Shown: piece after piece, positions 1 to 22,338 of the stretch | Layout: each line of letters begins with the position of its first letter | Position numbering within the stretch: the first letter of the stretch is position 1 | Virus genome (UHGV): UHGV-0785299 | Direction: 5' to 3' (one strand) | Length of the DNA stretch: 22,338 nt | Source of the DNA: a virus | The notes under the pieces: model-generated | What the model was told of the DNA's origin: nothing | The model's database searches: none | The model's input: only the letters and a program-made list of their open reading frames with translations | Program-made: the position numbers and the translations under genes

Positions 1-307
1 ACTTTGGTGGTAGGTCTTCAACCCTGATCACTTCCTGAGGGCAGACATAAAAGCGGTATGCGCCCATACCCGTCGTCGGATCCATGCGATGAGGCTTCTT
101 CTTGTCGGTAAGGAAATCAGAGCGAGACACCTTCACTTCCATCAGGATAGAGCAACCGCCGGAACGGAACCCGATGGCATCAGGTGATTCTTTGTTGTCA
201 AACGAATTTGGCTCGATGAAGACAGCGCCGCAGTTCATGCGACCGCGCAGGTAGTTGGCCGCGATCTCACATCCTTCGCGGTGTGACGGGATAAAGATTT
301 TGCTCAT
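1..307 (-). CDS. PD-(D/E)XK-type nuclease-like protein, N-terminal part only (gene runs off the window start)
   Basis: ATG at 307-305 preceded by AAGGAAAGGA RBS; not in the ORF track because no stop lies in the window. Hand translation MSKIFIPSHREGCEIAANYLRGRMNCGAVFIEPNSFDNKESPDAIGFRSGGCSILMEVKVSRSDF... contains a PD ... E-V-K arrangement typical of PD-(D/E)XK nucleases. Family call is motif-level only. Confidence 0.45.
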   Translation of the reverse strand, partial: MSKIFIPSHREGCEIAANYLRGRMNCGAVFIEPNSFDNKESPDAIGFRSGGCSILMEVKVSRSDFLTDKKKPHRMDPTTGMGAYRFYVCPQEVIRVEDLPPK

Positions 308-364
308 TGTCCTTTCCTTTTGGTGAATAATGAGCAAAATTATATGCCTTTATTTCGTATTGAC

Positions 365-718
365 TTACGACAGCTGCTTCAGTTTGTAGATCGTCTGATA
401 GCACAGTGTCTTGATATCGTCAAGAGTGCTCTGAAGGTGGGAGTCACACTGCTTGTAGATACCATCGACGTCTATCACCACACTGTTAATATAGGAGATA
501 GGGTCTGGGTTGTACAATTTGATATTCTCGAATGATGGAACATACTGACCACCCGCACCGATGTATGCTTCGGTAAACGTGTCCAGCAAGTCCTCTAGAT
601 CCCCGTAGAACTCCCCGAGTGCCTTGTGCTTGGCATAGGACGTTGTAACGAAGTGCAAGGCATGAGAGTGGGCTATAGCAAGCAGTCCACGGTTGATGAA
701 AATACTCGCATTGACCAT
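365..718 (-). CDS. hypothetical protein (weak ferritin/Dps-like helical pattern)
   Basis: ORF 365..778; preferred start is the internal ATG at 718 (MVNASIFINRG...) which has a GAGGA RBS 8 nt upstream and clears the upstream terminator hairpin. Segment LLAIAHSHALHFVTTSYAKHKALGEFYGDLEDLLDTFTE loosely resembles Dps-type helices; very tentative. Confidence 0.5.
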   Translation of the reverse strand: MVNASIFINRGLLAIAHSHALHFVTTSYAKHKALGEFYGDLEDLLDTFTEAYIGAGGQYVPSFENIKLYNPDPISYINSVVIDVDGIYKQCDSHLQSTLDDIKTLCYQTIYKLKQLS

Positions 719-730
719 GATGTTGTCCTC

Positions 731-763
731 AGAAAAAGAAATCCCCCGGTATTTAAGGGGGAT
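731..763 (-). terminator. intrinsic terminator-like hairpin (7-bp stem ATCCCCC/GGGGGAT) followed on the minus strand by TTCTTTTTCT
   Basis: Perfect inverted repeat at 741-747/757-763 with a 9-nt loop; U-tract on the minus strand at 740-731; located just downstream of the stop of the 813..1382 gene. Confidence 0.5.
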
Positions 764-812
764 CCAGTTACAGACCAAGTTCTTTCGTCGTGGCGTCGTC
801 TAGTGCAACCTC

Positions 813-1382
813 TTAGACAGGCTTAACACCGAGGAACTTGGCAATGTCAGCAGCCAGGTTTTTACCCTTGCTGATATCATGCTCCTTGCCGTTGCAGGTG
901 ACGATCACATACGGGTCATCTTCACCACCGAAGTTCACGGTGATCGTCTTGCCGATGCCAGGGATGCCAGAGTATTCGAACTCAGTACGACCACTCTTGC
1001 GAGACTTGCCAGCACCCAGTGCTTTGCCGATCATCTTGTCCATGTTCGCCAGTTCCTGAACATAGGATTCGGTCACCTGGCCTTTGTCGGCAGACTTGCC
1101 AAAGAAGAATTCGAAGCCGTCATAGACAGCAACGACTTCCTGACCTTGGGAGATACCGTGAGTCTGATCCGGAGTCAGCTTCACCTTGATGGTGTTGCCA
1201 TTGGTTAACTCCAGGTTATATACATCCGCCTGATTGTCAGGAGTGATCTGGGTCACGGTAGCGCCAGAGCACCACTGGGTGCCGTCAGCTTGCTTGGTGA
1301 TGGATACGGTCTTACCCTGGACACCAGCATGGGTCTGAGGTTTAGCGGCTTGTTCTTTAAAATATTCGATAAACGGTTTCAT
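813..1382 (-). CDS. candidate packaged internal head protein (T4 capsid-targeting-sequence-like N-terminus)
   Basis: 189-aa ORF; N-terminus MKPFIEYFKEQ resembles the T4 internal-protein capsid targeting sequence (MKTYQEFIAE type, recalled from memory); GAGGAG RBS 7 nt upstream of ATG; perfect late-promoter box 26 nt upstream. Confidence 0.5.
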   Translation of the reverse strand: MKPFIEYFKEQAAKPQTHAGVQGKTVSITKQADGTQWCSGATVTQITPDNQADVYNLELTNGNTIKVKLTPDQTHGISQGQEVVAVYDGFEFFFGKSADKGQVTESYVQELANMDKMIGKALGAGKSRKSGRTEFEYSGIPGIGKTITVNFGGEDDPYVIVTCNGKEHDISKGKNLAADIAKFLGVKPV

Positions 1383-1407
1383 CTTAATCTCCTCGGGGAT
1401 TTCAGTT

Positions 1408-1415
1408 ATTTATAA
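1408..1415 (-). promoter_or_regulatory. T4-type late promoter box TATAAATA (reads on minus strand)
   Basis: Plus-strand TATTTATA at 1408-1415 is TATAAATA on the minus strand, about 26 nt upstream of the ATG at 1382; a gp55-like late sigma gene is present in the same window. Confidence 0.55.
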
Positions 1416-1430
1416 GCCCCGAAGGGCTTC
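1415..1430 (-). other. short hairpin (AAGCCC/GGGCTT stem, 4-nt loop) between the 1025-aa gene stop and the late promoter
   Basis: Perfect 6-bp inverted repeat; no U-tract follows on either strand, so more likely an RNA stability or processing element than an intrinsic terminator. Confidence 0.3.
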
Positions 1431-1435
1431 GATGA

Positions 1436-4400
1436 TCAGATCTTAATCTGCATGTTTCCACCCAGGGACTGCTCATACTCGCTGTATGCACTTTCCCCGT
1501 TGTCTTGCGACCACTGGTCAGACTGTTGGGCACGAGCCAGGGTCATCAGGTTTGGTTCAGTCGGGTTGTAGCCCTTGGACTTCGCATCCCGGTACAGAGT
1601 CTGCAGGTACTGGTTGGCGCGGTCAATCTGAGCTTTGAACTCTCGATATGCCCCTTCAGTTGTGTTGCGGCGGAAGGTGATATCCCAGTCCACGTTCAGA
1701 GTCTGCCCATCACGGCTTGCATAGATCTGCCAATCCAGGTCGCGACCTTTTGGTGCGTTGTCTCGGATGGAGTCGGCGTATGCCGCAAGGTCGGCACCAG
1801 TCTTCTTCGCAGTACTCGACTCTTTCTCCAGTCTCTCGGTTTCTTTGGATAGGATACCCAACATAAAATCATTAGTGCGGCGATCCGCCATGTCGTACCC
1901 GCGCCAAAGGACTGAACCGTTGTTGTCAACAGAAATGTCGTCCAAAAATACTTGTTTCGGATTATACGACGTGCTTTTCAGAGTTTGCATATTCCGAGAT
2001 ATCATTTCCATATTAGAAGAAATTTCATCGATCACGGCCTGAACAATATCTTTCTTCAAAGTAAGTTCATATGTCTTCGGATTGTTCAGGGTACGACCTT
2101 TATTGGATACCATAGGCGTGATCGCCACTTTGCCTTTGTCGTAGTAATAGGTCACATTCGTGGTCAATACAGCACCATCATACTTCCCAGTTTTCGGGAA
2201 ATTGACGCCAGACCAAGTGATGGACATACCGTTGACAGTCTCACCAAACACCATGGCGTTGCGTGGCATCTTCAGGGTTCCAGAGTTGACCAGATCATCG
2301 CCTTGGGCATTCAGGTCGATAGAACCATAGATGGTCCCGGTGATACGATCTTTCAGCATCAGGGTCTTGTCGCCTTTCTCTGGGATGATTTCCAGTGGGT
2401 GCTTGCCACGCGGAGGCTCTTTGATGAGTTCCAGCAGAGCAGTGTTCCCTGGCTTCACACGATTCAGGACAGCGTCGGACACTGTCAGAGTCCAGTTTGC
2501 GGTTTCCACATAACCCCAGCCCCGAGAACGGCGAATGGCTTTGATAGGATATGGAGCGCTTGTTGGCACTGCGCTAATTTCCCATTTGCCAGTGTACTGG
2601 GTCTTGGCAACCTCAAAGATGGACGCAATTACCGCATTGGCGACGTCACGGGCGCTACCTTTGGCCACGTTCTCCTCTTCAGCAATTTCGCTGAAAACTG
2701 AGTATTGAACGAAACCAGCGAGGACGTTTGTGAAGTTGACAACGATAACCAACCCGCCTGCCGTCGTGTAACGACCAGCGCCCACACGACGGATGTTCTC
2801 ACCAGGAAGAATAGAAGTGTCCAGCCCAACGTTGGTATCAATGATACCCAGAACACGAGCGATGAAACCGCTGTCGCGTAATTGATCAACACTGGTTGCA
2901 CCCTCGGTCGAATCCGATGCGGATTTAGACACTTTGTTCAACTTGATAGAGACAAGGGTTTCCCCGTTGACACCGATGATATCCCATTCAGTACCCTGCT
3001 CGTTCGAGATGCGGGCAATCTTGCGCTTTGAATTGATGGCACCTTCGTAACGCCCGTTCTTGACTACAACAGAGGCTGTGGCAGCATCAGTAGCACTTGC
3101 TGCATTTGAAAAGTCTGGGTCAGAAATACTGATATCGACGTCACCGTTTTGAGAACGCATGCGAACACCGTTTTTGAATCGTTCCACGTTTACTTCTCGA
3201 GCACCAAGTCGTTTGGCATCAATAACAGCAGTTCCAGAACCGATAATATTGGCTGGGTTATTTCTGTCTGAACTGTTTTGAGAACCTTTCCAAAATTTTG
3301 TGGACGCCGTGGTGAAATCATTCAGGATACTGATAGGGACTTGTGGTAATTTCAACTGACGAGCAATGAAATCAGCACTTTGCCCACGCACAGGTTTCTC
3401 ATTCATGTATGCGCCAACATACACGCCCGGCTCATTGTAGTGGGGAGCGATATTTGCCGTGTTCATGCGGCCTCTCTCCTTACCAGCCCATAACAACATG
3501 GGCTGATCCCCGTTTGAAGTTAATTTCCATCCGTTGGAATTATCAACAGAAGATGAAGAACCAGCCCCGGTTCCCAAGTTTGTTTTTCTGGAATCTTCTA
3601 CGTTTAGATTGAACAATTGTTTCCCAGATGAGTCGGAAGCAATAAATTCATATTTCTTGCCACTGCGGGTACTCGTGCTGTTAACTTTGATGTTTCCAGT
3701 GTATCTTCCTGGATTCGTTTTTTGCATGAAATTGGTAATTGCAGCAGAAGGGGTTTTCATCCCAGAAATGATTCTAGCTGTCTCGGGATCAGTGAAAGAC
3801 ACTACGAGTTTGCGCCCATCCATCACTGTGATATCATTTCCAGACACCGAAATATCCAAGTCTTCCATTTCAGAACGGAAATCAACACCAACAACAATGG
3901 TTTGACCAGTTCCACCCACAACGCCATCAACGCTGTTCTGAACCGGAACGTCACCGACCTTGTCTGGATCATCCCAGGTGATACCCTGCATCTTCGGACC
4001 GTCGAATACCTGAGCCGGATCTTTACCCTTGCGGACCAGCCACACATAACCACGGTCAGGGACAGGCGCGTAGGTCAGGTCCATGACATTCAGTTTCTGT
4101 TTCAGGCCGGACTGGCGGATGATCTTAGGAATCAGGGTCATACCGCGATCCAGCGCTTTCTTAGAGAAGTTGACAGCAAAGCCATCGATGGTCTTGCCCA
4201 GAGGAGTCGCCATGAATTGTTTGGTCGCTTCGATCATGGAAGCGATAACGCGCATTGGGTTCTTGAAGCGAGCGATGGCGTCAGGATAGACGGAGCCGCG
4301 CTTCTGGCCGATGAAAACCTGACGAACGCTCTTGCCCAGCCCCTGAGGGGTATAGAACTGAATACGGTATTCCTTTTCATCTTCGTCGATGAAGGTGAAG

Positions 4401-4513
4401 AACACATCGCCTGCGTTCTTCTTACCCATGGTCAGCTCATACGGAGCGGAGTTGAACGCTTCGTCCAACTGATCTCTTTCCTGCATGAACTGGAGGAAAC
4501 TTAGCTTTGACAT
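1436..4513 (-). CDS. large hypothetical protein, 1025 aa; possibly a virion-packaged protein
   Basis: Uninterrupted 3078-nt ORF; GGGAGA RBS 7 nt upstream of ATG at 4513; Gly/Ser/Thr/Asn-rich central region; no nucleotide-binding or catalytic motif recognised. Functional guess rests on context (immediately upstream of the late-promoter/CTS-like gene) and a loose resemblance of the N-terminal ~150 aa to the T4 Alt N-terminal region, recalled from memory. Confidence 0.7.
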   Translation of the reverse strand: MSKLSFLQFMQERDQLDEAFNSAPYELTMGKKNAGDVFFTFIDEDEKEYRIQFYTPQGLGKSVRQVFIGQKRGSVYPDAIARFKNPMRVIASMIEATKQFMATPLGKTIDGFAVNFSKKALDRGMTLIPKIIRQSGLKQKLNVMDLTYAPVPDRGYVWLVRKGKDPAQVFDGPKMQGITWDDPDKVGDVPVQNSVDGVVGGTGQTIVVGVDFRSEMEDLDISVSGNDITVMDGRKLVVSFTDPETARIISGMKTPSAAITNFMQKTNPGRYTGNIKVNSTSTRSGKKYEFIASDSSGKQLFNLNVEDSRKTNLGTGAGSSSSVDNSNGWKLTSNGDQPMLLWAGKERGRMNTANIAPHYNEPGVYVGAYMNEKPVRGQSADFIARQLKLPQVPISILNDFTTASTKFWKGSQNSSDRNNPANIIGSGTAVIDAKRLGAREVNVERFKNGVRMRSQNGDVDISISDPDFSNAASATDAATASVVVKNGRYEGAINSKRKIARISNEQGTEWDIIGVNGETLVSIKLNKVSKSASDSTEGATSVDQLRDSGFIARVLGIIDTNVGLDTSILPGENIRRVGAGRYTTAGGLVIVVNFTNVLAGFVQYSVFSEIAEEENVAKGSARDVANAVIASIFEVAKTQYTGKWEISAVPTSAPYPIKAIRRSRGWGYVETANWTLTVSDAVLNRVKPGNTALLELIKEPPRGKHPLEIIPEKGDKTLMLKDRITGTIYGSIDLNAQGDDLVNSGTLKMPRNAMVFGETVNGMSITWSGVNFPKTGKYDGAVLTTNVTYYYDKGKVAITPMVSNKGRTLNNPKTYELTLKKDIVQAVIDEISSNMEMISRNMQTLKSTSYNPKQVFLDDISVDNNGSVLWRGYDMADRRTNDFMLGILSKETERLEKESSTAKKTGADLAAYADSIRDNAPKGRDLDWQIYASRDGQTLNVDWDITFRRNTTEGAYREFKAQIDRANQYLQTLYRDAKSKGYNPTEPNLMTLARAQQSDQWSQDNGESAYSEYEQSLGGNMQIKI

Positions 4514-4556
4514 TTTATATCTCCCGATTGAATTAAATGGCGGTTTCTTCTAATTA

Positions 4557-4586
4557 GCGAAACCAAAAGGGAGCGTCAGCCCCCTT
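4557..4586 (-). terminator. weak terminator-like hairpin with U-tract on minus strand
   Basis: AAGGG (4567-4571) / CCCTT (4582-4586) stem with 10-nt loop, followed on the minus strand by TTTTGGTTTCG; lies between the 4590..4925 gene stop and the 1025-aa gene start. Confidence 0.3.
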
Positions 4587-4589
4587 ATC

Positions 4590-4925
4590 TTATTTTTGAA
4601 CTTGGGCTACAGACATCGCCCAGATCGGGAGGGTGTGGGAGTCCAGGGCTTCCAGTAGATATTCGACGCGCTCTGACATGATGCCTTCAGGGAAGTTTAC
4701 TTCTTCCGGCTCGCTGTTGGCCGTCCAGCCCAGAGACAACCCTTCAGCGTGATGGATGATATAAACGAAGTCGCCAGATTCGTAGTCCTTTTCCATCAGG
4801 TCGAAGAAATCTTCCATTTCTTCGTCGGAGAAGTAGTAGATGCGAGGTACAGAGCCATCAGCAAAGTGCTCAGCACCCTGGAAGGTAAACATGTCATCAG
4901 TGGTGAAGTTCTTGAGTTGTGTCAT
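4590..4925 (-). CDS. small acidic hypothetical protein (111 aa)
   Basis: ORF 4590..4946; preferred start ATG at 4925 (MTQLKNF...) with AGGA about 9 nt upstream; very Asp/Glu-rich (SDEEMEDFFDLMEKDYESGDF, NSEPEEVNFPEG). Confidence 0.6.
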   Translation of the reverse strand: MTQLKNFTTDDMFTFQGAEHFADGSVPRIYYFSDEEMEDFFDLMEKDYESGDFVYIIHHAEGLSLGWTANSEPEEVNFPEGIMSERVEYLLEALDSHTLPIWAMSVAQVQK

Positions 4926-4999
4926 GATATAGTTCCTGCTATTCAAGTTGGTGTCGTACTGCTTATGGAATGAAGTATAGGGAAGGATATTGAAGAAGT

Positions 5000-5019
5000 A
5001 AAGGGGCGTTTGCCCCTTT
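5000..5019 (-). terminator. hairpin (8-bp stem AAAGGGGC/GCCCCTTT, loop GTTT) downstream of the 5032..5667 gene
   Basis: Perfect inverted repeat; strong T-run on the plus side, weaker CTTCTTC on the minus side; intergenic position between two minus-strand genes. Confidence 0.4.
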
Positions 5020-5031
5020 TATTGAATTATT

Positions 5032-5667
5032 TTACGGCGTTGTAACCACCGGGATATGAGACCGGATTCCAGCGATGATGTCCTTCAGCTGAGGCTTCCA
5101 TCCATCCACCAAACGGGGTAGAGCGATAGCACCAGGCTGAACTAAAATGATGTCGCTGCCTGTGATATTGTGCTGAGGGAACTGGGCAAGGTACTGCTCC
5201 ATGGTGACACCCTCATCAATCAGAACCGCACCGACGTCAGACGATGCGTAGGTTGCACCCAGACCGTCAACACCCCATGCCAAGATGCCCCAGTCAGGGA
5301 TGTTGGCTTCGGATGTGATGGTGAATCCAAACACGGTGTTCAGGGAGGTGAAGGAATAGACATCGTGAGTTATGTCATACACCAGATACCCCTTGGCCAG
5401 CATATCGGCAAAGATCGCGTCCGTATCGCCAGCAGCCGGAGTCGGTACAGTAAACAACAGCTCGCCATCAGGAGGAGCAGGATACGTGCCGAGGGCATAG
5501 AGGCACCACGCATCTATGCACTTCTTAATGAACGCCTCGGGCGCGACATAATCAGCAAGGCGAACCGTACCTGAGTACTCGGATACGATGATGCCTTCCT
5601 TCGCACCCTGTAGAGCAATGAAGACCAAGATATGTTCATATCCGGCCTGAGATGGAGTGATGTTCAT
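5032..5667 (-). CDS. hypothetical protein (212 aa)
   Basis: ORF 5032..5763; preferred start ATG at 5667 (MNITPSQAGYEH...) overlapping the stop of the upstream gene by 1 nt (TAATG), suggesting translational coupling; no motif recognised. Confidence 0.6.
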   Translation of the reverse strand: MNITPSQAGYEHILVFIALQGAKEGIIVSEYSGTVRLADYVAPEAFIKKCIDAWCLYALGTYPAPPDGELLFTVPTPAAGDTDAIFADMLAKGYLVYDITHDVYSFTSLNTVFGFTITSEANIPDWGILAWGVDGLGATYASSDVGAVLIDEGVTMEQYLAQFPQHNITGSDIILVQPGAIALPRLVDGWKPQLKDIIAGIRSHIPVVTTP

Positions 5668-6281
5668 TATCTTGTCCTCTTCAGTTTCTCTATTGTGTGC
5701 TTGTTCATGGCGATCACCTGAGGATCTACCTCGGAGATGGTCCGGCCTTCGAAGGACACACATTTCTGAAGATATTTAGCTTTCTTCACGACGTCGGCAG
5801 CATAAGCGTTCGATGCGGGATTACGGGCGAAGCCAGCATTGTAAGAGGAGAGGGATTTGCGGATATTCTGATTGTGATAGGTCAGCCAGAACTGCATCTC
5901 ATCGAGGGCGGCTTGCGCGGCATATTCTTGGTCGGTCAGCAACTTTATGGCGACATTGGCATAGCACTTGCGATTCTTACAACCTTCGCGATCACCAACT
6001 GTCTTCACCTTGTTCTGAAAGGCTCCCATGTTGGCCGCCTTGAGGCCGTATCGCATTGACACTACATCTTCGCCAGCGCGGCTCTCACGCCAAGATATGG
6101 CGGCCAGAGTGTAGCCAAGATCTTGTGTCTTGCCCACGTGATAGGCGGTTGCCATCGTATTAAGTTGTTGCTCGGAGAAATTATAAACACATTGACTTGT
6201 ATTTTGGGAAGCGTGCACATTCCCGCTGGCAATGGTAAAGGTCACGGACAAGGCCATGGCCTTCAACGTTGTCATCGTCAT
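5667..6281 (-). CDS. secreted lysozyme-like / lytic transglycosylase-like protein
   Basis: 204-aa ORF with N-terminal signal-peptide-like segment MTMTTLKAMALSVTFTIASGNVHA; SWRESRAGED and YNAGFARNP segments resemble SLT-domain catalytic-Glu and YNAG motifs; AAGGAA RBS upstream of ATG 6281. Confidence 0.5.
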   Translation of the reverse strand: MTMTTLKAMALSVTFTIASGNVHASQNTSQCVYNFSEQQLNTMATAYHVGKTQDLGYTLAAISWRESRAGEDVVSMRYGLKAANMGAFQNKVKTVGDREGCKNRKCYANVAIKLLTDQEYAAQAALDEMQFWLTYHNQNIRKSLSSYNAGFARNPASNAYAADVVKKAKYLQKCVSFEGRTISEVDPQVIAMNKHTIEKLKRTR

Positions 6282-6337
6282 GATGGCGTTCCTTATGTTT
6301 TGTCGACTTGCAGCTCGCTTGAGCCTCCTGACAGGGG

Positions 6338-6373
6338 TTAAAAGATAAAGGGCACGTGGTATTTAGTGCCCTT
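6338..6373 (-). terminator. intrinsic terminator-like hairpin (8-bp stem AAGGGCAC/GTGCCCTT) with TATCTTTTAA tract on minus strand
   Basis: Perfect inverted repeat 6348-6355/6366-6373 with 10-nt loop, immediately downstream of the stop at 6379. Confidence 0.45.
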
Positions 6374-6378
6374 CAGCC

Positions 6379-6663
6379 TCATTCGTAGATGAGGTGGTAG
6401 GATTCCTCGATACACTCCAGCCAGCCGTAGACGAACTGTAGAGGGTCATCCCATGCCGTCTTGGTCGCGACGGTAAAGTTGCCGTCCAGGATCTGCATAT
6501 CTTGGTACTTGTTGAAAGCGAGTACAGCATCAACCACAATCAGACCGCCCTGCTCAAGATAACGATTCGGAGTGACGGTCACTTGGTAATGAGGATTCCT
6601 GCGATTCCATATCTCCACAGCAATATCACAGGATTCCTGAATTTCATCTTTGTTTTCTGACAT
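6379..6663 (-). CDS. hypothetical protein (94 aa)
   Basis: ORF with ATG at 6663 overlapping the end of the upstream DUF4326 gene by 20 nt; no motif recognised. Confidence 0.55.
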   Translation of the reverse strand: MSENKDEIQESCDIAVEIWNRRNPHYQVTVTPNRYLEQGGLIVVDAVLAFNKYQDMQILDGNFTVATKTAWDDPLQFVYGWLECIEESYHLIYE

Positions 6664-6973
6664 ACGTTTGTCTCAGATGTTCAGTAAAGGATTTACCCAG
6701 CTTGCGGAATAGTTTAATACGACCAATGACTTTGACGTAAACATCTCCGTGACAGGGGCGCGGCTTACACCAGCACCCCAATACCTTCCCGTCAAGATCA
6801 AGGAGTTCATCCTCAGTGATATCCCCTTCAATCAGGCGCACATACAGGTCGTCCTCAAACAGTTCGATACAGACGCCTCGTCCATGGTCTTTGACCTCAA
6901 ATGGGTTCCCCCATTTACCGGGACGACCGATGTAGACGTCGTATGGCTCCTTCTTGAAGTGGACGACTTTCAT
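6644..6973 (-). CDS. DUF4326-family protein
   Basis: 109-aa ORF with YIGRPGKWGNPF and GCWCKPRPCHGD motifs characteristic of the DUF4326 family; start ATG 6973 overlaps the stop of the upstream small ORF (ATGA). Confidence 0.6.
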   Translation of the reverse strand: MKVVHFKKEPYDVYIGRPGKWGNPFEVKDHGRGVCIELFEDDLYVRLIEGDITEDELLDLDGKVLGCWCKPRPCHGDVYVKVIGRIKLFRKLGKSFTEHLRQTYVRKQR

Positions 6974-7134
6974 TTCAGGATTTGACCTGCAAGTAGATAA
7001 CAGAAACAGACAGAGAACCCGAGATACCCCAGTGATTTCAGGTAGTTTTTCCTTTCGACTTCACGAGAAAATGCAACGATGTCAATGATGCATGCAAAGA
7101 TCAGTATTGCGAGTTTAATTTGTTCGTAGTTCAT
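6970..7134 (-). CDS. small hydrophobic membrane protein (54 aa)
   Basis: Hand-translated (not in the ORF track): MNYEQIKLAILIFACIIDIVAFSREVERKNYLKSLGYLGFSVCFCYLLAGQILK; two hydrophobic segments; exactly fills the gap between gp46-like stop (7137) and the DUF4326 start with a stop/start overlap. Confidence 0.4.
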   Translation of the reverse strand: MNYEQIKLAILIFACIIDIVAFSREVERKNYLKSLGYLGFSVCFCYLLAGQILK

Positions 7135-7136
7135 GA

Positions 7137-9482
7137 TCAATCCTTCTTGATAACTTCAGTCAGGCCGTTTCGCAGGCCGTAGCGAATGTTGTGTTGGAAA
7201 TATTCCTGGAACTCCTGTTCGCGCTGGCTAATAACAAACAGGTTGTTCCCACCGAACTTATGCTTCAACATCTCAACCGATTCCTGCACCCCGCGCTCGC
7301 TCATGTTCTCAAGGATCTCGTCCAACACGAACAGGTTACATTGTACAGACGCCTTGAGGTTAGCCACATCGCGCAGAGCTAATGTCACAGCCAGGTTCAG
7401 ACGACTGCGCTGACCAGTAGACAGGGAGAAGATGCTCTGTCCTTTGCGGCCTGCTGCGCTCATGGTGATCTCAAAGGTATCGTCAACAACGATGTCCAAG
7501 AACATGTTGAGGGCTTCAAGATACTCGTTGATCTTGCTATTGAGGAATGGCAGATACAGAGCGATGATACGCGCCTTGGTCTGGTCATCTTTCAAGAAGA
7601 ACAGCAGGTGTTGTAAGTCCTGGAGTTCCTCATCTGCATCTTCACGGAGTTCATACAGAGCCTCCAGTTCACCTTCCAACGCAGCGATAGAGTTCTCCAG
7701 GTCGGTGGTAGGTGTTGGCTGTACAGCCAGTTTACGCTCCAGATCGGCAATAGACGCCACGAGAGGAGCACGACGGGCTTTCAGCTCGGCGATCTTATCA
7801 TCGACGGCTTTAATCCCGCTGACGGCATTCTCTCGCGTCTGTTGCAGCGACGCAGTGATGTCTTCAAAACGAACGTTCAGTGCCTTACGGATGTCAAGGA
7901 TCTTCTGTTGGCATTCACGGTTCAGCGAATTACACTCAATCGTGGCGGCATCATGAAAACCTTGAATATCACGGCGCAGCTGCTTGATGTTGTCGACGAT
8001 TTCGTCGGCCTGCTTGCGCATTGCATCCAGTTCAGCATCCAACATAGCAATGTCAGCAACCAGCTTGTCGTCCTGAGCCTTGTGGTCATCGATCAGGACA
8101 TTGATATCGGCGGTAACTTTGTCCAGTTGATCTAACTTCGACTGTAGTTCCTGGATCTGAGGATTGTACTCGCTTTCAATACGCGCCTTGGTATCGTCGG
8201 ACACCAGTTGGGTACATGTTGGGCAAGTCCCCATATCGTGGAAGCGCTTGATGGCCGACTGGTGGCCATCCATTTCGGTCTGGAACTTGATGCGGAAGTT
8301 CTCACCCTGTTGGCGACGCTGAATAGCAGCGTTCAGGGCATCCAGGTTTGCATTGCGCTCGGTGAGCAGGGTGTTCTTGCGTTCGGCCACTGTAAAGGCG
8401 CGGTCACGCAAGACCTGAAGATCATGCTCCGCAGTAGACACTTCGATGCGCTCATAATCGTCAGCCTTGTCCTGCGCGGCGTCCTTCACCGCCTGGACCT
8501 TGGTATCAAAGTCTTTCTTGACAGCCTCGATCTCTACCATGGATTCATCATGCAGGCGGCTTTCCACCGTCTTCATTTCCTGGGTGGCTTCAAACTCCAC
8601 AGCCGTGAGGCGGGTGCGCTCTTCATTCTGGGCGGCGATGTCAGCATCCAAGGAATTCAGGGCTTCCTGTTGCTGTACAAGGATATCGGCCGACCGCTGT
8701 TGGATCAGGGCGTTGGATTGCTCGATCTGCTGAAGCTGCGTCTTCTTGTTGGTGTGGTCAACAACCTTCAACGCACATTCATTCGCGATCGTGTCCAGCT
8801 TTTCGTTCGCTTTCTTGATGGATGCCTTGACATCTTCGTTCATCAGGCTGAAGAAGCCCAAGTCCCAGATAGTCTCCACCATGGCGCGGCGGTCGGCTGT
8901 GTACATCTCCGTGAACGGAATGAACTTCTCTTTGCCCAGCACCAGAGAGTTCTCAAACATCTTCTGGTCCACGCCGATGAGGTTCACGATGTACTTGTTC
9001 ATGTCGGCTTTGGCTGCTTCGTTATCGATCTGCAACCACTTGCCGTCCACCATCTGGTAGACTTCAACAAAGTCAGGTTTAATGCCACGGCGAACCTTCC
9101 ATTCGCTACCACGGCAGGCAAACTCTACCTCGCCCACACATTCCTTGCGGCTTTGTGAGTTAACCAGGCCTGCCTTCTTCTCCTTCTTACTGTACGTGTC
9201 GTTGTACAGTACGAAAAACAGCAGCCATACCAGCATCGTGGATTTACCCGCGCCGTTGTCATCAGACGTGACGAGGGTAGCCGGGTTGCGCTGATAATCA
9301 ATCTCCATGAATTGATTGCCGATGGAGCGGAAGTTCTTGGCGCGGCCTTTGCGGAAGGTCAGTTTGTGCGTAACGTTGTTACGCACTTCAAATGGGACTT
9401 CAACCTCGACCGGGGCGTCGGCTTCCTTCAAAAGATTACCAAATTTGGTCAAGATATCTGTGCTCTGAGTCATGTTATGCAT
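7137..9482 (-). CDS. Rad50/SbcC-family recombination ATPase (T4 gp46-like)
   Basis: 781 aa; Walker A TSDDNGAGKST near N-terminus; long coiled-coil middle with CPTC zinc-hook-like motif; ABC signature LSTGQRSR and Walker B LFVLDEIL near C-terminus; start overlaps stop of the Mre11-like gene. Confidence 0.9.
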   Translation of the reverse strand: MHNMTQSTDILTKFGNLLKEADAPVEVEVPFEVRNNVTHKLTFRKGRAKNFRSIGNQFMEIDYQRNPATLVTSDDNGAGKSTMLVWLLFFVLYNDTYSKKEKKAGLVNSQSRKECVGEVEFACRGSEWKVRRGIKPDFVEVYQMVDGKWLQIDNEAAKADMNKYIVNLIGVDQKMFENSLVLGKEKFIPFTEMYTADRRAMVETIWDLGFFSLMNEDVKASIKKANEKLDTIANECALKVVDHTNKKTQLQQIEQSNALIQQRSADILVQQQEALNSLDADIAAQNEERTRLTAVEFEATQEMKTVESRLHDESMVEIEAVKKDFDTKVQAVKDAAQDKADDYERIEVSTAEHDLQVLRDRAFTVAERKNTLLTERNANLDALNAAIQRRQQGENFRIKFQTEMDGHQSAIKRFHDMGTCPTCTQLVSDDTKARIESEYNPQIQELQSKLDQLDKVTADINVLIDDHKAQDDKLVADIAMLDAELDAMRKQADEIVDNIKQLRRDIQGFHDAATIECNSLNRECQQKILDIRKALNVRFEDITASLQQTRENAVSGIKAVDDKIAELKARRAPLVASIADLERKLAVQPTPTTDLENSIAALEGELEALYELREDADEELQDLQHLLFFLKDDQTKARIIALYLPFLNSKINEYLEALNMFLDIVVDDTFEITMSAAGRKGQSIFSLSTGQRSRLNLAVTLALRDVANLKASVQCNLFVLDEILENMSERGVQESVEMLKHKFGGNNLFVISQREQEFQEYFQHNIRYGLRNGLTEVIKKD

Positions 9483-10590
9483 CCAGTTTGTTCAGGCGTT
9501 GTTGGGCAGCATTATAGAAGTGCTCTGCTAGTTTACAGACATTGTCGGGGCGCTGAATGTTGTTCCCGGCGCGGATATCCTTCTTCAGGACTTCCACCGC
9601 ATCGGTCGCCACCATCTCTTCGGTGACCTCAACCTTCTCGGCAGCAACAGTAATCGTCCGGTCGATGAAGTTATAGTCAATACACTTGCATCGCTTCATC
9701 GCATCACAGAACTTTTCATAATGCTTAGCATTGTCGCGGTTCTGTACAATAACCTTAACGATTTGCCCTTCAATACCCAAGCCTGTGTTCAACCATTCCG
9801 GGTCGATCCAATTGCCTTCTTCATCAGAGGACAACTTGGTGTAATCATATTCCACATAGCGGAACAGCGTCTGATTCTCGGCGTTTGGGATAAAGATCTC
9901 ACCACCACGCATGTCGTCCACATAGAAGCCACGGTTGGTGCCGTCTTTGTAGTCTTCCCAGTTCAGGTGATACGGAGTCCCAATATATTGAATGTTACCT
10001 TCCATCGAACGGGTATGGAAATGGCCCGTGTCGACCCTGGTAAACTTGGAAAGCAGCGCAACGTCGATCTGACCGTGATCACAAGTAGAAGACTGGTACA
10101 TTTTGAACCCCGCCAGCTCCAGATGCGCAAAACAGTACTCGGCGTCTGTATCTTGTATCGCTTTAATAGACGCATCATAGTTCTCCTTGTTGATCCAAGG
10201 CAGCAGCAGAGTCTTGACACCCTCGATCATCACTTCGGTTGGTTCGCTGTAATAGCAGTACACATCCGGGTCGAGTTCGTTCAGGTAGGATGGCCAGTTG
10301 ATGCGGTTGGACTCTTCCAGGGTGATGTCATGGTTGCCCACGATGCCATTCCACTTGATACCAGCCGCTTTCAGCGCTGGAGTTAATTCATCCTTCAGCC
10401 AGTCTTTGTCGCGCCCGTACATGAATTTGCGGACATCAAACATATCACCGAACTGCCAGACCTCTTTGATATCAGAGTCGGCAAGTTCAGGAATGAAATA
10501 ATTGATGAGATAGTTCTTGATGAAGTCGCGAACGTATCGAGAACCATTACGGCTCCCGATATGCAGATCACCAATTTTAGCAATCGCCAT
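9475..10590 (-). CDS. Mre11/SbcD-family nuclease (T4 gp47-like)
   Basis: 371 aa; calcineurin-like phosphoesterase motifs GDLHIG, GDMFD, GNHD, GHFH in canonical order; immediately upstream of and overlapping the Rad50-like gene, as in T4 genes 47-46. Confidence 0.9.
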   Translation of the reverse strand: MAIAKIGDLHIGSRNGSRYVRDFIKNYLINYFIPELADSDIKEVWQFGDMFDVRKFMYGRDKDWLKDELTPALKAAGIKWNGIVGNHDITLEESNRINWPSYLNELDPDVYCYYSEPTEVMIEGVKTLLLPWINKENYDASIKAIQDTDAEYCFAHLELAGFKMYQSSTCDHGQIDVALLSKFTRVDTGHFHTRSMEGNIQYIGTPYHLNWEDYKDGTNRGFYVDDMRGGEIFIPNAENQTLFRYVEYDYTKLSSDEEGNWIDPEWLNTGLGIEGQIVKVIVQNRDNAKHYEKFCDAMKRCKCIDYNFIDRTITVAAEKVEVTEEMVATDAVEVLKKDIRAGNNIQRPDNVCKLAEHFYNAAQQRLNKLDA

Positions 10591-11318
10591 TATTCTGTTT
10601 CTCCTTCGGTTTCATCTAGTCCGAATTGGGTTTTGCCGAAGTCCTGATCTGAATTGTCTTCGGCCTGCGCTGTTACCGTATTCTTAGCCTGCGCCATGTA
10701 TTGAAGTATGCCTTTCGCAATCTTTTTATTCGATTCTGCGAGACGAGCTGCCTCCACCTTCTCTCGCTCCTTCTGCCTTTGAGCGTCCTTTTTGTTCTCA
10801 AAGTTGCCGATACGTTCACGGAAGTCCATGCCAATTCCTGTAGCATCAACAAAGACCTCTTGTTGGAAGTCGGGATCGTCTGCCAGGCCTGCGAACCCAC
10901 CCGCCTCTTCAAATGAGCGCAATTTAATGTACGTGTGCTCTTCTTCGATGTTCAGTTTACGAGCAAATGATCGATCAGCACACATGGTCACCCAAGAGAA
11001 GAAGTTGATCTTCCCTTTCTTTCCAATGTGTTCGACGTCAAATGTGTGGAGGTAGCGCAGGATATTGACTATTGCTTCAGAGACCATGTCTTCACGGAAG
11101 GGATAGTCGCGATAGTTGTAGCGGGTGCTCATCTTGGTGATGATGCGCTGGACCTGTAGAGCAACATAGTTGGGGATCTTTGGAAGCCTGGTGCCTTCAG
11201 CCAGAGCCTTCTTACGAGCAGGGATCCAATCACGAAGGATACTGATGACACGCTCGTTATCTTCGTCTGTGAAATATTTGACGACATTCTCCCCTCTGTC
11301 CACGAAGTTCATTCCCAT
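10590..11318 (-). CDS. late-transcription sigma factor (T4 gp55-like) with acidic C-terminal extension
   Basis: 242 aa; position directly upstream of the 47/46-like pair matches T4-like gene order; N-terminal half (ISILRDW..., RYNYRDY, ...LHTFD) resembles T4 gp55 from memory; perfect TATAAATA boxes occur in the window; GAGGGA RBS; 1-nt stop/start overlap with the gp47-like gene. Confidence 0.55.
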   Translation of the reverse strand: MGMNFVDRGENVVKYFTDEDNERVISILRDWIPARKKALAEGTRLPKIPNYVALQVQRIITKMSTRYNYRDYPFREDMVSEAIVNILRYLHTFDVEHIGKKGKINFFSWVTMCADRSFARKLNIEEEHTYIKLRSFEEAGGFAGLADDPDFQQEVFVDATGIGMDFRERIGNFENKKDAQRQKEREKVEAARLAESNKKIAKGILQYMAQAKNTVTAQAEDNSDQDFGKTQFGLDETEGETE

Positions 11319-11329
11319 TATGAAATCCC

Positions 11330-11857
11330 TCAGATACCGATAAATTCATCAAAAGATCCAACAACCTTCTTCACCGAGATATTGTCATTCTCAATCAGGA
11401 AGTTGCTGTCGTTTTTGGCTGCTGTAGCCCAGTCATCGGCAAGTTCGTTGCCTTCGTGTCCCGCATGACCCTTAACCCATTTTAGTTCAACTTCACAGAT
11501 TGAACAAACGAGATCATAGATTCTGAACAGATCTTTGATGAGTTCAACGTTCTTTTCTGGGAAACCCTGATACTCCCACTTCGTTCGCCATTCGGTGACA
11601 CTCTTGATGGCATATTGGCTGTCAGACCAAATTGTTGCCTTTGGTATTCTGCGCTCACCCTTTCCTGAGAATGCCCACAGTAGCTTCAATGCGTTGGTCA
11701 CGCCCAACAACTCGGCGATATTGTTAGTGGACGGGGGAGGTAGATGGCCGAAGAACACCTTCCATTGCATACCCGTTATTGGCCTGATAACAAATGCCCA
11801 GCCTGCGGCCTGGTTGGTCTTCGGGTTAGAACCCCCGTCAGAATAAATTTCTATCAT
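11330..11857 (-). CDS. rnhA: ribonuclease HI
   Basis: ORF 11330..11953; preferred start ATG at 11857 (MIEIYSDGGS...). Strong match to E. coli RNase HI catalytic segments: YSDGGS (TDGS), TNNIAELLG (TNNRMELMA), SDSQYA (TDSQYV), KWVKGHAGHEGNELAD (WVKGHAGHPENERCD). Confidence 0.8.
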   Translation of the reverse strand: MIEIYSDGGSNPKTNQAAGWAFVIRPITGMQWKVFFGHLPPPSTNNIAELLGVTNALKLLWAFSGKGERRIPKATIWSDSQYAIKSVTEWRTKWEYQGFPEKNVELIKDLFRIYDLVCSICEVELKWVKGHAGHEGNELADDWATAAKNDSNFLIENDNISVKKVVGSFDEFIGI

Positions 11858-11859
11858 GA

Positions 11860-11867
11860 TATAAATA
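11860..11867 (+). promoter_or_regulatory. T4-type late promoter box TATAAATA (plus strand)
   Basis: Exact TATAAATA at 11860-11867, 35 nt upstream of ATG 11903 with AGAGGA RBS in between; directly abuts the RNase HI start codon on the opposite strand. Confidence 0.55.
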
Positions 11868-11902
11868 TCCCAAACTGGTTTTATAGAAAGAGGAATGAAA
11901 CT

Positions 11903-12670
11903 ATGGCACCCCGCGCATATCGTTTCAGTCTCACCGCCCCGCAGATTGAGCAATTGCTCCTCTCTATCTATGATGCTATCAAGTCAGAAGATATCATCTA
12001 TGATTATGCTGCAGGTGGGACTGCTGGACAAGTCGCAGCAGCGTCTGCTGTCAAGAACATGTGGTTGAAGCTCAACGAGATGGTGACAGGCCAAGGTCTC
12101 AAAGATGCCATCAACGATGCAGAAGACAGCAACGTGTTCACCGACTATTATAAGTCTTTACTGGATCGCGAAGGTTGGAAATTTATTGGATCTCCAGCAG
12201 ATGAACTTCAGCGAGGCGACATCGATACCTCGAACTTCAAAGGTGGTGAGGTCATTCTACTTCAGAAGAACGCTTCGGGCAACCCAGAATTCCAATACTG
12301 GAAGCGAACCCCTGTTGCTGGGGGTGATCCTACCTTTGCATGGGCTTCGGTCTATGAAGGGAACTCTAATGATTCCAGCATAGAGATTCCCGTGGTTGGC
12401 ACCAGCGTACTCAAGGACATCCCCAAGGCACTCTTCCATATGATCGAGTTCAGAGTGCATGTCTACGATGAGACACTGGGTCATTGGCAAGACACCGACG
12501 GGAAGGTGGGGTATCGTGGCGAGGATCTGATCTACAGTGTATACAACCATATTCAGACCAAACCTCTCGCCACCATTGACTTCAGCCAAGATACGGACAA
12601 TATGACGGTTTCTGTGACGTCGTTGGAACCGAATGTCAAGTGCCATCTGTCCTTCGTTGCGGGTTACTAA
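11903..12670 (+). CDS. hypothetical late protein (255 aa), possibly structural
   Basis: ORF 11744..12670; preferred start ATG 11903 (MAPRAYRFSLTAPQ...) because it follows the late-promoter box and RBS and avoids overlap with RNase HI coding sequence; stop overlaps the stop of the convergent helicase gene (CTAA); no motif recognised. Confidence 0.6.
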   Translation: MAPRAYRFSLTAPQIEQLLLSIYDAIKSEDIIYDYAAGGTAGQVAAASAVKNMWLKLNEMVTGQGLKDAINDAEDSNVFTDYYKSLLDREGWKFIGSPADELQRGDIDTSNFKGGEVILLQKNASGNPEFQYWKRTPVAGGDPTFAWASVYEGNSNDSSIEIPVVGTSVLKDIPKALFHMIEFRVHVYDETLGHWQDTDGKVGYRGEDLIYSVYNHIQTKPLATIDFSQDTDNMTVSVTSLEPNVKCHLSFVAGY

Positions 12671-14385
12671 ACCTCAAACACGGCATCAGTGAACCAAGCG
12701 GGGAAGAACTCTGGGTTGCGCATCATAAGTGATTCAAAAGAAGAATCAAGGATGTACGTCGCAGCCCAGTCATTCACGCCCCTGACCGAACGCCCACACA
12801 TCTGAACGATACGCAGTACCGCCATCCTGAAGTACGCCGATGGGTCCACACTGTTGACGTGGGCCACCAGAGGATCACCAAGGTAATCGTATGGCACCTT
12901 GATCAAGATCTGAAATCTGCTATAATCGCCTTTGAAGTCATACCCCTCTTCCATGGCCGGACTGGCGATGACACAAGGCGTCTTCGTCCTGAACGCGTGT
13001 TCCATGATGTCCATCAGAGCCTTACGAGTACGAGGAACGTGAATCATATTCCGGTACTTACTGAACTTTTGTAGAGCCAGGGCGCGGTCATAACTGACTG
13101 TGTGAATGATGCCAGACTGCCCAGGGTGGAACGCGATAATTTCATCCACGTATTCAGCCAGCTTCTTCATCTCGTAGTCACCCATGTTCGCTGTCATCTT
13201 CATGATGGGCATGTAGTTGACTTTCCGGTTCTCAATCGGGATAGGGTTGCCGATCTGTATCTTGTGGTACTCACCCTCGGGGATACCCAGTGACCGGGCG
13301 TACGAGTCAATCCCACAAATGGTAGCCGACATGTGAACGTGGTAGTCACCCTTGCGGAACAGGCCGAACTGGGATACATCAGAGGCGATGACAGGCTTGA
13401 ACTGAATCATACCCTTGTCCTTCTCCTGTACGATGAAAGTGCTGGCGTTGGTCTGCCCCATGATACCACAGTAGTCGCTGAGGTTGTGAAGAGTATCAAT
13501 AATATCAGACAGCTTCATCACCTGGGCTTCAGTCAGGCGCTCGTCCTCTACCAGTTCCTCAAGAGTTTCCAACAGGGCTTCAACCTTGCCGTGCAGTTCA
13601 TCAAATATCGCATGCATCTCACCAGACAGGGAATACAGCTTGCCCAATTCATAGTTCTCTGTGCGGATGATGATATCCTTGATGGTCTCCACGATAGGCA
13701 CTCCCTCAGGGATCGTAAGCAACCCTTCCACAGCCTTTATGTTGTATTCCATGATAGTATGCTCTAGGAGCGTAGAGGGCATTTTATGACACTCGTCAAG
13801 GATCAGCATATCGGCACGGTTTTCCGGCTTCATACAAATCGTCGTACACATCTCCACCATCATGGCGGCGTTGGTGCAGCGCAGGGAGGAGACGTCGGTC
13901 CACTGTCGACGCGCCTGAACATATGGACAACGATTCTTACTACAGTGGCCATCACGGCATGCCATACGGCACTGAATGGCGTTGTAGTATAGGTCGGGGC
14001 TGATGTGGCAACGGTAGTTCTTCTTGCCCTTCAGGATGTCTATCGCCACGGCTTTCTCTGCTGCATACTGATCCTGTAAACCTTTGGTCGGCGTCGTGAT
14101 AGACGTGCGGAACTGACCATACGGGTTGTGCTCAAGAACCAAATGGCGAAGCACGTTATGGATGGTAGTGCCGATGAGGGATTTACCTACACCAGTCGGA
14201 GCCTCGATGATCACGTGTTTGAATTTCTTATTCACAAGGGCATCAATGGCTTCAACGATGCATTCCATCTGGCCGGGGTTGGCGGTGTCATACGGGAAGA
14301 ACTCAGTGGCAAGAGACTTGATGCGGTCTATGCTGACTGGTCCGACGCCGTCAAGCGCCTTGGTATATTGGTTGAATGCTGTCAC
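12667..14385 (-). CDS. DinG/XPD-like superfamily-2 helicase with Fe-S cluster cysteines
   Basis: 572 aa; GTG start with AGGAGGAA RBS; Walker A IEAPTGVGKSLIG; DEAH-type box LILDECHKM; Cys cluster CHISPD ... CRMACRDGHCSKNRCP between them; HMSATICG (SATL-like motif) and GRSVRG near C-terminus. Confidence 0.75.
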   Translation of the reverse strand: MTAFNQYTKALDGVGPVSIDRIKSLATEFFPYDTANPGQMECIVEAIDALVNKKFKHVIIEAPTGVGKSLIGTTIHNVLRHLVLEHNPYGQFRTSITTPTKGLQDQYAAEKAVAIDILKGKKNYRCHISPDLYYNAIQCRMACRDGHCSKNRCPYVQARRQWTDVSSLRCTNAAMMVEMCTTICMKPENRADMLILDECHKMPSTLLEHTIMEYNIKAVEGLLTIPEGVPIVETIKDIIIRTENYELGKLYSLSGEMHAIFDELHGKVEALLETLEELVEDERLTEAQVMKLSDIIDTLHNLSDYCGIMGQTNASTFIVQEKDKGMIQFKPVIASDVSQFGLFRKGDYHVHMSATICGIDSYARSLGIPEGEYHKIQIGNPIPIENRKVNYMPIMKMTANMGDYEMKKLAEYVDEIIAFHPGQSGIIHTVSYDRALALQKFSKYRNMIHVPRTRKALMDIMEHAFRTKTPCVIASPAMEEGYDFKGDYSRFQILIKVPYDYLGDPLVAHVNSVDPSAYFRMAVLRIVQMCGRSVRGVNDWAATYILDSSFESLMMRNPEFFPAWFTDAVFEV

Positions 14386-14435
14386 TTTCTTCCTCCTATG
14401 GGATTCGCCTTTAGTTTAACCGATTCCCAGGAACG

Positions 14436-14470
14436 AAAAAGCCGGAGTACAATGCTCCGGCTTTCTCTTT
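14436..14470. terminator. bidirectional intrinsic terminator hairpin (GCCGGAG/CTCCGGC) flanked by A5 and T-rich tracts
   Basis: 7-bp GC-rich stem 14441-14447/14455-14461 with 7-nt loop; AAAAA upstream and TTTCTCTTTT downstream on plus, giving a U-tract in either direction; sits between the HU-like gene stop and the helicase start. Confidence 0.6.
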
Positions 14471-14513
14471 TGCCATGCCCTGATTGCAGAGCCTGGCCGC
14501 GCGTCAGATAGAA

Positions 14514-14792
14514 TTACTTGCCGTTGGCAGCGTTCTTCAGACCTTCGCCCACTTTGAATTTCACAACGTTTTTCGCCGCGATCTGAATGGTCTGGCCGTT
14601 CAGAGGGTTGCGACCTTCACGCGCTTCTTGGTGTTTCACTTCGAACGCACCGAAGCCGACCAGCTGTACAGATGCGCCTGCAGCAACTGCAGTTTTAACA
14701 CCGTCGATAAAGGATGCCACTACTTTCTCCGCTTCGCCTTTGGTGATATTCTGGGTCGAAGCAATGTGGGCAACAAATTCAGTACGATTCAT
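14514..14792 (-). CDS. HU/IHF-family histone-like DNA-binding protein
   Basis: 92 aa; GFGAFEVKHQEAREGRNPLNGQTIQIAAKNVVKFK is the classic HU beta-arm region; GGAG RBS 9 nt upstream of ATG. Confidence 0.85.
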   Translation of the reverse strand: MNRTEFVAHIASTQNITKGEAEKVVASFIDGVKTAVAAGASVQLVGFGAFEVKHQEAREGRNPLNGQTIQIAAKNVVKFKVGEGLKNAANGK

Positions 14793-14917
14793 CTGGATTT
14801 CTCCGTTGGGTTAATGTTTACTTTCATGTTCACTACAAGAGGGCTACAGTTTAACTAACAAATTTTATTGAATAAAGCGGAATTAATAGCCTTTCACCAC
14901 GATTACAGTCTTTGTGC

Positions 14918-15357
14918 TCATATTTGCTCCGTTTGTTTCTCAACGCCCAGTGCGGCGGCATAGATACCACGAGCCATGCGATCATCACAAAATCCATACG
15001 TGAATAATCCAGCAATGGCATCAAGGCGTTCCTGTGTTGGTGTGACAGGCACAGACACCGTTTGAACTTCAGTCTTTTCGGTGCCTTCCGGTTTCATCAA
15101 GACCTCCATTTCTTGACGACTAACAACAATGGTTTCTACCTTATCTTCATCGATCAACATTTCGTTCAGAAGATCGTATCCCAACACTTGTGTATCGCCG
15201 ATATATGTCTTCGCGTTCAGTTGTGCTTCGATACTTAACACCCTCTGAGCTGTAAGGCCACCAGAGGAGAACGGTACTGGATAGAAGGCGGAACGCACTT
15301 GGGCACACCCATTTACGCTGTAACGAACCAGCAAGACATCACACCATACGCCAGCCA
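14918..15357 (-). CDS. hypothetical protein (146 aa)
   Basis: ORF 14918..15376; preferred start ATG 15357 (MAGVWCDV...) with GGAGGTG RBS 5 nt upstream, 2 nt after the stop of the upstream gene. Confidence 0.55.
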
Positions 15358-15359
15358 TA

Positions 15360-16022
15360 TTACACCTCCACCGCATGAGACTTCAGGAGTTCATCAATCT
15401 CTTTCTGCCCCATGTATGAGAACGGGGTGCGCTGGTAGAACGCCCAGAGTACTAACTGGACAACAGCACGGGAACGGGTTTCGGCCGTCATCACCAGGCC
15501 ACTGAAATGAGGAGACTCAGCTGTCCATTGTATCTCTTCGCCCAGGTCTTGATTACAGGTCACCGAGATGCGGAACTTGTTGCACAGATTGTCGACTTCT
15601 TTGTACGCATCGGTAGACACACGAAGTTGTTCCGCATGTGCCCACGGAGTTGTGACGATTCTTTCACCCAACGTCTTTTCTGAAACGAACCAATCAATAG
15701 ATTGGGTAAACTCGCTAAAATGGTCGATACGATAAATACAGTCTCCCCCTTCCATAGAACGCATGGCATGATAGCGAGCGTCAATTTCATTGTTGTGCAT
15801 AGCGTTGAAGTCGATGAACACGCGACGCGCCAGCACAACATCTTCTGGTTGAAGTGCCAGGAAATCGTTCAGGCGGCTATAATGGAGGATATTGGAACCG
15901 TCGTGGCCACGTGTGCAATATGCGTAATAGCTACCGATACGGGTGTGGGTAATATAAGACAACGGGGCGAAGAATAATCCGTCAGGATCAGGACCGACGA
16001 TAATAGAATAAAGTTTTTCCAT
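15360..16022 (-). CDS. hypothetical protein (220 aa)
   Basis: ORF 15360..16121; preferred start ATG 16022 (MEKLYSIIVGPD...) which avoids overlap with the upstream gene; start choice uncertain; no motif recognised. Confidence 0.5.
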   Translation of the reverse strand: MEKLYSIIVGPDPDGLFFAPLSYITHTRIGSYYAYCTRGHDGSNILHYSRLNDFLALQPEDVVLARRVFIDFNAMHNNEIDARYHAMRSMEGGDCIYRIDHFSEFTQSIDWFVSEKTLGERIVTTPWAHAEQLRVSTDAYKEVDNLCNKFRISVTCNQDLGEEIQWTAESPHFSGLVMTAETRSRAVVQLVLWAFYQRTPFSYMGQKEIDELLKSHAVEV

Positions 16023-16078
16023 GATATAGTCACTCAAATGAAAGGGCAGCTTTATGATAAGCCGCCCGAGGTTATTGA

Positions 16079-16945
16079 TTATTGGAAATCGCCAACATAC
16101 ATGTTCAGCTTGTCGTCCCAATTCAGAACGACACGGATCGTTCCAGTATCTTCTGGGAAGGTCAGTTTGTCACACATGGCGCGATTAACATAAGTCCCGC
16201 TCTGGTTGACGTTGTAGTCCTTGCCTTGCATGATACCAAAACGCTTGAAGTCGCGAGTGACCATCATGTTCAGAGTTGTCCAAGGGATTGTATCGCGCAG
16301 GGCTTTGCACAGGACGATCTTGCCATCCGACCTGAACGACACAAACAGCTCGTTGGCGACACGACGGCGAGTAGGCGGTTCAAGTTCACGCAGGGAAATG
16401 AATTGTGAATTCTTTACCTTTTCTGCCAGCGCCTGTACTTCTGCTGGATCCGGCTTGAACGGCTCCACTGAAGAGTCAGACTTCATCACAACGTCACCCT
16501 TGCGCTTCTCAACCAATTGCTCCACAGCCTTTTGACTCACGGGAGGGAGGTATTTGGACTTAGGAACAACCGCTGGCTTGATGACAGGGCTTGCATCTGG
16601 TTTCGCCTTTGGAGTACTCCGAGCCGCACGCAGCTTTTCCTGGGCTTGTAGAATGCGCTCTTGACGAGAAAGCGGAGCCTTTGGGGTGATCTTCGTACTG
16701 AAGTCAGAAACGCCGACCCAGTCACCCTGGTCGTTGCGCTTGGCGACCAGGGTCAGTTTGTGGATGATACCCTGAAGTTTGCTCTCACGTAAGTTGTCGG
16801 CATACCAGAACTTCGCGCCCATCTCGAACTTCTCGGCGAAGATCACGCGAGCGTCTTCGTGTACCAACATAACTTTGGCTGCGTTGGGGGCAAAAGCCTT
16901 ATTCTTTTCGATAATCGCCGCAGCGATTGTTTTGGTCAGGAGCAT
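16079..16945 (-). CDS. hypothetical protein (288 aa), basic Lys/Pro-rich central linker
   Basis: ORF 16079..16948 (GTG) with ATG at 16945; central low-complexity segment STPKAKPDASPVIKPAVVPKSKYLPPVSQK between two globular-looking halves. Confidence 0.6.
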   Translation of the reverse strand: MLLTKTIAAAIIEKNKAFAPNAAKVMLVHEDARVIFAEKFEMGAKFWYADNLRESKLQGIIHKLTLVAKRNDQGDWVGVSDFSTKITPKAPLSRQERILQAQEKLRAARSTPKAKPDASPVIKPAVVPKSKYLPPVSQKAVEQLVEKRKGDVVMKSDSSVEPFKPDPAEVQALAEKVKNSQFISLRELEPPTRRRVANELFVSFRSDGKIVLCKALRDTIPWTTLNMMVTRDFKRFGIMQGKDYNVNQSGTYVNRAMCDKLTFPEDTGTIRVVLNWDDKLNMYVGDFQ

Positions 16946-16984
16946 CACAGTGTATTCCTTCAGTTCACAATGTAGGGCTAAATT

Positions 16985-17311
16985 TTAACCCGAAACTTTA
17001 TTTTGAAATCCGACAAAGTCCTGGGCAATCCCCCGACAATACATCAGGTCTTTCTTCGTTTGTGGACTGTTATCAGCCGCAGTCAGCATCATGGGAAGAT
17101 CCAGCGCATTCTCTATCTGATCAACACTGAACAGATCAAGGCGCTTCAGCTCCCCCTCGAAGTCGGACAGGAGGATAGATGTGTCTTTGTCATCTGGGTG
17201 GAACTGCTGATACGTCTCCATCCATGCCACACATGTGTTCAGTTTGGACGGTGGCGCGGCGTTTACACACCCGGCTATCAGTACCAACAAGAGCAGGATT
17301 TTACATTTCAT
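16985..17311 (-). CDS. lipoprotein (candidate superinfection-exclusion or envelope protein)
   Basis: MKCKILLLLVLIAGCVNAAPP: signal peptide ending in a lipobox (LIAGC); ATG 17311 overlaps the stop of the upstream gene (TGATG). Confidence 0.65.
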   Translation of the reverse strand: MKCKILLLLVLIAGCVNAAPPSKLNTCVAWMETYQQFHPDDKDTSILLSDFEGELKRLDLFSVDQIENALDLPMMLTAADNSPQTKKDLMYCRGIAQDFVGFQNKVSG

Positions 17312-17997
17312 CACTCGTTCTCCTTCATCATATTGTCGCAGTCAACACGAGTCTGCTGGAGTTCGCGCGACATGCGGGGATCATCAAGGTTCACGCTCAG
17401 ATTCGTGGCCAGGTCTTTCAGACCGTTCTGAACACGATCCTCAAAATAATAATCGTTCTCAACCAGCCAGGCTCTGAGACCAAGAGCGCGGGTGCGCCAT
17501 TCCTTCTTCAGGACGCGATCAGAGGTCTGCGTGGCGCTGTATTCGAATACTTTGACGCACTGGTTGCCATCGTTGATGAGGTTCAGGTGGCGGCGACCAA
17601 CCTGCACACCCTTCTGTAATGCCGGAGAAGGGAGCGAACGGCACTGTCTGACTGTCATTCGGCCTTGGGTGCCCATTCGGCCAGTCATGATTAAATCGCC
17701 AGCCTCCATGCCTCCACGGTTAAATTCGTCGTCATTGAGGTAGCCTTTGAGGTTATAGGCTCCCTGTTTGTAACGGTTGAACTCAATTCCGGCATTGACG
17801 ACAGCAGTGGAGACGTTGCCTGTGTTCCAGAGTTCAGCGAAGTTCTCTATGGAACCAGACTTGTCGATGGCAACCGCCTGGGAGAACCCAGCACAATAGG
17901 AAAGGTCGGACCACAGTTTATCACCTGTGGAGTTCAGCTTGGCAGCGGCGGGTAATGCCAGACCAGCCAGCACAACCCCGAGGATTAAACGTTTCAT
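17311..17997 (-). CDS. secreted hypothetical protein (228 aa)
   Basis: ORF 17311..18162; preferred start ATG 17997 (MKRLILGVVLAGLALPAAA...) gives a typical cleavable signal peptide; GGAGAA RBS upstream. Confidence 0.6.
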   Translation of the reverse strand: MKRLILGVVLAGLALPAAAKLNSTGDKLWSDLSYCAGFSQAVAIDKSGSIENFAELWNTGNVSTAVVNAGIEFNRYKQGAYNLKGYLNDDEFNRGGMEAGDLIMTGRMGTQGRMTVRQCRSLPSPALQKGVQVGRRHLNLINDGNQCVKVFEYSATQTSDRVLKKEWRTRALGLRAWLVENDYYFEDRVQNGLKDLATNLSVNLDDPRMSRELQQTRVDCDNMMKENE

Positions 17998-18076
17998 GGC
18001 GATTCTCCTTATTTCATTGGATGAAATGATAGGCGGCTCACCATGTTGAGTAAAGGGATTCAATAAACTATCGTAT

Positions 18077-18526
18077 TCAGAAACGGGTATCACTGACCGT
18101 TCTGTATCGCACACCCTGAAACTGTTTAGCGAGTTTAACAAATTCCATCGCTGGCAAATCAACTTTGTAGACCTTCATGCGCTGTTTGCCGTCCATGTTC
18201 AACGCAGCGACAAATCGGTGAGAACCGTCAACAACGTAATTGTCAGAAGACACCCAAACTCGACCCATAGGTTTCTTATTTCTGATCTGCTTCATAATCT
18301 TCCAGACCTTCATTTTATTGATTTCGTTCTGGGTAAGACGAAGCATTTTGATGGGCACTTGCACAGCATCTATGGACACGCCGTTGTCTTCAAGATATTT
18401 GTGAAAATCTTCTTGTTTGTCGGCATCGATTTGCGGCATAGAAGAACGAGAAAGCCCGAGGTTCCCAACAGGAATCCTCAGGCCGTTAATGATGTTCAAC
18501 CAGTCAATAAAAGATGTAAGGAACAT
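18077..18526 (-). CDS. hypothetical protein, possible ParB/Srx-like nuclease fold
   Basis: 149 aa; VVDGSHRFVAA resembles the DGxHR core of ParB N-terminal-domain nucleases; otherwise unassigned. Confidence 0.5.
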   Translation of the reverse strand: MFLTSFIDWLNIINGLRIPVGNLGLSRSSMPQIDADKQEDFHKYLEDNGVSIDAVQVPIKMLRLTQNEINKMKVWKIMKQIRNKKPMGRVWVSSDNYVVDGSHRFVAALNMDGKQRMKVYKVDLPAMEFVKLAKQFQGVRYRTVSDTRF

Positions 18527-18558
18527 GACACACCTCGGGATATAGGGTTATCCCTTAG

Positions 18559-18750
18559 TTAGCGCATCCATCGATCCTTTCTCTCTTTCTCCTTGCGTTC
18601 GCGACGTTTCTGATCGGATCGGAATAACCAATAGAAGAAGTTCCCACCCAAGATGAAAACCACCGCGATTATTACTAGGACACCCTTCACAATTTCCCAA
18701 ACCAATTCTTTATCCAAATTATACCTCGTCTTCTTCAGGTCCACCGTCAA
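18559..18750 (-). CDS. small membrane protein (one TM helix, basic C-tail)
   Basis: 63 aa; hydrophobic stretch VKGVLVIIAVVFILGGNFFYWLF followed by KRRERKEKERKDRWMR; start may be later than 18750 because it overlaps the upstream ORF. Confidence 0.45.
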   Translation of the reverse strand: MTVDLKKTRYNLDKELVWEIVKGVLVIIAVVFILGGNFFYWLFRSDQKRRERKEKERKDRWMR

Positions 18751-19006
18751 TCAGGATACGAGCGGTGTCGAAAGTTTCCCCGCCCGTGTTCAACAGCTTG
18801 GTTAGATCATCAAGAGTACCGACAGGACCAAGATCAGCCTGGCGGAGAACGAACTCGAGAAGCCCGTAGAGCGCTGATTGGAATCGGCTGTTGTCGATAT
18901 CGTTCTTTATTACCATCAGGCGTAAGATGTTCTCTGACTGAGTATGGCCAACACACGCCTTGTCTCTGATCATCTCCTTGATAGAACTTCTCTCGGATGG
19001 TGTCAT
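18719..19006 (-). CDS. hypothetical protein or C-terminal continuation of the 18834..19376 gene after a frameshift
   Basis: 95-aa ORF that overlaps the 3-prime 172 nt of the 18834..19376 ORF in another frame; its translation looks more protein-like than the Arg/Pro/Ser-rich tail of the other frame. Confidence 0.4.
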   Translation of the reverse strand: MTPSERSSIKEMIRDKACVGHTQSENILRLMVIKNDIDNSRFQSALYGLLEFVLRQADLGPVGTLDDLTKLLNTGGETFDTARILIDGGPEEDEV

Positions 19007-19376
19007 AAGTACCCCCGACAGAGATCAAGAACTCTTCTTGCATGGTCTTGACCGGGTGGTGGTTGCGGGTTTCGAACATGAAGCCCCAGCCACCGTCGGC
19101 GACGTTGCCAAAGGTCTTGACGCCAAAGGACTTCGTCCCGTTGGAGCAGGAATAGATGTCCAGGACGTATGGGCTACCCTGATTGTCGATCCCACGATTC
19201 ACGTCGTCTGATACGCAGCGCTCAATCATCTTCCCGTTCTTATACAGAACGAGGTCTTGGCCATACGCCTTGAAAGCATAAACACCGTTGGTAGACACTC
19301 CGGTGATGACAGGAGGGGCGGAAACAGCAGCAAAGGAAGCGCCCAGCAGGGCAACAGCGAGGATTAACTTTTTCAT
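18834..19376 (-). CDS. secreted hypothetical protein (possible frameshifted gene)
   Basis: ATG 19376 gives signal peptide MKKLILAVALLGASFAAVSAPP, similar in style to the 17997 gene; C-terminal about 50 aa (…GVCWPYSVREHLTPDGNKERYRQQPIPISALRASRVRSPPG) looks out-of-frame. Confidence 0.5.
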   Translation of the reverse strand: MKKLILAVALLGASFAAVSAPPVITGVSTNGVYAFKAYGQDLVLYKNGKMIERCVSDDVNRGIDNQGSPYVLDIYSCSNGTKSFGVKTFGNVADGGWGFMFETRNHHPVKTMQEEFLISVGGTYDTIREKFYQGDDQRQGVCWPYSVREHLTPDGNKERYRQQPIPISALRASRVRSPPG

Positions 19377-19400
19377 GATATAGTCTCTTGGTTTCAAATG

Positions 19401-19422
19401 GGCGGGGTATGATTACCCCGCC
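19401..19422 (-). terminator. GC-rich hairpin (GGCGGGG/CCCCGCC) between two minus-strand genes
   Basis: Perfect 7-bp inverted repeat with 8-nt loop; only moderate T-richness flanking, so could be a terminator or an RNA structural element. Confidence 0.4.
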
Positions 19423-19428
19423 GTGGGT

Positions 19429-19935
19429 TTATAGGGTAACAAGTGATACGGTAAAAACCATCGTCCCGTCTGTTGCCATTTTTCTTGAAACTGGTATGAC
19501 GCGAGGCTGGCAGAATATCCATTCTTTCTCCATGGACGCCAAGTCCAGCATATCCATTTCTGATTCATCGCCTTTGTTCACAAATTTTTCTAGAGAACCA
19601 TAGACATTAAGCCCCTCCGGGATTCTGTTTCGATGTTTGTAACAAATGCGGGCAACAGCTTGGGTTCCGTACGATTTAGAAAATTTTTTGGCCACATGCT
19701 TCAGTTCACTGAAGCTAAGGCAAGAATCCCATGTCTGGAACATGTCGCCTCGTTCAAACATCATCCCTAAACGCGCAACGTCCTCTTTAGGCAACCCGCG
19801 ATAAAGTGTGGTCGTCTGTGGTTCGCGCAATTCTTGCACCAGATCACGGACGGCAGGGGAAACAGTACCGGGGCGCATGATGTGGGACTTATCATGGACG
19901 AGGTAAAATAAATCTTGAATTTGTTGATCGGTCAT
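19429..19935 (-). CDS. hypothetical protein (168 aa); speculative ADP-ribosyltransferase-like R / S-x-S / E-x-E pattern
   Basis: ORF 19429..20070; preferred start ATG 19935 (MTDQQIQDLF...). TLYRG, DSCLSFS and EKEW occur in the order expected for R-S-EXE toxins, but spacing is atypical. Confidence 0.45.
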   Translation of the reverse strand: MTDQQIQDLFYLVHDKSHIMRPGTVSPAVRDLVQELREPQTTTLYRGLPKEDVARLGMMFERGDMFQTWDSCLSFSELKHVAKKFSKSYGTQAVARICYKHRNRIPEGLNVYGSLEKFVNKGDESEMDMLDLASMEKEWIFCQPRVIPVSRKMATDGTMVFTVSLVTL

Positions 19936-19954
19936 GGTATAGTTCCTGCCTTCC

Positions 19955-20194
19955 TTGGTGAAGCCAGAAGACACTGTGAGCGTTCTGTATTTCTCCTCCA
20001 AAGGCGACTTTGGTACTGTGTTCGCTGGCCGCCAGATCAATGCAGCATCCGACCTGAGCGAAATCAACAAACTGATCGACCGTTTCCTGCAACCATCCGG
20101 CTGTACTGGTTTCGTTGAGCCATTGAAACTGGCGATGGATACTGCTCGTGGCCTGAGAAGCCTGGCTACGTCACAACCTGGCGTTCATGACTGA
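19955..20194 (+). pseudogene. fragment of a vWA-domain gene (frame-disrupted)
   Basis: TTG-initiated ORF encoding VSVLYFSS...GCTGFVEPLKLAMDTARGL...QPGV, which looks like the central strands and helices of a von Willebrand A domain; the expected next motif (FMTDGYDN) is encoded immediately downstream but in another frame (20184-20207), and frame-2 stops occur at 20192 and 20201. Confidence 0.45.
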
Positions 20195-20317
20195 CGGGTA
20201 TGACAACTGCTGGCGTACCACGAAATTCTACTGGTTGCTGAGACCCTGCCATTTGCTTTCGATAACATTACTTTCATCGAATATGGCTGGTACTGTAACC
20301 GAGAACTGCTGGCGCAG

Positions 20318-21487
20318 ATGGCCGAACTCTCTGGTGCTACTCACGTGTTTGCCGAAGGTCAGACCGAATACCAGACCGAACTGGAAAACGTGCTGAAGTC
20401 ATCAGTGCCGAAGGTGGTTGTTGATGTGCCTCTGCTATACACCCACGCCATCTATGTTGAAAACGGCGTAGCAACTGTTCTGGCGGTACAGCCGGATGAA
20501 GACCATCCTATCGGCCACGTGAGCATCCCTGAGAGCGTCACCAAGCTGTGGGTTGTAAACCCTAACATGATCGACCAGATGGATAGCCTGACGGACATCC
20601 AGGCGGCATATGTGCTGGCGTTCTACGGTGTACACACTATGGACGCAGATCTGGTTTGGGCTGCGCTGAAGAAGACGGGCGACGTTCGCTTCATCAAACA
20701 GTACAGCAACTGCTTCACCAAGCAGGACTACTCCAACATCAAGAACGATCTGGTACAGGCGATTGTTGACGACCAGCTGCGCGGCGTTGACGGTATTGAC
20801 TATGACCTGGTTCCAGCTGAAGATGCGACCACCGTCGTTGATGTGCTGACGTACCTGGCTGAAGCTGGTGTGCCTGTTGCTACCAAGCATCCGATGTTCT
20901 CCTACAAGAGCATCGGGCGCGGTACTGTGCAGAAAACCGACGACACCGAAGACAAGCTGGCAGAACAGATCGCGAATGCTCAGTCCAAAGAAGAGCGTAA
21001 AGCCCTGGCTCTCAAGCTGGCAGAGCACGAAGAGTGGAACCCGACGTTCGAACCTACCAACGATCTGGGTGTTGTGCCAATCAGTGATTTGGTCTATAAC
21101 TCCGAGCGCCCGAACATCAGTGTGCGTACAATTCAACACGGTACTGTGGCTGTGCCTGAATTCGCACAGAAGAAGTTTGGCCTGCCTGAAGAACTGGATA
21201 CTTTCCAGTGGCGCAACTACACCATCGTCAAAGACGGTATCATTAACGTGAAGACTCTGCCGTTCAAGGCTGATATCGAAGTCGTGCATAAGCTGATCGA
21301 AATGGGCGTCCACGTGTTTGGTGGTCCAGAAGTGTTTGTCCTGAACCTGGAAAGCGTACCGCTGGTCAACCGCGCCATGGTCAAGAACATCAGTGCTGCT
21401 CAGTTCTTTGCGGATAATGTCCGTCTGGAAGCCCTGAAAAGGCAAGCAGAAGGTGCTGAAGTTCTATCGAGACGCCCTGGTTGGTAA
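20318..21487 (+). CDS. central part of the vWA-domain protein (open frame actually extends upstream to 20204)
   Basis: 389-aa ORF in the same frame as the 19955 fragment; protein-like translation continues upstream of the first ATG back to 20204; ends 5 codons after an A4 run where a +1 shift joins it to the next ORF. Confidence 0.6.
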   Translation: MAELSGATHVFAEGQTEYQTELENVLKSSVPKVVVDVPLLYTHAIYVENGVATVLAVQPDEDHPIGHVSIPESVTKLWVVNPNMIDQMDSLTDIQAAYVLAFYGVHTMDADLVWAALKKTGDVRFIKQYSNCFTKQDYSNIKNDLVQAIVDDQLRGVDGIDYDLVPAEDATTVVDVLTYLAEAGVPVATKHPMFSYKSIGRGTVQKTDDTEDKLAEQIANAQSKEERKALALKLAEHEEWNPTFEPTNDLGVVPISDLVYNSERPNISVRTIQHGTVAVPEFAQKKFGLPEELDTFQWRNYTIVKDGIINVKTLPFKADIEVVHKLIEMGVHVFGGPEVFVLNLESVPLVNRAMVKNISAAQFFADNVRLEALKRQAEGAEVLSRRPGW

Positions 21488-22058
21488 GGGTAACGCCAAA
21501 GGCCTGGCAGTACAGTACGGCGCTGAGGCGGCCGAGTTCCTGTCCTCCTACGGCATCCGCGATTACGGCTTCTCACCGAAGACTGAGACCAAAGAGTCTA
21601 CCGACTTCTACATGAGCCGTGAGCTGAACGTGAAGATCGCCGGGGCGTCTTCACTACCGAGCATCGCGGCAGTACAGAAGAAGATCGCAGAGAACAAGAA
21701 ACTCAATGCTGGTGACTTGTTCATCGCCAATGCTCTGAAAGAGTACGAAGCATTCGTGAAGTCTCCTATGATCACTGCCGTGCCTGAAGCCTTACAGAAA
21801 CAGCTGATCGAAAACTGGATCGACGCTGCTGCCAAGGCGGCCATCACCGAAGTCCGTGCCCTGAACAAGACACTGTCTAAAGTGGTGTATGGTATCGTTG
21901 CTGGCCACGGCTGGTTCACCGACCTCGACCTGGAAGAGTCCACCATGGAAGTTGAAGTGGATGGCGTGAAGTACAAGGTCACTGCCGAACTGACAGAGAA
22001 AGAAAATCAAAATCTAATCCAACGGGCGGGGCAACCCGCCTTTCTTTGGGAGAAGTAG
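21453..22058 (+). CDS. C-terminal part of the same protein (reached by a +1 shift at 21437-21440)
   Basis: GTG-initiated ORF; skipping one A of the AAAA run at 21437-21440 fuses ...NVRLEALK to GKQKVLKFYRDALVGKGNAKG... without a stop; last codons overlap a terminator hairpin. Confidence 0.55.
   Translation: MLKFYRDALVGKGNAKGLAVQYGAEAAEFLSSYGIRDYGFSPKTETKESTDFYMSRELNVKIAGASSLPSIAAVQKKIAENKKLNAGDLFIANALKEYEAFVKSPMITAVPEALQKQLIENWIDAAAKAAITEVRALNKTLSKVVYGIVAGHGWFTDLDLEESTMEVEVDGVKYKVTAELTEKENQNLIQRAGQPAFLWEK
22025..22047 (+). terminator. intrinsic terminator (GGCGGG/CCCGCC stem, GCAA tetraloop, TTTCTTT tract)
   Basis: Perfect 6-bp GC stem 22025-22030/22035-22040 with GNRA-type loop followed by a T-rich run; overlaps the last codons of the upstream ORF and precedes the RBS GGGAGAAG of the next gene. 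Confidence 0.55.
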
Positions 22059-22059
22059 C

Positions 22060-22338
22060 ATGAGCAGTAAACCAACATATGTTGAAGTCATGCGTCATCT
22101 GGCTCAGTACGCCACTGACAATCTGAATATGGATCTGTGGCGTGACGATGACAAGCGCAAATTGCTGGACGACGTGGCATCTCAGAACGAGGACGCCCTG
22201 GACAAGCTGGCTGGTCTCCGTACCAAGAAAGACCTCGGCGGTGACGAACTGGATGCCATCGAAATCGTAATGGAACTAGAAGAAGAGTTTCAGGTCGAAA
22301 TCGACGACGGTTGGCTGGGTAGTAAAGGTGATGACCCG
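22060..22338 (+). CDS. acyl-carrier-protein-like protein with Glu at the expected phosphopantetheine-attachment Ser position (C-terminus runs off the window)
   Basis: ATG 22060 with GGGAGAAG RBS; hand translation ...KKDLGGDELDAIEIVMELEEEFQVEIDDG closely parallels the ACP core [27 protein letters not shown] (recalled from memory), with the attachment Ser replaced by Glu. Confidence 0.6.
   Translation, partial: MSSKPTYVEVMRHLAQYATDNLNMDLWRDDDKRKLLDDVASQNEDALDKLAGLRTKKDLGGDELDAIEIVMELEEEFQVEIDDGWLGSKGDDP

What the first reader, a model, noticed from the sequence alone, without database searches (positions are those of the whole stretch)
813..4513. Late-promoter unit: 1025-aa protein followed by a small protein with a capsid-targeting-like N-terminus
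A perfect TATAAATA box sits 26 nt upstream of a 189-aa gene whose N-terminus (MKPFIEYFKEQ) resembles the T4 internal-protein capsid targeting sequence. Immediately upstream is a 1025-aa protein with no recognisable enzymatic motif, a Gly/Ser/Thr/Asn-rich central region and an N-terminus that loosely resembles the T4 Alt N-terminal region. Proteins packaged in the head and injected with the DNA are a known route for anti-restriction and host-modifying effectors in T4, so both are candidates for injected effectors of unknown activity.
Basis: partly seen in the sequence, partly recalled or inferred. Interest (0 to 1): 0.6.

Follow-up and report, generated by a model that had tools for sequence, protein, structure and literature searches.

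The report
Alt-like head-packaged proteins, no enzyme domain
Two neighbouring genes of a ViI-like (Ackermannviridae) phage encode particle proteins carrying the same N-terminal tags that phage T4 uses to load proteins into its head for injection with the DNA, but their cargo domains match nothing known.

Summary
Both ORFs lie on the minus strand: 1025 aa at 1436-4513 and 189 aa at 813-1382. An exact TATAAATA (1407-1414) ends 24 nt before the small gene's ATG.

The window is an Agtrevirus-like Ackermannviridae phage. Published particle proteomics of three relatives (Sajous1, LIMEstone1, ViI) detected orthologues of both proteins, and the large one was abundant.

The first ~190 residues of the large protein are homologous to the N-terminal domain of T4 Alt, the head-packaged, injected ADP-ribosyltransferase (profile-profile E=1e-8). 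The nearly invariant L-x-E|A site aligns with Alt's known prohead-protease cleavage site. This domain heads about 70 protein clusters with unrelated C-termini, three of them Alt-type ADP-ribosyltransferases. The window protein has no such enzyme domain. It has optional ~100-aa modules and a conserved, unannotated C-terminal domain.

The 189-aa protein starts MKPFIEYFKE, against T4's capsid targeting sequence MKTYQEFIAE. Several small proteins of these phages share that signature.

My reading is that both are loaded into the prohead core, trimmed by the protease and ejected into the host. Head location, cleavage, ejection and activity are inferred, not shown. I rate this a new variant of a known kind.

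The parts
1436..4513 (-). Gene for the 1025-aa particle protein: Alt-type N-terminal domain, variable modules, then a conserved C-terminal domain
   Evidence: ORF and translation. PHROG 3867, function unknown. Orthologue of Sajous1 gp214, LIMEstone1 ORF082+081, Vi01_094c and CBA120 orf111.
4460..4513 (-). Codons 1-18, predicted propeptide MSKLSFLQFMQERDQLDE, ending at the predicted prohead-protease site L-D-E|A
   Evidence: L16 and E18 are invariant in 42 family members. E18 is nearly invariant in the wider 65-member family. E18 aligns with T4 Alt Glu6, after which 6 residues are removed (record X15811). Cleavage in this phage is inferred.
3944..4459 (-). Residues 19-190, Alt-type N-terminal domain, the putative head-core docking module
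   Evidence: hhalign against the Alt N-terminal family gives E=1e-8 over 160 columns, with controls. Mean identity is 95% across 41 homologues. The domain sits at the N-terminus of about 70 clusters of proteins of 279-1302 aa.
2936..3919 (-). Residues 199-526, variable Gly/Ser/Thr/Asn-rich region of three ~100-aa modules (199-317, 318-426, 427-526) that come and go among close relatives
   Evidence: BLAST coverage map. The modules are present in 21, 23 and 12 of 41 homologues. AlphaFold models each as a beta-rich unit at pLDDT 65-83.
1814..2935 (-). Residues 527-900, alpha/beta core region with no recognisable fold match
1439..1738 (-). Residues 926-1025, conserved C-terminal domain (TFRRNT ... 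NGxSAYSEYEQSxGG)
   Evidence: Found alone, mostly at the C-terminus, in about 60 clusters of largely small proteins. No Pfam family and no PDB relative.
4567..4586 (-). Terminator-like hairpin upstream of the large gene
   Evidence: Consensus scan only.
1414..1429 (-). Hairpin AAGCCC-TTCG-GGGCTT just after the large gene's stop codon, abutting the promoter box
   Evidence: Read from the sequence. The same arrangement is present in LIMEstone1.
1407..1414 (-). Exact T4-type late promoter box TATAAATA for the small gene
   Evidence: A late promoter is annotated at the same place in LIMEstone1. By position against the AV101 annotation, the window also carries the gp55 late sigma factor gene, as ORF 10590-11318.
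813..1382 (-). Gene for the 189-aa particle protein, an internal-protein-like candidate
   Evidence: PHROG 4048, function unknown. 84% identical to Sajous1 gp215. LIMEstone1 ORF080 is a confirmed structural protein.
1353..1382 (-). Codons 1-10, MKPFIEYFKE, the sequence resembling the capsid targeting sequence
   Evidence: M1, F4 and E10 are invariant and K2 is nearly invariant in 31 family members. T4 ipII and ipIII begin MKTYQEFIAE.
1068..1070 (-). Codon for Glu105 (V-T-E|S), an invariant module boundary and possible second protease site
   Evidence: E105 is invariant, and three different C-terminal modules follow it in homologues. Cleavage is speculative.

Best explanation
Both genes encode proteins that are built into the phage head interior and leave it with the DNA.

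The 1025-aa protein carries the same N-terminal domain as T4 Alt. By analogy, this domain docks the protein into the scaffolding core of the prohead. The gp21-type prohead protease then removes an 18-residue propeptide at L-D-E|A. A ~110-kDa basic protein (pI ~9) stays in the head in tens of copies and is ejected into the cell at infection. Its cargo is not an ADP-ribosyltransferase. The cargo is a string of optional ~100-aa modules, an alpha/beta core and a conserved C-terminal domain, all without known relatives. I think a binding role early in infection is most likely: host takeover, counter-defence or protection of the incoming DNA.

The 189-aa protein is made from its own late promoter. 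It is targeted by a 10-residue T4-type capsid targeting sequence (MKPFIEYFKE|Q) and behaves like a T4 internal protein.

Shown: particle association of the orthologues, homology to the Alt N-terminal domain, the conserved site, and the promoter sequence.
Inferred: head-interior location, cleavage, ejection, and function.
For: 1. Particle proteomics of orthologues. Sajous1 gp214 gave 196 spectra, the fifth most represented protein, and gp215 gave 32. LIMEstone1 ORF081 had 55% coverage and 23 peptides; ORF082 and ORF080 were also confirmed. Vi01_093c and Vi01_094c are labelled 'phage associated protein'.

2. Alt homology. The N-domain profile against the Alt N-terminal family gives hhalign probability 95.7%, E=1e-8, residues 14-176 against Alt 2-177. 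Reversed and shuffled controls score E>=0.004. hmmsearch against T4 Alt alone gives p=2.7e-4.

3. Shared architecture. Three N-domain family members (P0236, P0245, P0227) carry PF03496, the Alt catalytic domain.

4. Cleavage site. E18 aligns with Alt Glu6, where T4 removes 6 residues. T4's gp21 trims gpAlt, which is present at ~40 copies in the prohead core (PMC9958956). Nearly all 65 members of the wider family show hydrophobic-x-E followed by (A/S)F(N/D)xxPY after a variable leader.

5. Constraint pattern. The N-domain is 95% identical across genera, while the cargo modules are swapped or lost.

6. Targeting signature of the small protein. It matches T4 ipII/ipIII. In LIMEstone1 the best-scoring genuine gene starts against the T4 sequence are five small proteins. 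One is ORF173, a confirmed particle protein that is an ART-PolyVal ADP-ribosyltransferase.

7. Late promoter. The two exact TATAAATA boxes in the window both precede particle-protein genes.
Against: - No experiment places either protein inside the head rather than on the tail, neck or capsid surface.
- No peptide-level data were available to confirm the predicted mature N-termini. The Sajous1 supplement is truncated.
- The genes sit among replication genes, and the large gene has no recognisable late promoter.
- In AlphaFold the N-domain is modelled poorly (pLDDT ~50), so the fold adds no support.
- The residue three places before the cut in the small protein's site (F-K-E) is Phe, not the Leu/Ile of the T4 consensus.
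- The targeting motif was partly defined after seeing the data.
- Spectral counts are only a rough guide to copy number.
Confidence: 0.72

Rival explanations
1. The large protein is an external structural part of the particle, such as a tail completion or terminator protein, a neck or whisker component, or a capsid decoration with variable display domains. The small protein would be an accessory of that structure.
Confidence: 0.13
2. The Alt-type domain is a relic, and the proteins are packaged passively or are co-purifying contaminants. Their real role would be intracellular, in replication or nucleotide metabolism, as the neighbouring genes suggest.
For: Both genes are flanked by primase, gp46/47, RNase H and helicase genes on the same strand. 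LIMEstone1 particles also gave low-level hits to rIIB, ligase, PhoH and gp44.
Against: The large protein is among the most represented particle proteins in two studies (196 spectra; 55% coverage with 23 peptides), unlike the contaminants, which had under 5% coverage. Orthologues were detected in three phage genera. An exact late promoter precedes the small gene. A relic domain would not be held at 95% identity across genera.
Confidence: 0.05
3. The gene cluster is an iron or molybdate 'ferrojan horse' entry system on the tail, as Harris et al. proposed. In that model the small protein is a molybdate-binding protein and its downstream neighbour is a ferritin.
For: The small protein gives a weak Pfam TOBE hit (E=0.0074, 16.9 bits) and a Phyre BiMOP match in the paper. 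The downstream 117-aa protein is Dps/ferritin-like, DUF5856, and is also found in particles.
Confidence: 0.03

Closest known systems
Bacteriophage T4 Alt (gpAlt), the head-packaged, injected RNA polymerase ADP-ribosyltransferase
   Same: The ~165-residue N-terminal domain is homologous (E=1e-8). A hydrophobic-x-E protease site lies at the start of the domain and aligns with the site where T4 removes 6 residues. Both are large proteins found in particles.
   Different: The window protein has no PF03496 catalytic domain or any other ADP-ribosyltransferase signature. Its propeptide is 18 residues, not 6. Its cargo consists of unannotated, modular, highly variable domains. Pfam's Alt N-terminal family PF26846 was not recorded for any Ackermannviridae homologue.
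T4 internal proteins IPII and IPIII with the 10-residue capsid targeting sequence
   Same: The 189-aa protein begins MKPFIEYFKE, against MKTYQEFIAE: 4 identities and 3 conservative changes, ending in Glu. It is small, late-expressed and detected in particles. As in T4, where vs.1 and regB lie near ipII/ipIII, the locus lies near Vs.1-like and RegB-like genes.
   Different: The residue three places before the cut is Phe rather than Ile. The mature part has no detected similarity to anything. The family shows alternative C-terminal modules after an invariant V-T-E. Targeting and cleavage are untested.
LIMEstone1 ORF173, an ART-PolyVal ADP-ribosyltransferase found in the particle
   Same: It comes from the same phage family, has the same type of N-terminal signature (MKTFLQYLQE), has an annotated late promoter and is a confirmed particle protein.
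   Different: It has a recognisable enzyme domain (PF18760, E=5e-12). The window's two proteins have none. It lies outside the region covered by this window.
Ejection protein sets of giant phages such as SPN3US and phiKZ
   Same: These are multiple head-internal proteins trimmed by a prohead protease at x-x-E sites and delivered into the host (PMC5694885, listed; the detail here is from my own knowledge).
   Different: No sequence relationship was found. Those phages use different propeptides and a different site consensus.

Membership tests
T4 Alt-like ADP-ribosyltransferases | N-terminal Alt domain (~residues 2-177 of T4 Alt) | tested here: met
   Profile-profile hhalign probability 95.7%, E=1e-8, 160 columns. 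Controls score E>=0.004.
T4 Alt-like ADP-ribosyltransferases | Prohead-protease site (hydrophobic-x-E) at the start of the domain | tested here: met
   L16-D17-E18|A19 is conserved and aligns with Alt I4-T5-E6|L7. Removal of 6 residues in T4 is noted in record X15811. This is a sequence-level result only.
T4 Alt-like ADP-ribosyltransferases | ADP-ribosyltransferase catalytic domain (Pfam PF03496) | tested here: not met
   No Pfam hit at E<=1. T4 Alt scores E=5.8e-36 and three N-domain relatives score 1e-18 to 3e-9 in the same library.
T4 Alt-like ADP-ribosyltransferases | Packaged in the head and injected with the DNA | not testable with these tools
   Particle association of orthologues is published. 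Head-interior location and injection are unknown.
T4 internal proteins with a capsid targeting sequence | N-terminal ~10-residue targeting sequence ending in Glu | tested here: met
   MKPFIEYFKE against MKTYQEFIAE. M1, F4 and E10 are invariant in 31 homologues. It is the top genuine gene start in the window when scored against the T4 sequence.
T4 internal proteins with a capsid targeting sequence | Targeting to the prohead core and cleavage by the prohead protease | not testable with these tools
   This needs N-terminal mapping of particle proteins or a reporter fusion.
T4 internal proteins with a capsid targeting sequence | Small, late-expressed protein present in the particle | tested here: met
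   189 aa, with an exact TATAAATA ending 24 nt upstream. Orthologues are in the Sajous1 and LIMEstone1 particles.
Tail completion / tail terminator proteins (the label in some records) | Sequence or fold homology to gp3, gp15 or tail terminator proteins | tested here: not met
TOBE/MOP molybdate-binding domain (small protein) | Pfam PF03459 above the gathering score | tested here: not met
T4-type late promoter | TATAAATA a short distance upstream of the gene, in a phage with gp55 and gp33 | tested here: met
   Exact box at 1407-1414. gp55 and gp33 homologues are annotated in the near-identical phage AV101. Promoter activity was not tested.

The most novel reading that the evidence does not exclude
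The Alt N-terminal domain may be a widespread, portable module for loading a protein into the head and injecting it. It heads about 70 clusters (at 50% identity) of proteins of 279-1302 aa from phages of enterobacteria, Vibrio, Ralstonia and unsampled hosts, with many unrelated cargoes. T4 Alt would be only the one characterised case. In Ackermannviridae the module would deliver an abundant, non-enzymatic cargo whose parts are shuffled between close relatives. That pattern fits a previously unrecognised class of injected counter-defence or host-takeover proteins in an arms race with the host. Together with the small targeting-sequence proteins, one of them an ART-PolyVal enzyme, this would mean that ViI-like phages carry a diverse injected protein arsenal that has gone unnoticed.
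Probability: 0.35. Interest if true: 0.75.

Novelty: new variant of a known kind. Interest (0 to 1): 0.58.

Why it matters
[quoted passage not shown] The only defined signal it describes is the 10-residue targeting sequence of the internal proteins.

This work shows that Alt's ~170-residue N-terminal region is a discrete domain. It is conserved far beyond the T4-like phages and is fused to many different cargoes. That gives a concrete, testable candidate for a second packaging signal.

Ackermannviridae are widely used for biocontrol and detection. For them, the result corrects a propagated mis-annotation ('tail completion protein'). It also flags an abundant, variable protein and a set of small tagged proteins that probably enter the host cell first, where they could influence host range and resistance to bacterial defences. 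Either tag could also serve to load foreign proteins into these phages.

Tried and rejected
- Internal repeats: self-BLAST of the large protein found none, although modules 199-317 and 427-526 look alike by eye.
- First Alt comparisons: a full-length family profile against T4 Alt alone gave nothing in the N-domain. With little sequence diversity the test was only suggestive (E=0.73; Smith-Waterman z ~2.6). It became significant only after both families were broadened.
- PDB sequence and profile searches: none gave a relative for Alt, the N-domain family or the C-terminal domain family.
- Shared module between the two proteins: rejected (E=0.47).
- Peptide-level check of the predicted mature N-termini in the Sajous1 data: the stored supplement is truncated and lacks these proteins.
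- Sources I could not use: the ViI proteomics paper (Pickard 2010) is not held, so the meaning of the label 'phage associated protein' is my inference. Pfam PF26846, the Alt N-terminal family, is absent from the local Pfam copy. A word-indexed search with the Alt N-terminus returned only 5 proteins, so I took Alt relatives from phage records instead.
- Late promoter for the large gene: none found with TATAAATA or YTAAATA.
Full report
**What is in the sequence**

Both ORFs are real and lie on the minus strand. The 1025-aa ORF is at 1436-4513 and the 189-aa ORF is at 813-1382.

Between them the minus strand carries three features in order:
- a short hairpin, AAGCCC-TTCG-GGGCTT
- an exact TATAAATA at 1407-1414
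- a GAGGAG ribosome-binding site

The box ends 24 nt before the ATG. TATAAATA occurs only twice in the 22.3-kb window, against 0.23 expected by chance. The second copy (11860-11867, plus strand) precedes the orthologue of LIMEstone1 ORF093, a confirmed particle protein. The box can serve only the small gene. I found no comparable box upstream of the large gene, only a terminator-like hairpin at 4567-4586.

**Origin of the window**

The region is 96-97% identical to Agtrevirus-like Ackermannviridae phages such as vB_CECAV_050 and AV101. In AV101 the two genes are annotated as hypothetical. They sit on the same strand as the primase, gp46/47, gp55, RNase H and helicase genes.

**Published evidence that both proteins are in the particle**

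- *Sajous1.* Harris et al. 2024 (PMC10892097) analysed CsCl-purified Kuttervirus Sajous1. They report gp214 with 196 spectra, among the five most represented proteins, and gp215 with 32 spectra. From the Sajous1 record, gp214 (795 aa) is the orthologue of the 1025-aa protein and gp215 is 84% identical to the 189-aa protein.
- *LIMEstone1.* In Adriaenssens et al. 2012 (PMC3296691), ORF081 (55% coverage, 23 peptides), ORF082 and ORF080 are confirmed structural proteins. ORF082 and ORF081 are a frameshift-split orthologue of the large protein.
- *Vi01.* The record labels the two orthologues 'phage associated protein'. This probably derives from the 2010 ViI proteome, which I could not read.

Particle association is therefore already known. 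Location within the particle and function are not. Harris et al. call gp214 a 'tail completion protein' and propose an iron or molybdate entry operon. Their assignments do not fit the record: the protein they call a helicase is 79 aa long.

**Architecture of the large protein**

It has no Pfam family and no PDB relative. Its relatives range from about 560 to 1208 aa. A coverage map and a 42-sequence alignment show the following:

| Region (residues) | Present in | Mean identity |
|---|---|---|
| N-terminal domain, 1-198 | 41 of 41 | 95% (minimum 84%) |
| Module 199-317 | 21 of 41 | 70% |
| Module 318-426 | 23 of 41 | 88% |
| Module 427-526 | 12 of 41 | 93% |
| Core 527-900 | 39 of 41 | 75% |
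| C-terminal domain 926-1025 | 30 of 41 | 84% |

The optional modules can differ between phages whose N-domains are nearly identical. Residues 199-540 are 37% Gly/Ser/Thr/Asn, against 20% in the N-domain.

**The N-domain is the Alt N-terminal domain**

An exhaustive profile search of 1.84 billion representative proteins found 145 significant proteins, which separate into two independent modules:
- The N-domain sits at the N-terminus of about 70 clusters of proteins of 279-1302 aa with unrelated remainders.
- The last ~100 residues occur, mostly at the C-terminus, in about 60 clusters of largely small proteins.

Three N-domain proteins (P0236, P0245, P0227) carry Pfam PF03496, the catalytic domain of T4 Alt. 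Their catalytic domains align with T4 Alt at BLAST E-values from 2e-14 to 4e-6.

The N-domain family profile against T4 Alt alone gave hmmsearch p=2.7e-4 and hhalign E=0.015. Against a profile of ten Alt N-termini from diverse Straboviridae it gave probability 95.7% and E=1e-8. The alignment is collinear over 160 columns, residues 14-176 against Alt 2-177. Reversed and column-shuffled controls scored E>=0.004.

In that alignment L16-D17-E18|A19-F20 matches Alt I4-T5-E6|L7-F8. The T4 alt record states that 6 residues are cleaved off. A T4 head review states that gp21 trims gpAlt, which is present at ~40 copies in the scaffolding core (PMC9958956). E18 is invariant in the Ackermannviridae family and nearly invariant in the wider one. 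Nearly every member shows a variable leader followed by hydrophobic-x-E and then (A/S)F(N/D)xxPY.

**The rest of the large protein**

**The small protein**

- *Family conservation.* In its 31-member family M1, F4 and E10 are invariant and K2 is nearly so.
- *Resemblance to T4.* T4 ipII and ipIII begin MKTYQEFIAE. The 189-aa protein begins MKPFIEYFKE.
- *Ranking of start sites.* I scored every Met-initiated ORF start against the T4 sequence. In the window the 189-aa protein shares the second-highest score. The other two top-scoring starts are Met codons internal to larger genes.
- *The same test in LIMEstone1.* The top genuine gene starts are five small proteins: ORF173, ORF007, ORF079, ORF167 and ORF080. 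ORF173 is a confirmed particle protein and an ART-PolyVal ADP-ribosyltransferase (PF18760, E=5e-12). The Sajous1 orthologue of ORF079 gave 20 spectra.
- *Modular C-terminus.* E105 (V-T-E) is also invariant, and three alternative C-terminal modules follow it in homologues. It is a module boundary and possibly a second cleavage site.

**Interpretation**

The best explanation is that both proteins are loaded into the prohead core. The large one would use an Alt-type domain and the small one a T4-type targeting sequence. Both would be trimmed by the gp21-type protease encoded in these phages, kept in the head with the DNA, and ejected at infection.

The large protein is not a member of the Alt enzyme family, because the catalytic domain is absent. 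It belongs to a wider family defined by the Alt N-domain. Its conserved tag combined with a shuffled cargo suggests a binding protein that acts on the host, but that remains inference.

**Novelty**

I found no paper describing internal or ejected head proteins of Ackermannviridae. A 2024 review of the family does not mention the topic. There is no solved structure of Alt or of either new domain.

I rate this a new variant of a known kind, of moderate to good interest. The main value is the definition of a portable Alt-type packaging domain and the correction of a mis-annotation.

Noticed in passing
L008:13190-13648 (LIMEstone1 ORF173; outside this window): A 152-aa confirmed particle protein begins MKTFLQYLQE, which resembles the T4 targeting sequence. 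It is an ART-PolyVal ADP-ribosyltransferase (PF18760, E=5e-12) with a CTAAATA late-promoter-like box upstream. It looks like a small injected ADP-ribosyltransferase delivered by a targeting sequence rather than an Alt-type domain.
   Followed up: partly
window 365-718 (-): The 117-aa gene just downstream of the small gene is DUF5856. It is labelled 'starvation-inducible transcriptional regulator' in Vi01, CBA120 and LIMEstone1, and Harris et al. call it a ferritin. Its orthologues were detected in LIMEstone1 and Sajous1 particles, so it may be a Dps-like protein packaged with the DNA. A TTAAATA lies inside a hairpin at 743-760.
   Followed up: partly
window 5032-5670 (-), with CTAAATA at 5773-5779: This is the orthologue of LIMEstone1 ORF085 and Vi01_096c (DUF7270, 212 aa), another confirmed particle protein of unknown role. 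One database protein (P0213) starts like this protein and ends with the large protein's C-terminal domain.
   Followed up: partly
window 11903-12670 (+), TATAAATA at 11860-11867: This is the only plus-strand gene in a long minus-strand replication block. It has the window's other exact late promoter box. Its LIMEstone1 orthologue (ORF093, 255 aa) is a confirmed particle protein with no Pfam family.
   Followed up: partly
window 1439-1738 (-) and alignment A4: The last ~100 residues of the large protein (TFRRNT ... NGxSAYSEYEQSxGG, then a short beta strand) form an independent, unannotated domain. It occurs in about 60 clusters of mostly small proteins. Some begin with a Cys-rich MK..EMAAKK.C.KCGK motif.
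   Followed up: partly
alignment A2 (homologues of window 813-1382): After the invariant V-T-E105 the family has three alternative C-terminal modules. One ends ...KLGLPKIPDNLLKSFF, which resembles a motif in module 318-426 of the large protein (KLPQVPISILNDFT). Another resembles the separate 79-aa protein (Sajous1 gp216), and P0147 contains such a segment at its C-terminal end. The 79-aa gene is absent from this window.
   Followed up: partly
L005:7416-9012 (LIMEstone1 ORF081/ORF082): The LIMEstone1 orthologue of the large protein is annotated as two overlapping ORFs. The N-domain frame breaks near residue 100. This is a sequencing error, a pseudogene or a frameshift. Both parts were detected in particles. 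The joined protein would be only ~540 aa and would lack most of the core region.
   Followed up: partly
L018 (T4 62000-68000) compared with L001 and L002: In T4 the internal protein genes ipII and ipIII lie near vs.1 and regB. In Ackermannviridae the tagged particle-protein genes lie next to genes annotated Vs.1-like and RegB-like. This may be a remnant of shared gene order.
   Followed up: no
window 5667-6281 (-), with CTAAATA at 6360-6366: This 204-aa protein has a signal-peptide-like N-terminus. Its LIMEstone1 orthologue gives a weak SLT transglycosylase hit (E=3.7e-4, just below the cut-off). It is annotated 'Vs.1 conserved hypothetical protein' in AV101.
   Followed up: no
L007:28023-28328 (LIMEstone1 ORF141, prohead core protein): Its N-terminus, MEIEEVATFADFLASRMDE|QK, shares the aromatic-x-x-aromatic-Leu/Met pattern followed by hydrophobic-x-E that is seen in the large protein's leader (SFLQFMQE...LDE). 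This hints at a common leader logic for core proteins.
   Followed up: no

What the first reader, a model, noticed from the sequence alone, without database searches (positions are those of the whole stretch)
11855..12670. Single late-promoter-driven plus-strand gene wedged between RNase HI and the helicase
An exact TATAAATA at 11860-11867 lies 3 nt from the RNase HI start codon on the other strand and 35 nt upstream of a 255-aa plus-strand gene. This is the only substantial plus-strand gene inside an otherwise minus-strand block, and its stop codon overlaps the stop of the convergent helicase gene with no terminator between them. The product has no recognisable motif and could be a structural or accessory late protein.
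Basis: seen in the sequence. Interest (0 to 1): 0.45.

Follow-up and report, generated by a model that had tools for sequence, protein, structure and literature searches.

The report
Late virion gene, divergent T4 gp9 relative
The lone plus-strand gene is a real, late-expressed virion protein that was already known in this phage family (Ackermannviridae); the new point is that its C-terminal domain is a distant relative of the T4 baseplate protein gp9, which this family was thought to lack.

Summary
TATAAATA lies at 11860-11867, 35 nt upstream of a 255-aa gene (11903-12670, +). Its stop codon overlaps that of the convergent helicase gene.

The window is an Agtrevirus-like Ackermannviridae phage, 99% identical to Escherichia phages YX22 and AV101.

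The Dickeya phage LIMEstone1 orthologue (ORF093, 92% identical) was confirmed in virions by mass spectrometry in 2012. Its GenBank record already marks a late promoter at the same spot.

The upstream ATG at 11744 is not the start. Other genera have in-frame stop codons 15-84 nt upstream of the conserved ATG.

What I add:
- Residues 157-253 are homologous to the C-terminal domain of T4 gp9, the baseplate socket for the long tail fibres (hhalign 95%, E 2.5e-8; reversed-sequence controls E 0.6-0.75).
- The N-terminal ~140 residues are shared with tail-fibre proteins.
- In Vibrio phage Kuja the gene sits directly upstream of the gp6- and gp7-like baseplate wedge genes.

Most likely it is a trimeric adaptor at the baseplate periphery. 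Its binding partner is unknown. Interest is modest.

The parts
11860..11867 (+). T4-type late promoter element TATAAATA, the gp55-dependent -10 element. The transcription start is inferred near 11873.
   Evidence: Exact match. The same motif lies 39-46 nt upstream of the orthologue's ATG in Limestonevirus, a Klebsiella phage and Serratia Miltonvirus. Kuttervirus has TATAAGTA; Vibrio relatives have CTAAATA. It is annotated as a putative late promoter in HE600015. The start position is inferred from T4 (motif at -13 to -6) and was not measured.
11890..11894 (+). Ribosome-binding site GAGGA, 8 nt upstream of the start codon
   Evidence: A GAGGA/GGAG-type site is conserved before the ATG in all 10 loci examined.
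11903..12670 (+). Coding sequence of 255 aa (about 28 kDa, acidic). It is a conserved Ackermannviridae virion protein, PHROG 3833.
   Evidence: There are 357 phage records with a homologue, and identity is 52-96% across genera. Mass-spectrometry evidence comes from LIMEstone1.
11903..12322 (+). N-terminal module (about aa 1-140): helical, highly conserved, and shared with longer tail-fibre proteins. It is the presumed virion-attachment and trimerisation part.
   Evidence: Helices in the AlphaFold model. P0102 (628 aa), P0096 (430 aa) and P0082 (409 aa) share the N-terminal part of the protein (query residues 3-142, 3-229 and 3-163) and continue into tail-fibre or tail-protein PHROG matches or a longer C-terminal extension.
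12074..12172 (+). One unit (aa 58-90, ...GLKDAINDAEDSNVFTDYYKSLLD...) of a helix-loop-helix repeat. The same unit is tandemly repeated in long phage tail fibres.
   Evidence: Long proteins match only query positions 58-90, 4-9 times each (sequences). All of them fall in tail-fibre PHROGs.
12371..12661 (+). C-terminal beta-sandwich domain (aa 157-253), homologous to the C-terminal domain of T4 gp9 (Pfam PF23618 region)
11330..11857 (-). Neighbour: divergent RNase HI gene. Its start codon lies 2 nt from the late promoter.
   Evidence: Pfam RNase_H E 5e-25; PHROG 531.
12667..14385 (-). Neighbour: convergent superfamily-2 DNA helicase gene. Its stop codon overlaps the stop of the late gene.
   Evidence: PHROG 2488 E 3.5e-259; Pfam Helicase_C_2, ResIII and DEAD. 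The same 4-nt overlap of gene ends occurs in Kuttervirus and the Klebsiella phage.
14438..14464 (.). GC-rich hairpin between the helicase and the HU-like gene. It is the only terminator-like site downstream on the + strand and could end the late transcript. This is inferred.
   Evidence: The same hairpin is listed as a minus-strand terminator (Torf127) in phage AG3 and is annotated in LIMEstone1.

Best explanation
The gene 11903-12670 encodes a conserved virion protein of Ackermannviridae phages and is probably expressed late.

**Expression (inferred from sequence and T4).** It is probably transcribed from its own gp55-dependent late promoter (TATAAATA, 11860-11867), starting near 11873, and translated from ATG 11903. 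This is inferred from the sequence and from T4, not measured. There is no terminator before the convergent helicase gene. The late RNA therefore probably runs antisense into that gene, possibly as far as the hairpin at 14438-14464.

**The protein.** It is a divergent relative of T4 gp9, the trimeric 'socket' at the baseplate periphery. A conserved helical N-terminal module (about aa 1-140) contains one tail-fibre repeat unit and is shared with real tail fibres. I infer that it fixes the trimer to the baseplate. The C-terminal beta-sandwich (aa 157-253) is homologous to the gp9 C-terminal domain, the domain to which the T4 long tail fibre attaches coaxially. I infer that it forms the distal platform.

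**Partner.** The partner that docks on that platform is not known. Candidates are the tailspike complex or the unexplained 'prongs' seen on these baseplates.

**What is shown and what is inferred.**
- Shown: the gene is real, its start codon, promoter conservation, presence of its orthologues in virions, homology to the gp9 C-terminal domain, and the link to tail-fibre modules.
- Inferred: late timing, trimeric state, location on the baseplate, and the adaptor role.

Confidence is about 0.9 for 'late virion protein' and about 0.55 for 'gp9-like baseplate adaptor'.
For: **Real gene and start codon**
- 357 phage records encode it, and identity is 52-96% across genera.
- In-frame stops close the upstream extension in other genera, and the ribosome-binding site is conserved.

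**Virion protein**
- LIMEstone1 ORF093 was recovered with 8 peptides and 40.8% coverage and is annotated 'confirmed structural protein'.
- The Vi01 orthologue is named 'phage associated protein'.

**Late promoter**
- Other structural genes carry the related CTAAATA[CT]C motif.
- The family encodes gp55, gp33 and gp45 homologues.

**Relation to gp9**
- hhalign gives 95%, E 2.5e-8. Controls are and specificity among T4 tail proteins.
- Foldseek matches gp9-type proteins of Aeromonas phage 65 and Vibrio phage nt-1 at E 9e-8 and 8e-6. A phiAS4 protein annotated 'baseplate wedge subunit' matches at E 7e-8.
- PF23618 is the Pfam family most often matched, weakly, by family members: 5 of 69, best E 0.004.

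**Tail and baseplate association**
- In Kuja the gene lies directly upstream, on the same strand, of gp6-like and gp7-like wedge genes.
- Relatives fuse the N-terminal module to tail-fibre C-terminal parts. P0082 is followed by a tail-fibre gene.
- The repeat unit occurs only in tail-fibre PHROGs.

**Open niche**
- tblastn with T4 gp9 returned no Ackermannviridae in the rows listed.
- A 2024 review states that the family lacks Gp9-Gp11.

**Adaptor rather than receptor binder**
- The protein is 78-96% identical across phages of Escherichia, Shigella, Salmonella, Klebsiella, Dickeya and Enterobacter. That fits a structural adaptor better than a host-specific receptor binder.
Against: - No direct localisation of this protein in any virion exists.
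- Sequence homology to gp9 is significant only for the C-terminal domain. The N-terminal 150 residues show no significant match to the gp9 N-terminal or middle domains.
- No member reaches Pfam's threshold for PF07880 or PF23618.
- The gp9 N-terminal and middle-domain homology in these phages already resides in tailspike protein TSP4. TSP4 may therefore bind the baseplate directly, without this protein.
- In most genomes the gene sits among replication genes, not tail genes.
- Late timing and the transcription start are unmeasured.
- The dominant late motif in this genome is CTAAATA, not TATAAATA.
Confidence: 0.6

Rival explanations
1. It is a free-standing short fibre or 'prong' on the tail. 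The N-terminal module anchors it, and the gp9-like C-terminal domain is simply the distal tip, possibly touching the cell surface. On this reading it does not connect other proteins.
Against: High conservation across phages of six host genera argues against host-specific binding. The C-terminal domain's one specific relative, gp9, is a protein-protein docking domain. The protein is small for a visible prong.
Confidence: 0.2
2. It is a head or neck accessory protein, such as a decoration protein, whisker or collar fibre, rather than a baseplate protein.
For: It has a fibre-like repeat plus a small beta-sandwich, as in some decoration and head-fibre proteins. The gene lies far from the tail gene cluster. 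The mass-spectrometry data do not localise it.
Against: Homology and the best fold matches are to a baseplate protein. Profile comparison with T4 wac, gp13, gp14 and gp15 shows nothing, E 0.1-0.6. Kuja synteny is with gp6/gp7 wedge genes. Module sharing is with tail-fibre PHROGs only.
Confidence: 0.1
3. It is a late non-structural protein, such as an assembly factor, that merely co-purifies with virions.
For: The LIMEstone1 virion proteome also contained rIIB, DNA ligase, PhoH and gp44 as unexpected proteins.
Against: Those contaminants had under 5% coverage and 1 peptide each. ORF093 had 40.8% coverage and 8 peptides. Its Vi01 orthologue is named 'conserved phage associated protein' in the AG3 gene table.
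Confidence: 0.04
4. The ORF is not the gene described. Either translation starts at ATG 11744 (a 308-aa product, as annotated in phage ChubbyThor), or the frame is a non-coding antisense shadow of RNase HI.
For: The frame is open back to 11744 in this window. One GenBank record uses the long form (P0002).
Against: In-frame stops lie 15-84 nt upstream of the conserved ATG in Kuttervirus, Miltonvirus, Vibrio and metagenomic loci. All homologues align from the same N-terminus. Only 5 nt of the ORF lie opposite the RNase HI gene region, none within the 255-aa coding sequence. Peptides were detected in virions.
Confidence: 0.01

Closest known systems
Bacteriophage T4 gp9 (baseplate wedge tail-fibre connector; PDB 1QEX/1S2E; Pfam PF07880 + PF23618)
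   Different: There is no significant similarity to the gp9 N-terminal coiled coil or middle (XD1) domain. The N-terminal half is instead a tail-fibre-type module of about 140 aa. The protein falls below Pfam thresholds. The gene is not in the baseplate cluster, except in phage Kuja. These phages have no long tail fibres, so the docking partner must differ.
Dickeya phage LIMEstone1 ORF093 / Shigella phage AG3 orf124 / Salmonella phage Vi01 CBW37973 (PHROG 3833)
   Same: These are direct orthologues (92%, 96% and about 82% identical) with the same flanking genes and the same promoter position. ORF093 is experimentally confirmed in virions.
   Different: Nothing substantive differs. Those records give no function ('unknown structural protein', 'hypothetical protein').
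N-terminal region of CBA120 tailspike protein TSP4 (anchor domain + XD1)
   Different: TSP4 carries the gp9 N-terminal/middle-type part. The protein studied here carries the gp9 C-terminal-type part. The two do not overlap, so gp9-related domains are spread over two proteins in this family.
T4 late promoters (TATAAATA, gp55/gp33/gp45-dependent)
   Same: The octamer matches exactly, its distance to the start codon is appropriate, and gp55, gp33 and gp45 homologues are present.
   Different: In this genome most structural genes carry CTAAATA[CT]C instead. Exact TATAAATA occurs only 4 times in 157 kb. No promoter of this family has been mapped experimentally.

Membership tests
T4 gp9 family (baseplate wedge tail-fibre connector) | C-terminal domain of the PF23618 (T4_gp9_10_C) type | tested here: met
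   Profile-profile match at 95%, E 2.5e-8, over aa 158-253 against T4 gp9 177-281. Reversed-sequence controls were negative. The match is specific among T4 gp8-gp15. It is met only at profile-profile level: direct hmmscan of the window protein finds nothing, and 5 of 69 relatives give weak hits, best E 0.004, below the 25-bit cutoff.
T4 gp9 family (baseplate wedge tail-fibre connector) | N-terminal coiled coil plus middle XD1 domain (PF07880, T4_gp9_10_N) | tested here: not met
   No Pfam hit at E<=1. hhalign gives no significant alignment for aa 1-156. The region is instead a tail-fibre-type module.
T4 gp9 family (baseplate wedge tail-fibre connector) | Overall fold resembles solved gp9 | tested here: inconclusive
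T4 gp9 family (baseplate wedge tail-fibre connector) | Homotrimer located at the baseplate periphery, bound to gp7, with a fibre docked on the C-terminal domain | not testable with these tools
   Only monomer prediction was available, and no virion structure of this family is in the PDB. Indirect support comes from Kuja synteny with gp6/gp7-like genes.
Virion structural proteins of Ackermannviridae (PHROG 3833) | Orthology to a protein detected in purified virions | tested here: met
   PHROG 3833 E 4e-160, full length. It is 92% identical to LIMEstone1 ORF093, which was detected by ESI-MS/MS.
T4-type late genes | gp55-type late promoter immediately upstream, and late sigma and co-activators encoded by the phage | tested here: met
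   Exact TATAAATA 35 nt upstream, conserved across genera. gp55 is in the window. gp33 and gp45 homologues are reported for the family.
T4-type late genes | Transcript that starts at the promoter only after DNA replication begins | not testable with these tools
   No transcriptome or 5'-end data for Ackermannviridae were found in the library.

The most novel reading that the evidence does not exclude
Ackermannviridae have not lost gp9 but split it. The gp9 N-terminal/middle-type module sits at the root of tailspike protein TSP4, and the gp9 C-terminal 'socket' domain sits on this separate 255-aa protein. On this reading the 255-aa protein is the missing baseplate-side partner. It would anchor the branched TSP1-4 receptor-binding complex, or else the unexplained prongs or VriC, and relay receptor binding to the baseplate as gp9 does in T4.
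Probability: 0.25. Interest if true: 0.55.

Novelty: new member of a known kind. Interest (0 to 1): 0.3.

Why it matters
As flagged, the feature is ordinary: a known virion gene behind an already annotated late promoter, in an arrangement common in T4-related genomes.

The value lies in the annotation gained. Ackermannviridae are widely used for biocontrol, detection and host-range engineering through their four tailspikes. How that complex is fixed to the baseplate, and what forms the peripheral baseplate, remain open. A 2024 review states that Gp9-Gp11 are absent.

A conserved virion protein with a gp9-type C-terminal domain and a tail-fibre-type N-terminal anchor gives a specific candidate. 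It can be tested by cryo-EM fitting, pull-downs with the N-terminal part of TSP4, or knockouts.

The work also shows that the family's usual late promoter is CTAAATA[CT]C. TATAAATA is a rare variant.

Tried and rejected
**Searches that found nothing for the target**
- Direct Pfam scans gave no family.
- PDB sequence searches with the single protein and with the profile gave only noise or nothing.
- PHROGs gave only two families of unknown function.

**A false negative**
- The first hhalign, using the shallow 33-sequence alignment against the single T4 gp9 sequence, was negative (0.7%).
- The signal appeared only after I built a 69-sequence family alignment from the exhaustive search and a 7-sequence gp9 alignment.

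**Models**
- The first AlphaFold model, from a 30-sequence alignment, was poor at the N-terminus (pLDDT 66). It was replaced by the 69-sequence model (pLDDT 84.7).

**Weak or empty tests**
- hmmsearch with a gp9 HMM against all AV101 ORFs does not find the target significantly (E 2.7).
- A literature search for Ackermannviridae transcriptomes or mapped late promoters found none.
- A search for papers linking 'tail fiber connector' with this family found none.

**Considered and rejected**
- Start at ATG 11744.
- Antisense-shadow ORF.
- Beta-lactamase and other PDB noise hits.
- Spurious Pfam hits (DUF2922, Lectin_like) on the repeat-bearing fibres.

**Context look-ups**
- These were uninformative for P0096, P0060 and P0045, whose contigs were short.

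Full report
**1. What the window is**

The region 11300-12900 is 99% identical to Escherichia phages YX22 and AV101. It is 90-95% identical to Shigella phage AG3 and the Dickeya Limestoneviruses. The window therefore comes from an Agtrevirus-like member of the Ackermannviridae, a family related to T4.

The gene order around the finding, on the minus strand, is gp46 (SbcC-like), gp47 (SbcD-like), gp55 late sigma factor and RNase HI. The plus-strand gene follows, and then a superfamily-2 helicase and an HU-like protein on the minus strand.

**2. The observation**

- TATAAATA lies at 11860-11867.
- The RNase HI start codon on the other strand is at 11855-11857.
- There are 35 nt between the motif and ATG 11903.
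- The ORF encodes 255 aa and ends at 12670.
- Its TAA overlaps the helicase TAG (12667-12669).

The motif is not a chance occurrence.
- The window has two copies against 0.23 expected.
- The closest annotated complete genome, AV101, has four in 156.8 kb. All four lie 24-35 nt upstream of a co-oriented start codon.
- The second copy in the window (1407-1414, minus strand) precedes a 189-aa ORF. Its LIMEstone1 orthologue, ORF080, is a confirmed virion protein with an annotated late promoter.

**3. Is it a gene, and where does it start?**

tblastn finds the protein in 357 phage records. Thirty homologues from public protein collections are 52-96% identical over the full length.

The frame is open back to ATG 11744 in this window, and one GenBank record (phage ChubbyThor) uses that start. 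In Kuttervirus, Miltonvirus, the Klebsiella phage, the Vibrio relatives and two metagenomic loci, an in-frame stop lies 15-84 nt upstream of the conserved ATG. Every locus keeps a GAGGA-type ribosome-binding site. The start is 11903.

**4. What was already known**

The GenBank record of Dickeya phage LIMEstone1 annotates the 92%-identical orthologue ORF093 as 'unknown structural protein; confirmed structural protein'. It also places a 'putative late promoter' at the homologous position.

The paper reports 8 unique peptides and 40.8% coverage for ORF093. The four proteins flagged there as unexpected (rIIB, DNA ligase, PhoH, gp44) had under 5% coverage each (PMC3296691). The AG3 gene table names the Vi01 orthologue 'conserved phage associated protein'.

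The arrangement is also routine in this family. In AV101, gp54, gp4, gp26/gp5/gp25 and the ORF beside gp3 are likewise lone late genes on the opposite strand inside early gene blocks.

**5. The promoter in context**

Upstream regions of AV101 structural genes mostly carry CTAAATA[CT]C. These include gp22, gp18, gp14, VriC, three tailspike genes, gp6 and gp48.
- The motif occurs 18 times against 9.8 expected.
- At least 14 copies lie 25-45 nt upstream of a ribosome-binding site and ATG.

The target's TATAAATATC shares the TAAATATC core.

The orthologue's upstream region has:
- TATAAATA in Limestonevirus, the Klebsiella phage and Miltonvirus;
- TATAAGTA in Kuttervirus (AV101 gp23 has CTAAGTA);
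- CTAAATA in Vibrio phages BX-1 and K444.

The family encodes gp55, gp33 and gp45 homologues. The 2011 CBA120 paper states that the late recognition sequence had not been identified for this family. I found no transcript mapping. A late start near 11873 is therefore inferred from T4, where the motif spans -13 to -6.

There is no terminator before the convergent helicase gene. The only terminator-like hairpin downstream on the plus strand is at 14438-14464, so the late RNA probably runs antisense through the helicase gene. This is also inferred.

**6. What the protein is**

Direct Pfam and PDB sequence searches are empty. An exhaustive profile search found 81 cluster representatives. They fall into three groups.
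- About 50 are full-length relatives of 245-260 aa.
- A few are longer proteins that share the N-terminal part of the protein (140-230 residues) and continue differently. P0102 and P0096 continue into tail-fibre or tail-protein PHROG matches. P0082 has a 165-aa C-terminal extension and is followed by a tail-fibre gene.
- Many are long proteins that match only residues 58-90, 4-9 times each. This is a helix-loop-helix repeat (...AEIRAAVEAATDSNVFTDADHSKLNAIE...), and all its bearers fall in tail-fibre PHROGs.

With a 69-sequence alignment, the AlphaFold model reached pLDDT 84.7. It shows four helices up to residue 105, a small beta region, and a confident seven-stranded beta-sandwich from residue 167 to 254.

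Fold searches point to gp9.
- KP1 gp9 is a true T4 gp9 homologue, 42.5% identical.
- Foldseek against viral models finds, beyond the protein's own family, gp9-type proteins of Aeromonas phage 65 and Vibrio phage nt-1, a phiAS4 protein annotated 'baseplate wedge subunit', and several tail fibres.

The decisive test was a profile-profile comparison of the family with seven gp9 sequences.
- Result: 95.2% probability, E 2.5e-8, aligning residues 158-253 with T4 gp9 177-281.
- My rerun gave E 8e-9.
- Reversing either alignment gave E 0.57-0.75.
- Among T4 gp8, gp9, gp10, gp11, gp12, wac, gp13, gp14 and gp15, only gp9 scores (E 1.5e-5). All the others score 0.07 or worse.
- PF23618, the gp9 C-terminal domain, is the Pfam family most often hit, weakly, by family members.

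The N-terminal 150 residues show no significant relation to the gp9 N-terminal or middle domains.

**7. How it most likely works**

In T4, gp9 is a trimer. Its N-terminal domain binds gp7 at the baseplate periphery, and the long tail fibre attaches coaxially to its C-terminal domain (PMC3004832).

In the present family the constant part across relatives is the N-terminal module, while the C-terminal part varies or is replaced by fibre sequence. That is the usual logic of a virion-proximal anchor with a distal functional end.

In Vibrio phage Kuja the gene lies directly upstream, on the same strand, of gp6-like and gp7-like wedge genes.

The protein is 78-96% identical across phages that infect six host genera. 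That fits a structural adaptor better than a receptor binder.

I therefore propose a trimeric baseplate-periphery adaptor with a gp9-type distal platform. I hold this with moderate confidence, about 0.55.

Its partner is unknown. The baseplate partner of the TSP4 anchor domain is also unknown, and so is the composition of the 'prongs'.

In these phages the gp9 N-terminal/middle-type fold resides in TSP4. A gp9 HMM run against all AV101 ORFs picks out the TSP4-like protein through the middle domain (E 5e-4). gp9-related modules thus appear to be divided between two proteins.

**8. Comparison and novelty**

tblastn with T4 gp9 returned 1,503 records, with no Ackermannviridae in the rows listed. 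A 2024 review says the family lacks Gp9-Gp11. No paper in the library links 'tail fiber connector' with this family.

The gp9 relation therefore appears to be a new annotation of a known protein: a new, divergent member of a known kind. [quoted passage not shown]

**9. Verdict**

Interest is modest (0.3), and it rests on the candidate role at the poorly understood Ackermannviridae baseplate periphery.

Noticed in passing
window 19945-22338: This segment is inverted relative to AV101, RPN242, YX22, A221 and other relatives. The window is colinear with AV101 up to 19949, then matches AV101 97206 down to 94812 on the opposite strand (95.4% identity). One breakpoint falls 128 nt inside a conserved 733-aa gene (PHROG 2426). 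In the window that gene lies on the + strand, lacks its 5' end, and is split into two overlapping ORFs (20318-21487 and 21453-22058). It could be a real inversion or an assembly artefact. The second breakpoint lies beyond the window.
   Followed up: partly
window 1407-1414 (- strand), upstream of ORF 813-1382: This is the second exact TATAAATA, 24 nt upstream of a 189-aa ORF (PHROG 4048). The ORF's LIMEstone1 orthologue, ORF080, is a mass-spectrometry-confirmed virion protein with an annotated late promoter. The minus-strand 'early' block therefore also contains late structural genes.
   Followed up: yes
AV101 genome (L015-L018), e.g. 143837, 146320, 149906, 127905, 153792; window 5773-5779 and 6360-6366 (- strand): The usual late-promoter-like motif of this family is CTAAATA[CT]C, not TATAAATA. 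It occurs 18 times against 9.8 expected in AV101, mostly 25-45 nt upstream of structural-gene start codons. Exact TATAAATA occurs only 4 times.
   Followed up: partly
AV101 (L015-L018) 3500, 3995, 112093, 115290, 143837, 146320, 149906: Many predicted late 5' leaders begin right after the promoter motif with CCCCATA and end with TATGGGG(TAT) next to the start codon. This forms a conserved leader hairpin upstream of the tailspike genes and several genes of unknown function. Its function is unknown.
   Followed up: no
window 1436-4513 (- strand): This 1025-aa ORF (PHROG 3867) has no Pfam match and differs in length from AV101 (906 aa). The window-AV101 alignment breaks at 3556-3934, so there is an indel or a variable region inside this gene.
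   Followed up: no
window 14438-14464: A 12-bp GC-rich hairpin lies between the helicase and the HU-like gene, with T-rich sequence on both sides. It is annotated as a minus-strand terminator in AG3 and LIMEstone1 and may act in both directions.
   Followed up: partly
L011/L012 (metagenomic T4-like contigs of about 150 kb), gene 8001-9887: A 628-aa protein fuses the N-terminal module of this family to a tail-fibre C-terminal part. It also sits alone among replication genes (dda-like helicase, uvsW, uvsY, clamp loader) and next to an IS605-type transposase.
   Followed up: no

What the first reader, a model, noticed from the sequence alone, without database searches (positions are those of the whole stretch)
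12667..14385. DinG/XPD-like Fe-S helicase in a T4-like replication/recombination neighbourhood
The protein has Walker A, a DECH box, a multi-cysteine cluster between them and an SAT motif, the hallmark layout of Fe-S helicases of the XPD/DinG family. It is bracketed by a bidirectional terminator (14436-14470) and by a convergent late gene whose stop overlaps its own stop, so late transcription from the 11860 promoter would run antisense into it. Its role (replication restart, R-loop removal, or anti-defence) is open.
Basis: partly seen in the sequence, partly recalled or inferred. Interest (0 to 1): 0.5.

Follow-up and report, generated by a model that had tools for sequence, protein, structure and literature searches.

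The report
Phage XPD/DinG-type four-cysteine helicase gene
This is the ordinary, already-annotated "DNA helicase" core gene of Ackermannviridae phages, a compact XPD/DinG-type helicase with four invariant cysteines, and it probably helps replication forks past RNA and protein obstacles.

Summary
Window 12667-14385 (-) encodes a 572-aa protein with Walker A (GVGKS, aa 65), DECH (197), SAT (353), motif VI (528-536) and eight cysteines between Walker A and DECH.

Four of these cysteines (C126, C139, C148, C153) are invariant in 119 homologues. C148 and C153 align with the E. coli DinG cluster ligands C199 and C205, including the CP(Y/F)xxAR signature. The AlphaFold model (pLDDT 91) has only XPD/DinG/CasDinG/Hna chains as its top 44 PDB matches.

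The window comes from an Agtrevirus/Kuttervirus-like Ackermannviridae phage (99% nt identity to published genomes). There the gene is annotated "DNA helicase", "ATP-dependent helicase" or "dinG" (PHROG 2488). It fails the curated cut-offs for DinG, YoaA, Rad3 and Csf4, so it belongs to a separate, virus-restricted branch of the superfamily with a very short Fe-S module (C-x12-C-x8-C-x4-C).

The flanking claims also hold: a hairpin terminator at 14438-14464, a TATAAATA late promoter at 11860, and a convergent late gene whose stop overlaps the helicase stop (CTAA).

Two complete genomes carrying this helicase lack any Dda homologue, and an RNase HI gene lies next to it. I infer an accessory 5'-3' helicase that clears R-loops, D-loops or RNA polymerase. 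Novelty and interest are low.

The parts
12667..14385 (-). Helicase CDS, 572 aa, GTG start, TAG stop. XPD/DinG-superfamily SF2 helicase (PHROG 2488).
14392..14397 (-). Shine-Dalgarno AGGAGG, 6 nt before the GTG start
   Evidence: read directly from the sequence
14179..14202 (-). Motif I / Walker A, APTGVGKS (aa 62-69). P63, G65, G67 and K68 are invariant.
13885..14028 (-). Short Fe-S-type insert (aa 120-167) between two HD1 strands. Invariant C126, C139, C148 and C153 give the pattern C-x12-C-x8-C-x4-C. The CPYxxAR signature is at aa 153-159.
13786..13797 (-). Motif II, DECH (aa 197-200). D, E and H are invariant; C is present in 110/119.
13381..13755 (-). Arch-like insertion (about aa 211-335): three long helices plus short strands in the AF2 model. 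Boundaries are approximate.
   Evidence: secondary structure; whole-chain fold match
13321..13329 (-). Motif III, SAT (aa 353-355), within the conserved HMSATICG
12778..12804 (-). Motif VI, QMCGRSVRG (aa 528-536). Q528, G531, R532 and R535 are invariant.
14438..14464 (.). GC-rich hairpin terminator between the HU-like gene and the helicase. It has a T5 tail on the minus strand and a weaker T-rich tail on the plus strand.
   Evidence: annotated as a terminator in Marshall
11860..11867 (+). T4-type late promoter box TATAAATA, 36 nt upstream of the late gene's ATG
11903..12670 (+). Convergent late gene (255 aa, PHROG 3833, annotated 'virion structural protein' in relatives). Its stop overlaps the helicase stop at 12667-12670.
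11330..11857 (-). RNase HI (PF00075) gene, the next gene downstream on the helicase's strand; a possible functional partner in handling RNA:DNA hybrids
14514..14792 (-). HU-like DNA-binding protein gene, immediately upstream on the same strand and separated from the helicase by the terminator hairpin

Best explanation
The gene encodes a compact, stand-alone member of the XPD/DinG (Rad3) family of SF2 helicases. It belongs to a virus-restricted branch of that family, PHROG 2488.

Shown here:
- All helicase motifs are intact and conserved.
- A 48-residue insert in motor domain 1 carries four invariant cysteines at the position of the XPD/DinG [4Fe-4S] domain.
- A short helical Arch-like insertion follows motif II.
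- The predicted fold matches DinG and XPD.
- The gene lies on the strand of the replication/recombination genes (gp46/47-like nuclease, gp55, RNase HI, HU).

Inferred:
- The four cysteines bind a [4Fe-4S] cluster delivered by the host Isc/Suf machinery.
- The enzyme translocates 5'-3' on single-stranded DNA, like every characterised family member.
- It acts as an accessory helicase of the phage replisome. It would unwind R-loops and D-loops and push RNA polymerase off the template, cooperating with the adjacent RNase HI. This is the job Dda does in T4, and these phages lack Dda.
- Late in infection, transcripts from the TATAAATA promoter at 11860 run through the 255-aa late gene and continue antisense across the helicase gene until the hairpin at 14438-14464. 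That would help switch the helicase off.

My confidence is about 0.9 for the family assignment. It is about 0.75 for Fe-S rather than Zn, about 0.4 for the specific Dda-like/R-loop role, and about 0.5 for real antisense read-through.
For: Family assignment:
- Pfam Helicase_C_2, ResIII and DEAD all score above their cut-offs. PHROG 2488 'DNA helicase' scores E 3.5e-259.
- DinG and YoaA are the best NCBIfam hits. In the PDB profile search, DinG scores 2e-18, F. magna DinG 4.5e-18 and XPD 2.5e-13.
- The AF2 model has pLDDT 91 and pTM 0.89. In Foldseek, DinG 6fws scores E 6e-27 (TM 0.65) and the top 44 hits are all from this superfamily.

Cysteines:
- C126, C139, C148 and C153 are invariant in 119/119 sequences and near-invariant in 136 divergent representatives.
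- C148 and C153 align to EcDinG C199 and C205, with 'CP[YF]..ARR' identity.
- C126 and C139 align to the cysteines in 'NKVC...NDCE' of F. magna DinG.

Replication context is conserved across lineages:
- Vibrio K444: clamp loader ... helicase ... RNase H, gp55, gp47, gp46.
- Tedavirus: clamp loader ... helicase.
- Acinetobacter SH-Ab 15599: the DexA homologue lies directly upstream.
- Rhizobium TM40: primase, exonuclease, helicase, DNA polymerase.

Dda-like role:
- The closest genome, PQ306799 (150 of 152.5 kb searched), has three annotated helicases: gp41/DnaB-like, UvsW-like and this one. It has no Dda homologue (best tblastn E 0.64).
- The complete SH-Ab 15599 genome has no Dda homologue either (best E 2.4).
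- Record counts in the phage collection fit this. 713 Escherichia and 49 Salmonella records carry Dda. 32 Escherichia and 165 Salmonella records carry this helicase.
- Literature: DinG is a 5'-3' SF2 helicase that prefers D-loops and R-loops. The dinG defect is suppressed by RNase H overexpression. T4 Dda was the first helicase shown to remove RNA polymerase ahead of a fork (PMC2770101).
- The neighbouring gene is a genuine RNase HI (PF00075, 88.7 bits).

Antisense read-through.
Against: - No experiment exists on any member of this phage family. None was found in five literature searches, and the 2025 DinG review has no phage subgroup.
- Metal identity cannot be read from sequence. The same review notes that CCCC motifs can bind Zn.
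- The tools do not expose the model's coordinates, so I could not check the cysteine geometry.
- The absence of Dda was tested directly in only two genomes, both classified as Ackermannviridae, so the anticorrelation has few independent data points.
- UvsW, which is present, can also remove R-loops in T4. The R-loop role may therefore be redundant.
- RNase HI adjacency is lost in SH-Ab 15599, where RNase H lies about 48 kb away.
- The dexA/helicase gene order in SH-Ab 15599 is the reverse of dda/dexA in T4.
- No promoter for the helicase itself was identified. A terminator lies directly upstream, so its expression class is assumed, not shown.
Confidence: 0.6

Rival explanations
1. Recombination helper rather than conflict remover. 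The helicase would work with the gp46/47-like (Rad50/Mre11-type) nuclease and UvsX/UvsY in recombination-dependent replication, for example by processing ends or by dismantling or migrating D-loops.
For: The gene is syntenic with gp47/gp46, gp55 and RNase H in Agtrevirus, Kuttervirus and Vibrio K444. DinG prefers D-loops as well as R-loops in vitro (PMC2770101). T4 Dda also stimulates UvsX-driven branch migration (from my own knowledge, not checked here), so this rival overlaps with the best explanation.
Against: Linkage to gp46/47 is lost in Tedavirus, SH-Ab 15599 and Rhizobium TM40. There the helicase sits beside the clamp loader, DexA, primase or polymerase genes. UvsW, the dedicated branch-migration helicase, is already present.
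Confidence: 0.25
2. Same helicase, but the four cysteines hold a structural zinc ion rather than a [4Fe-4S] cluster. The 28-residue cysteine span would be a zinc-stabilised wedge, not a redox-active domain.
For: The cysteine span (C-x12-C-x8-C-x4-C, 28 residues) is much shorter than in DinG, where C120 to C205 spans 86 residues. The DinG review notes that CCCC motifs occur in Zn fingers and that some 'FeS' domains may bind Zn.
Against: The third and fourth cysteines and the following CP(Y/F)xxAR motif align residue for residue with the Fe-S ligands C199 and C205 of E. coli DinG. There are no CxxC knuckles of the kind typical of zinc ribbons. All four cysteines are conserved across a very divergent family, as expected for an obligatory cofactor.
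Confidence: 0.12
3. Anti-defence or defence-related helicase. It would be a phage copy of the CasDinG/Hna type of helicase, used to dismantle host interference complexes (for example CRISPR R-loops) or to exclude competing elements.
For: The strongest PADLOC match is a profile labelled 'typeIV_DinG, CAS-IV-A associated' (PDLC01439, 173.7 bits, full length). CasDinG and Hna structures are among the fold matches.
Against: - The canonical Csf4 models score only 11.7 bits (TIGR03117, cut-off 400) and 25.5 bits or less.
- CasDinG lacks the cluster cysteines, whereas this protein keeps all four.
- No cas genes occur in the window or in the annotated reference genome.
- The gene is a conserved core gene inside replication modules in bacterial and haloarchaeal viruses.
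- PDLC01439 may simply be a broad DinG profile. I could not inspect its membership.
Confidence: 0.05

Closest known systems
E. coli DinG (PDB 6fwr/6fws) and bacterial DinG-like helicases
   Same: - SF2 core with Walker A, DE(A/C)H, SAT and motif VI.
- Helicase_C_2 C-terminal domain.
- A four-cysteine insert between motifs Ia and II, with the last two cysteines and the CP(Y/F)xxAR motif aligned to C199 and C205.
- An Arch insertion after motif II.
- Best fold match (E 6e-27, TM 0.65) and best profile match.
   Different: - About 16% identity; 572 aa against 716 aa.
- The cysteine span is 28 residues against 86.
- The conserved second ligand (C139) lies 4 residues before the position that aligns to DinG C194.
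- It scores 66.8 bits against the DinG equivalog cut-off of 598.
- It is virus-encoded and not SOS-regulated.
Archaeal/eukaryotic XPD (Rad3), e.g. Thermoplasma XPD 4a15/9p55 and human XPD in TFIIH
   Same: Four-domain plan (HD1, Fe-S, Arch, HD2) and similar overall size to archaeal XPD (about 550-620 aa). Fold match E 1e-20 to 4.5e-24; profile match 2.5e-13.
   Different: TIGR00604 rad3 scores 23.3 bits against a cut-off of 247. The Pfam DEAD_2 and HBB domains typical of XPD are not significantly matched (HBB E 0.072). The Arch and Fe-S domains are shorter. There are no TFIIH-type partners.
Type IV CRISPR-associated DinG (Csf4/CasDinG)
   Same: Compact stand-alone DinG-like helicase of about 600 aa carried on mobile elements. 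Fold match E about 2e-21. One PADLOC 'typeIV_DinG' profile matches at 173.7 bits.
   Different: CasDinG has a pseudo-Fe-S domain without the cysteines, whereas this protein keeps all four. TIGR03117 scores 11.7 bits against a cut-off of 400. There is no cas neighbourhood.
T4 Dda (SF1B 5'-3' accessory helicase)
   Same: This is a proposed functional analogy only. Both would be non-replicative 5'-3' helicases in a T4-type replication gene set. Dda removes RNA polymerase ahead of forks. Genomes with this helicase lack Dda. In one genome the helicase neighbours a DexA homologue, as dda does in T4.
   Different: There is no sequence or fold relationship (SF1B against SF2 XPD-like), and Dda has no metal cluster. 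The analogy is inferred, not tested.

Membership tests
XPD/DinG (Rad3) superfamily of SF2 helicases | Conserved SF2 motifs I (GxGKS/T), II (DExH), III (SAT) and VI (QxxGRxxR) | tested here: met
   GVGKS at 65, DECH at 197, SAT at 353 and QMCGRSVRG at 528-536. The key residues are invariant in 73-119 homologues.
XPD/DinG (Rad3) superfamily of SF2 helicases | Family-specific C-terminal motor domain (Pfam Helicase_C_2, PF13307) | tested here: met
   46.7 bits against a gathering cut-off of 25.3, E 4.8e-12.
XPD/DinG (Rad3) superfamily of SF2 helicases | Four conserved cysteines in an insert between motifs Ia and II (Fe-S domain) | tested here: met
   C126, C139, C148 and C153 are 119/119. In 136 divergent representatives the counts are 136, 126, 128 and 136. 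C148 and C153 align to EcDinG C199 and C205.
XPD/DinG (Rad3) superfamily of SF2 helicases | Actual binding of a [4Fe-4S] cluster | not testable with these tools
   This needs spectroscopy or metal analysis.
XPD/DinG (Rad3) superfamily of SF2 helicases | Arch domain inserted in HD1 after motif II, and the overall four-domain fold | tested here: met
   In the AF2 model (pLDDT 91), aa 211-335 form a helical and beta insertion. The top 44 Foldseek PDB hits are all XPD, DinG, CasDinG or Hna, with TM up to 0.69. The Arch boundaries are approximate.
XPD/DinG (Rad3) superfamily of SF2 helicases | 5'-3' translocation polarity on ssDNA | not testable with these tools
   Biochemical assay required.
DinG proper (NCBIfam NF008729 equivalog) and YoaA (NF053712) | Score above the curated equivalog cut-off | tested here: not met
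   DinG scores 66.8 against 598, and YoaA scores 55.3 against 680.
Rad3/XPD subfamily (TIGR00604) | Score above the curated cut-off | tested here: not met
   23.3 against 246.95.
Type IV CRISPR CasDinG (Csf4, TIGR03117) | Score above the curated cut-off, a cas (csf) gene neighbourhood, and a pseudo-Fe-S domain lacking the cysteines | tested here: not met
   11.7 against 400. There are no cas genes in the window or the reference genome. All four cysteines are present. A separate PADLOC profile, PDLC01439, does match at 173.7 bits, but it has no curated cut-off and its membership is unknown.
PHROG 2488 (phage 'DNA helicase') | Full-length match to the family profile | tested here: met
   E 3.5e-259, 862 bits, aa 19-572 against profile positions 3-579 of 579.

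The most novel reading that the evidence does not exclude
PHROG 2488 is a virus-specific, minimal XPD-type Fe-S helicase whose four ligands span only 28 residues. In Ackermannviridae and several other large-myovirus lineages it has taken over the accessory 5'-3' helicase role that Dda plays in T4, working with the adjacent RNase HI to clear R-loops and RNA polymerase. If so, phage DNA replication would depend on the host's Fe-S cluster biogenesis and would be sensitive to oxidative or iron stress.
Probability: 0.3. Interest if true: 0.45.

Novelty: already known. Interest (0 to 1): 0.22.

Why it matters
This is mainly housekeeping. It upgrades a generic "DNA helicase" annotation in more than 400 phage genomes to [quoted passage not shown]. 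It also names the four ligand candidates (C126, C139, C148, C153).

If the inferred role is right, there are three modest consequences:
- Ackermannviridae, which are widely used for biocontrol and diagnostics, would rely on host Fe-S assembly for efficient replication.
- The family would provide a very small natural Fe-S domain for studying what the cluster does in XPD-like helicases.
- It would be a case of non-orthologous replacement of T4 Dda.

None of this would surprise a specialist.

Tried and rejected
- **Pairwise ligand assignment.** Pairwise alignment to E. coli DinG suggested C143 as the second ligand. I rejected this because C143 is conserved in only 42/119 homologues, while C139 is invariant.
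- **Named subfamilies.** DinG, YoaA, Rad3, Csf4 and the DnaQ-DinG fusions all fall far below their curated cut-offs, so the protein is not filed under any of them.
- **Degenerate or inactive helicase (like sDinG).** Rejected. All ATPase and DNA-binding motifs are invariant, and sDinG lacks the Fe-S domain entirely.
- **Cellular origin or prophage gene.** A scan of one genome for each of 185,579 bacterial and archaeal species found only 7 loci, all on MAG contigs. An "E. coli" protein record 99% identical to this one is presumably phage DNA in an assembly. The family is effectively viral. The scan patterns were strict, however, so distant cellular relatives would have been missed.
- **Published work.** I searched for studies of phage-encoded DinG/XPD helicases and for Ackermannviridae transcriptomes. 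Nothing specific turned up.
- **Promoter for the helicase.** I looked for a sigma-70-like promoter between the terminator and the start codon. None was found on the minus strand.
- **RNA genes.** Rfam and tRNA scans of the window found nothing.
- **Cysteine geometry.** I could not measure it in the AF2 model because coordinates are not exposed to the scripting tool.
- **Exhaustive Dda/PHROG 2488 co-occurrence table.** Not done. The search tool lists at most 60 of the 498 and 2186 matching records.
Full report
**Source and setting.**
The helicase region is 99% identical in nucleotide sequence to several published Ackermannviridae genomes. Examples are Salmonella phage vB_CECAV_050 (Agtrevirus), Escherichia phages ZQ1 and LHE287, and Salmonella phages Marshall and Maynard. 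In those records the gene is annotated "DNA helicase" or "ATP-dependent helicase", and in Klebsiella phage PWKp5 it is "dinG".

The surrounding genes were identified with PHROGs and Pfam:
- gp46/gp47-like SbcC/SbcD nuclease, 7137-10590 (-)
- gp55 late sigma factor, 10590-11318 (-)
- RNase HI (PF00075), 11330-11857 (-)
- a 255-aa late gene, 11903-12670 (+)
- the helicase, 12667-14385 (-)
- an HU-like protein, 14514-14792 (-)

So "T4-like replication/recombination neighbourhood" is a fair description. The phage itself is a ViI-like Ackermannviridae member, not a T4-like phage proper.

**Observation check.**
It starts with GTG at 14385, and AGGAGG lies 6 nt upstream. Marshall annotates a CDS of the same length, aligned end to end with the window ORF.

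The motifs are GVGKS (aa 65), DECH (197), SAT (353) and QMCGRSVRG (528-536). Eight cysteines lie between Walker A and DECH.

The hairpin at 14438-14464 is real and stable. Its canonical orientation is the minus strand, where a T5 tail follows it. There it terminates the HU-like gene's transcript just upstream of the helicase, and Marshall annotates it that way. The plus-strand tail (CTCTTTTG) is weaker.

TATAAATA at 11860-11867 is one of two copies in the window, against 0.23 expected. It sits 36 nt before the late gene's ATG, exactly as in Marshall.

The two stop codons overlap in the sequence CTAA at 12667-12670. No other terminator-like site lies on the plus strand between 12670 and 14438. 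Antisense read-through of the helicase gene by late transcripts is therefore a reasonable inference, but it has not been shown. I found no Ackermannviridae transcriptome in the literature.

**What the protein is.**
- Pfam gives Helicase_C_2 (46.7 bits, cut-off 25.3), ResIII and DEAD.
- PHROGs gives a full-length hit to phrog_2488, "DNA helicase" (E 3.5e-259).
- The best NCBIfam hits are DinG (E 1.3e-18) and YoaA (E 4.8e-15). All are far below the equivalog cut-offs, and Rad3 and Csf4 are also far below theirs.
- Against PDB sequences, the single protein hits E. coli DinG best. A 73-sequence profile hits E. coli DinG (2e-18), F. magna DinG (4.5e-18), Thermoplasma XPD (2.5e-13), then human and yeast XPD, FANCJ and CHL1.
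- An AlphaFold2 model built from the alignment is confident (pLDDT 91, pTM 0.89).
- Its top 44 Foldseek matches in the PDB are all XPD, DinG, CasDinG or Hna chains. The best is DinG 6fws, E 6e-27, TM 0.65.

Membership of the XPD/DinG superfamily is secure. Membership of any named subfamily is not.

**The cysteines.**
I aligned the query with its 118 full-length homologues, which reach down to about 35% identity. C126, C139, C148 and C153 are invariant (119/119). C143 is present in only 42/119, and C170, C180 and C184 vary.

In 136 more divergent 50%-cluster representatives, C126 and C153 remain 136/136, C139 is 126 and C148 is 128. Most exceptions have displaced cysteines in poorly aligned loops.

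C148 and C153 align to the known cluster ligands C199 and C205 of E. coli DinG. The ligand numbering comes from my own knowledge, and the printed alignment reproduces those positions. The following CP(Y/F)xxAR motif is shared. C126 and C139 align with cysteines in F. magna DinG.

The module is unusually short: C-x12-C-x8-C-x4-C inside a 48-residue insert between two HD1 strands. In DinG the cysteines span 86 residues.

Whether the module holds [4Fe-4S] or Zn cannot be decided here. The DinG review cautions that CCCC motifs can be zinc sites. The ligand-for-ligand alignment and the absence of CxxC knuckles favour Fe-S.

**Distribution.**
The profile finds 4323 50%-identity clusters at E < 1e-30 in 1.84 billion representatives. 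Among sequenced phages, tblastn finds the helicase in 498 records. These include:
- Kuttervirus, Agtrevirus, Limestonevirus, Taipeivirus-like Klebsiella phages and Tedavirus
- about 157-kb Vibrio phages
- Acinetobacter SH-Ab 15599
- Rhizobium and Agrobacterium phages
- HF2-like haloarchaeal viruses
- partial matches in Bacillus phage G and Lak phages

Delftia PhiW-14 appears among the protein hits. A scan of one genome for each of 185,579 bacterial and archaeal species found only seven loci, all on MAG contigs. The branch is therefore effectively viral. The 2025 review of bacterial DinG-like proteins does not include it.

**Likely function.**
In every lineage examined the gene sits among replication genes. 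The closest complete genome has three annotated helicases: gp41/DnaB-like, UvsW-like (UvsW_N domain) and this one.

T4 Dda has no homologue in 150 of the 152.5 kb of that genome (best E 0.64). It has none in the complete genome of Acinetobacter phage SH-Ab 15599 either (best E 2.4). In SH-Ab 15599 the helicase directly follows a DexA homologue, and dexA and dda are neighbours in T4.

Record counts point the same way. 713 Escherichia and 49 Salmonella records carry Dda. 32 Escherichia and 165 Salmonella records carry this helicase.

E. coli DinG is a 5'-3' helicase that prefers R-loops and D-loops, and its in vivo defect is suppressed by RNase H overexpression. T4 Dda was the first helicase shown to clear RNA polymerase ahead of a fork (PMC2770101). 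In this phage a genuine RNase HI gene is the next gene on the helicase's strand.

I therefore propose that the protein is the phage's accessory 5'-3' helicase for R-loops, D-loops and transcription complexes, and so a functional stand-in for Dda. This is inference at roughly 0.4 confidence. The main alternative is a role in gp46/47- and UvsX-dependent recombination, and the two overlap.

An anti-defence role is unlikely. The one notable pointer is a 173.7-bit full-length match to a PADLOC profile labelled "typeIV_DinG, CAS-IV-A associated". However, the canonical Csf4 models barely match, CasDinG lacks the cysteines, and no cas genes are present.

**Verdict.**
The feature is nevertheless an ordinary, already-catalogued core gene of a well-sequenced phage family. 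What this analysis adds is the identity of the four conserved ligand candidates, the compactness of the module, the viral restriction of the branch, and a testable Dda-replacement/RNase HI-partner hypothesis. Interest is low (0.22). The most novel reading that the evidence does not exclude has a probability of about 0.3 and would merit about 0.45.

Noticed in passing
window 19945-22338: This end segment aligns in reverse orientation to both reference genomes. It matches vB_CECAV_050 80332->77998 at 90% identity and the corresponding Marshall region at 86%. About 0.8 kb of the reference, including the acyl-carrier-protein gene region, is missing at the junction. The tail-protein gene (phrog_2426, 736 positions) is split into two plus-strand ORFs (20318-21487 and 21453-22058) and lacks its first ~170 profile positions. 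This is either an inversion with gene disruption or an assembly artefact at the contig end.
   Followed up: partly
window 1407-1414 (-), upstream of ORF 813-1382 (-): The only other TATAAATA in the window lies about 25 nt upstream of a 189-aa ORF of unknown function (phrog_4048). That suggests a second late gene, this one on the minus strand.
   Followed up: no
window 14885-15972: A variable accessory region lies upstream of the HU-like gene. About 960 bp (15010-15972) has no counterpart in Marshall, and 14885-15125 is replaced by 46 bp in vB_CECAV_050. It contains ORFs 14918-15376 and 15360-16121 (phrog_5397, phrog_36147 and phrog_5426, all of unknown function).
   Followed up: partly
window 11318-11330 versus L001 6918-7652: Phage Marshall carries a homing-endonuclease gene inserted between gp55 and RNase H. 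That gene is absent from this window and from vB_CECAV_050.
   Followed up: no
window 1436-4513 (-): A 1025-aa ORF of unknown function (phrog_3867) has an internal segment (3557-3934) that does not align to the otherwise 96%-identical vB_CECAV_050 gene. It may be a hypervariable or mosaic region.
   Followed up: no
window 11744-11902 (+) and 11858-11953 (-): The mechanical ORF lists extend both the late gene (from 11744) and the RNase H gene (TTG at 11953) well beyond their likely starts (ATG 11903 and ATG 11857). The late promoter therefore lies in the short divergent gap between the two real genes.
   Followed up: partly
PADLOC profile PDLC01439 against the helicase (aa 23-552): There is an unexpectedly strong (173.7 bits, E 1.5e-51) full-length match to a profile labelled 'typeIV_DinG; CAS-IV-A; associated', while the canonical Csf4 profiles score 25 bits or less. 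This could mean that some type IV-associated DinG helicases belong to this viral branch, or simply that the profile is a broad DinG model.
   Followed up: partly

What the first reader, a model, noticed from the sequence alone, without database searches (positions are those of the whole stretch)
16985..19376. Cluster of exported proteins: lipoprotein, two signal-peptide proteins and a small membrane protein
Within about 2.4 kb there is a lipobox lipoprotein (16985-17311), two proteins with very similar MK(R/K)LIL...A signal peptides (17311-17997, 18834-19376) and a single-TM protein with a basic tail (18559-18750). Phage-encoded lipoproteins and periplasmic proteins commonly mediate superinfection exclusion or receptor masking, and this block sits in a region without conserved core genes.
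Basis: partly seen in the sequence, partly recalled or inferred. Interest (0 to 1): 0.5.

Follow-up and report, generated by a model that had tools for sequence, protein, structure and literature searches.

The report
Phage periplasmic protein pair, not spanins
In this Vi1-like (Ackermannviridae) phage the exported-protein cluster is real, but its conserved core is two secreted periplasmic proteins that databases call membrane-fusing 'spanins' without showing the defining features, so their role, perhaps control of superinfection or lysis timing, is still open.

Summary
The window is an Agtrevirus/Kuttervirus-like Ackermannviridae phage, 97-99% identical to fGh-Ecl02, ZQ1 and AV101. All genes of the finding lie on the minus strand.

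The lipoprotein (A, 16985-17311), the 228-aa signal-peptide protein (B, 17311-17997) and the small single-pass protein (D) are really there. The second signal-peptide ORF (F) is over-extended. A 1-nt deletion at 19008 removes its stop, so the last 57 codons are out-of-frame read-through over a missed gene (E, 18719-19006).

B and A are a translationally coupled pair present in about 270-280 Ackermannviridae genomes. Kongari 2018, UniProt and PHROGs label them i-/o-spanin. That label fails its own criteria:
- the lipobox occurs only in the window's clade (7 of 41 sequences);
- every B lineage has a 10-16-residue hydrophobic core followed by an AxA cleavage site;
- both proteins model as compact, Cys-paired helical bundles with no structural relatives;
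- B is more conserved than the neighbouring helicase.

F and D are patchy accessory genes.

The best reading is a conserved soluble periplasmic pair, possibly acting in superinfection exclusion or lysis inhibition. That function is inferred, not shown. Clustering of exported genes is only marginally above chance (p about 0.03-0.06).

The parts
16985..17311 (-). A: 108-aa exported protein. In this clade it is a predicted outer-membrane lipoprotein (lipobox IAGC, Cys15, +2 Val). The mature part is a Cys27/Cys92 helical bundle. Databases call it O-spanin / Rz-like spanin (phrog_3843).
17311..17997 (-). B: 228-aa Sec-signal protein (MKR-LILGVVLAGLAL-PAAA|K). The mature domain is a compact all-alpha fold with 4 conserved Cys. 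Databases call it I-spanin (phrog_4260). Its stop overlaps the start of A by 1 nt.
18077..18526 (-). C: 149-aa cytoplasmic ParB-N-like protein (DGSHR motif). It sits directly upstream of B in every Ackermannviridae lineage examined that carries the B-A pair. It also occurs without B/A in Vibrio phage K474, and homologues are found in Aeromonas phages. It is not exported.
18559..18717 (-). D: 52-aa single-pass membrane protein (TTG start with GAGGT SD) and a strongly basic C-tail. Predicted N-out/C-in. Accessory gene found in 59 phage records.
18719..19006 (-). E: 95-aa acidic cytoplasmic protein (phrog_4458).
19008..19376 (-). F, conserved part: 123 codons of a 124-125-aa Sec-signal protein (MKKLILAVALLGASFAAVSA-PP) with 2 conserved Cys (phrog_5474). 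Accessory gene found in 105 records. Pro at +1 of the VSA site makes cleavage there doubtful; SFA|AV is an alternative site.
18834..19007 (-). Out-of-frame read-through tail of F, created by a 1-nt deletion at 19008. It is not part of the conserved protein and overlaps gene E.

Best explanation
The block is a co-directional stretch of an Ackermannviridae replication-gene region. It mixes one conserved unit with unrelated accessory genes.

The conserved unit is B->A. The two genes are translationally coupled. Both products are exported by Sec, both most likely lose an ordinary signal peptide, and both fold in the oxidising periplasm into compact helical bundles, probably stabilised by disulfides between the conserved Cys. 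In the window's clade alone, A has gained a lipobox and is probably tethered to the inner face of the outer membrane. They are not spanins.

Inferred mechanism: the pair acts in the periplasm on a target that is conserved across the enterobacterial members of the family. That target could be a component of the phage's own entry or lysis machinery, or a conserved envelope structure. The most likely role is part of the superinfection response, meaning exclusion or resistance to lysis from without (as T4 Spackle/Imm do) and/or the lysis inhibition reported for CBA120 (as T4 RI does).

F (a periplasmic or inner-membrane-anchored protein) and D (a small N-out/C-in membrane protein) are patchy accessory envelope proteins with independent histories. 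C and E are cytoplasmic.

Shown: gene structure, conservation, signal features, predicted folds, and the failure of the spanin criteria. Inferred: actual export and processing, complex formation, and the superinfection or lysis-timing role.
For: Pair and coupling. A 1- or 4-nt stop/start overlap of B and A is kept in the window, Marshall, Bue1, Kevin and two metagenomic lineages whose B is only 33-37% identical.

Export.
- B hydrophobic cores are 10-16 residues (median 12) in 17 sequences. Each is followed by AxA-type sites: AAA|K, AHA|G, TSA|W, ASA|A, ANA|G, VHA|R.
- A's N-termini are hypervariable in length and sequence, yet all join the same mature start (A)PPSKLNxC.AW.
- B has 4 conserved Cys and A has 2.

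Not spanins.
- The lipobox is present in only 7 of 41 A sequences, all close to the window. It is absent in Bue1, Kevin, L015 and L016.
- B models as a compact 11-helix domain (pLDDT 83.5, pTM 0.72). A models as a helical bundle (pLDDT 83.5, pTM 0.71).
- Kongari's own tables give the Marshall i-spanin 0 coiled coils, 35% helix and a 206-aa periplasmic domain, and give the o-spanin 56% helix.

Conservation. Against Kuttervirus and Klebsiella phages respectively, B is 88-90% and 84-86% identical, the adjacent helicase 83-84.5% and 82%, and A 70-73% and 66%.

Context. There is no T4-type late promoter near the cluster. The genes sit among replication genes, as T4 sp and imm do.

Link to the open question. 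CBA120 shows T4-like lysis inhibition with no holin or antiholin identified (PMC3184105). The pharokka-annotated relative lists no holin, rI, imm or sp. A, B and F are three of about six Sec-signal proteins in that genome.
Against: There is no positive functional evidence.
- No sequence or fold similarity to T4 Sp, RI or T was found.
- There were no significant hits for A, B or F in Pfam, NCBIfam, PADLOC or PDB.
- Signal-peptide calls are rule-based; SignalP, LipoP and DeepTMHMM could not be run.
- Some A homologues have 17-22-residue hydrophobic cores that could act as membrane anchors.
- B is more conserved than exclusion proteins usually are, in my judgement.
- No expression timing data were found. 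The TATAAATA motif occurs only 4 times in the relative genome, against about 5 expected by chance, so its absence near the cluster is weak evidence.
- No canonical spanin pair was found elsewhere in a complete relative genome, so some lysis role for B/A cannot be excluded.
Confidence: 0.35

Rival explanations
1. B and A are a non-canonical two-component spanin, as annotated in Marshall, Kongari 2018, UniProt and PHROG 3843. B would span from the inner membrane, A would sit in the outer membrane, and the two would fuse the membranes at the last step of lysis.
For: - The gene order and overlap are typical of 'separated' spanins.
- In the window's clade A has an excellent lipobox with an outer-membrane-type +2 residue.
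- Both products are periplasm-directed.
- A genome-wide lipobox scan of a complete relative found no alternative i-/o-spanin pair.
- The endolysin lacks a signal peptide, so a full holin and spanin apparatus is expected somewhere in the genome.
Against: - The lipobox is missing in 34 of 41 family sequences, including every lineage outside the window's clade.
- B has a 10-16-residue h-region plus AxA in every lineage, which indicates a cleaved signal rather than a transmembrane domain.
- B is a compact globular bundle with no coiled coil, and A is a folded helical bundle rather than a Pro-rich coil.
- B is far more conserved than I would expect for spanins.
- Short B forms of 126-165 aa occur in Miltonvirus and Nezavisimistyvirus.
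- The originating laboratory later said no spanin could be reliably identified in a Vi01-like phage.
Confidence: 0.12
2. B/A target the host rather than phage functions. They would be a periplasmic inhibitor or modulator of a conserved enterobacterial envelope component, for example a peptidoglycan hydrolase, a protease, an O-antigen or capsule assembly step, or an envelope-acting defence system. In this reading they are host-takeover or anti-defence effectors.
For: - The mature domain of B is highly conserved across phages of Salmonella, Escherichia, Klebsiella, Dickeya and Serratia, which fits a conserved host target.
- B/A are absent from a Vibrio relative that keeps the flanking genes C and helicase, which suggests adaptation to an Enterobacterales-specific target.
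- A alternates between soluble and lipoprotein forms, which recalls the PliC/MliC lysozyme inhibitors (from memory; not tested).
Against: - No homology to any known inhibitor or defence-related family was found.
- No target can be named from the data.
Confidence: 0.2
3. All four exported or membrane proteins (A, B, D, F) form one co-functional envelope module, as the first reader's 'cluster' implies.
For: - They are co-directional with short or overlapping intergenic distances.
- Marshall's annotators placed no terminator between the ACP gene and the DNA-binding-protein gene.
- Three of about six Sec-signal proteins of the genome lie here (permutation p about 0.03).
Against: - The phyletic patterns differ widely: A in 282 records, B in 271, F in 105, D in 59.
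- Cytoplasmic genes C and E are interleaved with them.
- Bue1 and Kevin keep C-B-A and were not among the tblastn hits for D or F.
- Marshall's F carries a 23-codon internal deletion.
- The clustering statistic is marginal and counts the coupled B/A pair twice.
Confidence: 0.08

Closest known systems
Two-component spanins (lambda Rz/Rz1; T4 PseT.3/PseT.2 'separated' type)
   Same: Two adjacent, overlapping genes whose products both go to the periplasm. In this clade the second product carries a lipobox. The pair is filed under this name in Kongari 2018, UniProt and PHROG 3843.
   Different: The first protein has a cleavable-type signal instead of a transmembrane domain, and it is globular rather than coiled-coil. 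The second is a folded helical bundle and is not a lipoprotein in most of the family. B is very highly conserved. The pair is not near the endolysin.
T4 Spackle (Sp), periplasmic inhibitor of the gp5 tail lysozyme (superinfection exclusion)
   Same: Like A, it is a small signal-peptide protein with one Cys near each end of the mature chain, and it is encoded among replication genes. Ackermannviridae also carry a gp5-like hub with a lysozyme domain.
T4 RI antiholin / T holin periplasmic pair (lysis inhibition)
   Same: A roughly 100-aa periplasmic protein with a variable N-terminal hydrophobic signal, together with a roughly 220-aa protein that has a large periplasmic domain. The related phage CBA120 shows lysis inhibition without identified components.
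T5 Llp / Cor-type phage lipoproteins that block outer-membrane receptors
   Same: In this clade A is a small phage-encoded outer-membrane lipoprotein.
   Different: The lipid anchor is not conserved in the family. Ackermannviridae adsorb through tailspikes to O-antigen or capsule, not to a known outer-membrane protein. There is no homology.

Membership tests
Two-component spanin | The i-spanin has an N-terminal transmembrane domain that anchors it in the inner membrane (type II topology). | tested here: not met
   The B hydrophobic core is 10-16 residues (median 12) in 17 sequences. In every lineage it is followed by an AxA-type SPase-I site. This is a rule-based call; SignalP was not available.
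Two-component spanin | The periplasmic domain of the i-spanin is an extended alpha-helical coiled coil. | tested here: not met
   The AlphaFold2 model is a compact bundle of 11 helices (pLDDT 83.5, pTM 0.72). Kongari's supplement lists 0 coiled-coil segments and 35% helix for the Marshall homologue.
Two-component spanin | The o-spanin is an outer-membrane lipoprotein (lipobox Cys, no Lol-avoidance signal). | tested here: not met
   Met in the window itself (IAGC, +2 Val). However, only 7 of 41 family sequences have a lipobox. Kuttervirus s.s., Klebsiella, Dickeya, Serratia and Erwinia phage homologues and two metagenomic lineages have plain signal peptides.
Two-component spanin | The mature o-spanin is short, proline-rich and largely unstructured. 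| tested here: not met
   Mature A is about 90 aa and is predicted to be a helical bundle, with pLDDT above 90 over most of the domain. Kongari's table gives 56% helix.
Two-component spanin | The genes are adjacent, overlapping or embedded, in the order i then o. | tested here: met
   B's stop overlaps A's start by 1 nt. The same arrangement holds in all lineages examined.
Two-component spanin | The C-termini of i- and o-spanin bind each other, and loss of either blocks outer-membrane disruption. | not testable with these tools
   This needs genetics or biochemistry, or a multimer prediction, which was not available.
T4 Spackle-like superinfection exclusion protein | Sequence or fold homology to Sp. 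| tested here: not met
T4 Spackle-like superinfection exclusion protein | Secreted small periplasmic protein that binds and inhibits the tail-hub lysozyme. | not testable with these tools
   The secreted, small and Cys-paired features are met by sequence. Binding to the gp5-like lysozyme was not tested.
T4 RI/T lysis-inhibition pair | Homology to RI (antiholin) or T (holin). | tested here: not met
Phage receptor-blocking lipoprotein (T5 Llp / Cor type) | A conserved lipid-anchored outer-membrane protein. | tested here: not met
   The lipobox is confined to the window's clade.

The most novel reading that the evidence does not exclude
B/A are the missing periplasmic arm of the T4-like lysis inhibition and superinfection response seen in ViI-like phages (CBA120). 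This would be an antiholin or sensor pair built from two previously undescribed folds, evolved independently of T4 RI/T and Spackle. Its identification would also expose where the still-unknown holin of Ackermannviridae lies.
Probability: 0.12. Interest if true: 0.7.

Novelty: new variant of a known kind. Interest (0 to 1): 0.4.

Why it matters
The names 'I-spanin', 'O-spanin' and 'Rz-like spanin' are attached to this pair in UniProt, RefSeq and PHROGs across the roughly 280 Ackermannviridae records that carry it. Many of these phages are being developed for biocontrol or therapy. If the label is wrong, two things follow. The family has no identified spanin or holin. And its most conserved secreted proteins are unexplained: B is restricted to the family, B and A have no detectable structural relatives, and B is kept more strictly than a replicative helicase.

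ViI-like phages show lysis inhibition whose components have been unknown since 2011. A 2024 review of the family contains none of the words lysis, endolysin, superinfection or periplasm. The pair therefore gives a concrete, testable candidate for that open question.

Tried and rejected
Sequence searches of A, B and F found no significant match in Pfam, NCBIfam, PADLOC or PDB, using single sequences and profiles.

A word-indexed search of 5.8 billion proteins and an exhaustive HMMER search of 1.84 billion representatives found only family members. B has 10 representatives.

Profile comparisons with T4 Sp, RI and T were all negative.

The idea that C (ParB-N-like) is functionally tied to B/A was rejected, because Vibrio phage K474 keeps C next to the helicase without B/A.

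The idea that the T4 rI.-1 homologue at window 365-778 marks an RI-like neighbour was rejected, because the adjacent 189-aa protein has no signal peptide.

The late-promoter argument is weak. TATAAATA occurs only 4 times in a 152-kb relative against about 5 expected, and the sigma-70 and terminator scans are at chance level.

My first greedy gene-caller missed D and F, so it was replaced by an SD-filtered scan.

Searches for Ackermannviridae transcriptomics or functional work on these genes found nothing.

Full report
**Identity of the window.** Megablast of 16900-19500 finds 275 phage records, all Ackermannviridae-type. The best are Enterobacter phage fGh-Ecl02 (98.8%), E. coli phages ZQ1 (98.1%) and AV101 (97.2%), then Salmonella phages Maynard and Marshall (about 92%) and Shigella phage Ag3. 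Every gene of the finding is on the minus strand. It lies in a co-directional run from an acyl-carrier-protein gene to an HU-like DNA-binding protein and a DNA helicase.

**Checking the observation.**
- A (16985-17311) starts with ATG preceded by AAGGAG. It reads MKCKILLLLVLIAG|CVNAAPPSK, with lipobox IAGC and Val at +2, so by the +2 rule it would be sorted to the outer membrane.
- B (17311-17997) reads MKR-LILGVVLAGLAL-PAAA|KLNS. Its TGA shares one base with A's ATG.
- D has a 20-residue hydrophobic core and a tail with net charge about +6. The TTG at 18717 has a GAGGT Shine-Dalgarno sequence and is the start annotated in Marshall, fGh-Ecl02 and PC3.
- F starts at 19376 as stated, but its end is an artefact of a frameshift. 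fGh-Ecl02, PC3 and Marshall read ...GGTACGTTATGA, where the stop overlaps the next ATG.
- PHROG 5474 covers only residues 1-123 of F. The 180-aa product is absent from a 15-billion-sequence collection, although the exact A, B and D sequences occur on 105, 53 and 25 contigs.
- The same part of the window carries five more single-base indels that fragment the VWA gene, plus an inversion junction. The deletion is therefore probably a sequence error or a private mutation.

**Is the clustering more than chance?** I used the complete relative vB_CECAV_050 (194 genes). From my own scans I judged about 17 genes to encode membrane or exported proteins and about 6 to carry Sec-type signals. Four such genes in six consecutive genes gives a permutation p of about 0.06. 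Three of the six Sec-signal proteins in six genes gives p of about 0.03. That is marginal, and B/A are one coupled unit.

**The cluster is not one unit.** tblastn finds A in 282 phage records, B in 271, F in 105 and D in 59. F occurs mainly in Escherichia, Shigella, Dickeya and Klebsiella phages and in only 15 of about 164 Salmonella records. C, the cytoplasmic ParB-N-like gene between D and B, occurs in 432 records including Vibrio and Aeromonas phages. In Vibrio phage K474, C is followed directly by the helicase. B/A and everything downstream is therefore an insertion specific to enterobacterial Ackermannviridae. The stretch between A and the HU gene varies by genus: it carries Band_7 lipoprotein and P22 GP17-type sie genes in Bue1, Kevin and L015, and DUF7425 and other unknowns in the window. 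The constant element is C-B-A.

**The existing label.** Marshall's depositors annotated the B and A homologues as i-spanin and o-spanin. Kongari et al. 2018 list them as a 'separated' two-component spanin (PMC6139136 supplements). UniProt and RefSeq propagate 'I-spanin', 'O-spanin' and 'Rz-like spanin', and PHROG 3843 carries the name. Kongari's own tables already show an outlier. The periplasmic domain is 206 aa, against about 80-100 for most entries shown in that excerpt. It is 35% helical with no coiled coil, and the o-spanin is 56% helical. [quoted passage not shown]

**Comparative test of the spanin reading.**
- Among 41 A-family sequences the lipobox is present in 7, all at least 96% identical to the window.
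- A 93%-identical relative has Ser in place of the lipid-acceptor Cys (P0045).
- All other lineages have ordinary signal peptides ending VYA|AP, VHA|AP, AQA|AP, ALA|VP, ASA|QP, VLA|TP or ARA|DE. These lineages are Kuttervirus proper, the Klebsiella, Dickeya, Serratia and Erwinia phages, and two metagenomic lineages whose B is only 33-37% identical.
- The signal region varies freely in length and sequence, while the mature protein starts uniformly at (A)PPSKLNxC.AW and keeps two invariant Cys.
- Even in the window, VNA|APPS is a legal SPase-I site that would give the family's usual mature end.
- B has a hydrophobic core of 10-16 residues (median 12) in 17 sequences. In each of six divergent lineages an Ala sits at -1 and a small residue at -3, exactly at the hydrophobic/polar boundary. 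That is the signature of a cleaved signal peptide, not of a membrane anchor.
- B keeps four conserved Cys. The short forms in Kevin and Bue1 keep the first and last.

A protein pair that is soluble in the periplasm in most of the family cannot bridge and fuse the two membranes.

**Conservation.** The table gives percent identity to the window protein.

| Protein | vs Kuttervirus | vs Klebsiella phages |
|---|---|---|
| B | 88-90 | 84-86 |
| Helicase (3 kb away) | 83-84.5 | 82 |
| A | 70-73 | 66 |
| F | mostly absent | about 51 |

B is thus under purifying selection at least as strong as a core replication enzyme. That argues for a conserved binding partner and against a fast-evolving moron.

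**Lysis context.** In the complete relative the endolysin is a PG_binding plus muramidase protein without a signal peptide. It lies about 3 kb beyond the window's left end, with no membrane protein beside it. No holin, rI, imm or sp is annotated anywhere in that genome. A genome-wide lipobox scan finds, besides A, only a 113-aa lipoprotein next to the DNA polymerase gene and a 216-aa conserved lipoprotein. Neither is preceded by an i-spanin-like gene. The spanin reading therefore cannot be dismissed by pointing to a better candidate. It fails on its own criteria instead. T4-type late promoters (TATAAATA) occur at 1407-1414(-) and 11860-11867(+) in the window but not near the cluster. The motif is rare genome-wide, so this carries little weight.

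**What it most likely does.** Kutter et al. 2011 showed that CBA120, a Kuttervirus, has T4-like lysis inhibition at high multiplicity, and that no holin or antiholin could be found (PMC3184105). A 2024 review of the family contains none of the words lysis, endolysin, superinfection or periplasm. In T4, exclusion (Imm, Sp) and lysis inhibition (RI acting on the periplasmic domain of T) both depend on small secreted or membrane proteins, and sp and imm lie among the replication genes. B/A are the only family-wide conserved, predicted soluble periplasmic proteins I could find. I therefore commit, at modest confidence, to a periplasmic superinfection-response role, meaning exclusion, resistance to lysis from without, and/or lysis-inhibition sensing. 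The pair would probably act as a complex. In this clade A would be relocated to the outer-membrane face by a newly gained lipid anchor. Export, processing, complex formation and function are all inferred. The rivals are a non-canonical spanin, a host-directed inhibitor or anti-defence effector, and a single four-gene module.

**Verdict.** The useful result is negative and specific: the widespread 'spanin' label for this pair is not supported. What remains is a conserved, structurally novel periplasmic pair that is a concrete candidate for the unexplained superinfection and lysis-timing biology of Vi1-like phages.

Noticed in passing
window 19945-22338: This segment is inverted relative to fGh-Ecl02, vB_CECAV_050 and other close relatives, with the junction at 19945-19949, just upstream of gene G. 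The VWA-domain gene therefore lies on the + strand. It is broken into at least 4 ORFs by single-base indels at 20156, 20173 and 20220 (deletions) and at 21440 and 22006 (insertions). This could be a misassembly with indel errors or a real rearrangement.
   Followed up: partly
window 19008: A single-base deletion removes the stop codon of F. The resulting 180-aa protein is not in a 15-billion-protein collection, although the window's exact A, B and D sequences are.
   Followed up: yes
window 18077-18526: ParB-N-like protein (DGSHR motif, phrog_2859). It is conserved in 432 phage records, including Vibrio and Aeromonas phages. It is annotated 'unknown structural protein' in Dickeya phage LIMEstone1 and 'cytidyltransferase' elsewhere.
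   Followed up: partly
window 19429-19935: A 168-aa protein matching the C-terminal part of the Alt-like RNA polymerase ADP-ribosyltransferase family (phrog_832, E 1e-14). It lies directly upstream of the exported-protein genes.
   Followed up: no
window 1407-1414 (-) and 11860-11867 (+): These are the only two T4-type late-promoter motifs (TATAAATA) in the window. The first lies about 25 nt upstream of the start of 813-1382. In vB_CECAV_050 the second motif's counterpart lies about 40 nt upstream of a virion structural gene. The motif occurs only 4 times in that 152-kb relative.
   Followed up: partly
window 365-778: This gene corresponds in position to a vB_CECAV_050 gene annotated 'starvation-inducible transcriptional regulator', the same product name that T4 rI.-1 carries; the homology itself was not tested. 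In T4, rI.-1 sits next to the antiholin gene rI. Here the upstream neighbour (813-1382, 189 aa) has no signal peptide.
   Followed up: partly
window 14918-16948, compared with L005, L006 and L015: The island between A and the HU-like gene differs by genus. The window has 289-aa, 220-aa and DUF7425 proteins. Bue1, Kevin and a metagenomic relative carry an SPFH/Band_7 protein (annotated lipoprotein in Bue1) and/or a P22 GP17-type superinfection-exclusion gene at the same place.
   Followed up: partly
GenBank OR844945.1 (hit H150): A 7.9-kb record named 'Enterococcus phage Efm 3-10' encodes a protein 97% identical to window protein C. This is most likely a mislabelled or contaminant sequence.
   Followed up: no
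L001 (Salmonella phage Marshall) 5110-5418: Marshall's F homologue carries an in-frame internal deletion of 23 codons relative to the window and its close relatives. This fits F being dispensable or rapidly changing.
   Followed up: no

What the first reader, a model, noticed from the sequence alone, without database searches (positions are those of the whole stretch)
18719..19376. Overlapping ORFs suggest a frameshift inside a secreted-protein gene
The 18834-19376 ORF has a plausible signal peptide and globular start but ends in an Arg/Pro/Ser-rich tail typical of out-of-frame translation, while a second ORF (18719-19006) overlapping it by 172 nt in another frame has a well-composed sequence. 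A single indel near 18960-19010 would fuse the good N-terminal part to the good C-terminal part.
Basis: seen in the sequence. Interest (0 to 1): 0.4.

Follow-up and report, generated by a model that had tools for sequence, protein, structure and literature searches.

The report
One missing base, probably sequencing error
One base is missing five bases before the stop codon of a small secreted phage protein gene, so the gene seems to run 57 codons into its neighbour; every related phage, including another assembly of the same virus, has that base, so this is almost certainly a sequencing or assembly error in two ordinary adjacent genes.

Summary
The two overlapping ORFs exist as described, both on the minus strand. 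ORF A is 18834..19376 (180 aa, signal-peptide-like start). ORF B is 18719..19006 (95 aa).

The window is an Ackermannviridae phage, about 97% identical to Escherichia phage AV101 and Enterobacter phage fGh-Ecl02. In every relative examined, A is 122-125 aa. It ends ...GGTL with a TGA that overlaps B's ATG (ATGA).

The window alone lacks one base between 19008 and 19009: GGGGGTAC-TTATGAC against GGGGGTACGTTATGAC. That removes A's stop and adds a 57-residue out-of-frame tail. Putting the base back restores the stop. It does not fuse A to B, so the fusion idea is rejected.

B is a free-standing 86-97 aa protein in 41 clusters. The tail frame carries stops in relatives.

The origin is most likely technical. 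Contigs from a gut-virome assembly of essentially the same phage (0-1 mismatches over 19 kb) carry the base. They differ from the window only by one- or two-base indels. The window has nine private indels, eight of them in homopolymer runs. Six cluster in its last 3.3 kb, around an inverted joint with 5-nt microhomology.

Interest is low.

The parts
19003..19376 (-). Gene A as it exists in all relatives. It encodes a small secreted protein: a signal-peptide-like N-terminus plus an 8-stranded all-beta core, family PHROG 5474. It is 374 nt in the window and 375 nt (124 aa + TGA) once the missing base is restored.
   Evidence: relatives 124-125 aa ending GG(G)TL, then TGA; PHROG 5474, E 4.7e-52, residues 1-123 on profile 1-120/121; AlphaFold model, pLDDT 83; repair gives 124 aa.
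19008..19009 (-). Site of the window-private one-base deletion. On the coding strand GGGGGTAC[G]TTATGAC reads GGGGGTACTTATGAC. On the + strand a C is missing between A19008 and G19009. It lies 5 nt before A's normal stop, between B's Shine-Dalgarno-like GGGGG and B's ATG.
   Evidence: Alignment A1; blastn indel lists; all 18 phage records that cover at least 80% of window 18950-19070 span one or more extra bases.
18834..19002 (-). Spurious 3' extension of ORF A (56 further codons plus stop). It is read in the frame one base ahead of B's frame. It is not a conserved coding frame.
   Evidence: In this frame relatives have stops: at codon 4 in Maynard, Marshall, CECAV_050 and the P46FS4-like contig, and at codon 39 in fGh-Ecl02 and AV101. 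Changed codons, synonymous/non-synonymous: 73/1273 in this frame against 574/737 in frame B. No homologue covers it.
18719..19006 (-). Gene B: an independent 95-aa protein (PHROG 4458), predicted helical, function unknown. Its ATG (19006..19004) overlaps A's normal TGA (19005..19003).
   Evidence: E 1.4e-37, whole profile; 41 clusters, 86-97 aa, mostly 100% coverage; Met1 invariant in 25 sequences down to 48% identity; helical model, pLDDT 72.
19012..19016 (-). GGGGG run inside the 3' end of A. It is annotated as the ribosome-binding site of gene B in phage Maynard. The deletion shortens its spacing to B's ATG by one base.
   Evidence: Maynard RBS feature for Maynard_91; sequence context.

Best explanation
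These are two ordinary adjacent phage genes. A encodes a 124-aa secreted beta-barrel protein and B a 95-aa helical protein. In this phage family they are joined by an ATGA stop/start overlap, the usual arrangement for translational coupling. In the window one base is missing 5 nt before A's stop. A's reading frame therefore slips past the TGA and runs 57 out-of-frame codons across the first 173 nt of B. Shown: the deletion, its position, its uniqueness, and the independence of the two genes. Inferred: the missing base is a sequencing or assembly error, not a mutation. The window appears to be one of several assemblies of the same virome phage population made from indel-prone, low-coverage data.
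For: (1) Alignment A1: nine distinct relatives read ...GGGGGT(GGA)AC(G/A)TTATGAC; only the window lacks the base. (2): every one of the 18 phage records covering at least 80% of window 18950-19070 has a longer span in the record; the window's 29-mer is absent from the IMG/VR, GTDB-genome and JGI-metagenome collections; the 180-aa product is not on record. (3): contig CYGL01000374.1 (L020) matches window 174-19203 with 1 mismatch. Logan ERR975170_46 (L021) matches 1061-18137 with 0 mismatches. The window differs from them only by one- or two-base indels. L020 carries the normal GGGGGTACGTTATGAC. (4): CYGL01007592.1 (L025) matches window 19256-20504 with 0 mismatches and 7 one-base indels. Three are private to the window and four private to L025, and all are in short A or T runs. 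(5): the window has nine private one-base indels (1421, 1424, 1428, 19009, 20157, 20174, 20221, 21440, 22006), eight of them in runs of two or more. Repairing the five in the VWA gene gives one open frame of 690 codons. (6): private substitutions are not raised where the indels cluster; the chance that six indels all fall in the last 3.3 kb is about 1e-5. (7) Sibling contigs break at window 18137 and 19203, which fits poor coverage there.
Against: The target deletion is the only one of the nine private indels that is not in a homopolymer run (AACGT to AAGT), so it fits the typical error mode less well. No reads were available, so a genuine minority or fixed variant in the sampled population cannot be excluded. 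The sequencing platform and the use of amplification for the sibling assembly rest on my recollection of the Malawian-twin virome study; the paper could not be read. I also could not show that the window was built from the same reads as CYGL01.
Confidence: 0.8

Rival explanations
1. The deletion is a real, recent mutation in this phage lineage or in part of the population. Protein A would change Leu124 to Tyr and gain 56 further basic residues. Ribosomes translating A would run through B's start instead of terminating on it, probably altering B's coupled translation.
For: The base is not in a homopolymer, so it is the least error-like of the window's private indels. The change affects only the last residue of A and leaves B's ATG and coding sequence intact, so it need not be lethal.
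Against: It is absent from every relative and every collection searched. It is also absent from a contig of essentially the same phage (L020). It sits among eight other private indels that break or alter conserved features with no accompanying substitutions.
Confidence: 0.17
2. One reading: A and B are the two halves of one secreted-protein gene split by an indel, and repair would fuse A's N-terminal part to B's C-terminal part.
For: Only the overlap itself and the poor composition of A's tail.
Against: Repair restores a stop, not a fusion. PHROG 5474 and PHROG 4458 are separate full-length families. No protein among the hits from 5.8 billion clustered sequences joins them. B's Met1 is invariant down to 48% identity. 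Every annotated relative has two CDSs with a 4-nt overlap.
Confidence: 0.01
3. A programmed frameshift, or a conserved overlapping gene: the long form of A is a deliberate second product.
For: None beyond the existence of the open frame in the window and in three near-identical relatives (ZQ1 and two IMG/VR contigs). There the frame is open but unreachable, because A stops first.
Against: The tail frame has in-frame stops in six of the nine relatives compared. Its substitutions are overwhelmingly non-synonymous, 73 synonymous against 1273 non-synonymous changed codons. In all relatives A's frame meets TGA directly, so no recoding is needed or possible at that point.
Confidence: 0.01

Closest known systems
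PHROG 5474 (unknown function): the 122-125 aa signal-peptide proteins of Ackermannviridae, e.g. fGh-Ecl02 USL85865.1, AV101 WJJ54087.1, Maynard_90
   Same: Residues 1-123 of window ORF A match the whole profile (E 4.7e-52). They are 100% identical to IMG/VR contig L004 over residues 1-123.
   Different: The window's ORF is 180 aa instead of 124, because of the one-base deletion. The extra 57 residues match nothing.
PHROG 4458 (unknown function): the 95-aa proteins of Ackermannviridae, e.g. Maynard_91, fGh-Ecl02 USL85866.1
   Same: Window ORF B matches end to end. An identical protein is found on six other contigs.
   Different: Nothing. B is intact in the window.
ATGA stop/start overlap of adjacent phage genes (translational coupling; established general knowledge)
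   Same: All relatives have TTATGA, with A's TGA inside B's ATGA and a GGGGG run upstream.
   Different: In the window's text, A's frame no longer reads that TGA. Coupling itself was not tested here.
Homopolymer-type indel errors and inverted chimeric joints in amplified virome assemblies (454/Ion-type chemistry; multiple displacement amplification chimeras). This is my own knowledge; MDA as general practice in gut virome studies is stated in PMC6895007.
   Same: Assemblies of the same phage differ by one- or two-base indels only (17 of 18 indel positions in runs), with at most one substitution. The inverted joint has 5-nt microhomology.
   Different: The target deletion is not in a run. The platform of the source data was not verified.
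PliC/MliC-type periplasmic lysozyme inhibitors (small 8-stranded beta-barrels)

Membership tests
PHROG 5474 (protein A) | Full-length match to the family profile | tested here: met
   E 4.7e-52, residues 1-123 on profile positions 1-120 of 121.
PHROG 5474 (protein A) | Length 122-125 aa with a C-terminus ...G(G)(T/S)L followed by a stop overlapping the next gene's ATG | tested here: not met
   The window ORF is 180 aa. The feature is met only after the missing base is restored. All homologues are 102-125 aa apart from one 224-aa chimera.
PHROG 4458 (protein B) | Full-length match, about 95 aa, conserved Met1 | tested here: met
   (E 1.4e-37, residues 1-92 on profile 3-94 of 94).
Programmed ribosomal frameshift / conserved overlapping gene | The alternative frame is kept open and under purifying selection in divergent relatives | tested here: not met
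   stops at codon 4 or 39 in six of nine relatives; 73 synonymous against 1273 non-synonymous changed codons in that frame.
Split (frameshifted) single gene A+B | Homologues exist in which both parts are one polypeptide | tested here: not met
   no such protein among the hits; always two CDSs.
Sec-type signal peptide (protein A) | Basic n-region, hydrophobic h-region, small residues at -3/-1 of a cleavage site | tested here: inconclusive
   The sequence shows MKK + LILAVALLGASFAAV + SA, conserved in all homologues. It is unstructured in the model, with pLDDT below 50 for residues 1-16. No signal-peptide predictor was available.
PliC/MliC lysozyme inhibitors | Sequence membership (Pfam/NCBIfam model or PDB sequence match) | tested here: not met
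   no match.
PliC/MliC lysozyme inhibitors | Specific fold similarity above that to unrelated small barrels | tested here: inconclusive

The most novel reading that the evidence does not exclude
The deletion is genuine and carried by viable phage in the sampled gut virome. The secreted beta-barrel protein would then carry a 57-residue basic extension encoded over gene B. Translation of B would be uncoupled from termination of A. This would be a natural snapshot of how an overlapping reading frame can be recruited.
Probability: 0.15. Interest if true: 0.15.

Novelty: not a real feature. Interest (0 to 1): 0.05.

Why it matters
The main value is for annotation. The 180-aa product should not be deposited or used as a family member. 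Gene A should be called as 124 aa, or flagged as frameshifted, and gene B kept as its own gene.

It is also a warning about this contig. Its last 3.3 kb carry six private one-base indels and an inverted joint that truncates and flips the VWA-domain gene. Other oddities there should be distrusted until reads are checked. If the deletion were real, it would be a minor strain-level variant of two proteins of unknown function.

Tried and rejected
(1) Fusion of A and B was rejected.

(2) Programmed frameshift or a conserved overlapping frame was rejected.

(3) I looked for the deletion variant elsewhere: the phage records, IMG/VR, GTDB genomes, JGI metagenomes and an exact-product look-up. Nothing was found.

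(4) I looked for the window's own contig through the 389-aa fragment of the broken VWA gene. It is not on record.

(5) The apparent frameshift at window 6823 against AV101 turned out to be AV101-specific. The window agrees with fGh-Ecl02, ZQ1 and CECAV_050.

(7) On provenance: the paper on the Malawian-twin viromes is not held. Reviews did not state its platform.

(8) The promoter and terminator scan of 18400-20100 found nothing above the shuffled expectation.

Full report
**What is in the sequence**

Both ORFs of the finding are on the minus strand. ORF A runs 19376 to 18834 from its ATG. It is 180 aa and starts MKKLILAVALLGASFAAVSA. ORF B runs 19006 to 18719 and is 95 aa. They overlap by 173 nt in different frames. 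The last 57 residues of A are 32% Arg+Pro+Ser with pI 9.4, against 14% and pI 6.1 for the mature core.

**What the window is**

The region matches 275 phage records, all of Ackermannviridae type. Over the whole window the best matches are Escherichia phage AV101 (97.3%), Enterobacter phage fGh-Ecl02 and Escherichia phage ZQ1.

The neighbourhood, all on the minus strand, runs as follows:
- an ADP-ribosyltransferase-like gene (19429..19935)
- gene A
- gene B
- a 52-aa membrane protein
- a 149-aa protein with weak ParB-nuclease-like matches
- the two spanin genes

**The anatomy of the frameshift**

In fGh-Ecl02, CECAV_050, Maynard, AV101 and ZQ1, gene A is annotated as 375-378 nt. It overlaps the 288-nt gene B by 4 nt.

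Alignment A1 shows the cause. Relatives read ...TCTGTCGGGGGTACGTTATGAC... or ...GGGGGTGGAACATTATGAC.... That translates as ...S V G G (G) T L stop, with the TGA inside B's ATGA. The window reads ...GGGGGTAC-TTATGAC.... One base is missing between window 19008 and 19009, 5 nt before the stop.

The consequences are small at the protein level:
- Thr123 is unchanged.
- Leu124 becomes Tyr.
- The TGA is read through, and 56 further codons follow in a frame one base ahead of B's.

Inserting the base gives a 124-aa protein ending ...ISVGGTL.

**Two genes, not one**

- PHROG 5474 (121 positions) is covered completely by A residues 1-123. PHROG 4458 (94 positions) is covered completely by B.
- A search of 5.8 billion clustered proteins with the 180-aa ORF found 11 clusters. 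Nine are 122-125 aa, one is 102 aa, and one is a 224-aa chimera sharing only the first 63 residues. None extends into the tail, and query coverage is at most 68%.
- The same search with B found 41 clusters of 86-97 aa, mostly covering 100% of B. Met1 is invariant down to 48% identity.
- In the frame of A's tail, relatives have stops. They fall at codon 4 in Maynard, Marshall, CECAV_050 and a P46FS4-like contig, and at codon 39 in fGh-Ecl02 and AV101.
- Over 12 distinct B genes, changed codons are 574 synonymous and 737 non-synonymous in frame B. In the tail frame they are 73 and 1273.

The fusion reading and any conserved-overlap or recoding reading are therefore rejected.

**Is the deletion shared?**

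No.
- All 18 phage records that cover at least 80% of window 18950-19070 span one or more extra bases.
- All fetched loci read TTATGA directly after ...AC(G/A).
- The window's own 29-mer is absent from IMG/VR, the GTDB genome set and the JGI metagenome set.
- The 180-aa product is not on record.

**Real mutation or artefact?**

The exact-protein look-ups were decisive.
- Contig CYGL01000374.1 (L020, 19,031 nt) equals window 174-19203 with one mismatch.
- Logan contig ERR975170_46 (L021, 17,081 nt) equals window 1061-18137 with no mismatch.

The window differs from these siblings only by one- or two-base indels:
- deletions at 1421, 1424 and 1428 (C5 to C4, G4 to G3 and T3 to T2 in a terminator-like hairpin)
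- the target deletion, where L020 reads the normal GGGGGTACGTTATGAC

In the hairpin, all seven other genomes have the longer form. L020 in turn has two private indels that the window and L021 lack. One of them splits a 1025-aa gene.

A third contig of the same assembly, CYGL01007592.1 (L025), equals window 19256-20504 with no mismatch and seven one-base indels. Three are private to the window and four to L025, all in A or T runs.

Against four complete relatives, the window's private frame-changing indels are 19009, 20157, 20174, 20221, 21440 and 22006. All six lie in the last 3.3 kb; the chance of that is about 1e-5. Private substitutions are not raised there. Repairing the five in the VWA-domain gene gives one open frame of 690 codons to the normal stop.

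Sequences that differ by indels alone, mostly in short runs, and at different positions in each assembly, are the signature of consensus errors from indel-prone, thin data. They are not the signature of divergence.

A table in PMC10888812 names a CYGL01 record 'Assembly HumMal, Ma_F259_Contig_623'. From memory, that is the Malawian-twin gut virome project, which used amplified virus-like-particle DNA and pyrosequencing. I could not verify this, because the paper is not held. PMC6895007 states that nearly all gut virome studies of that time relied on multiple displacement amplification.

One caveat remains. The target deletion is the only one of the nine private indels that is not in a run. No reads were available. 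I put the artefact reading at about 0.8 and a genuine variant at about 0.17.

**What the proteins are**

There is no sequence-level match in Pfam, NCBIfam or the PDB. The lysozyme-inhibitor idea is a lead, not a finding.

B is predicted helical (pLDDT 72, with a disordered acidic C-terminus) and has no specific structural match.

**Verdict**

The overlap is real in the text of the window. It is caused by one missing base, which is most likely technical. The underlying biology is two already-catalogued, separately translated genes of unknown function with an ATGA junction. Interest is low. The practical lesson is to correct or flag the gene call and to distrust the last 3.3 kb of this contig.

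Noticed in passing
window 19945-19949 (joint); inverted segment 19945-22338: From 19945 the window matches all relatives in reverse orientation. The segment holds the VWA-domain gene, lacking its first ~128 nt, and then the acyl-carrier-protein gene. It is joined to the region just upstream of the ADP-ribosylase-like gene through a 5-nt microhomology, CCTGC. The same joint occurs in CYGL01007592.1 (L025) from the sibling assembly, so it is in that sample's reads. It could be a real inversion or an amplification chimera.
   Followed up: partly
window 20157, 20174, 20221, 21440, 22006: Five window-private one-base indels lie in A runs: three AA to A and two AAA to AAAA. They break the VWA-domain gene into + strand ORFs 19955..20194, 20187..20396, 20318..21487 and 21453..22058. 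Repairing them gives one 690-codon frame ending at the normal stop. L025 has the normal base at the first three.
   Followed up: yes
window 1413-1429: An intergenic terminator-like hairpin reads TAAGCCCCGAAGGGCTT in the window. It reads TAAGCCCCCGAAGGGGCTTT in seven other genomes, including both sibling contigs. That is three private one-base deletions within 8 nt, all in runs.
   Followed up: partly
window 19003-19376 (-): Protein A is confidently predicted as a secreted 8-stranded beta-barrel. It resembles PliC/MliC lysozyme inhibitors and a phage 'putative lysozyme inhibitor' about as well as other small barrels. It sits three genes upstream of the spanin pair. A possible role in lysis control or exclusion was not tested.
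   Followed up: partly
window 18907-19006 (-), first ~33 codons of gene B: The 5' third of gene B exists in two DNA-divergent allelic types: MTPSERSSIKEMIRDKACVGHTQSEN... and MTPEQRRSVKVMVKGKTQLSYVQSAN.... The flanks are nearly identical, a mosaic pattern that suggests recombination between lineages.
   Followed up: no
window 6644-6973 (-); L009 9465-9626: AV101 annotates the NrdA.1-like gene as 53 aa because it has C5 where the window, fGh-Ecl02, ZQ1 and CECAV_050 have C4 and a 109-aa gene. The oddity is in AV101, not in the window.
   Followed up: partly
L020 14691-17766 (window 1436-4513): The sibling contig CYGL01000374.1 has the 1025-aa gene split into 645 and 377 aa by a private 2-nt deletion. 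It also has a private 1-nt deletion at window 14433. This is further evidence that this data set is indel-prone.
   Followed up: partly
protein P0010 (ENA contig of 954 nt): A 224-aa protein shares the first 63 residues of A at 97% identity and then continues with unrelated sequence. It is either a recombinant or a chimeric assembly.
   Followed up: no
window 18077-18526 (-): The 149-aa protein matches PHROG 2859 and, weakly, ParB-like nuclease PHROGs. In one relative it is annotated 'cytidyltransferase'. The annotation looks unreliable.
   Followed up: no
L001/L010 (ON212266.1): Enterobacter phage fGh-Ecl02 is filed under Cvivirinae; Kuttervirus. Over this 20-kb region it is 96.8% identical to the window, which in turn is 97.0-97.3% identical to AV101 and ZQ1, both filed under Aglimvirinae. 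The taxonomy line may be wrong.
   Followed up: no

What the first reader, a model, noticed from the sequence alone, without database searches (positions are those of the whole stretch)
19862..22058. A vWA-domain gene is split into at least three frame-shifted pieces, one break at an A4 run
Three consecutive plus-strand ORFs (19955-20194, 20318-21487, 21453-22058) read as one protein. The first encodes central vWA-like elements (VSVLYFSS, GCTGFVEPLKLAMD) and the expected downstream motif FMTDGYDN is present but in a different frame at 20184-20207. Two frame-2 stops (20192, 20201) separate it from the protein-like frame that resumes at 20204. At 21437-21440 (CTG AAA AGG) skipping one A joins the second and third ORFs seamlessly. 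Possible N-terminal vWA remnants also lie in other frames at 19862-19911, partly overlapped by the minus-strand gene ending at 19935. This is either a decaying pseudogene, homopolymer sequencing error, or a gene expressed through programmed frameshifting or transcriptional slippage.
Basis: partly seen in the sequence, partly recalled or inferred. Interest (0 to 1): 0.6.

Follow-up and report, generated by a model that had tools for sequence, protein, structure and literature searches.

The report
Phage vWA gene broken by sequencing errors
The "split" gene is an ordinary, conserved phage gene that looks broken mainly because the assembly miscounted single A's in five short A-runs, and its start is missing because the last 2.4 kb is joined on backwards, probably an amplification chimera.

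Summary
The three ORFs exist and are consecutive pieces of one conserved Ackermannviridae protein (phrog_2426; 733 aa, N-terminal vWA domain). Every relative examined encodes it as one ORF. The window differs from 15 distinct relatives at exactly five one-base A indels: AA->A at 20156/57, 20173/74 and 20220/21, and AAA->AAAA at 21437-40 and 22003-06. Repairing them gives a stop-free 690-codon ORF with mostly synonymous differences from relatives.

Other assemblies of the same phage (Logan ERR975170; GCA_001292545.1, CYGL01) show no substitutions against the window, only one-base indels, nearly all in homopolymer runs. One of them, CYGL01007592.1, carries the intact AA at all three upstream sites. 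The frameshifts are therefore consensus errors, not decay or recoding.

The fifth indel creates a false 14-codon tail that runs through the terminator. Homology to the gene also begins abruptly at 19945, 128 nt inside it. From there the 2.4-kb arm is inverted relative to all relatives, joined at a 5-nt microhomology to a site 2.85 kb away. That matches a multiple-displacement-amplification chimera, though a real inversion is not excluded. The supposed N-terminal remnants at 19862-19911 belong to the intact minus-strand ADP-ribosylase-like gene. Interest is low.

The parts
19429..19935 (-). Intact 168-aa gene (RNA polymerase ADP-ribosylase-like, phrog_832).
   Evidence: ORF. phrog_832 E=1.3e-14. 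An identical protein occurs in 3 other contigs. Collinear and 97-99% identical to relatives up to 19949-19952.
19945..19949 (.). Junction of the inverted arm, at the 5-nt microhomology CCTGC shared by both parental sites. To its left is the upstream region of the 168-aa gene. To its right is nt 129 onward of the vWA ORF in inverted orientation.
   Evidence: Three-way alignment. The two sites are 2847 nt apart in AV101 and 2844 nt apart in L006. No junction-spanning match in 50,697 GenBank phages, IMG/VR or GTDB genomes. The same junction is present in CYGL01007592.1.
19946..20156 (+). vWA-gene codons 44 to about 114 in the ancestral frame (window frame 2).
   Evidence: phrog_2426 positions 48-116.
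20156..20221 (+). Three one-base under-calls (AA read as A) at 20156/57, 20173/74 and 20220/21. The ancestral frame goes 2 -> 1 -> 3 -> 2. FMTDGYDN (20184-20207) lies in the frame-3 stretch.
   Evidence: All 15 distinct relatives have the extra A. No relative shares the window's version. The same-phage contig CYGL01007592.1 has AA at all three sites.
20221..21436 (+). vWA-gene middle part in the ancestral frame (frame 2 again).
   Evidence: phrog_2426 positions 170-548.
21437..21440 (+). A4 run where relatives have A3 (one-base over-call). It shifts the ancestral frame from 2 to 3.
   Evidence: 15 of 15 relatives lack the extra A. 14 relatives match the repaired context exactly and none matches the window's. 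The repaired protein is gap-free against P0022.
   Evidence: phrog_2426 positions 553-733. 100% identical to P0022 over the roughly 190 codons after 21437.
22003..22006 (+). It moves the true stop TAA (22015-22017) out of frame, so ORF3 runs on to 22058.
   Evidence: Repaired translation ends ...TEKEIKI* as in relatives.
22024..22049 (+). Intrinsic-terminator-like hairpin plus T-run downstream of the true stop. It lies inside ORF3's artificial tail.
   Evidence: Terminators are annotated at this place in phages Marshall and Maynard.
22060..22338 (+). Acyl carrier protein gene (first 93 of 107 codons), cut by the end of the window. It is the normal downstream neighbour of the vWA gene.
   Evidence: phrog_4154 E=2.1e-48. 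Annotation of relatives.

Best explanation
The phage carries the ordinary single-ORF, 733-codon vWA-domain gene of Ackermannviridae (phrog_2426). The window shows it in pieces because of two artefacts in how this contig was made.

(1) Five one-base miscounts of A in A2/A3 runs. These are flow-type (454-like) homopolymer errors that survived in a very low-coverage contig end. They shift the frame 2 -> 1 -> 3 -> 2 -> 3 -> 1. That produces three apparent ORFs and a false 14-codon C-terminal extension (18 new codons replace the last four).

(2) The terminal 2.4 kb (19945-22338) is joined in inverted orientation to the upstream region of the 168-aa gene, at a 5-nt microhomology 2.85 kb from its true neighbour. 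This is most likely a chimeric molecule made during multiple displacement amplification of the virome DNA. It removes the gene's first 128 nt from the contig.

Shown: the indels, their absence in relatives and (for three of them) in another contig of the same phage, the inversion, and the microhomology.

Inferred: that the junction is an in-vitro chimera rather than a real rearrangement, and that the library was MDA/454. The library method is recalled from memory of the study behind CYGL01.
For: Orthologues are single ORFs:
- 158 GenBank phage records match, each with one CDS under the match.
- The CDS is 2202 nt in RPN242 and AV101.
- A 733-aa gene followed by the ACP gene is called in about 13 further contigs.
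- 154 homologues have E<=1e-30, and full-length ones are roughly 680-790 aa.

The window is the odd one out:
- It differs from 15 distinct relatives by exactly five one-base A indels.
- No relative shares any of the window's versions.
- Repair gives a stop-free 690-codon ORF.
- Against RPN242 there are 38 synonymous and 10 nonsynonymous codon differences, with 41 of 53 changed bases at codon position 3.
- The repaired protein is 479/482 identical and gap-free to P0022 across both downstream sites.

Other assemblies of the same phage:
- Logan ERR975170_46: 0 mismatches and 3 one-base gaps over 13.4 kb.
- CYGL01000374.1: 0 mismatches and 2 one-base indels over 10.5 kb.
- CYGL01007592.1: 0 mismatches and 7 one-base indels over 1.25 kb, with the intact AA at 20157, 20174 and 20221.
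- At every such disagreement, one version matches the relatives (plus for the 1421-1428 cluster).
- Window-specific indels are enriched about tenfold in the last 2.4 kb (binomial P=0.0015).
- Other assemblies break at about 18.1 kb and 19.2 kb, which points to thin coverage there.

The junction:
- It is inverted, 2847 nt from its true neighbour, with a 5-nt overlap.
- It is absent from 50,697 phage records, IMG/VR and GTDB genomes.
- Lasken & Stockwell 2007 (PMC1855051) found that 85% of MDA chimeras are inversions, mostly less than 10 kb apart, with 2-21 nt complementarity. Chimeras made up 495 of 108,944 reads in 454 data.
- CYGL01 is listed as 'Assembly HumMal, Ma_F259_Contig_...'.
Against: The junction is present in two contigs, the window and CYGL01007592.1, whose consensus sequences differ. 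If they come from independent amplifications, the rearrangement would be real.

No alternative assembly covers 20505-22338, so the last two indels are called errors only by comparison with relatives and by the selection signature.

I could not read the original study, so MDA and 454 are from memory.

One window-specific indel (19009, a lone C) and one on the alternative contig (19678, a lone A) are not in homopolymer runs.
Confidence: 0.75

Rival explanations
1. The inversion is a real structural variant of this gut phage. Microhomology-mediated inversion of about 2.85 kb would split the vWA gene 128 nt from its start. The five one-base indels would still be sequencing errors. The phage would then be a natural vWA knock-out, or a defective sub-population.
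For: The same junction occurs in two contigs with different consensus errors. A 5-nt microhomology fits illegitimate recombination as well as it fits MDA template switching.
Against: The junction is unique among more than 400 related records and about 25 metagenomic contigs, all of which have the collinear arrangement. The junction has every hallmark of the commonest MDA chimera. The two contigs may derive from the same reads. The inverted gene fragment shows no sign of relaxed selection, so any real event would have to be very recent.
Confidence: 0.18
2. A genuine decaying pseudogene: the truncation and all five frameshifts are real mutations in the phage genome.
For: There are multiple disruptions in one gene plus loss of its 5' end.
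Against: Three of the five indels are absent from another contig of the same phage. The same kind of one-base indel separates assemblies of this phage elsewhere, including in intergenic hairpins. There are 38 synonymous against 10 nonsynonymous codon differences, no in-frame stops after repair, and 100% identity to a relative over the 190 codons downstream of the 21437 shift.
Confidence: 0.05
3. Recoding: the product is made by programmed ribosomal frameshifting or transcriptional slippage. An example would be a +1 shift at AAA-AGG-C (21438-21444), where AGG is a rare codon.
For: With the extra A, the sequence CUG AAA AGG C formally resembles +1 sites of the Ty1 type. That comparison is from my own knowledge. 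A +1 slip of tRNA-Lys there would restore the ancestral sequence.
Against: The A4 run is unique to the window. 15 of 15 relatives have A3 and need no shift. The other four sites have no slippery context, and three of them are demonstrably errors. A4 is far too short for transcriptional slippage. The gene also lacks its start codon here.
Confidence: 0.01

Closest known systems
The conserved 'vWFA domain-containing protein' of Ackermannviridae (phrog_2426), e.g. UHS65538.1 of Escherichia phage vB_EcoM-RPN242, WJJ54091.1 of phage AV101, XPQ57356.1 of Yersinia phage CAU_YEP3
   Same: 97.6% nucleotide identity to RPN242 over 19945-22338. The downstream acyl carrier protein gene and the terminator are the same. 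The repaired translation aligns end to end from residue 44.
   Different: In the window the first 43 codons are absent and five one-base A indels break the frame. The gene arm is inverted relative to its neighbours.
Homopolymer-length errors of flow-based sequencing (454 / Ion Torrent) in low-coverage consensus
   Same: The differences between assemblies of the same phage are indels only and one base each, nearly all at runs of the same base, with no substitutions. They cluster where coverage is thin.
   Different: The runs are short (A2, A3), and two of the fourteen sites (19009 and 19678) are not homopolymers. The sequencing platform was not verified here.
Inverted chimeras of multiple displacement amplification (Lasken & Stockwell 2007, PMC1855051)
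   Same: Inverted orientation, partner sites 2.85 kb apart (under 10 kb), and a 5-nt complementary overlap at the junction.
   Different: No read-level evidence is available. The junction appears in two contigs, so a real rearrangement cannot be excluded.
Programmed +1 frameshift sites (prfB CUU UGA C; Ty1 CUU AGG C), cited from my own knowledge
   Same: The heptamer-like AAA AGG C has a rare AGG codon, and a +1 shift there would restore the protein.
   Different: It is not conserved in any orthologue and not needed by them. It is created solely by the extra A.

Membership tests
von Willebrand factor type A domain (Pfam PF00092/PF13768/PF13519) | Profile match above Pfam's gathering score | tested here: not met
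   The window's three ORFs and the repaired 690-aa protein give no Pfam hit at E<=0.01. The full-length orthologue from RPN242 scores 29.3 bits (cut-off 23.8, E=1.2e-6) over residues 20-184. The match depends on the N-terminal 43 residues that the window lacks.
von Willebrand factor type A domain (Pfam PF00092/PF13768/PF13519) | MIDAS motif D-x-S-x-S near the N-terminus | tested here: not met
   Orthologues have VVDISGSMY at residues 22-30. Its coding sequence lies in the 128 nt missing upstream of 19945.
von Willebrand factor type A domain (Pfam PF00092/PF13768/PF13519) | Downstream MIDAS-associated T/D elements (e.g. ...FMTDG...) | tested here: met
   FMTDGYDN is encoded at 20184-20207, in frame 3 because of the flanking one-base deletions.
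phrog_2426 (Ackermannviridae 733-aa protein, function unknown) | Profile match over the length of the family model | tested here: met
   ORF1 matches 48-116 (E=3e-33), ORF2 matches 170-548 (E=6e-175) and ORF3 matches 553-733 (E=3e-82) of 736 positions. The orthologue matches 2-736.
Programmed frameshift / transcriptional slippage gene | Split frames and slippery site conserved in orthologues | tested here: not met
   15 of 15 distinct relatives have a single ORF and A2/A3 at the five sites. 154 homologues were found, with full-length ones about 680-790 aa.
Programmed frameshift / transcriptional slippage gene | Long homopolymer (about 7 or more A/T) for polymerase slippage, or a canonical slippery heptamer with a stimulator | tested here: not met
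   The runs are A1 (from A2) and A4 (from A3). Only AAA AGG C loosely resembles a +1 site.
Decaying pseudogene | Disruptions reproducible in independent sequence of the same genome | tested here: not met
   CYGL01007592.1 (same phage, 0 mismatches) has the intact AA at 20157, 20174 and 20221. The other two sites are not covered by any second assembly.
Decaying pseudogene | Relaxed selection (substitutions spread over codon positions, in-frame stops) | tested here: not met
   38 synonymous against 10 nonsynonymous codon differences; 41 of 53 changed bases at position 3; no stops after repair. 479/482 identity to P0022.
MDA inverted chimera | Second segment inverted, partner sites under 10 kb apart, 2-21 nt complementarity at the junction | tested here: met
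   Inverted. 2847 nt apart with a CCTGC overlap. Criteria are from PMC1855051.
MDA inverted chimera | Library made by MDA; junction supported by few reads while the normal adjacency is also present | not testable with these tools
   No read data are available. The study behind CYGL01 ('HumMal, Ma_F259') could not be read. MDA/454 is my recollection.
Flow-sequencing homopolymer error | Assemblies of the same genome differ by one-base run-length indels and not by substitutions | tested here: met
   0 mismatches with 3, 2 and 7 one-base indels over 13.4, 10.5 and 1.25 kb. Of the fourteen sites examined, counting the two vWA sites that no second assembly covers, 12 lie in runs of 2 or more.

The most novel reading that the evidence does not exclude
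The inversion is real. A gut Ackermannviridae phage population from a Malawian child would then carry a microhomology-mediated 2.85-kb inversion that severs the conserved vWA gene from its start codon, promoter side and MIDAS motif. That would be a natural knock-out, showing this universally conserved but uncharacterised gene to be dispensable, or marking a defective sub-population.
Probability: 0.18. Interest if true: 0.25.

Novelty: not a real feature. Interest (0 to 1): 0.07.

Why it matters
It matters mainly as quality control. This contig's last 3-4 kb should not be used for gene calling, pseudogene counts or recoding screens. Split genes at short homopolymers in old virome assemblies are a predictable false positive.

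The case also shows that an inverted contig end joined at a few bases of microhomology is a warning sign of an amplification chimera.

The underlying gene is biologically interesting in its own right, but it is already known. It is a 733-aa vWA protein conserved next to an acyl carrier protein gene, and in some relatives close to NAD-salvage genes. No function has been demonstrated for it.

Tried and rejected
Searches for the junction:
- Exact junction searches (45-mer and 19-mer) in IMG/VR found nothing.
- The 45-mer search in GTDB genomes found nothing.
- A blastn of 19700-20200 against 50,697 phage records found no record spanning the junction.

Searches for the window's source contig:
- Exact-protein look-ups of the window's ORF1, ORF2, ORF3 and the frameshifted 180-aa ORF found nothing on record. 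The window's own contig is therefore not in those collections.

Search for the normal adjacency in the same assembly:
- I tried to find the 168-aa gene to 79-aa gene adjacency through homologues of the 79-aa protein.
- I abandoned this. The candidate sequences sit on dozens of contigs, and cluster members may not be accepted for look-up.

Literature:
- The original virome paper is not held.
- Searches for the accession numbers gave only a table naming CYGL01 as 'HumMal, Ma_F259'.
- Reviews did not state its methods.

Other:
- A PDB sequence search with the full-length orthologue gave nothing significant.
- Structure prediction was not run because it would not bear on the question.
- Programmed frameshifting and pseudogene decay were considered and rejected on orthologue and selection evidence.
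- The promoter scan shows only chance-level matches.
Full report
**What the window is.** The window is DNA of an Ackermannviridae (Aglimvirinae-like) phage.
- Positions 1-19944 are collinear with Escherichia phage AV101 (OQ973471, 74706-94354, + strand, 97% identity) and many other relatives.
- Positions 19945-22338 match the same genomes at 95-97.6% identity, but on the opposite strand (AV101 97206-94812).
- In AV101 the genes in this region all lie on one strand, in the order vWA gene (2202 nt), acyl carrier protein, a 79-aa gene, a 168-aa gene and onward.
- The same order was called in about 13 metagenomic and genomic contigs recovered by exact-protein look-ups.
- Each of those contigs has one 733-aa vWA gene.

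**Checking the observation.** The three plus-strand ORFs are present at the stated coordinates.
- They match consecutive parts of one family, phrog_2426: ORF1 to profile positions 48-116, ORF2 to 170-548 and ORF3 to 553-733 of 736.
- FMTDGYDN is encoded at 20184-20207 in frame 3.
- The core of the observation therefore holds. The pieces are far more than chance.

**The exact lesions.** I aligned the window with 15 distinct relatives. The window differs by exactly five window-specific indels, each a single A:
- A missing at 20156/57 (CTGAAG read as CTGAG).
- A missing at 20173/74 (GTCAAC read as GTCAC).
- A missing at 20220/21 (ACCAAC read as ACCAC).
- A extra in 21437-40 (AAA read as AAAA).
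- A extra in 22003-06 (AAA read as AAAA).

The three deletions sum to -3, which explains why ORF1 and ORF2 share frame 2. The ancestral frame runs 2 -> 1 -> 3 -> 2 -> 3 -> 1.

It pushes the true stop (TAA, 22015-22017) out of frame. ORF3 then reads on for 14 extra codons, straight through the terminator hairpin at 22024-22041.

Repairing the five sites gives a stop-free 690-codon ORF ending ...TEKEIKI*, as in relatives.

**The missing 5' end.** Homology to the vWA gene starts abruptly at 19945, which is 128 nt inside the orthologous ORF.
- The start codon and the first 43 codons are not in the window. These include the MIDAS D-I-S-G-S motif (VVDISGSMY in RPN242).
- That gene matches phrog_832 (RNA polymerase ADP-ribosylase, E=1.3e-14).
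- It is collinear and 97-99% identical with relatives up to 19949-19952.
- The left parent reads ...GGTATAGTTCCTGCATTTCAAA.... The right parent reads ...GGAGAACCTGCC(T/A)TCCCTGG....
- They share CCTGC (19945-19949). In AV101 the two sites are 2847 nt apart and in inverted orientation.

**Are the frameshifts real?** Exact-protein look-ups and one metagenome scan recovered other assemblies of the same phage:

| Assembly | Window span | Mismatches | One-base indels |
|---|---|---|---|
| Logan ERR975170_46 | 1061-14513 | 0 | 3 (in a GC hairpin at 1421-1428) |
| CYGL01000374.1 (GCA_001292545.1) | 8718-19203 | 0 | 2 |
| CYGL01007592.1 | 19256-20504 | 0 | 7 |

- The last contig carries the intact AA at all three upstream vWA sites. 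It has four run-length errors of its own at 19335, 19678, 19772 and 20012.
- At 11 of the 14 sites checked, the version that disagrees with the relatives is found in no relative. Context matching failed for the three clustered sites at 1421-1428. There AV101 and the Logan contig carry the bases the window lacks.
- Assemblies of this one phage therefore differ only by single-base run-length indels and never by substitutions. This is the signature of flow-type sequencing errors.
- The window-specific indels are about ten times denser in the last 2.4 kb than in 1061-19944 (5 of 9; binomial P=0.0015).
- The other assemblies break at about 18.1 kb and 19.2 kb, so coverage there was evidently very thin.

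**Selection signature.** Against RPN242, the repaired ORF has 38 synonymous and 10 nonsynonymous codon differences. 41 of 53 changed bases are at codon position 3.
- The repaired ORF is 479/482 identical and gap-free to P0022 from an E. coli assembly.
- It is 100% identical over the roughly 190 codons downstream of the 21437 shift.
- A gene that had really been frameshifted and truncated for any length of time would not look like this.
- The last two indels are not covered by a second assembly. They are called errors on this evidence and on 15 of 15 relatives.

**Recoding.** With the extra A, the sequence CUG AAA AGG C loosely resembles +1 sites with a rare AGG codon (a comparison from my own knowledge).
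- The A4 is unique to the window, and orthologues need no shift.
- The other sites have no slippery context, and three of them are proven errors.
- A4 is too short for transcriptional slippage, and the gene has no start here.
- I give recoding about 1%.

**The junction.** A 5-nt overlap cannot mislead an assembler by itself. A physical molecule or read with this join must have existed.
- The join is unique. No record among 50,697 GenBank phages spans it. IMG/VR and GTDB genomes lack it.
- CYGL01 is listed in a later paper as 'Assembly HumMal, Ma_F259_Contig_...' (PMC10888812).
- I recall this as the Malawian-twin gut virome study of Reyes et al. 2015. As I remember it, virus-like-particle DNA was amplified by MDA and sequenced by 454. 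The paper is not held, so this is unverified.
- Lasken & Stockwell (PMC1855051) analysed MDA chimeras in 454 reads. 85% were inversions, mostly between sites less than 10 kb apart. 93.5% of those had complementarity of at least 2 nt, and overlaps ran up to 21 nt. Chimeras were 495 of 108,944 reads.
- The window's junction meets all three sequence criteria.
- Against this, the junction is seen in two contigs with different consensus errors. That could mean independent support, or it could mean the same chimeric read combined with different neighbouring reads.
- I estimate about 75-80% chimera and about 20% real inversion.

**What the gene is.** Full-length orthologues pass Pfam VWA (PF00092, 29.3 bits against a cut-off of 23.8, residues 20-184).
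- The remaining 550 or so residues have no Pfam family and no significant PDB sequence match.
- The window's pieces alone, and even the repaired 690-aa protein, do not reach any Pfam threshold.
Orthology to vWA-annotated proteins is nevertheless unambiguous.

**Verdict.**
- The gene is a known, conserved, single-ORF phage gene.
- Its apparent splitting comes from five homopolymer miscalls in a low-coverage contig end.
- The loss of its 5' end comes from an inverted join that is most probably an amplification chimera.
- Interest is low. The only mildly novel reading left open is a real inversion that knocks out the gene.

Noticed in passing
window 19003-19397 (-), indel at 19009: A lone C is missing at 19009 relative to 18 relatives and to CYGL01000374.1 of the same phage. 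This abolishes the stop of the 124-aa gene, so it reads on as a 180/187-aa ORF (18834-19397) overlapping the next gene. It is another consensus error of the same contig end, not a gene fusion.
   Followed up: yes
window 1415-1432: The intergenic GC hairpin (terminator-like) has three run-length under-calls (C5->C4, G4->G3, T3->T2) relative to the Logan assembly of the same phage and to AV101. The shortened stem still pairs.
   Followed up: partly
window 1436-4513 (-): This large protein is 1025 aa here against 906 aa in AV101, with a non-homologous block at about 3556-3934. An exact copy was found only in Logan ERR975170. It has no Pfam domain on record. It may be a variable host-interaction or anti-defence protein.
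   Followed up: no
window 19429-19935 (-): The 168-aa RNA polymerase ADP-ribosylase-like gene (phrog_832, matching only the C-terminal part of a 1480-position profile) is present in some close relatives (AV101, fGh-Ecl02, ZQ1, MK-13). It is absent from others (RPN242, A221, YX22), where homology stops at 19422. It looks like a small accessory-gene indel polymorphism.
   Followed up: partly
window 10590-11318 (-), break at 10604-10623: The gp55-like late sigma factor occurs in two length variants among relatives (242 aa as here, 263 aa in AV101). A short non-alignable stretch sits at its 3' end, overlapping the neighbouring gene.
   Followed up: no
L006 4186-6701, L017 2247-4762, AV101 97645-100160: Some relatives carry nicotinamide phosphoribosyltransferase and ribose-phosphate pyrophosphokinase genes (NAD salvage) one small gene (71 aa) upstream of the vWA-ACP pair. 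Others have unrelated small genes there. The vWA-ACP pairing itself is constant.
   Followed up: no
CYGL01 contigs L023 and L009 against the window: In GCA_001292545.1 the 19-kb contig ends at window 19203 and the 1.25-kb junction contig starts at 19256, leaving a 52-nt gap. The Logan contig ends near 18137. This indicates a local coverage trough over about 18-20 kb in this phage's data.
   Followed up: partly
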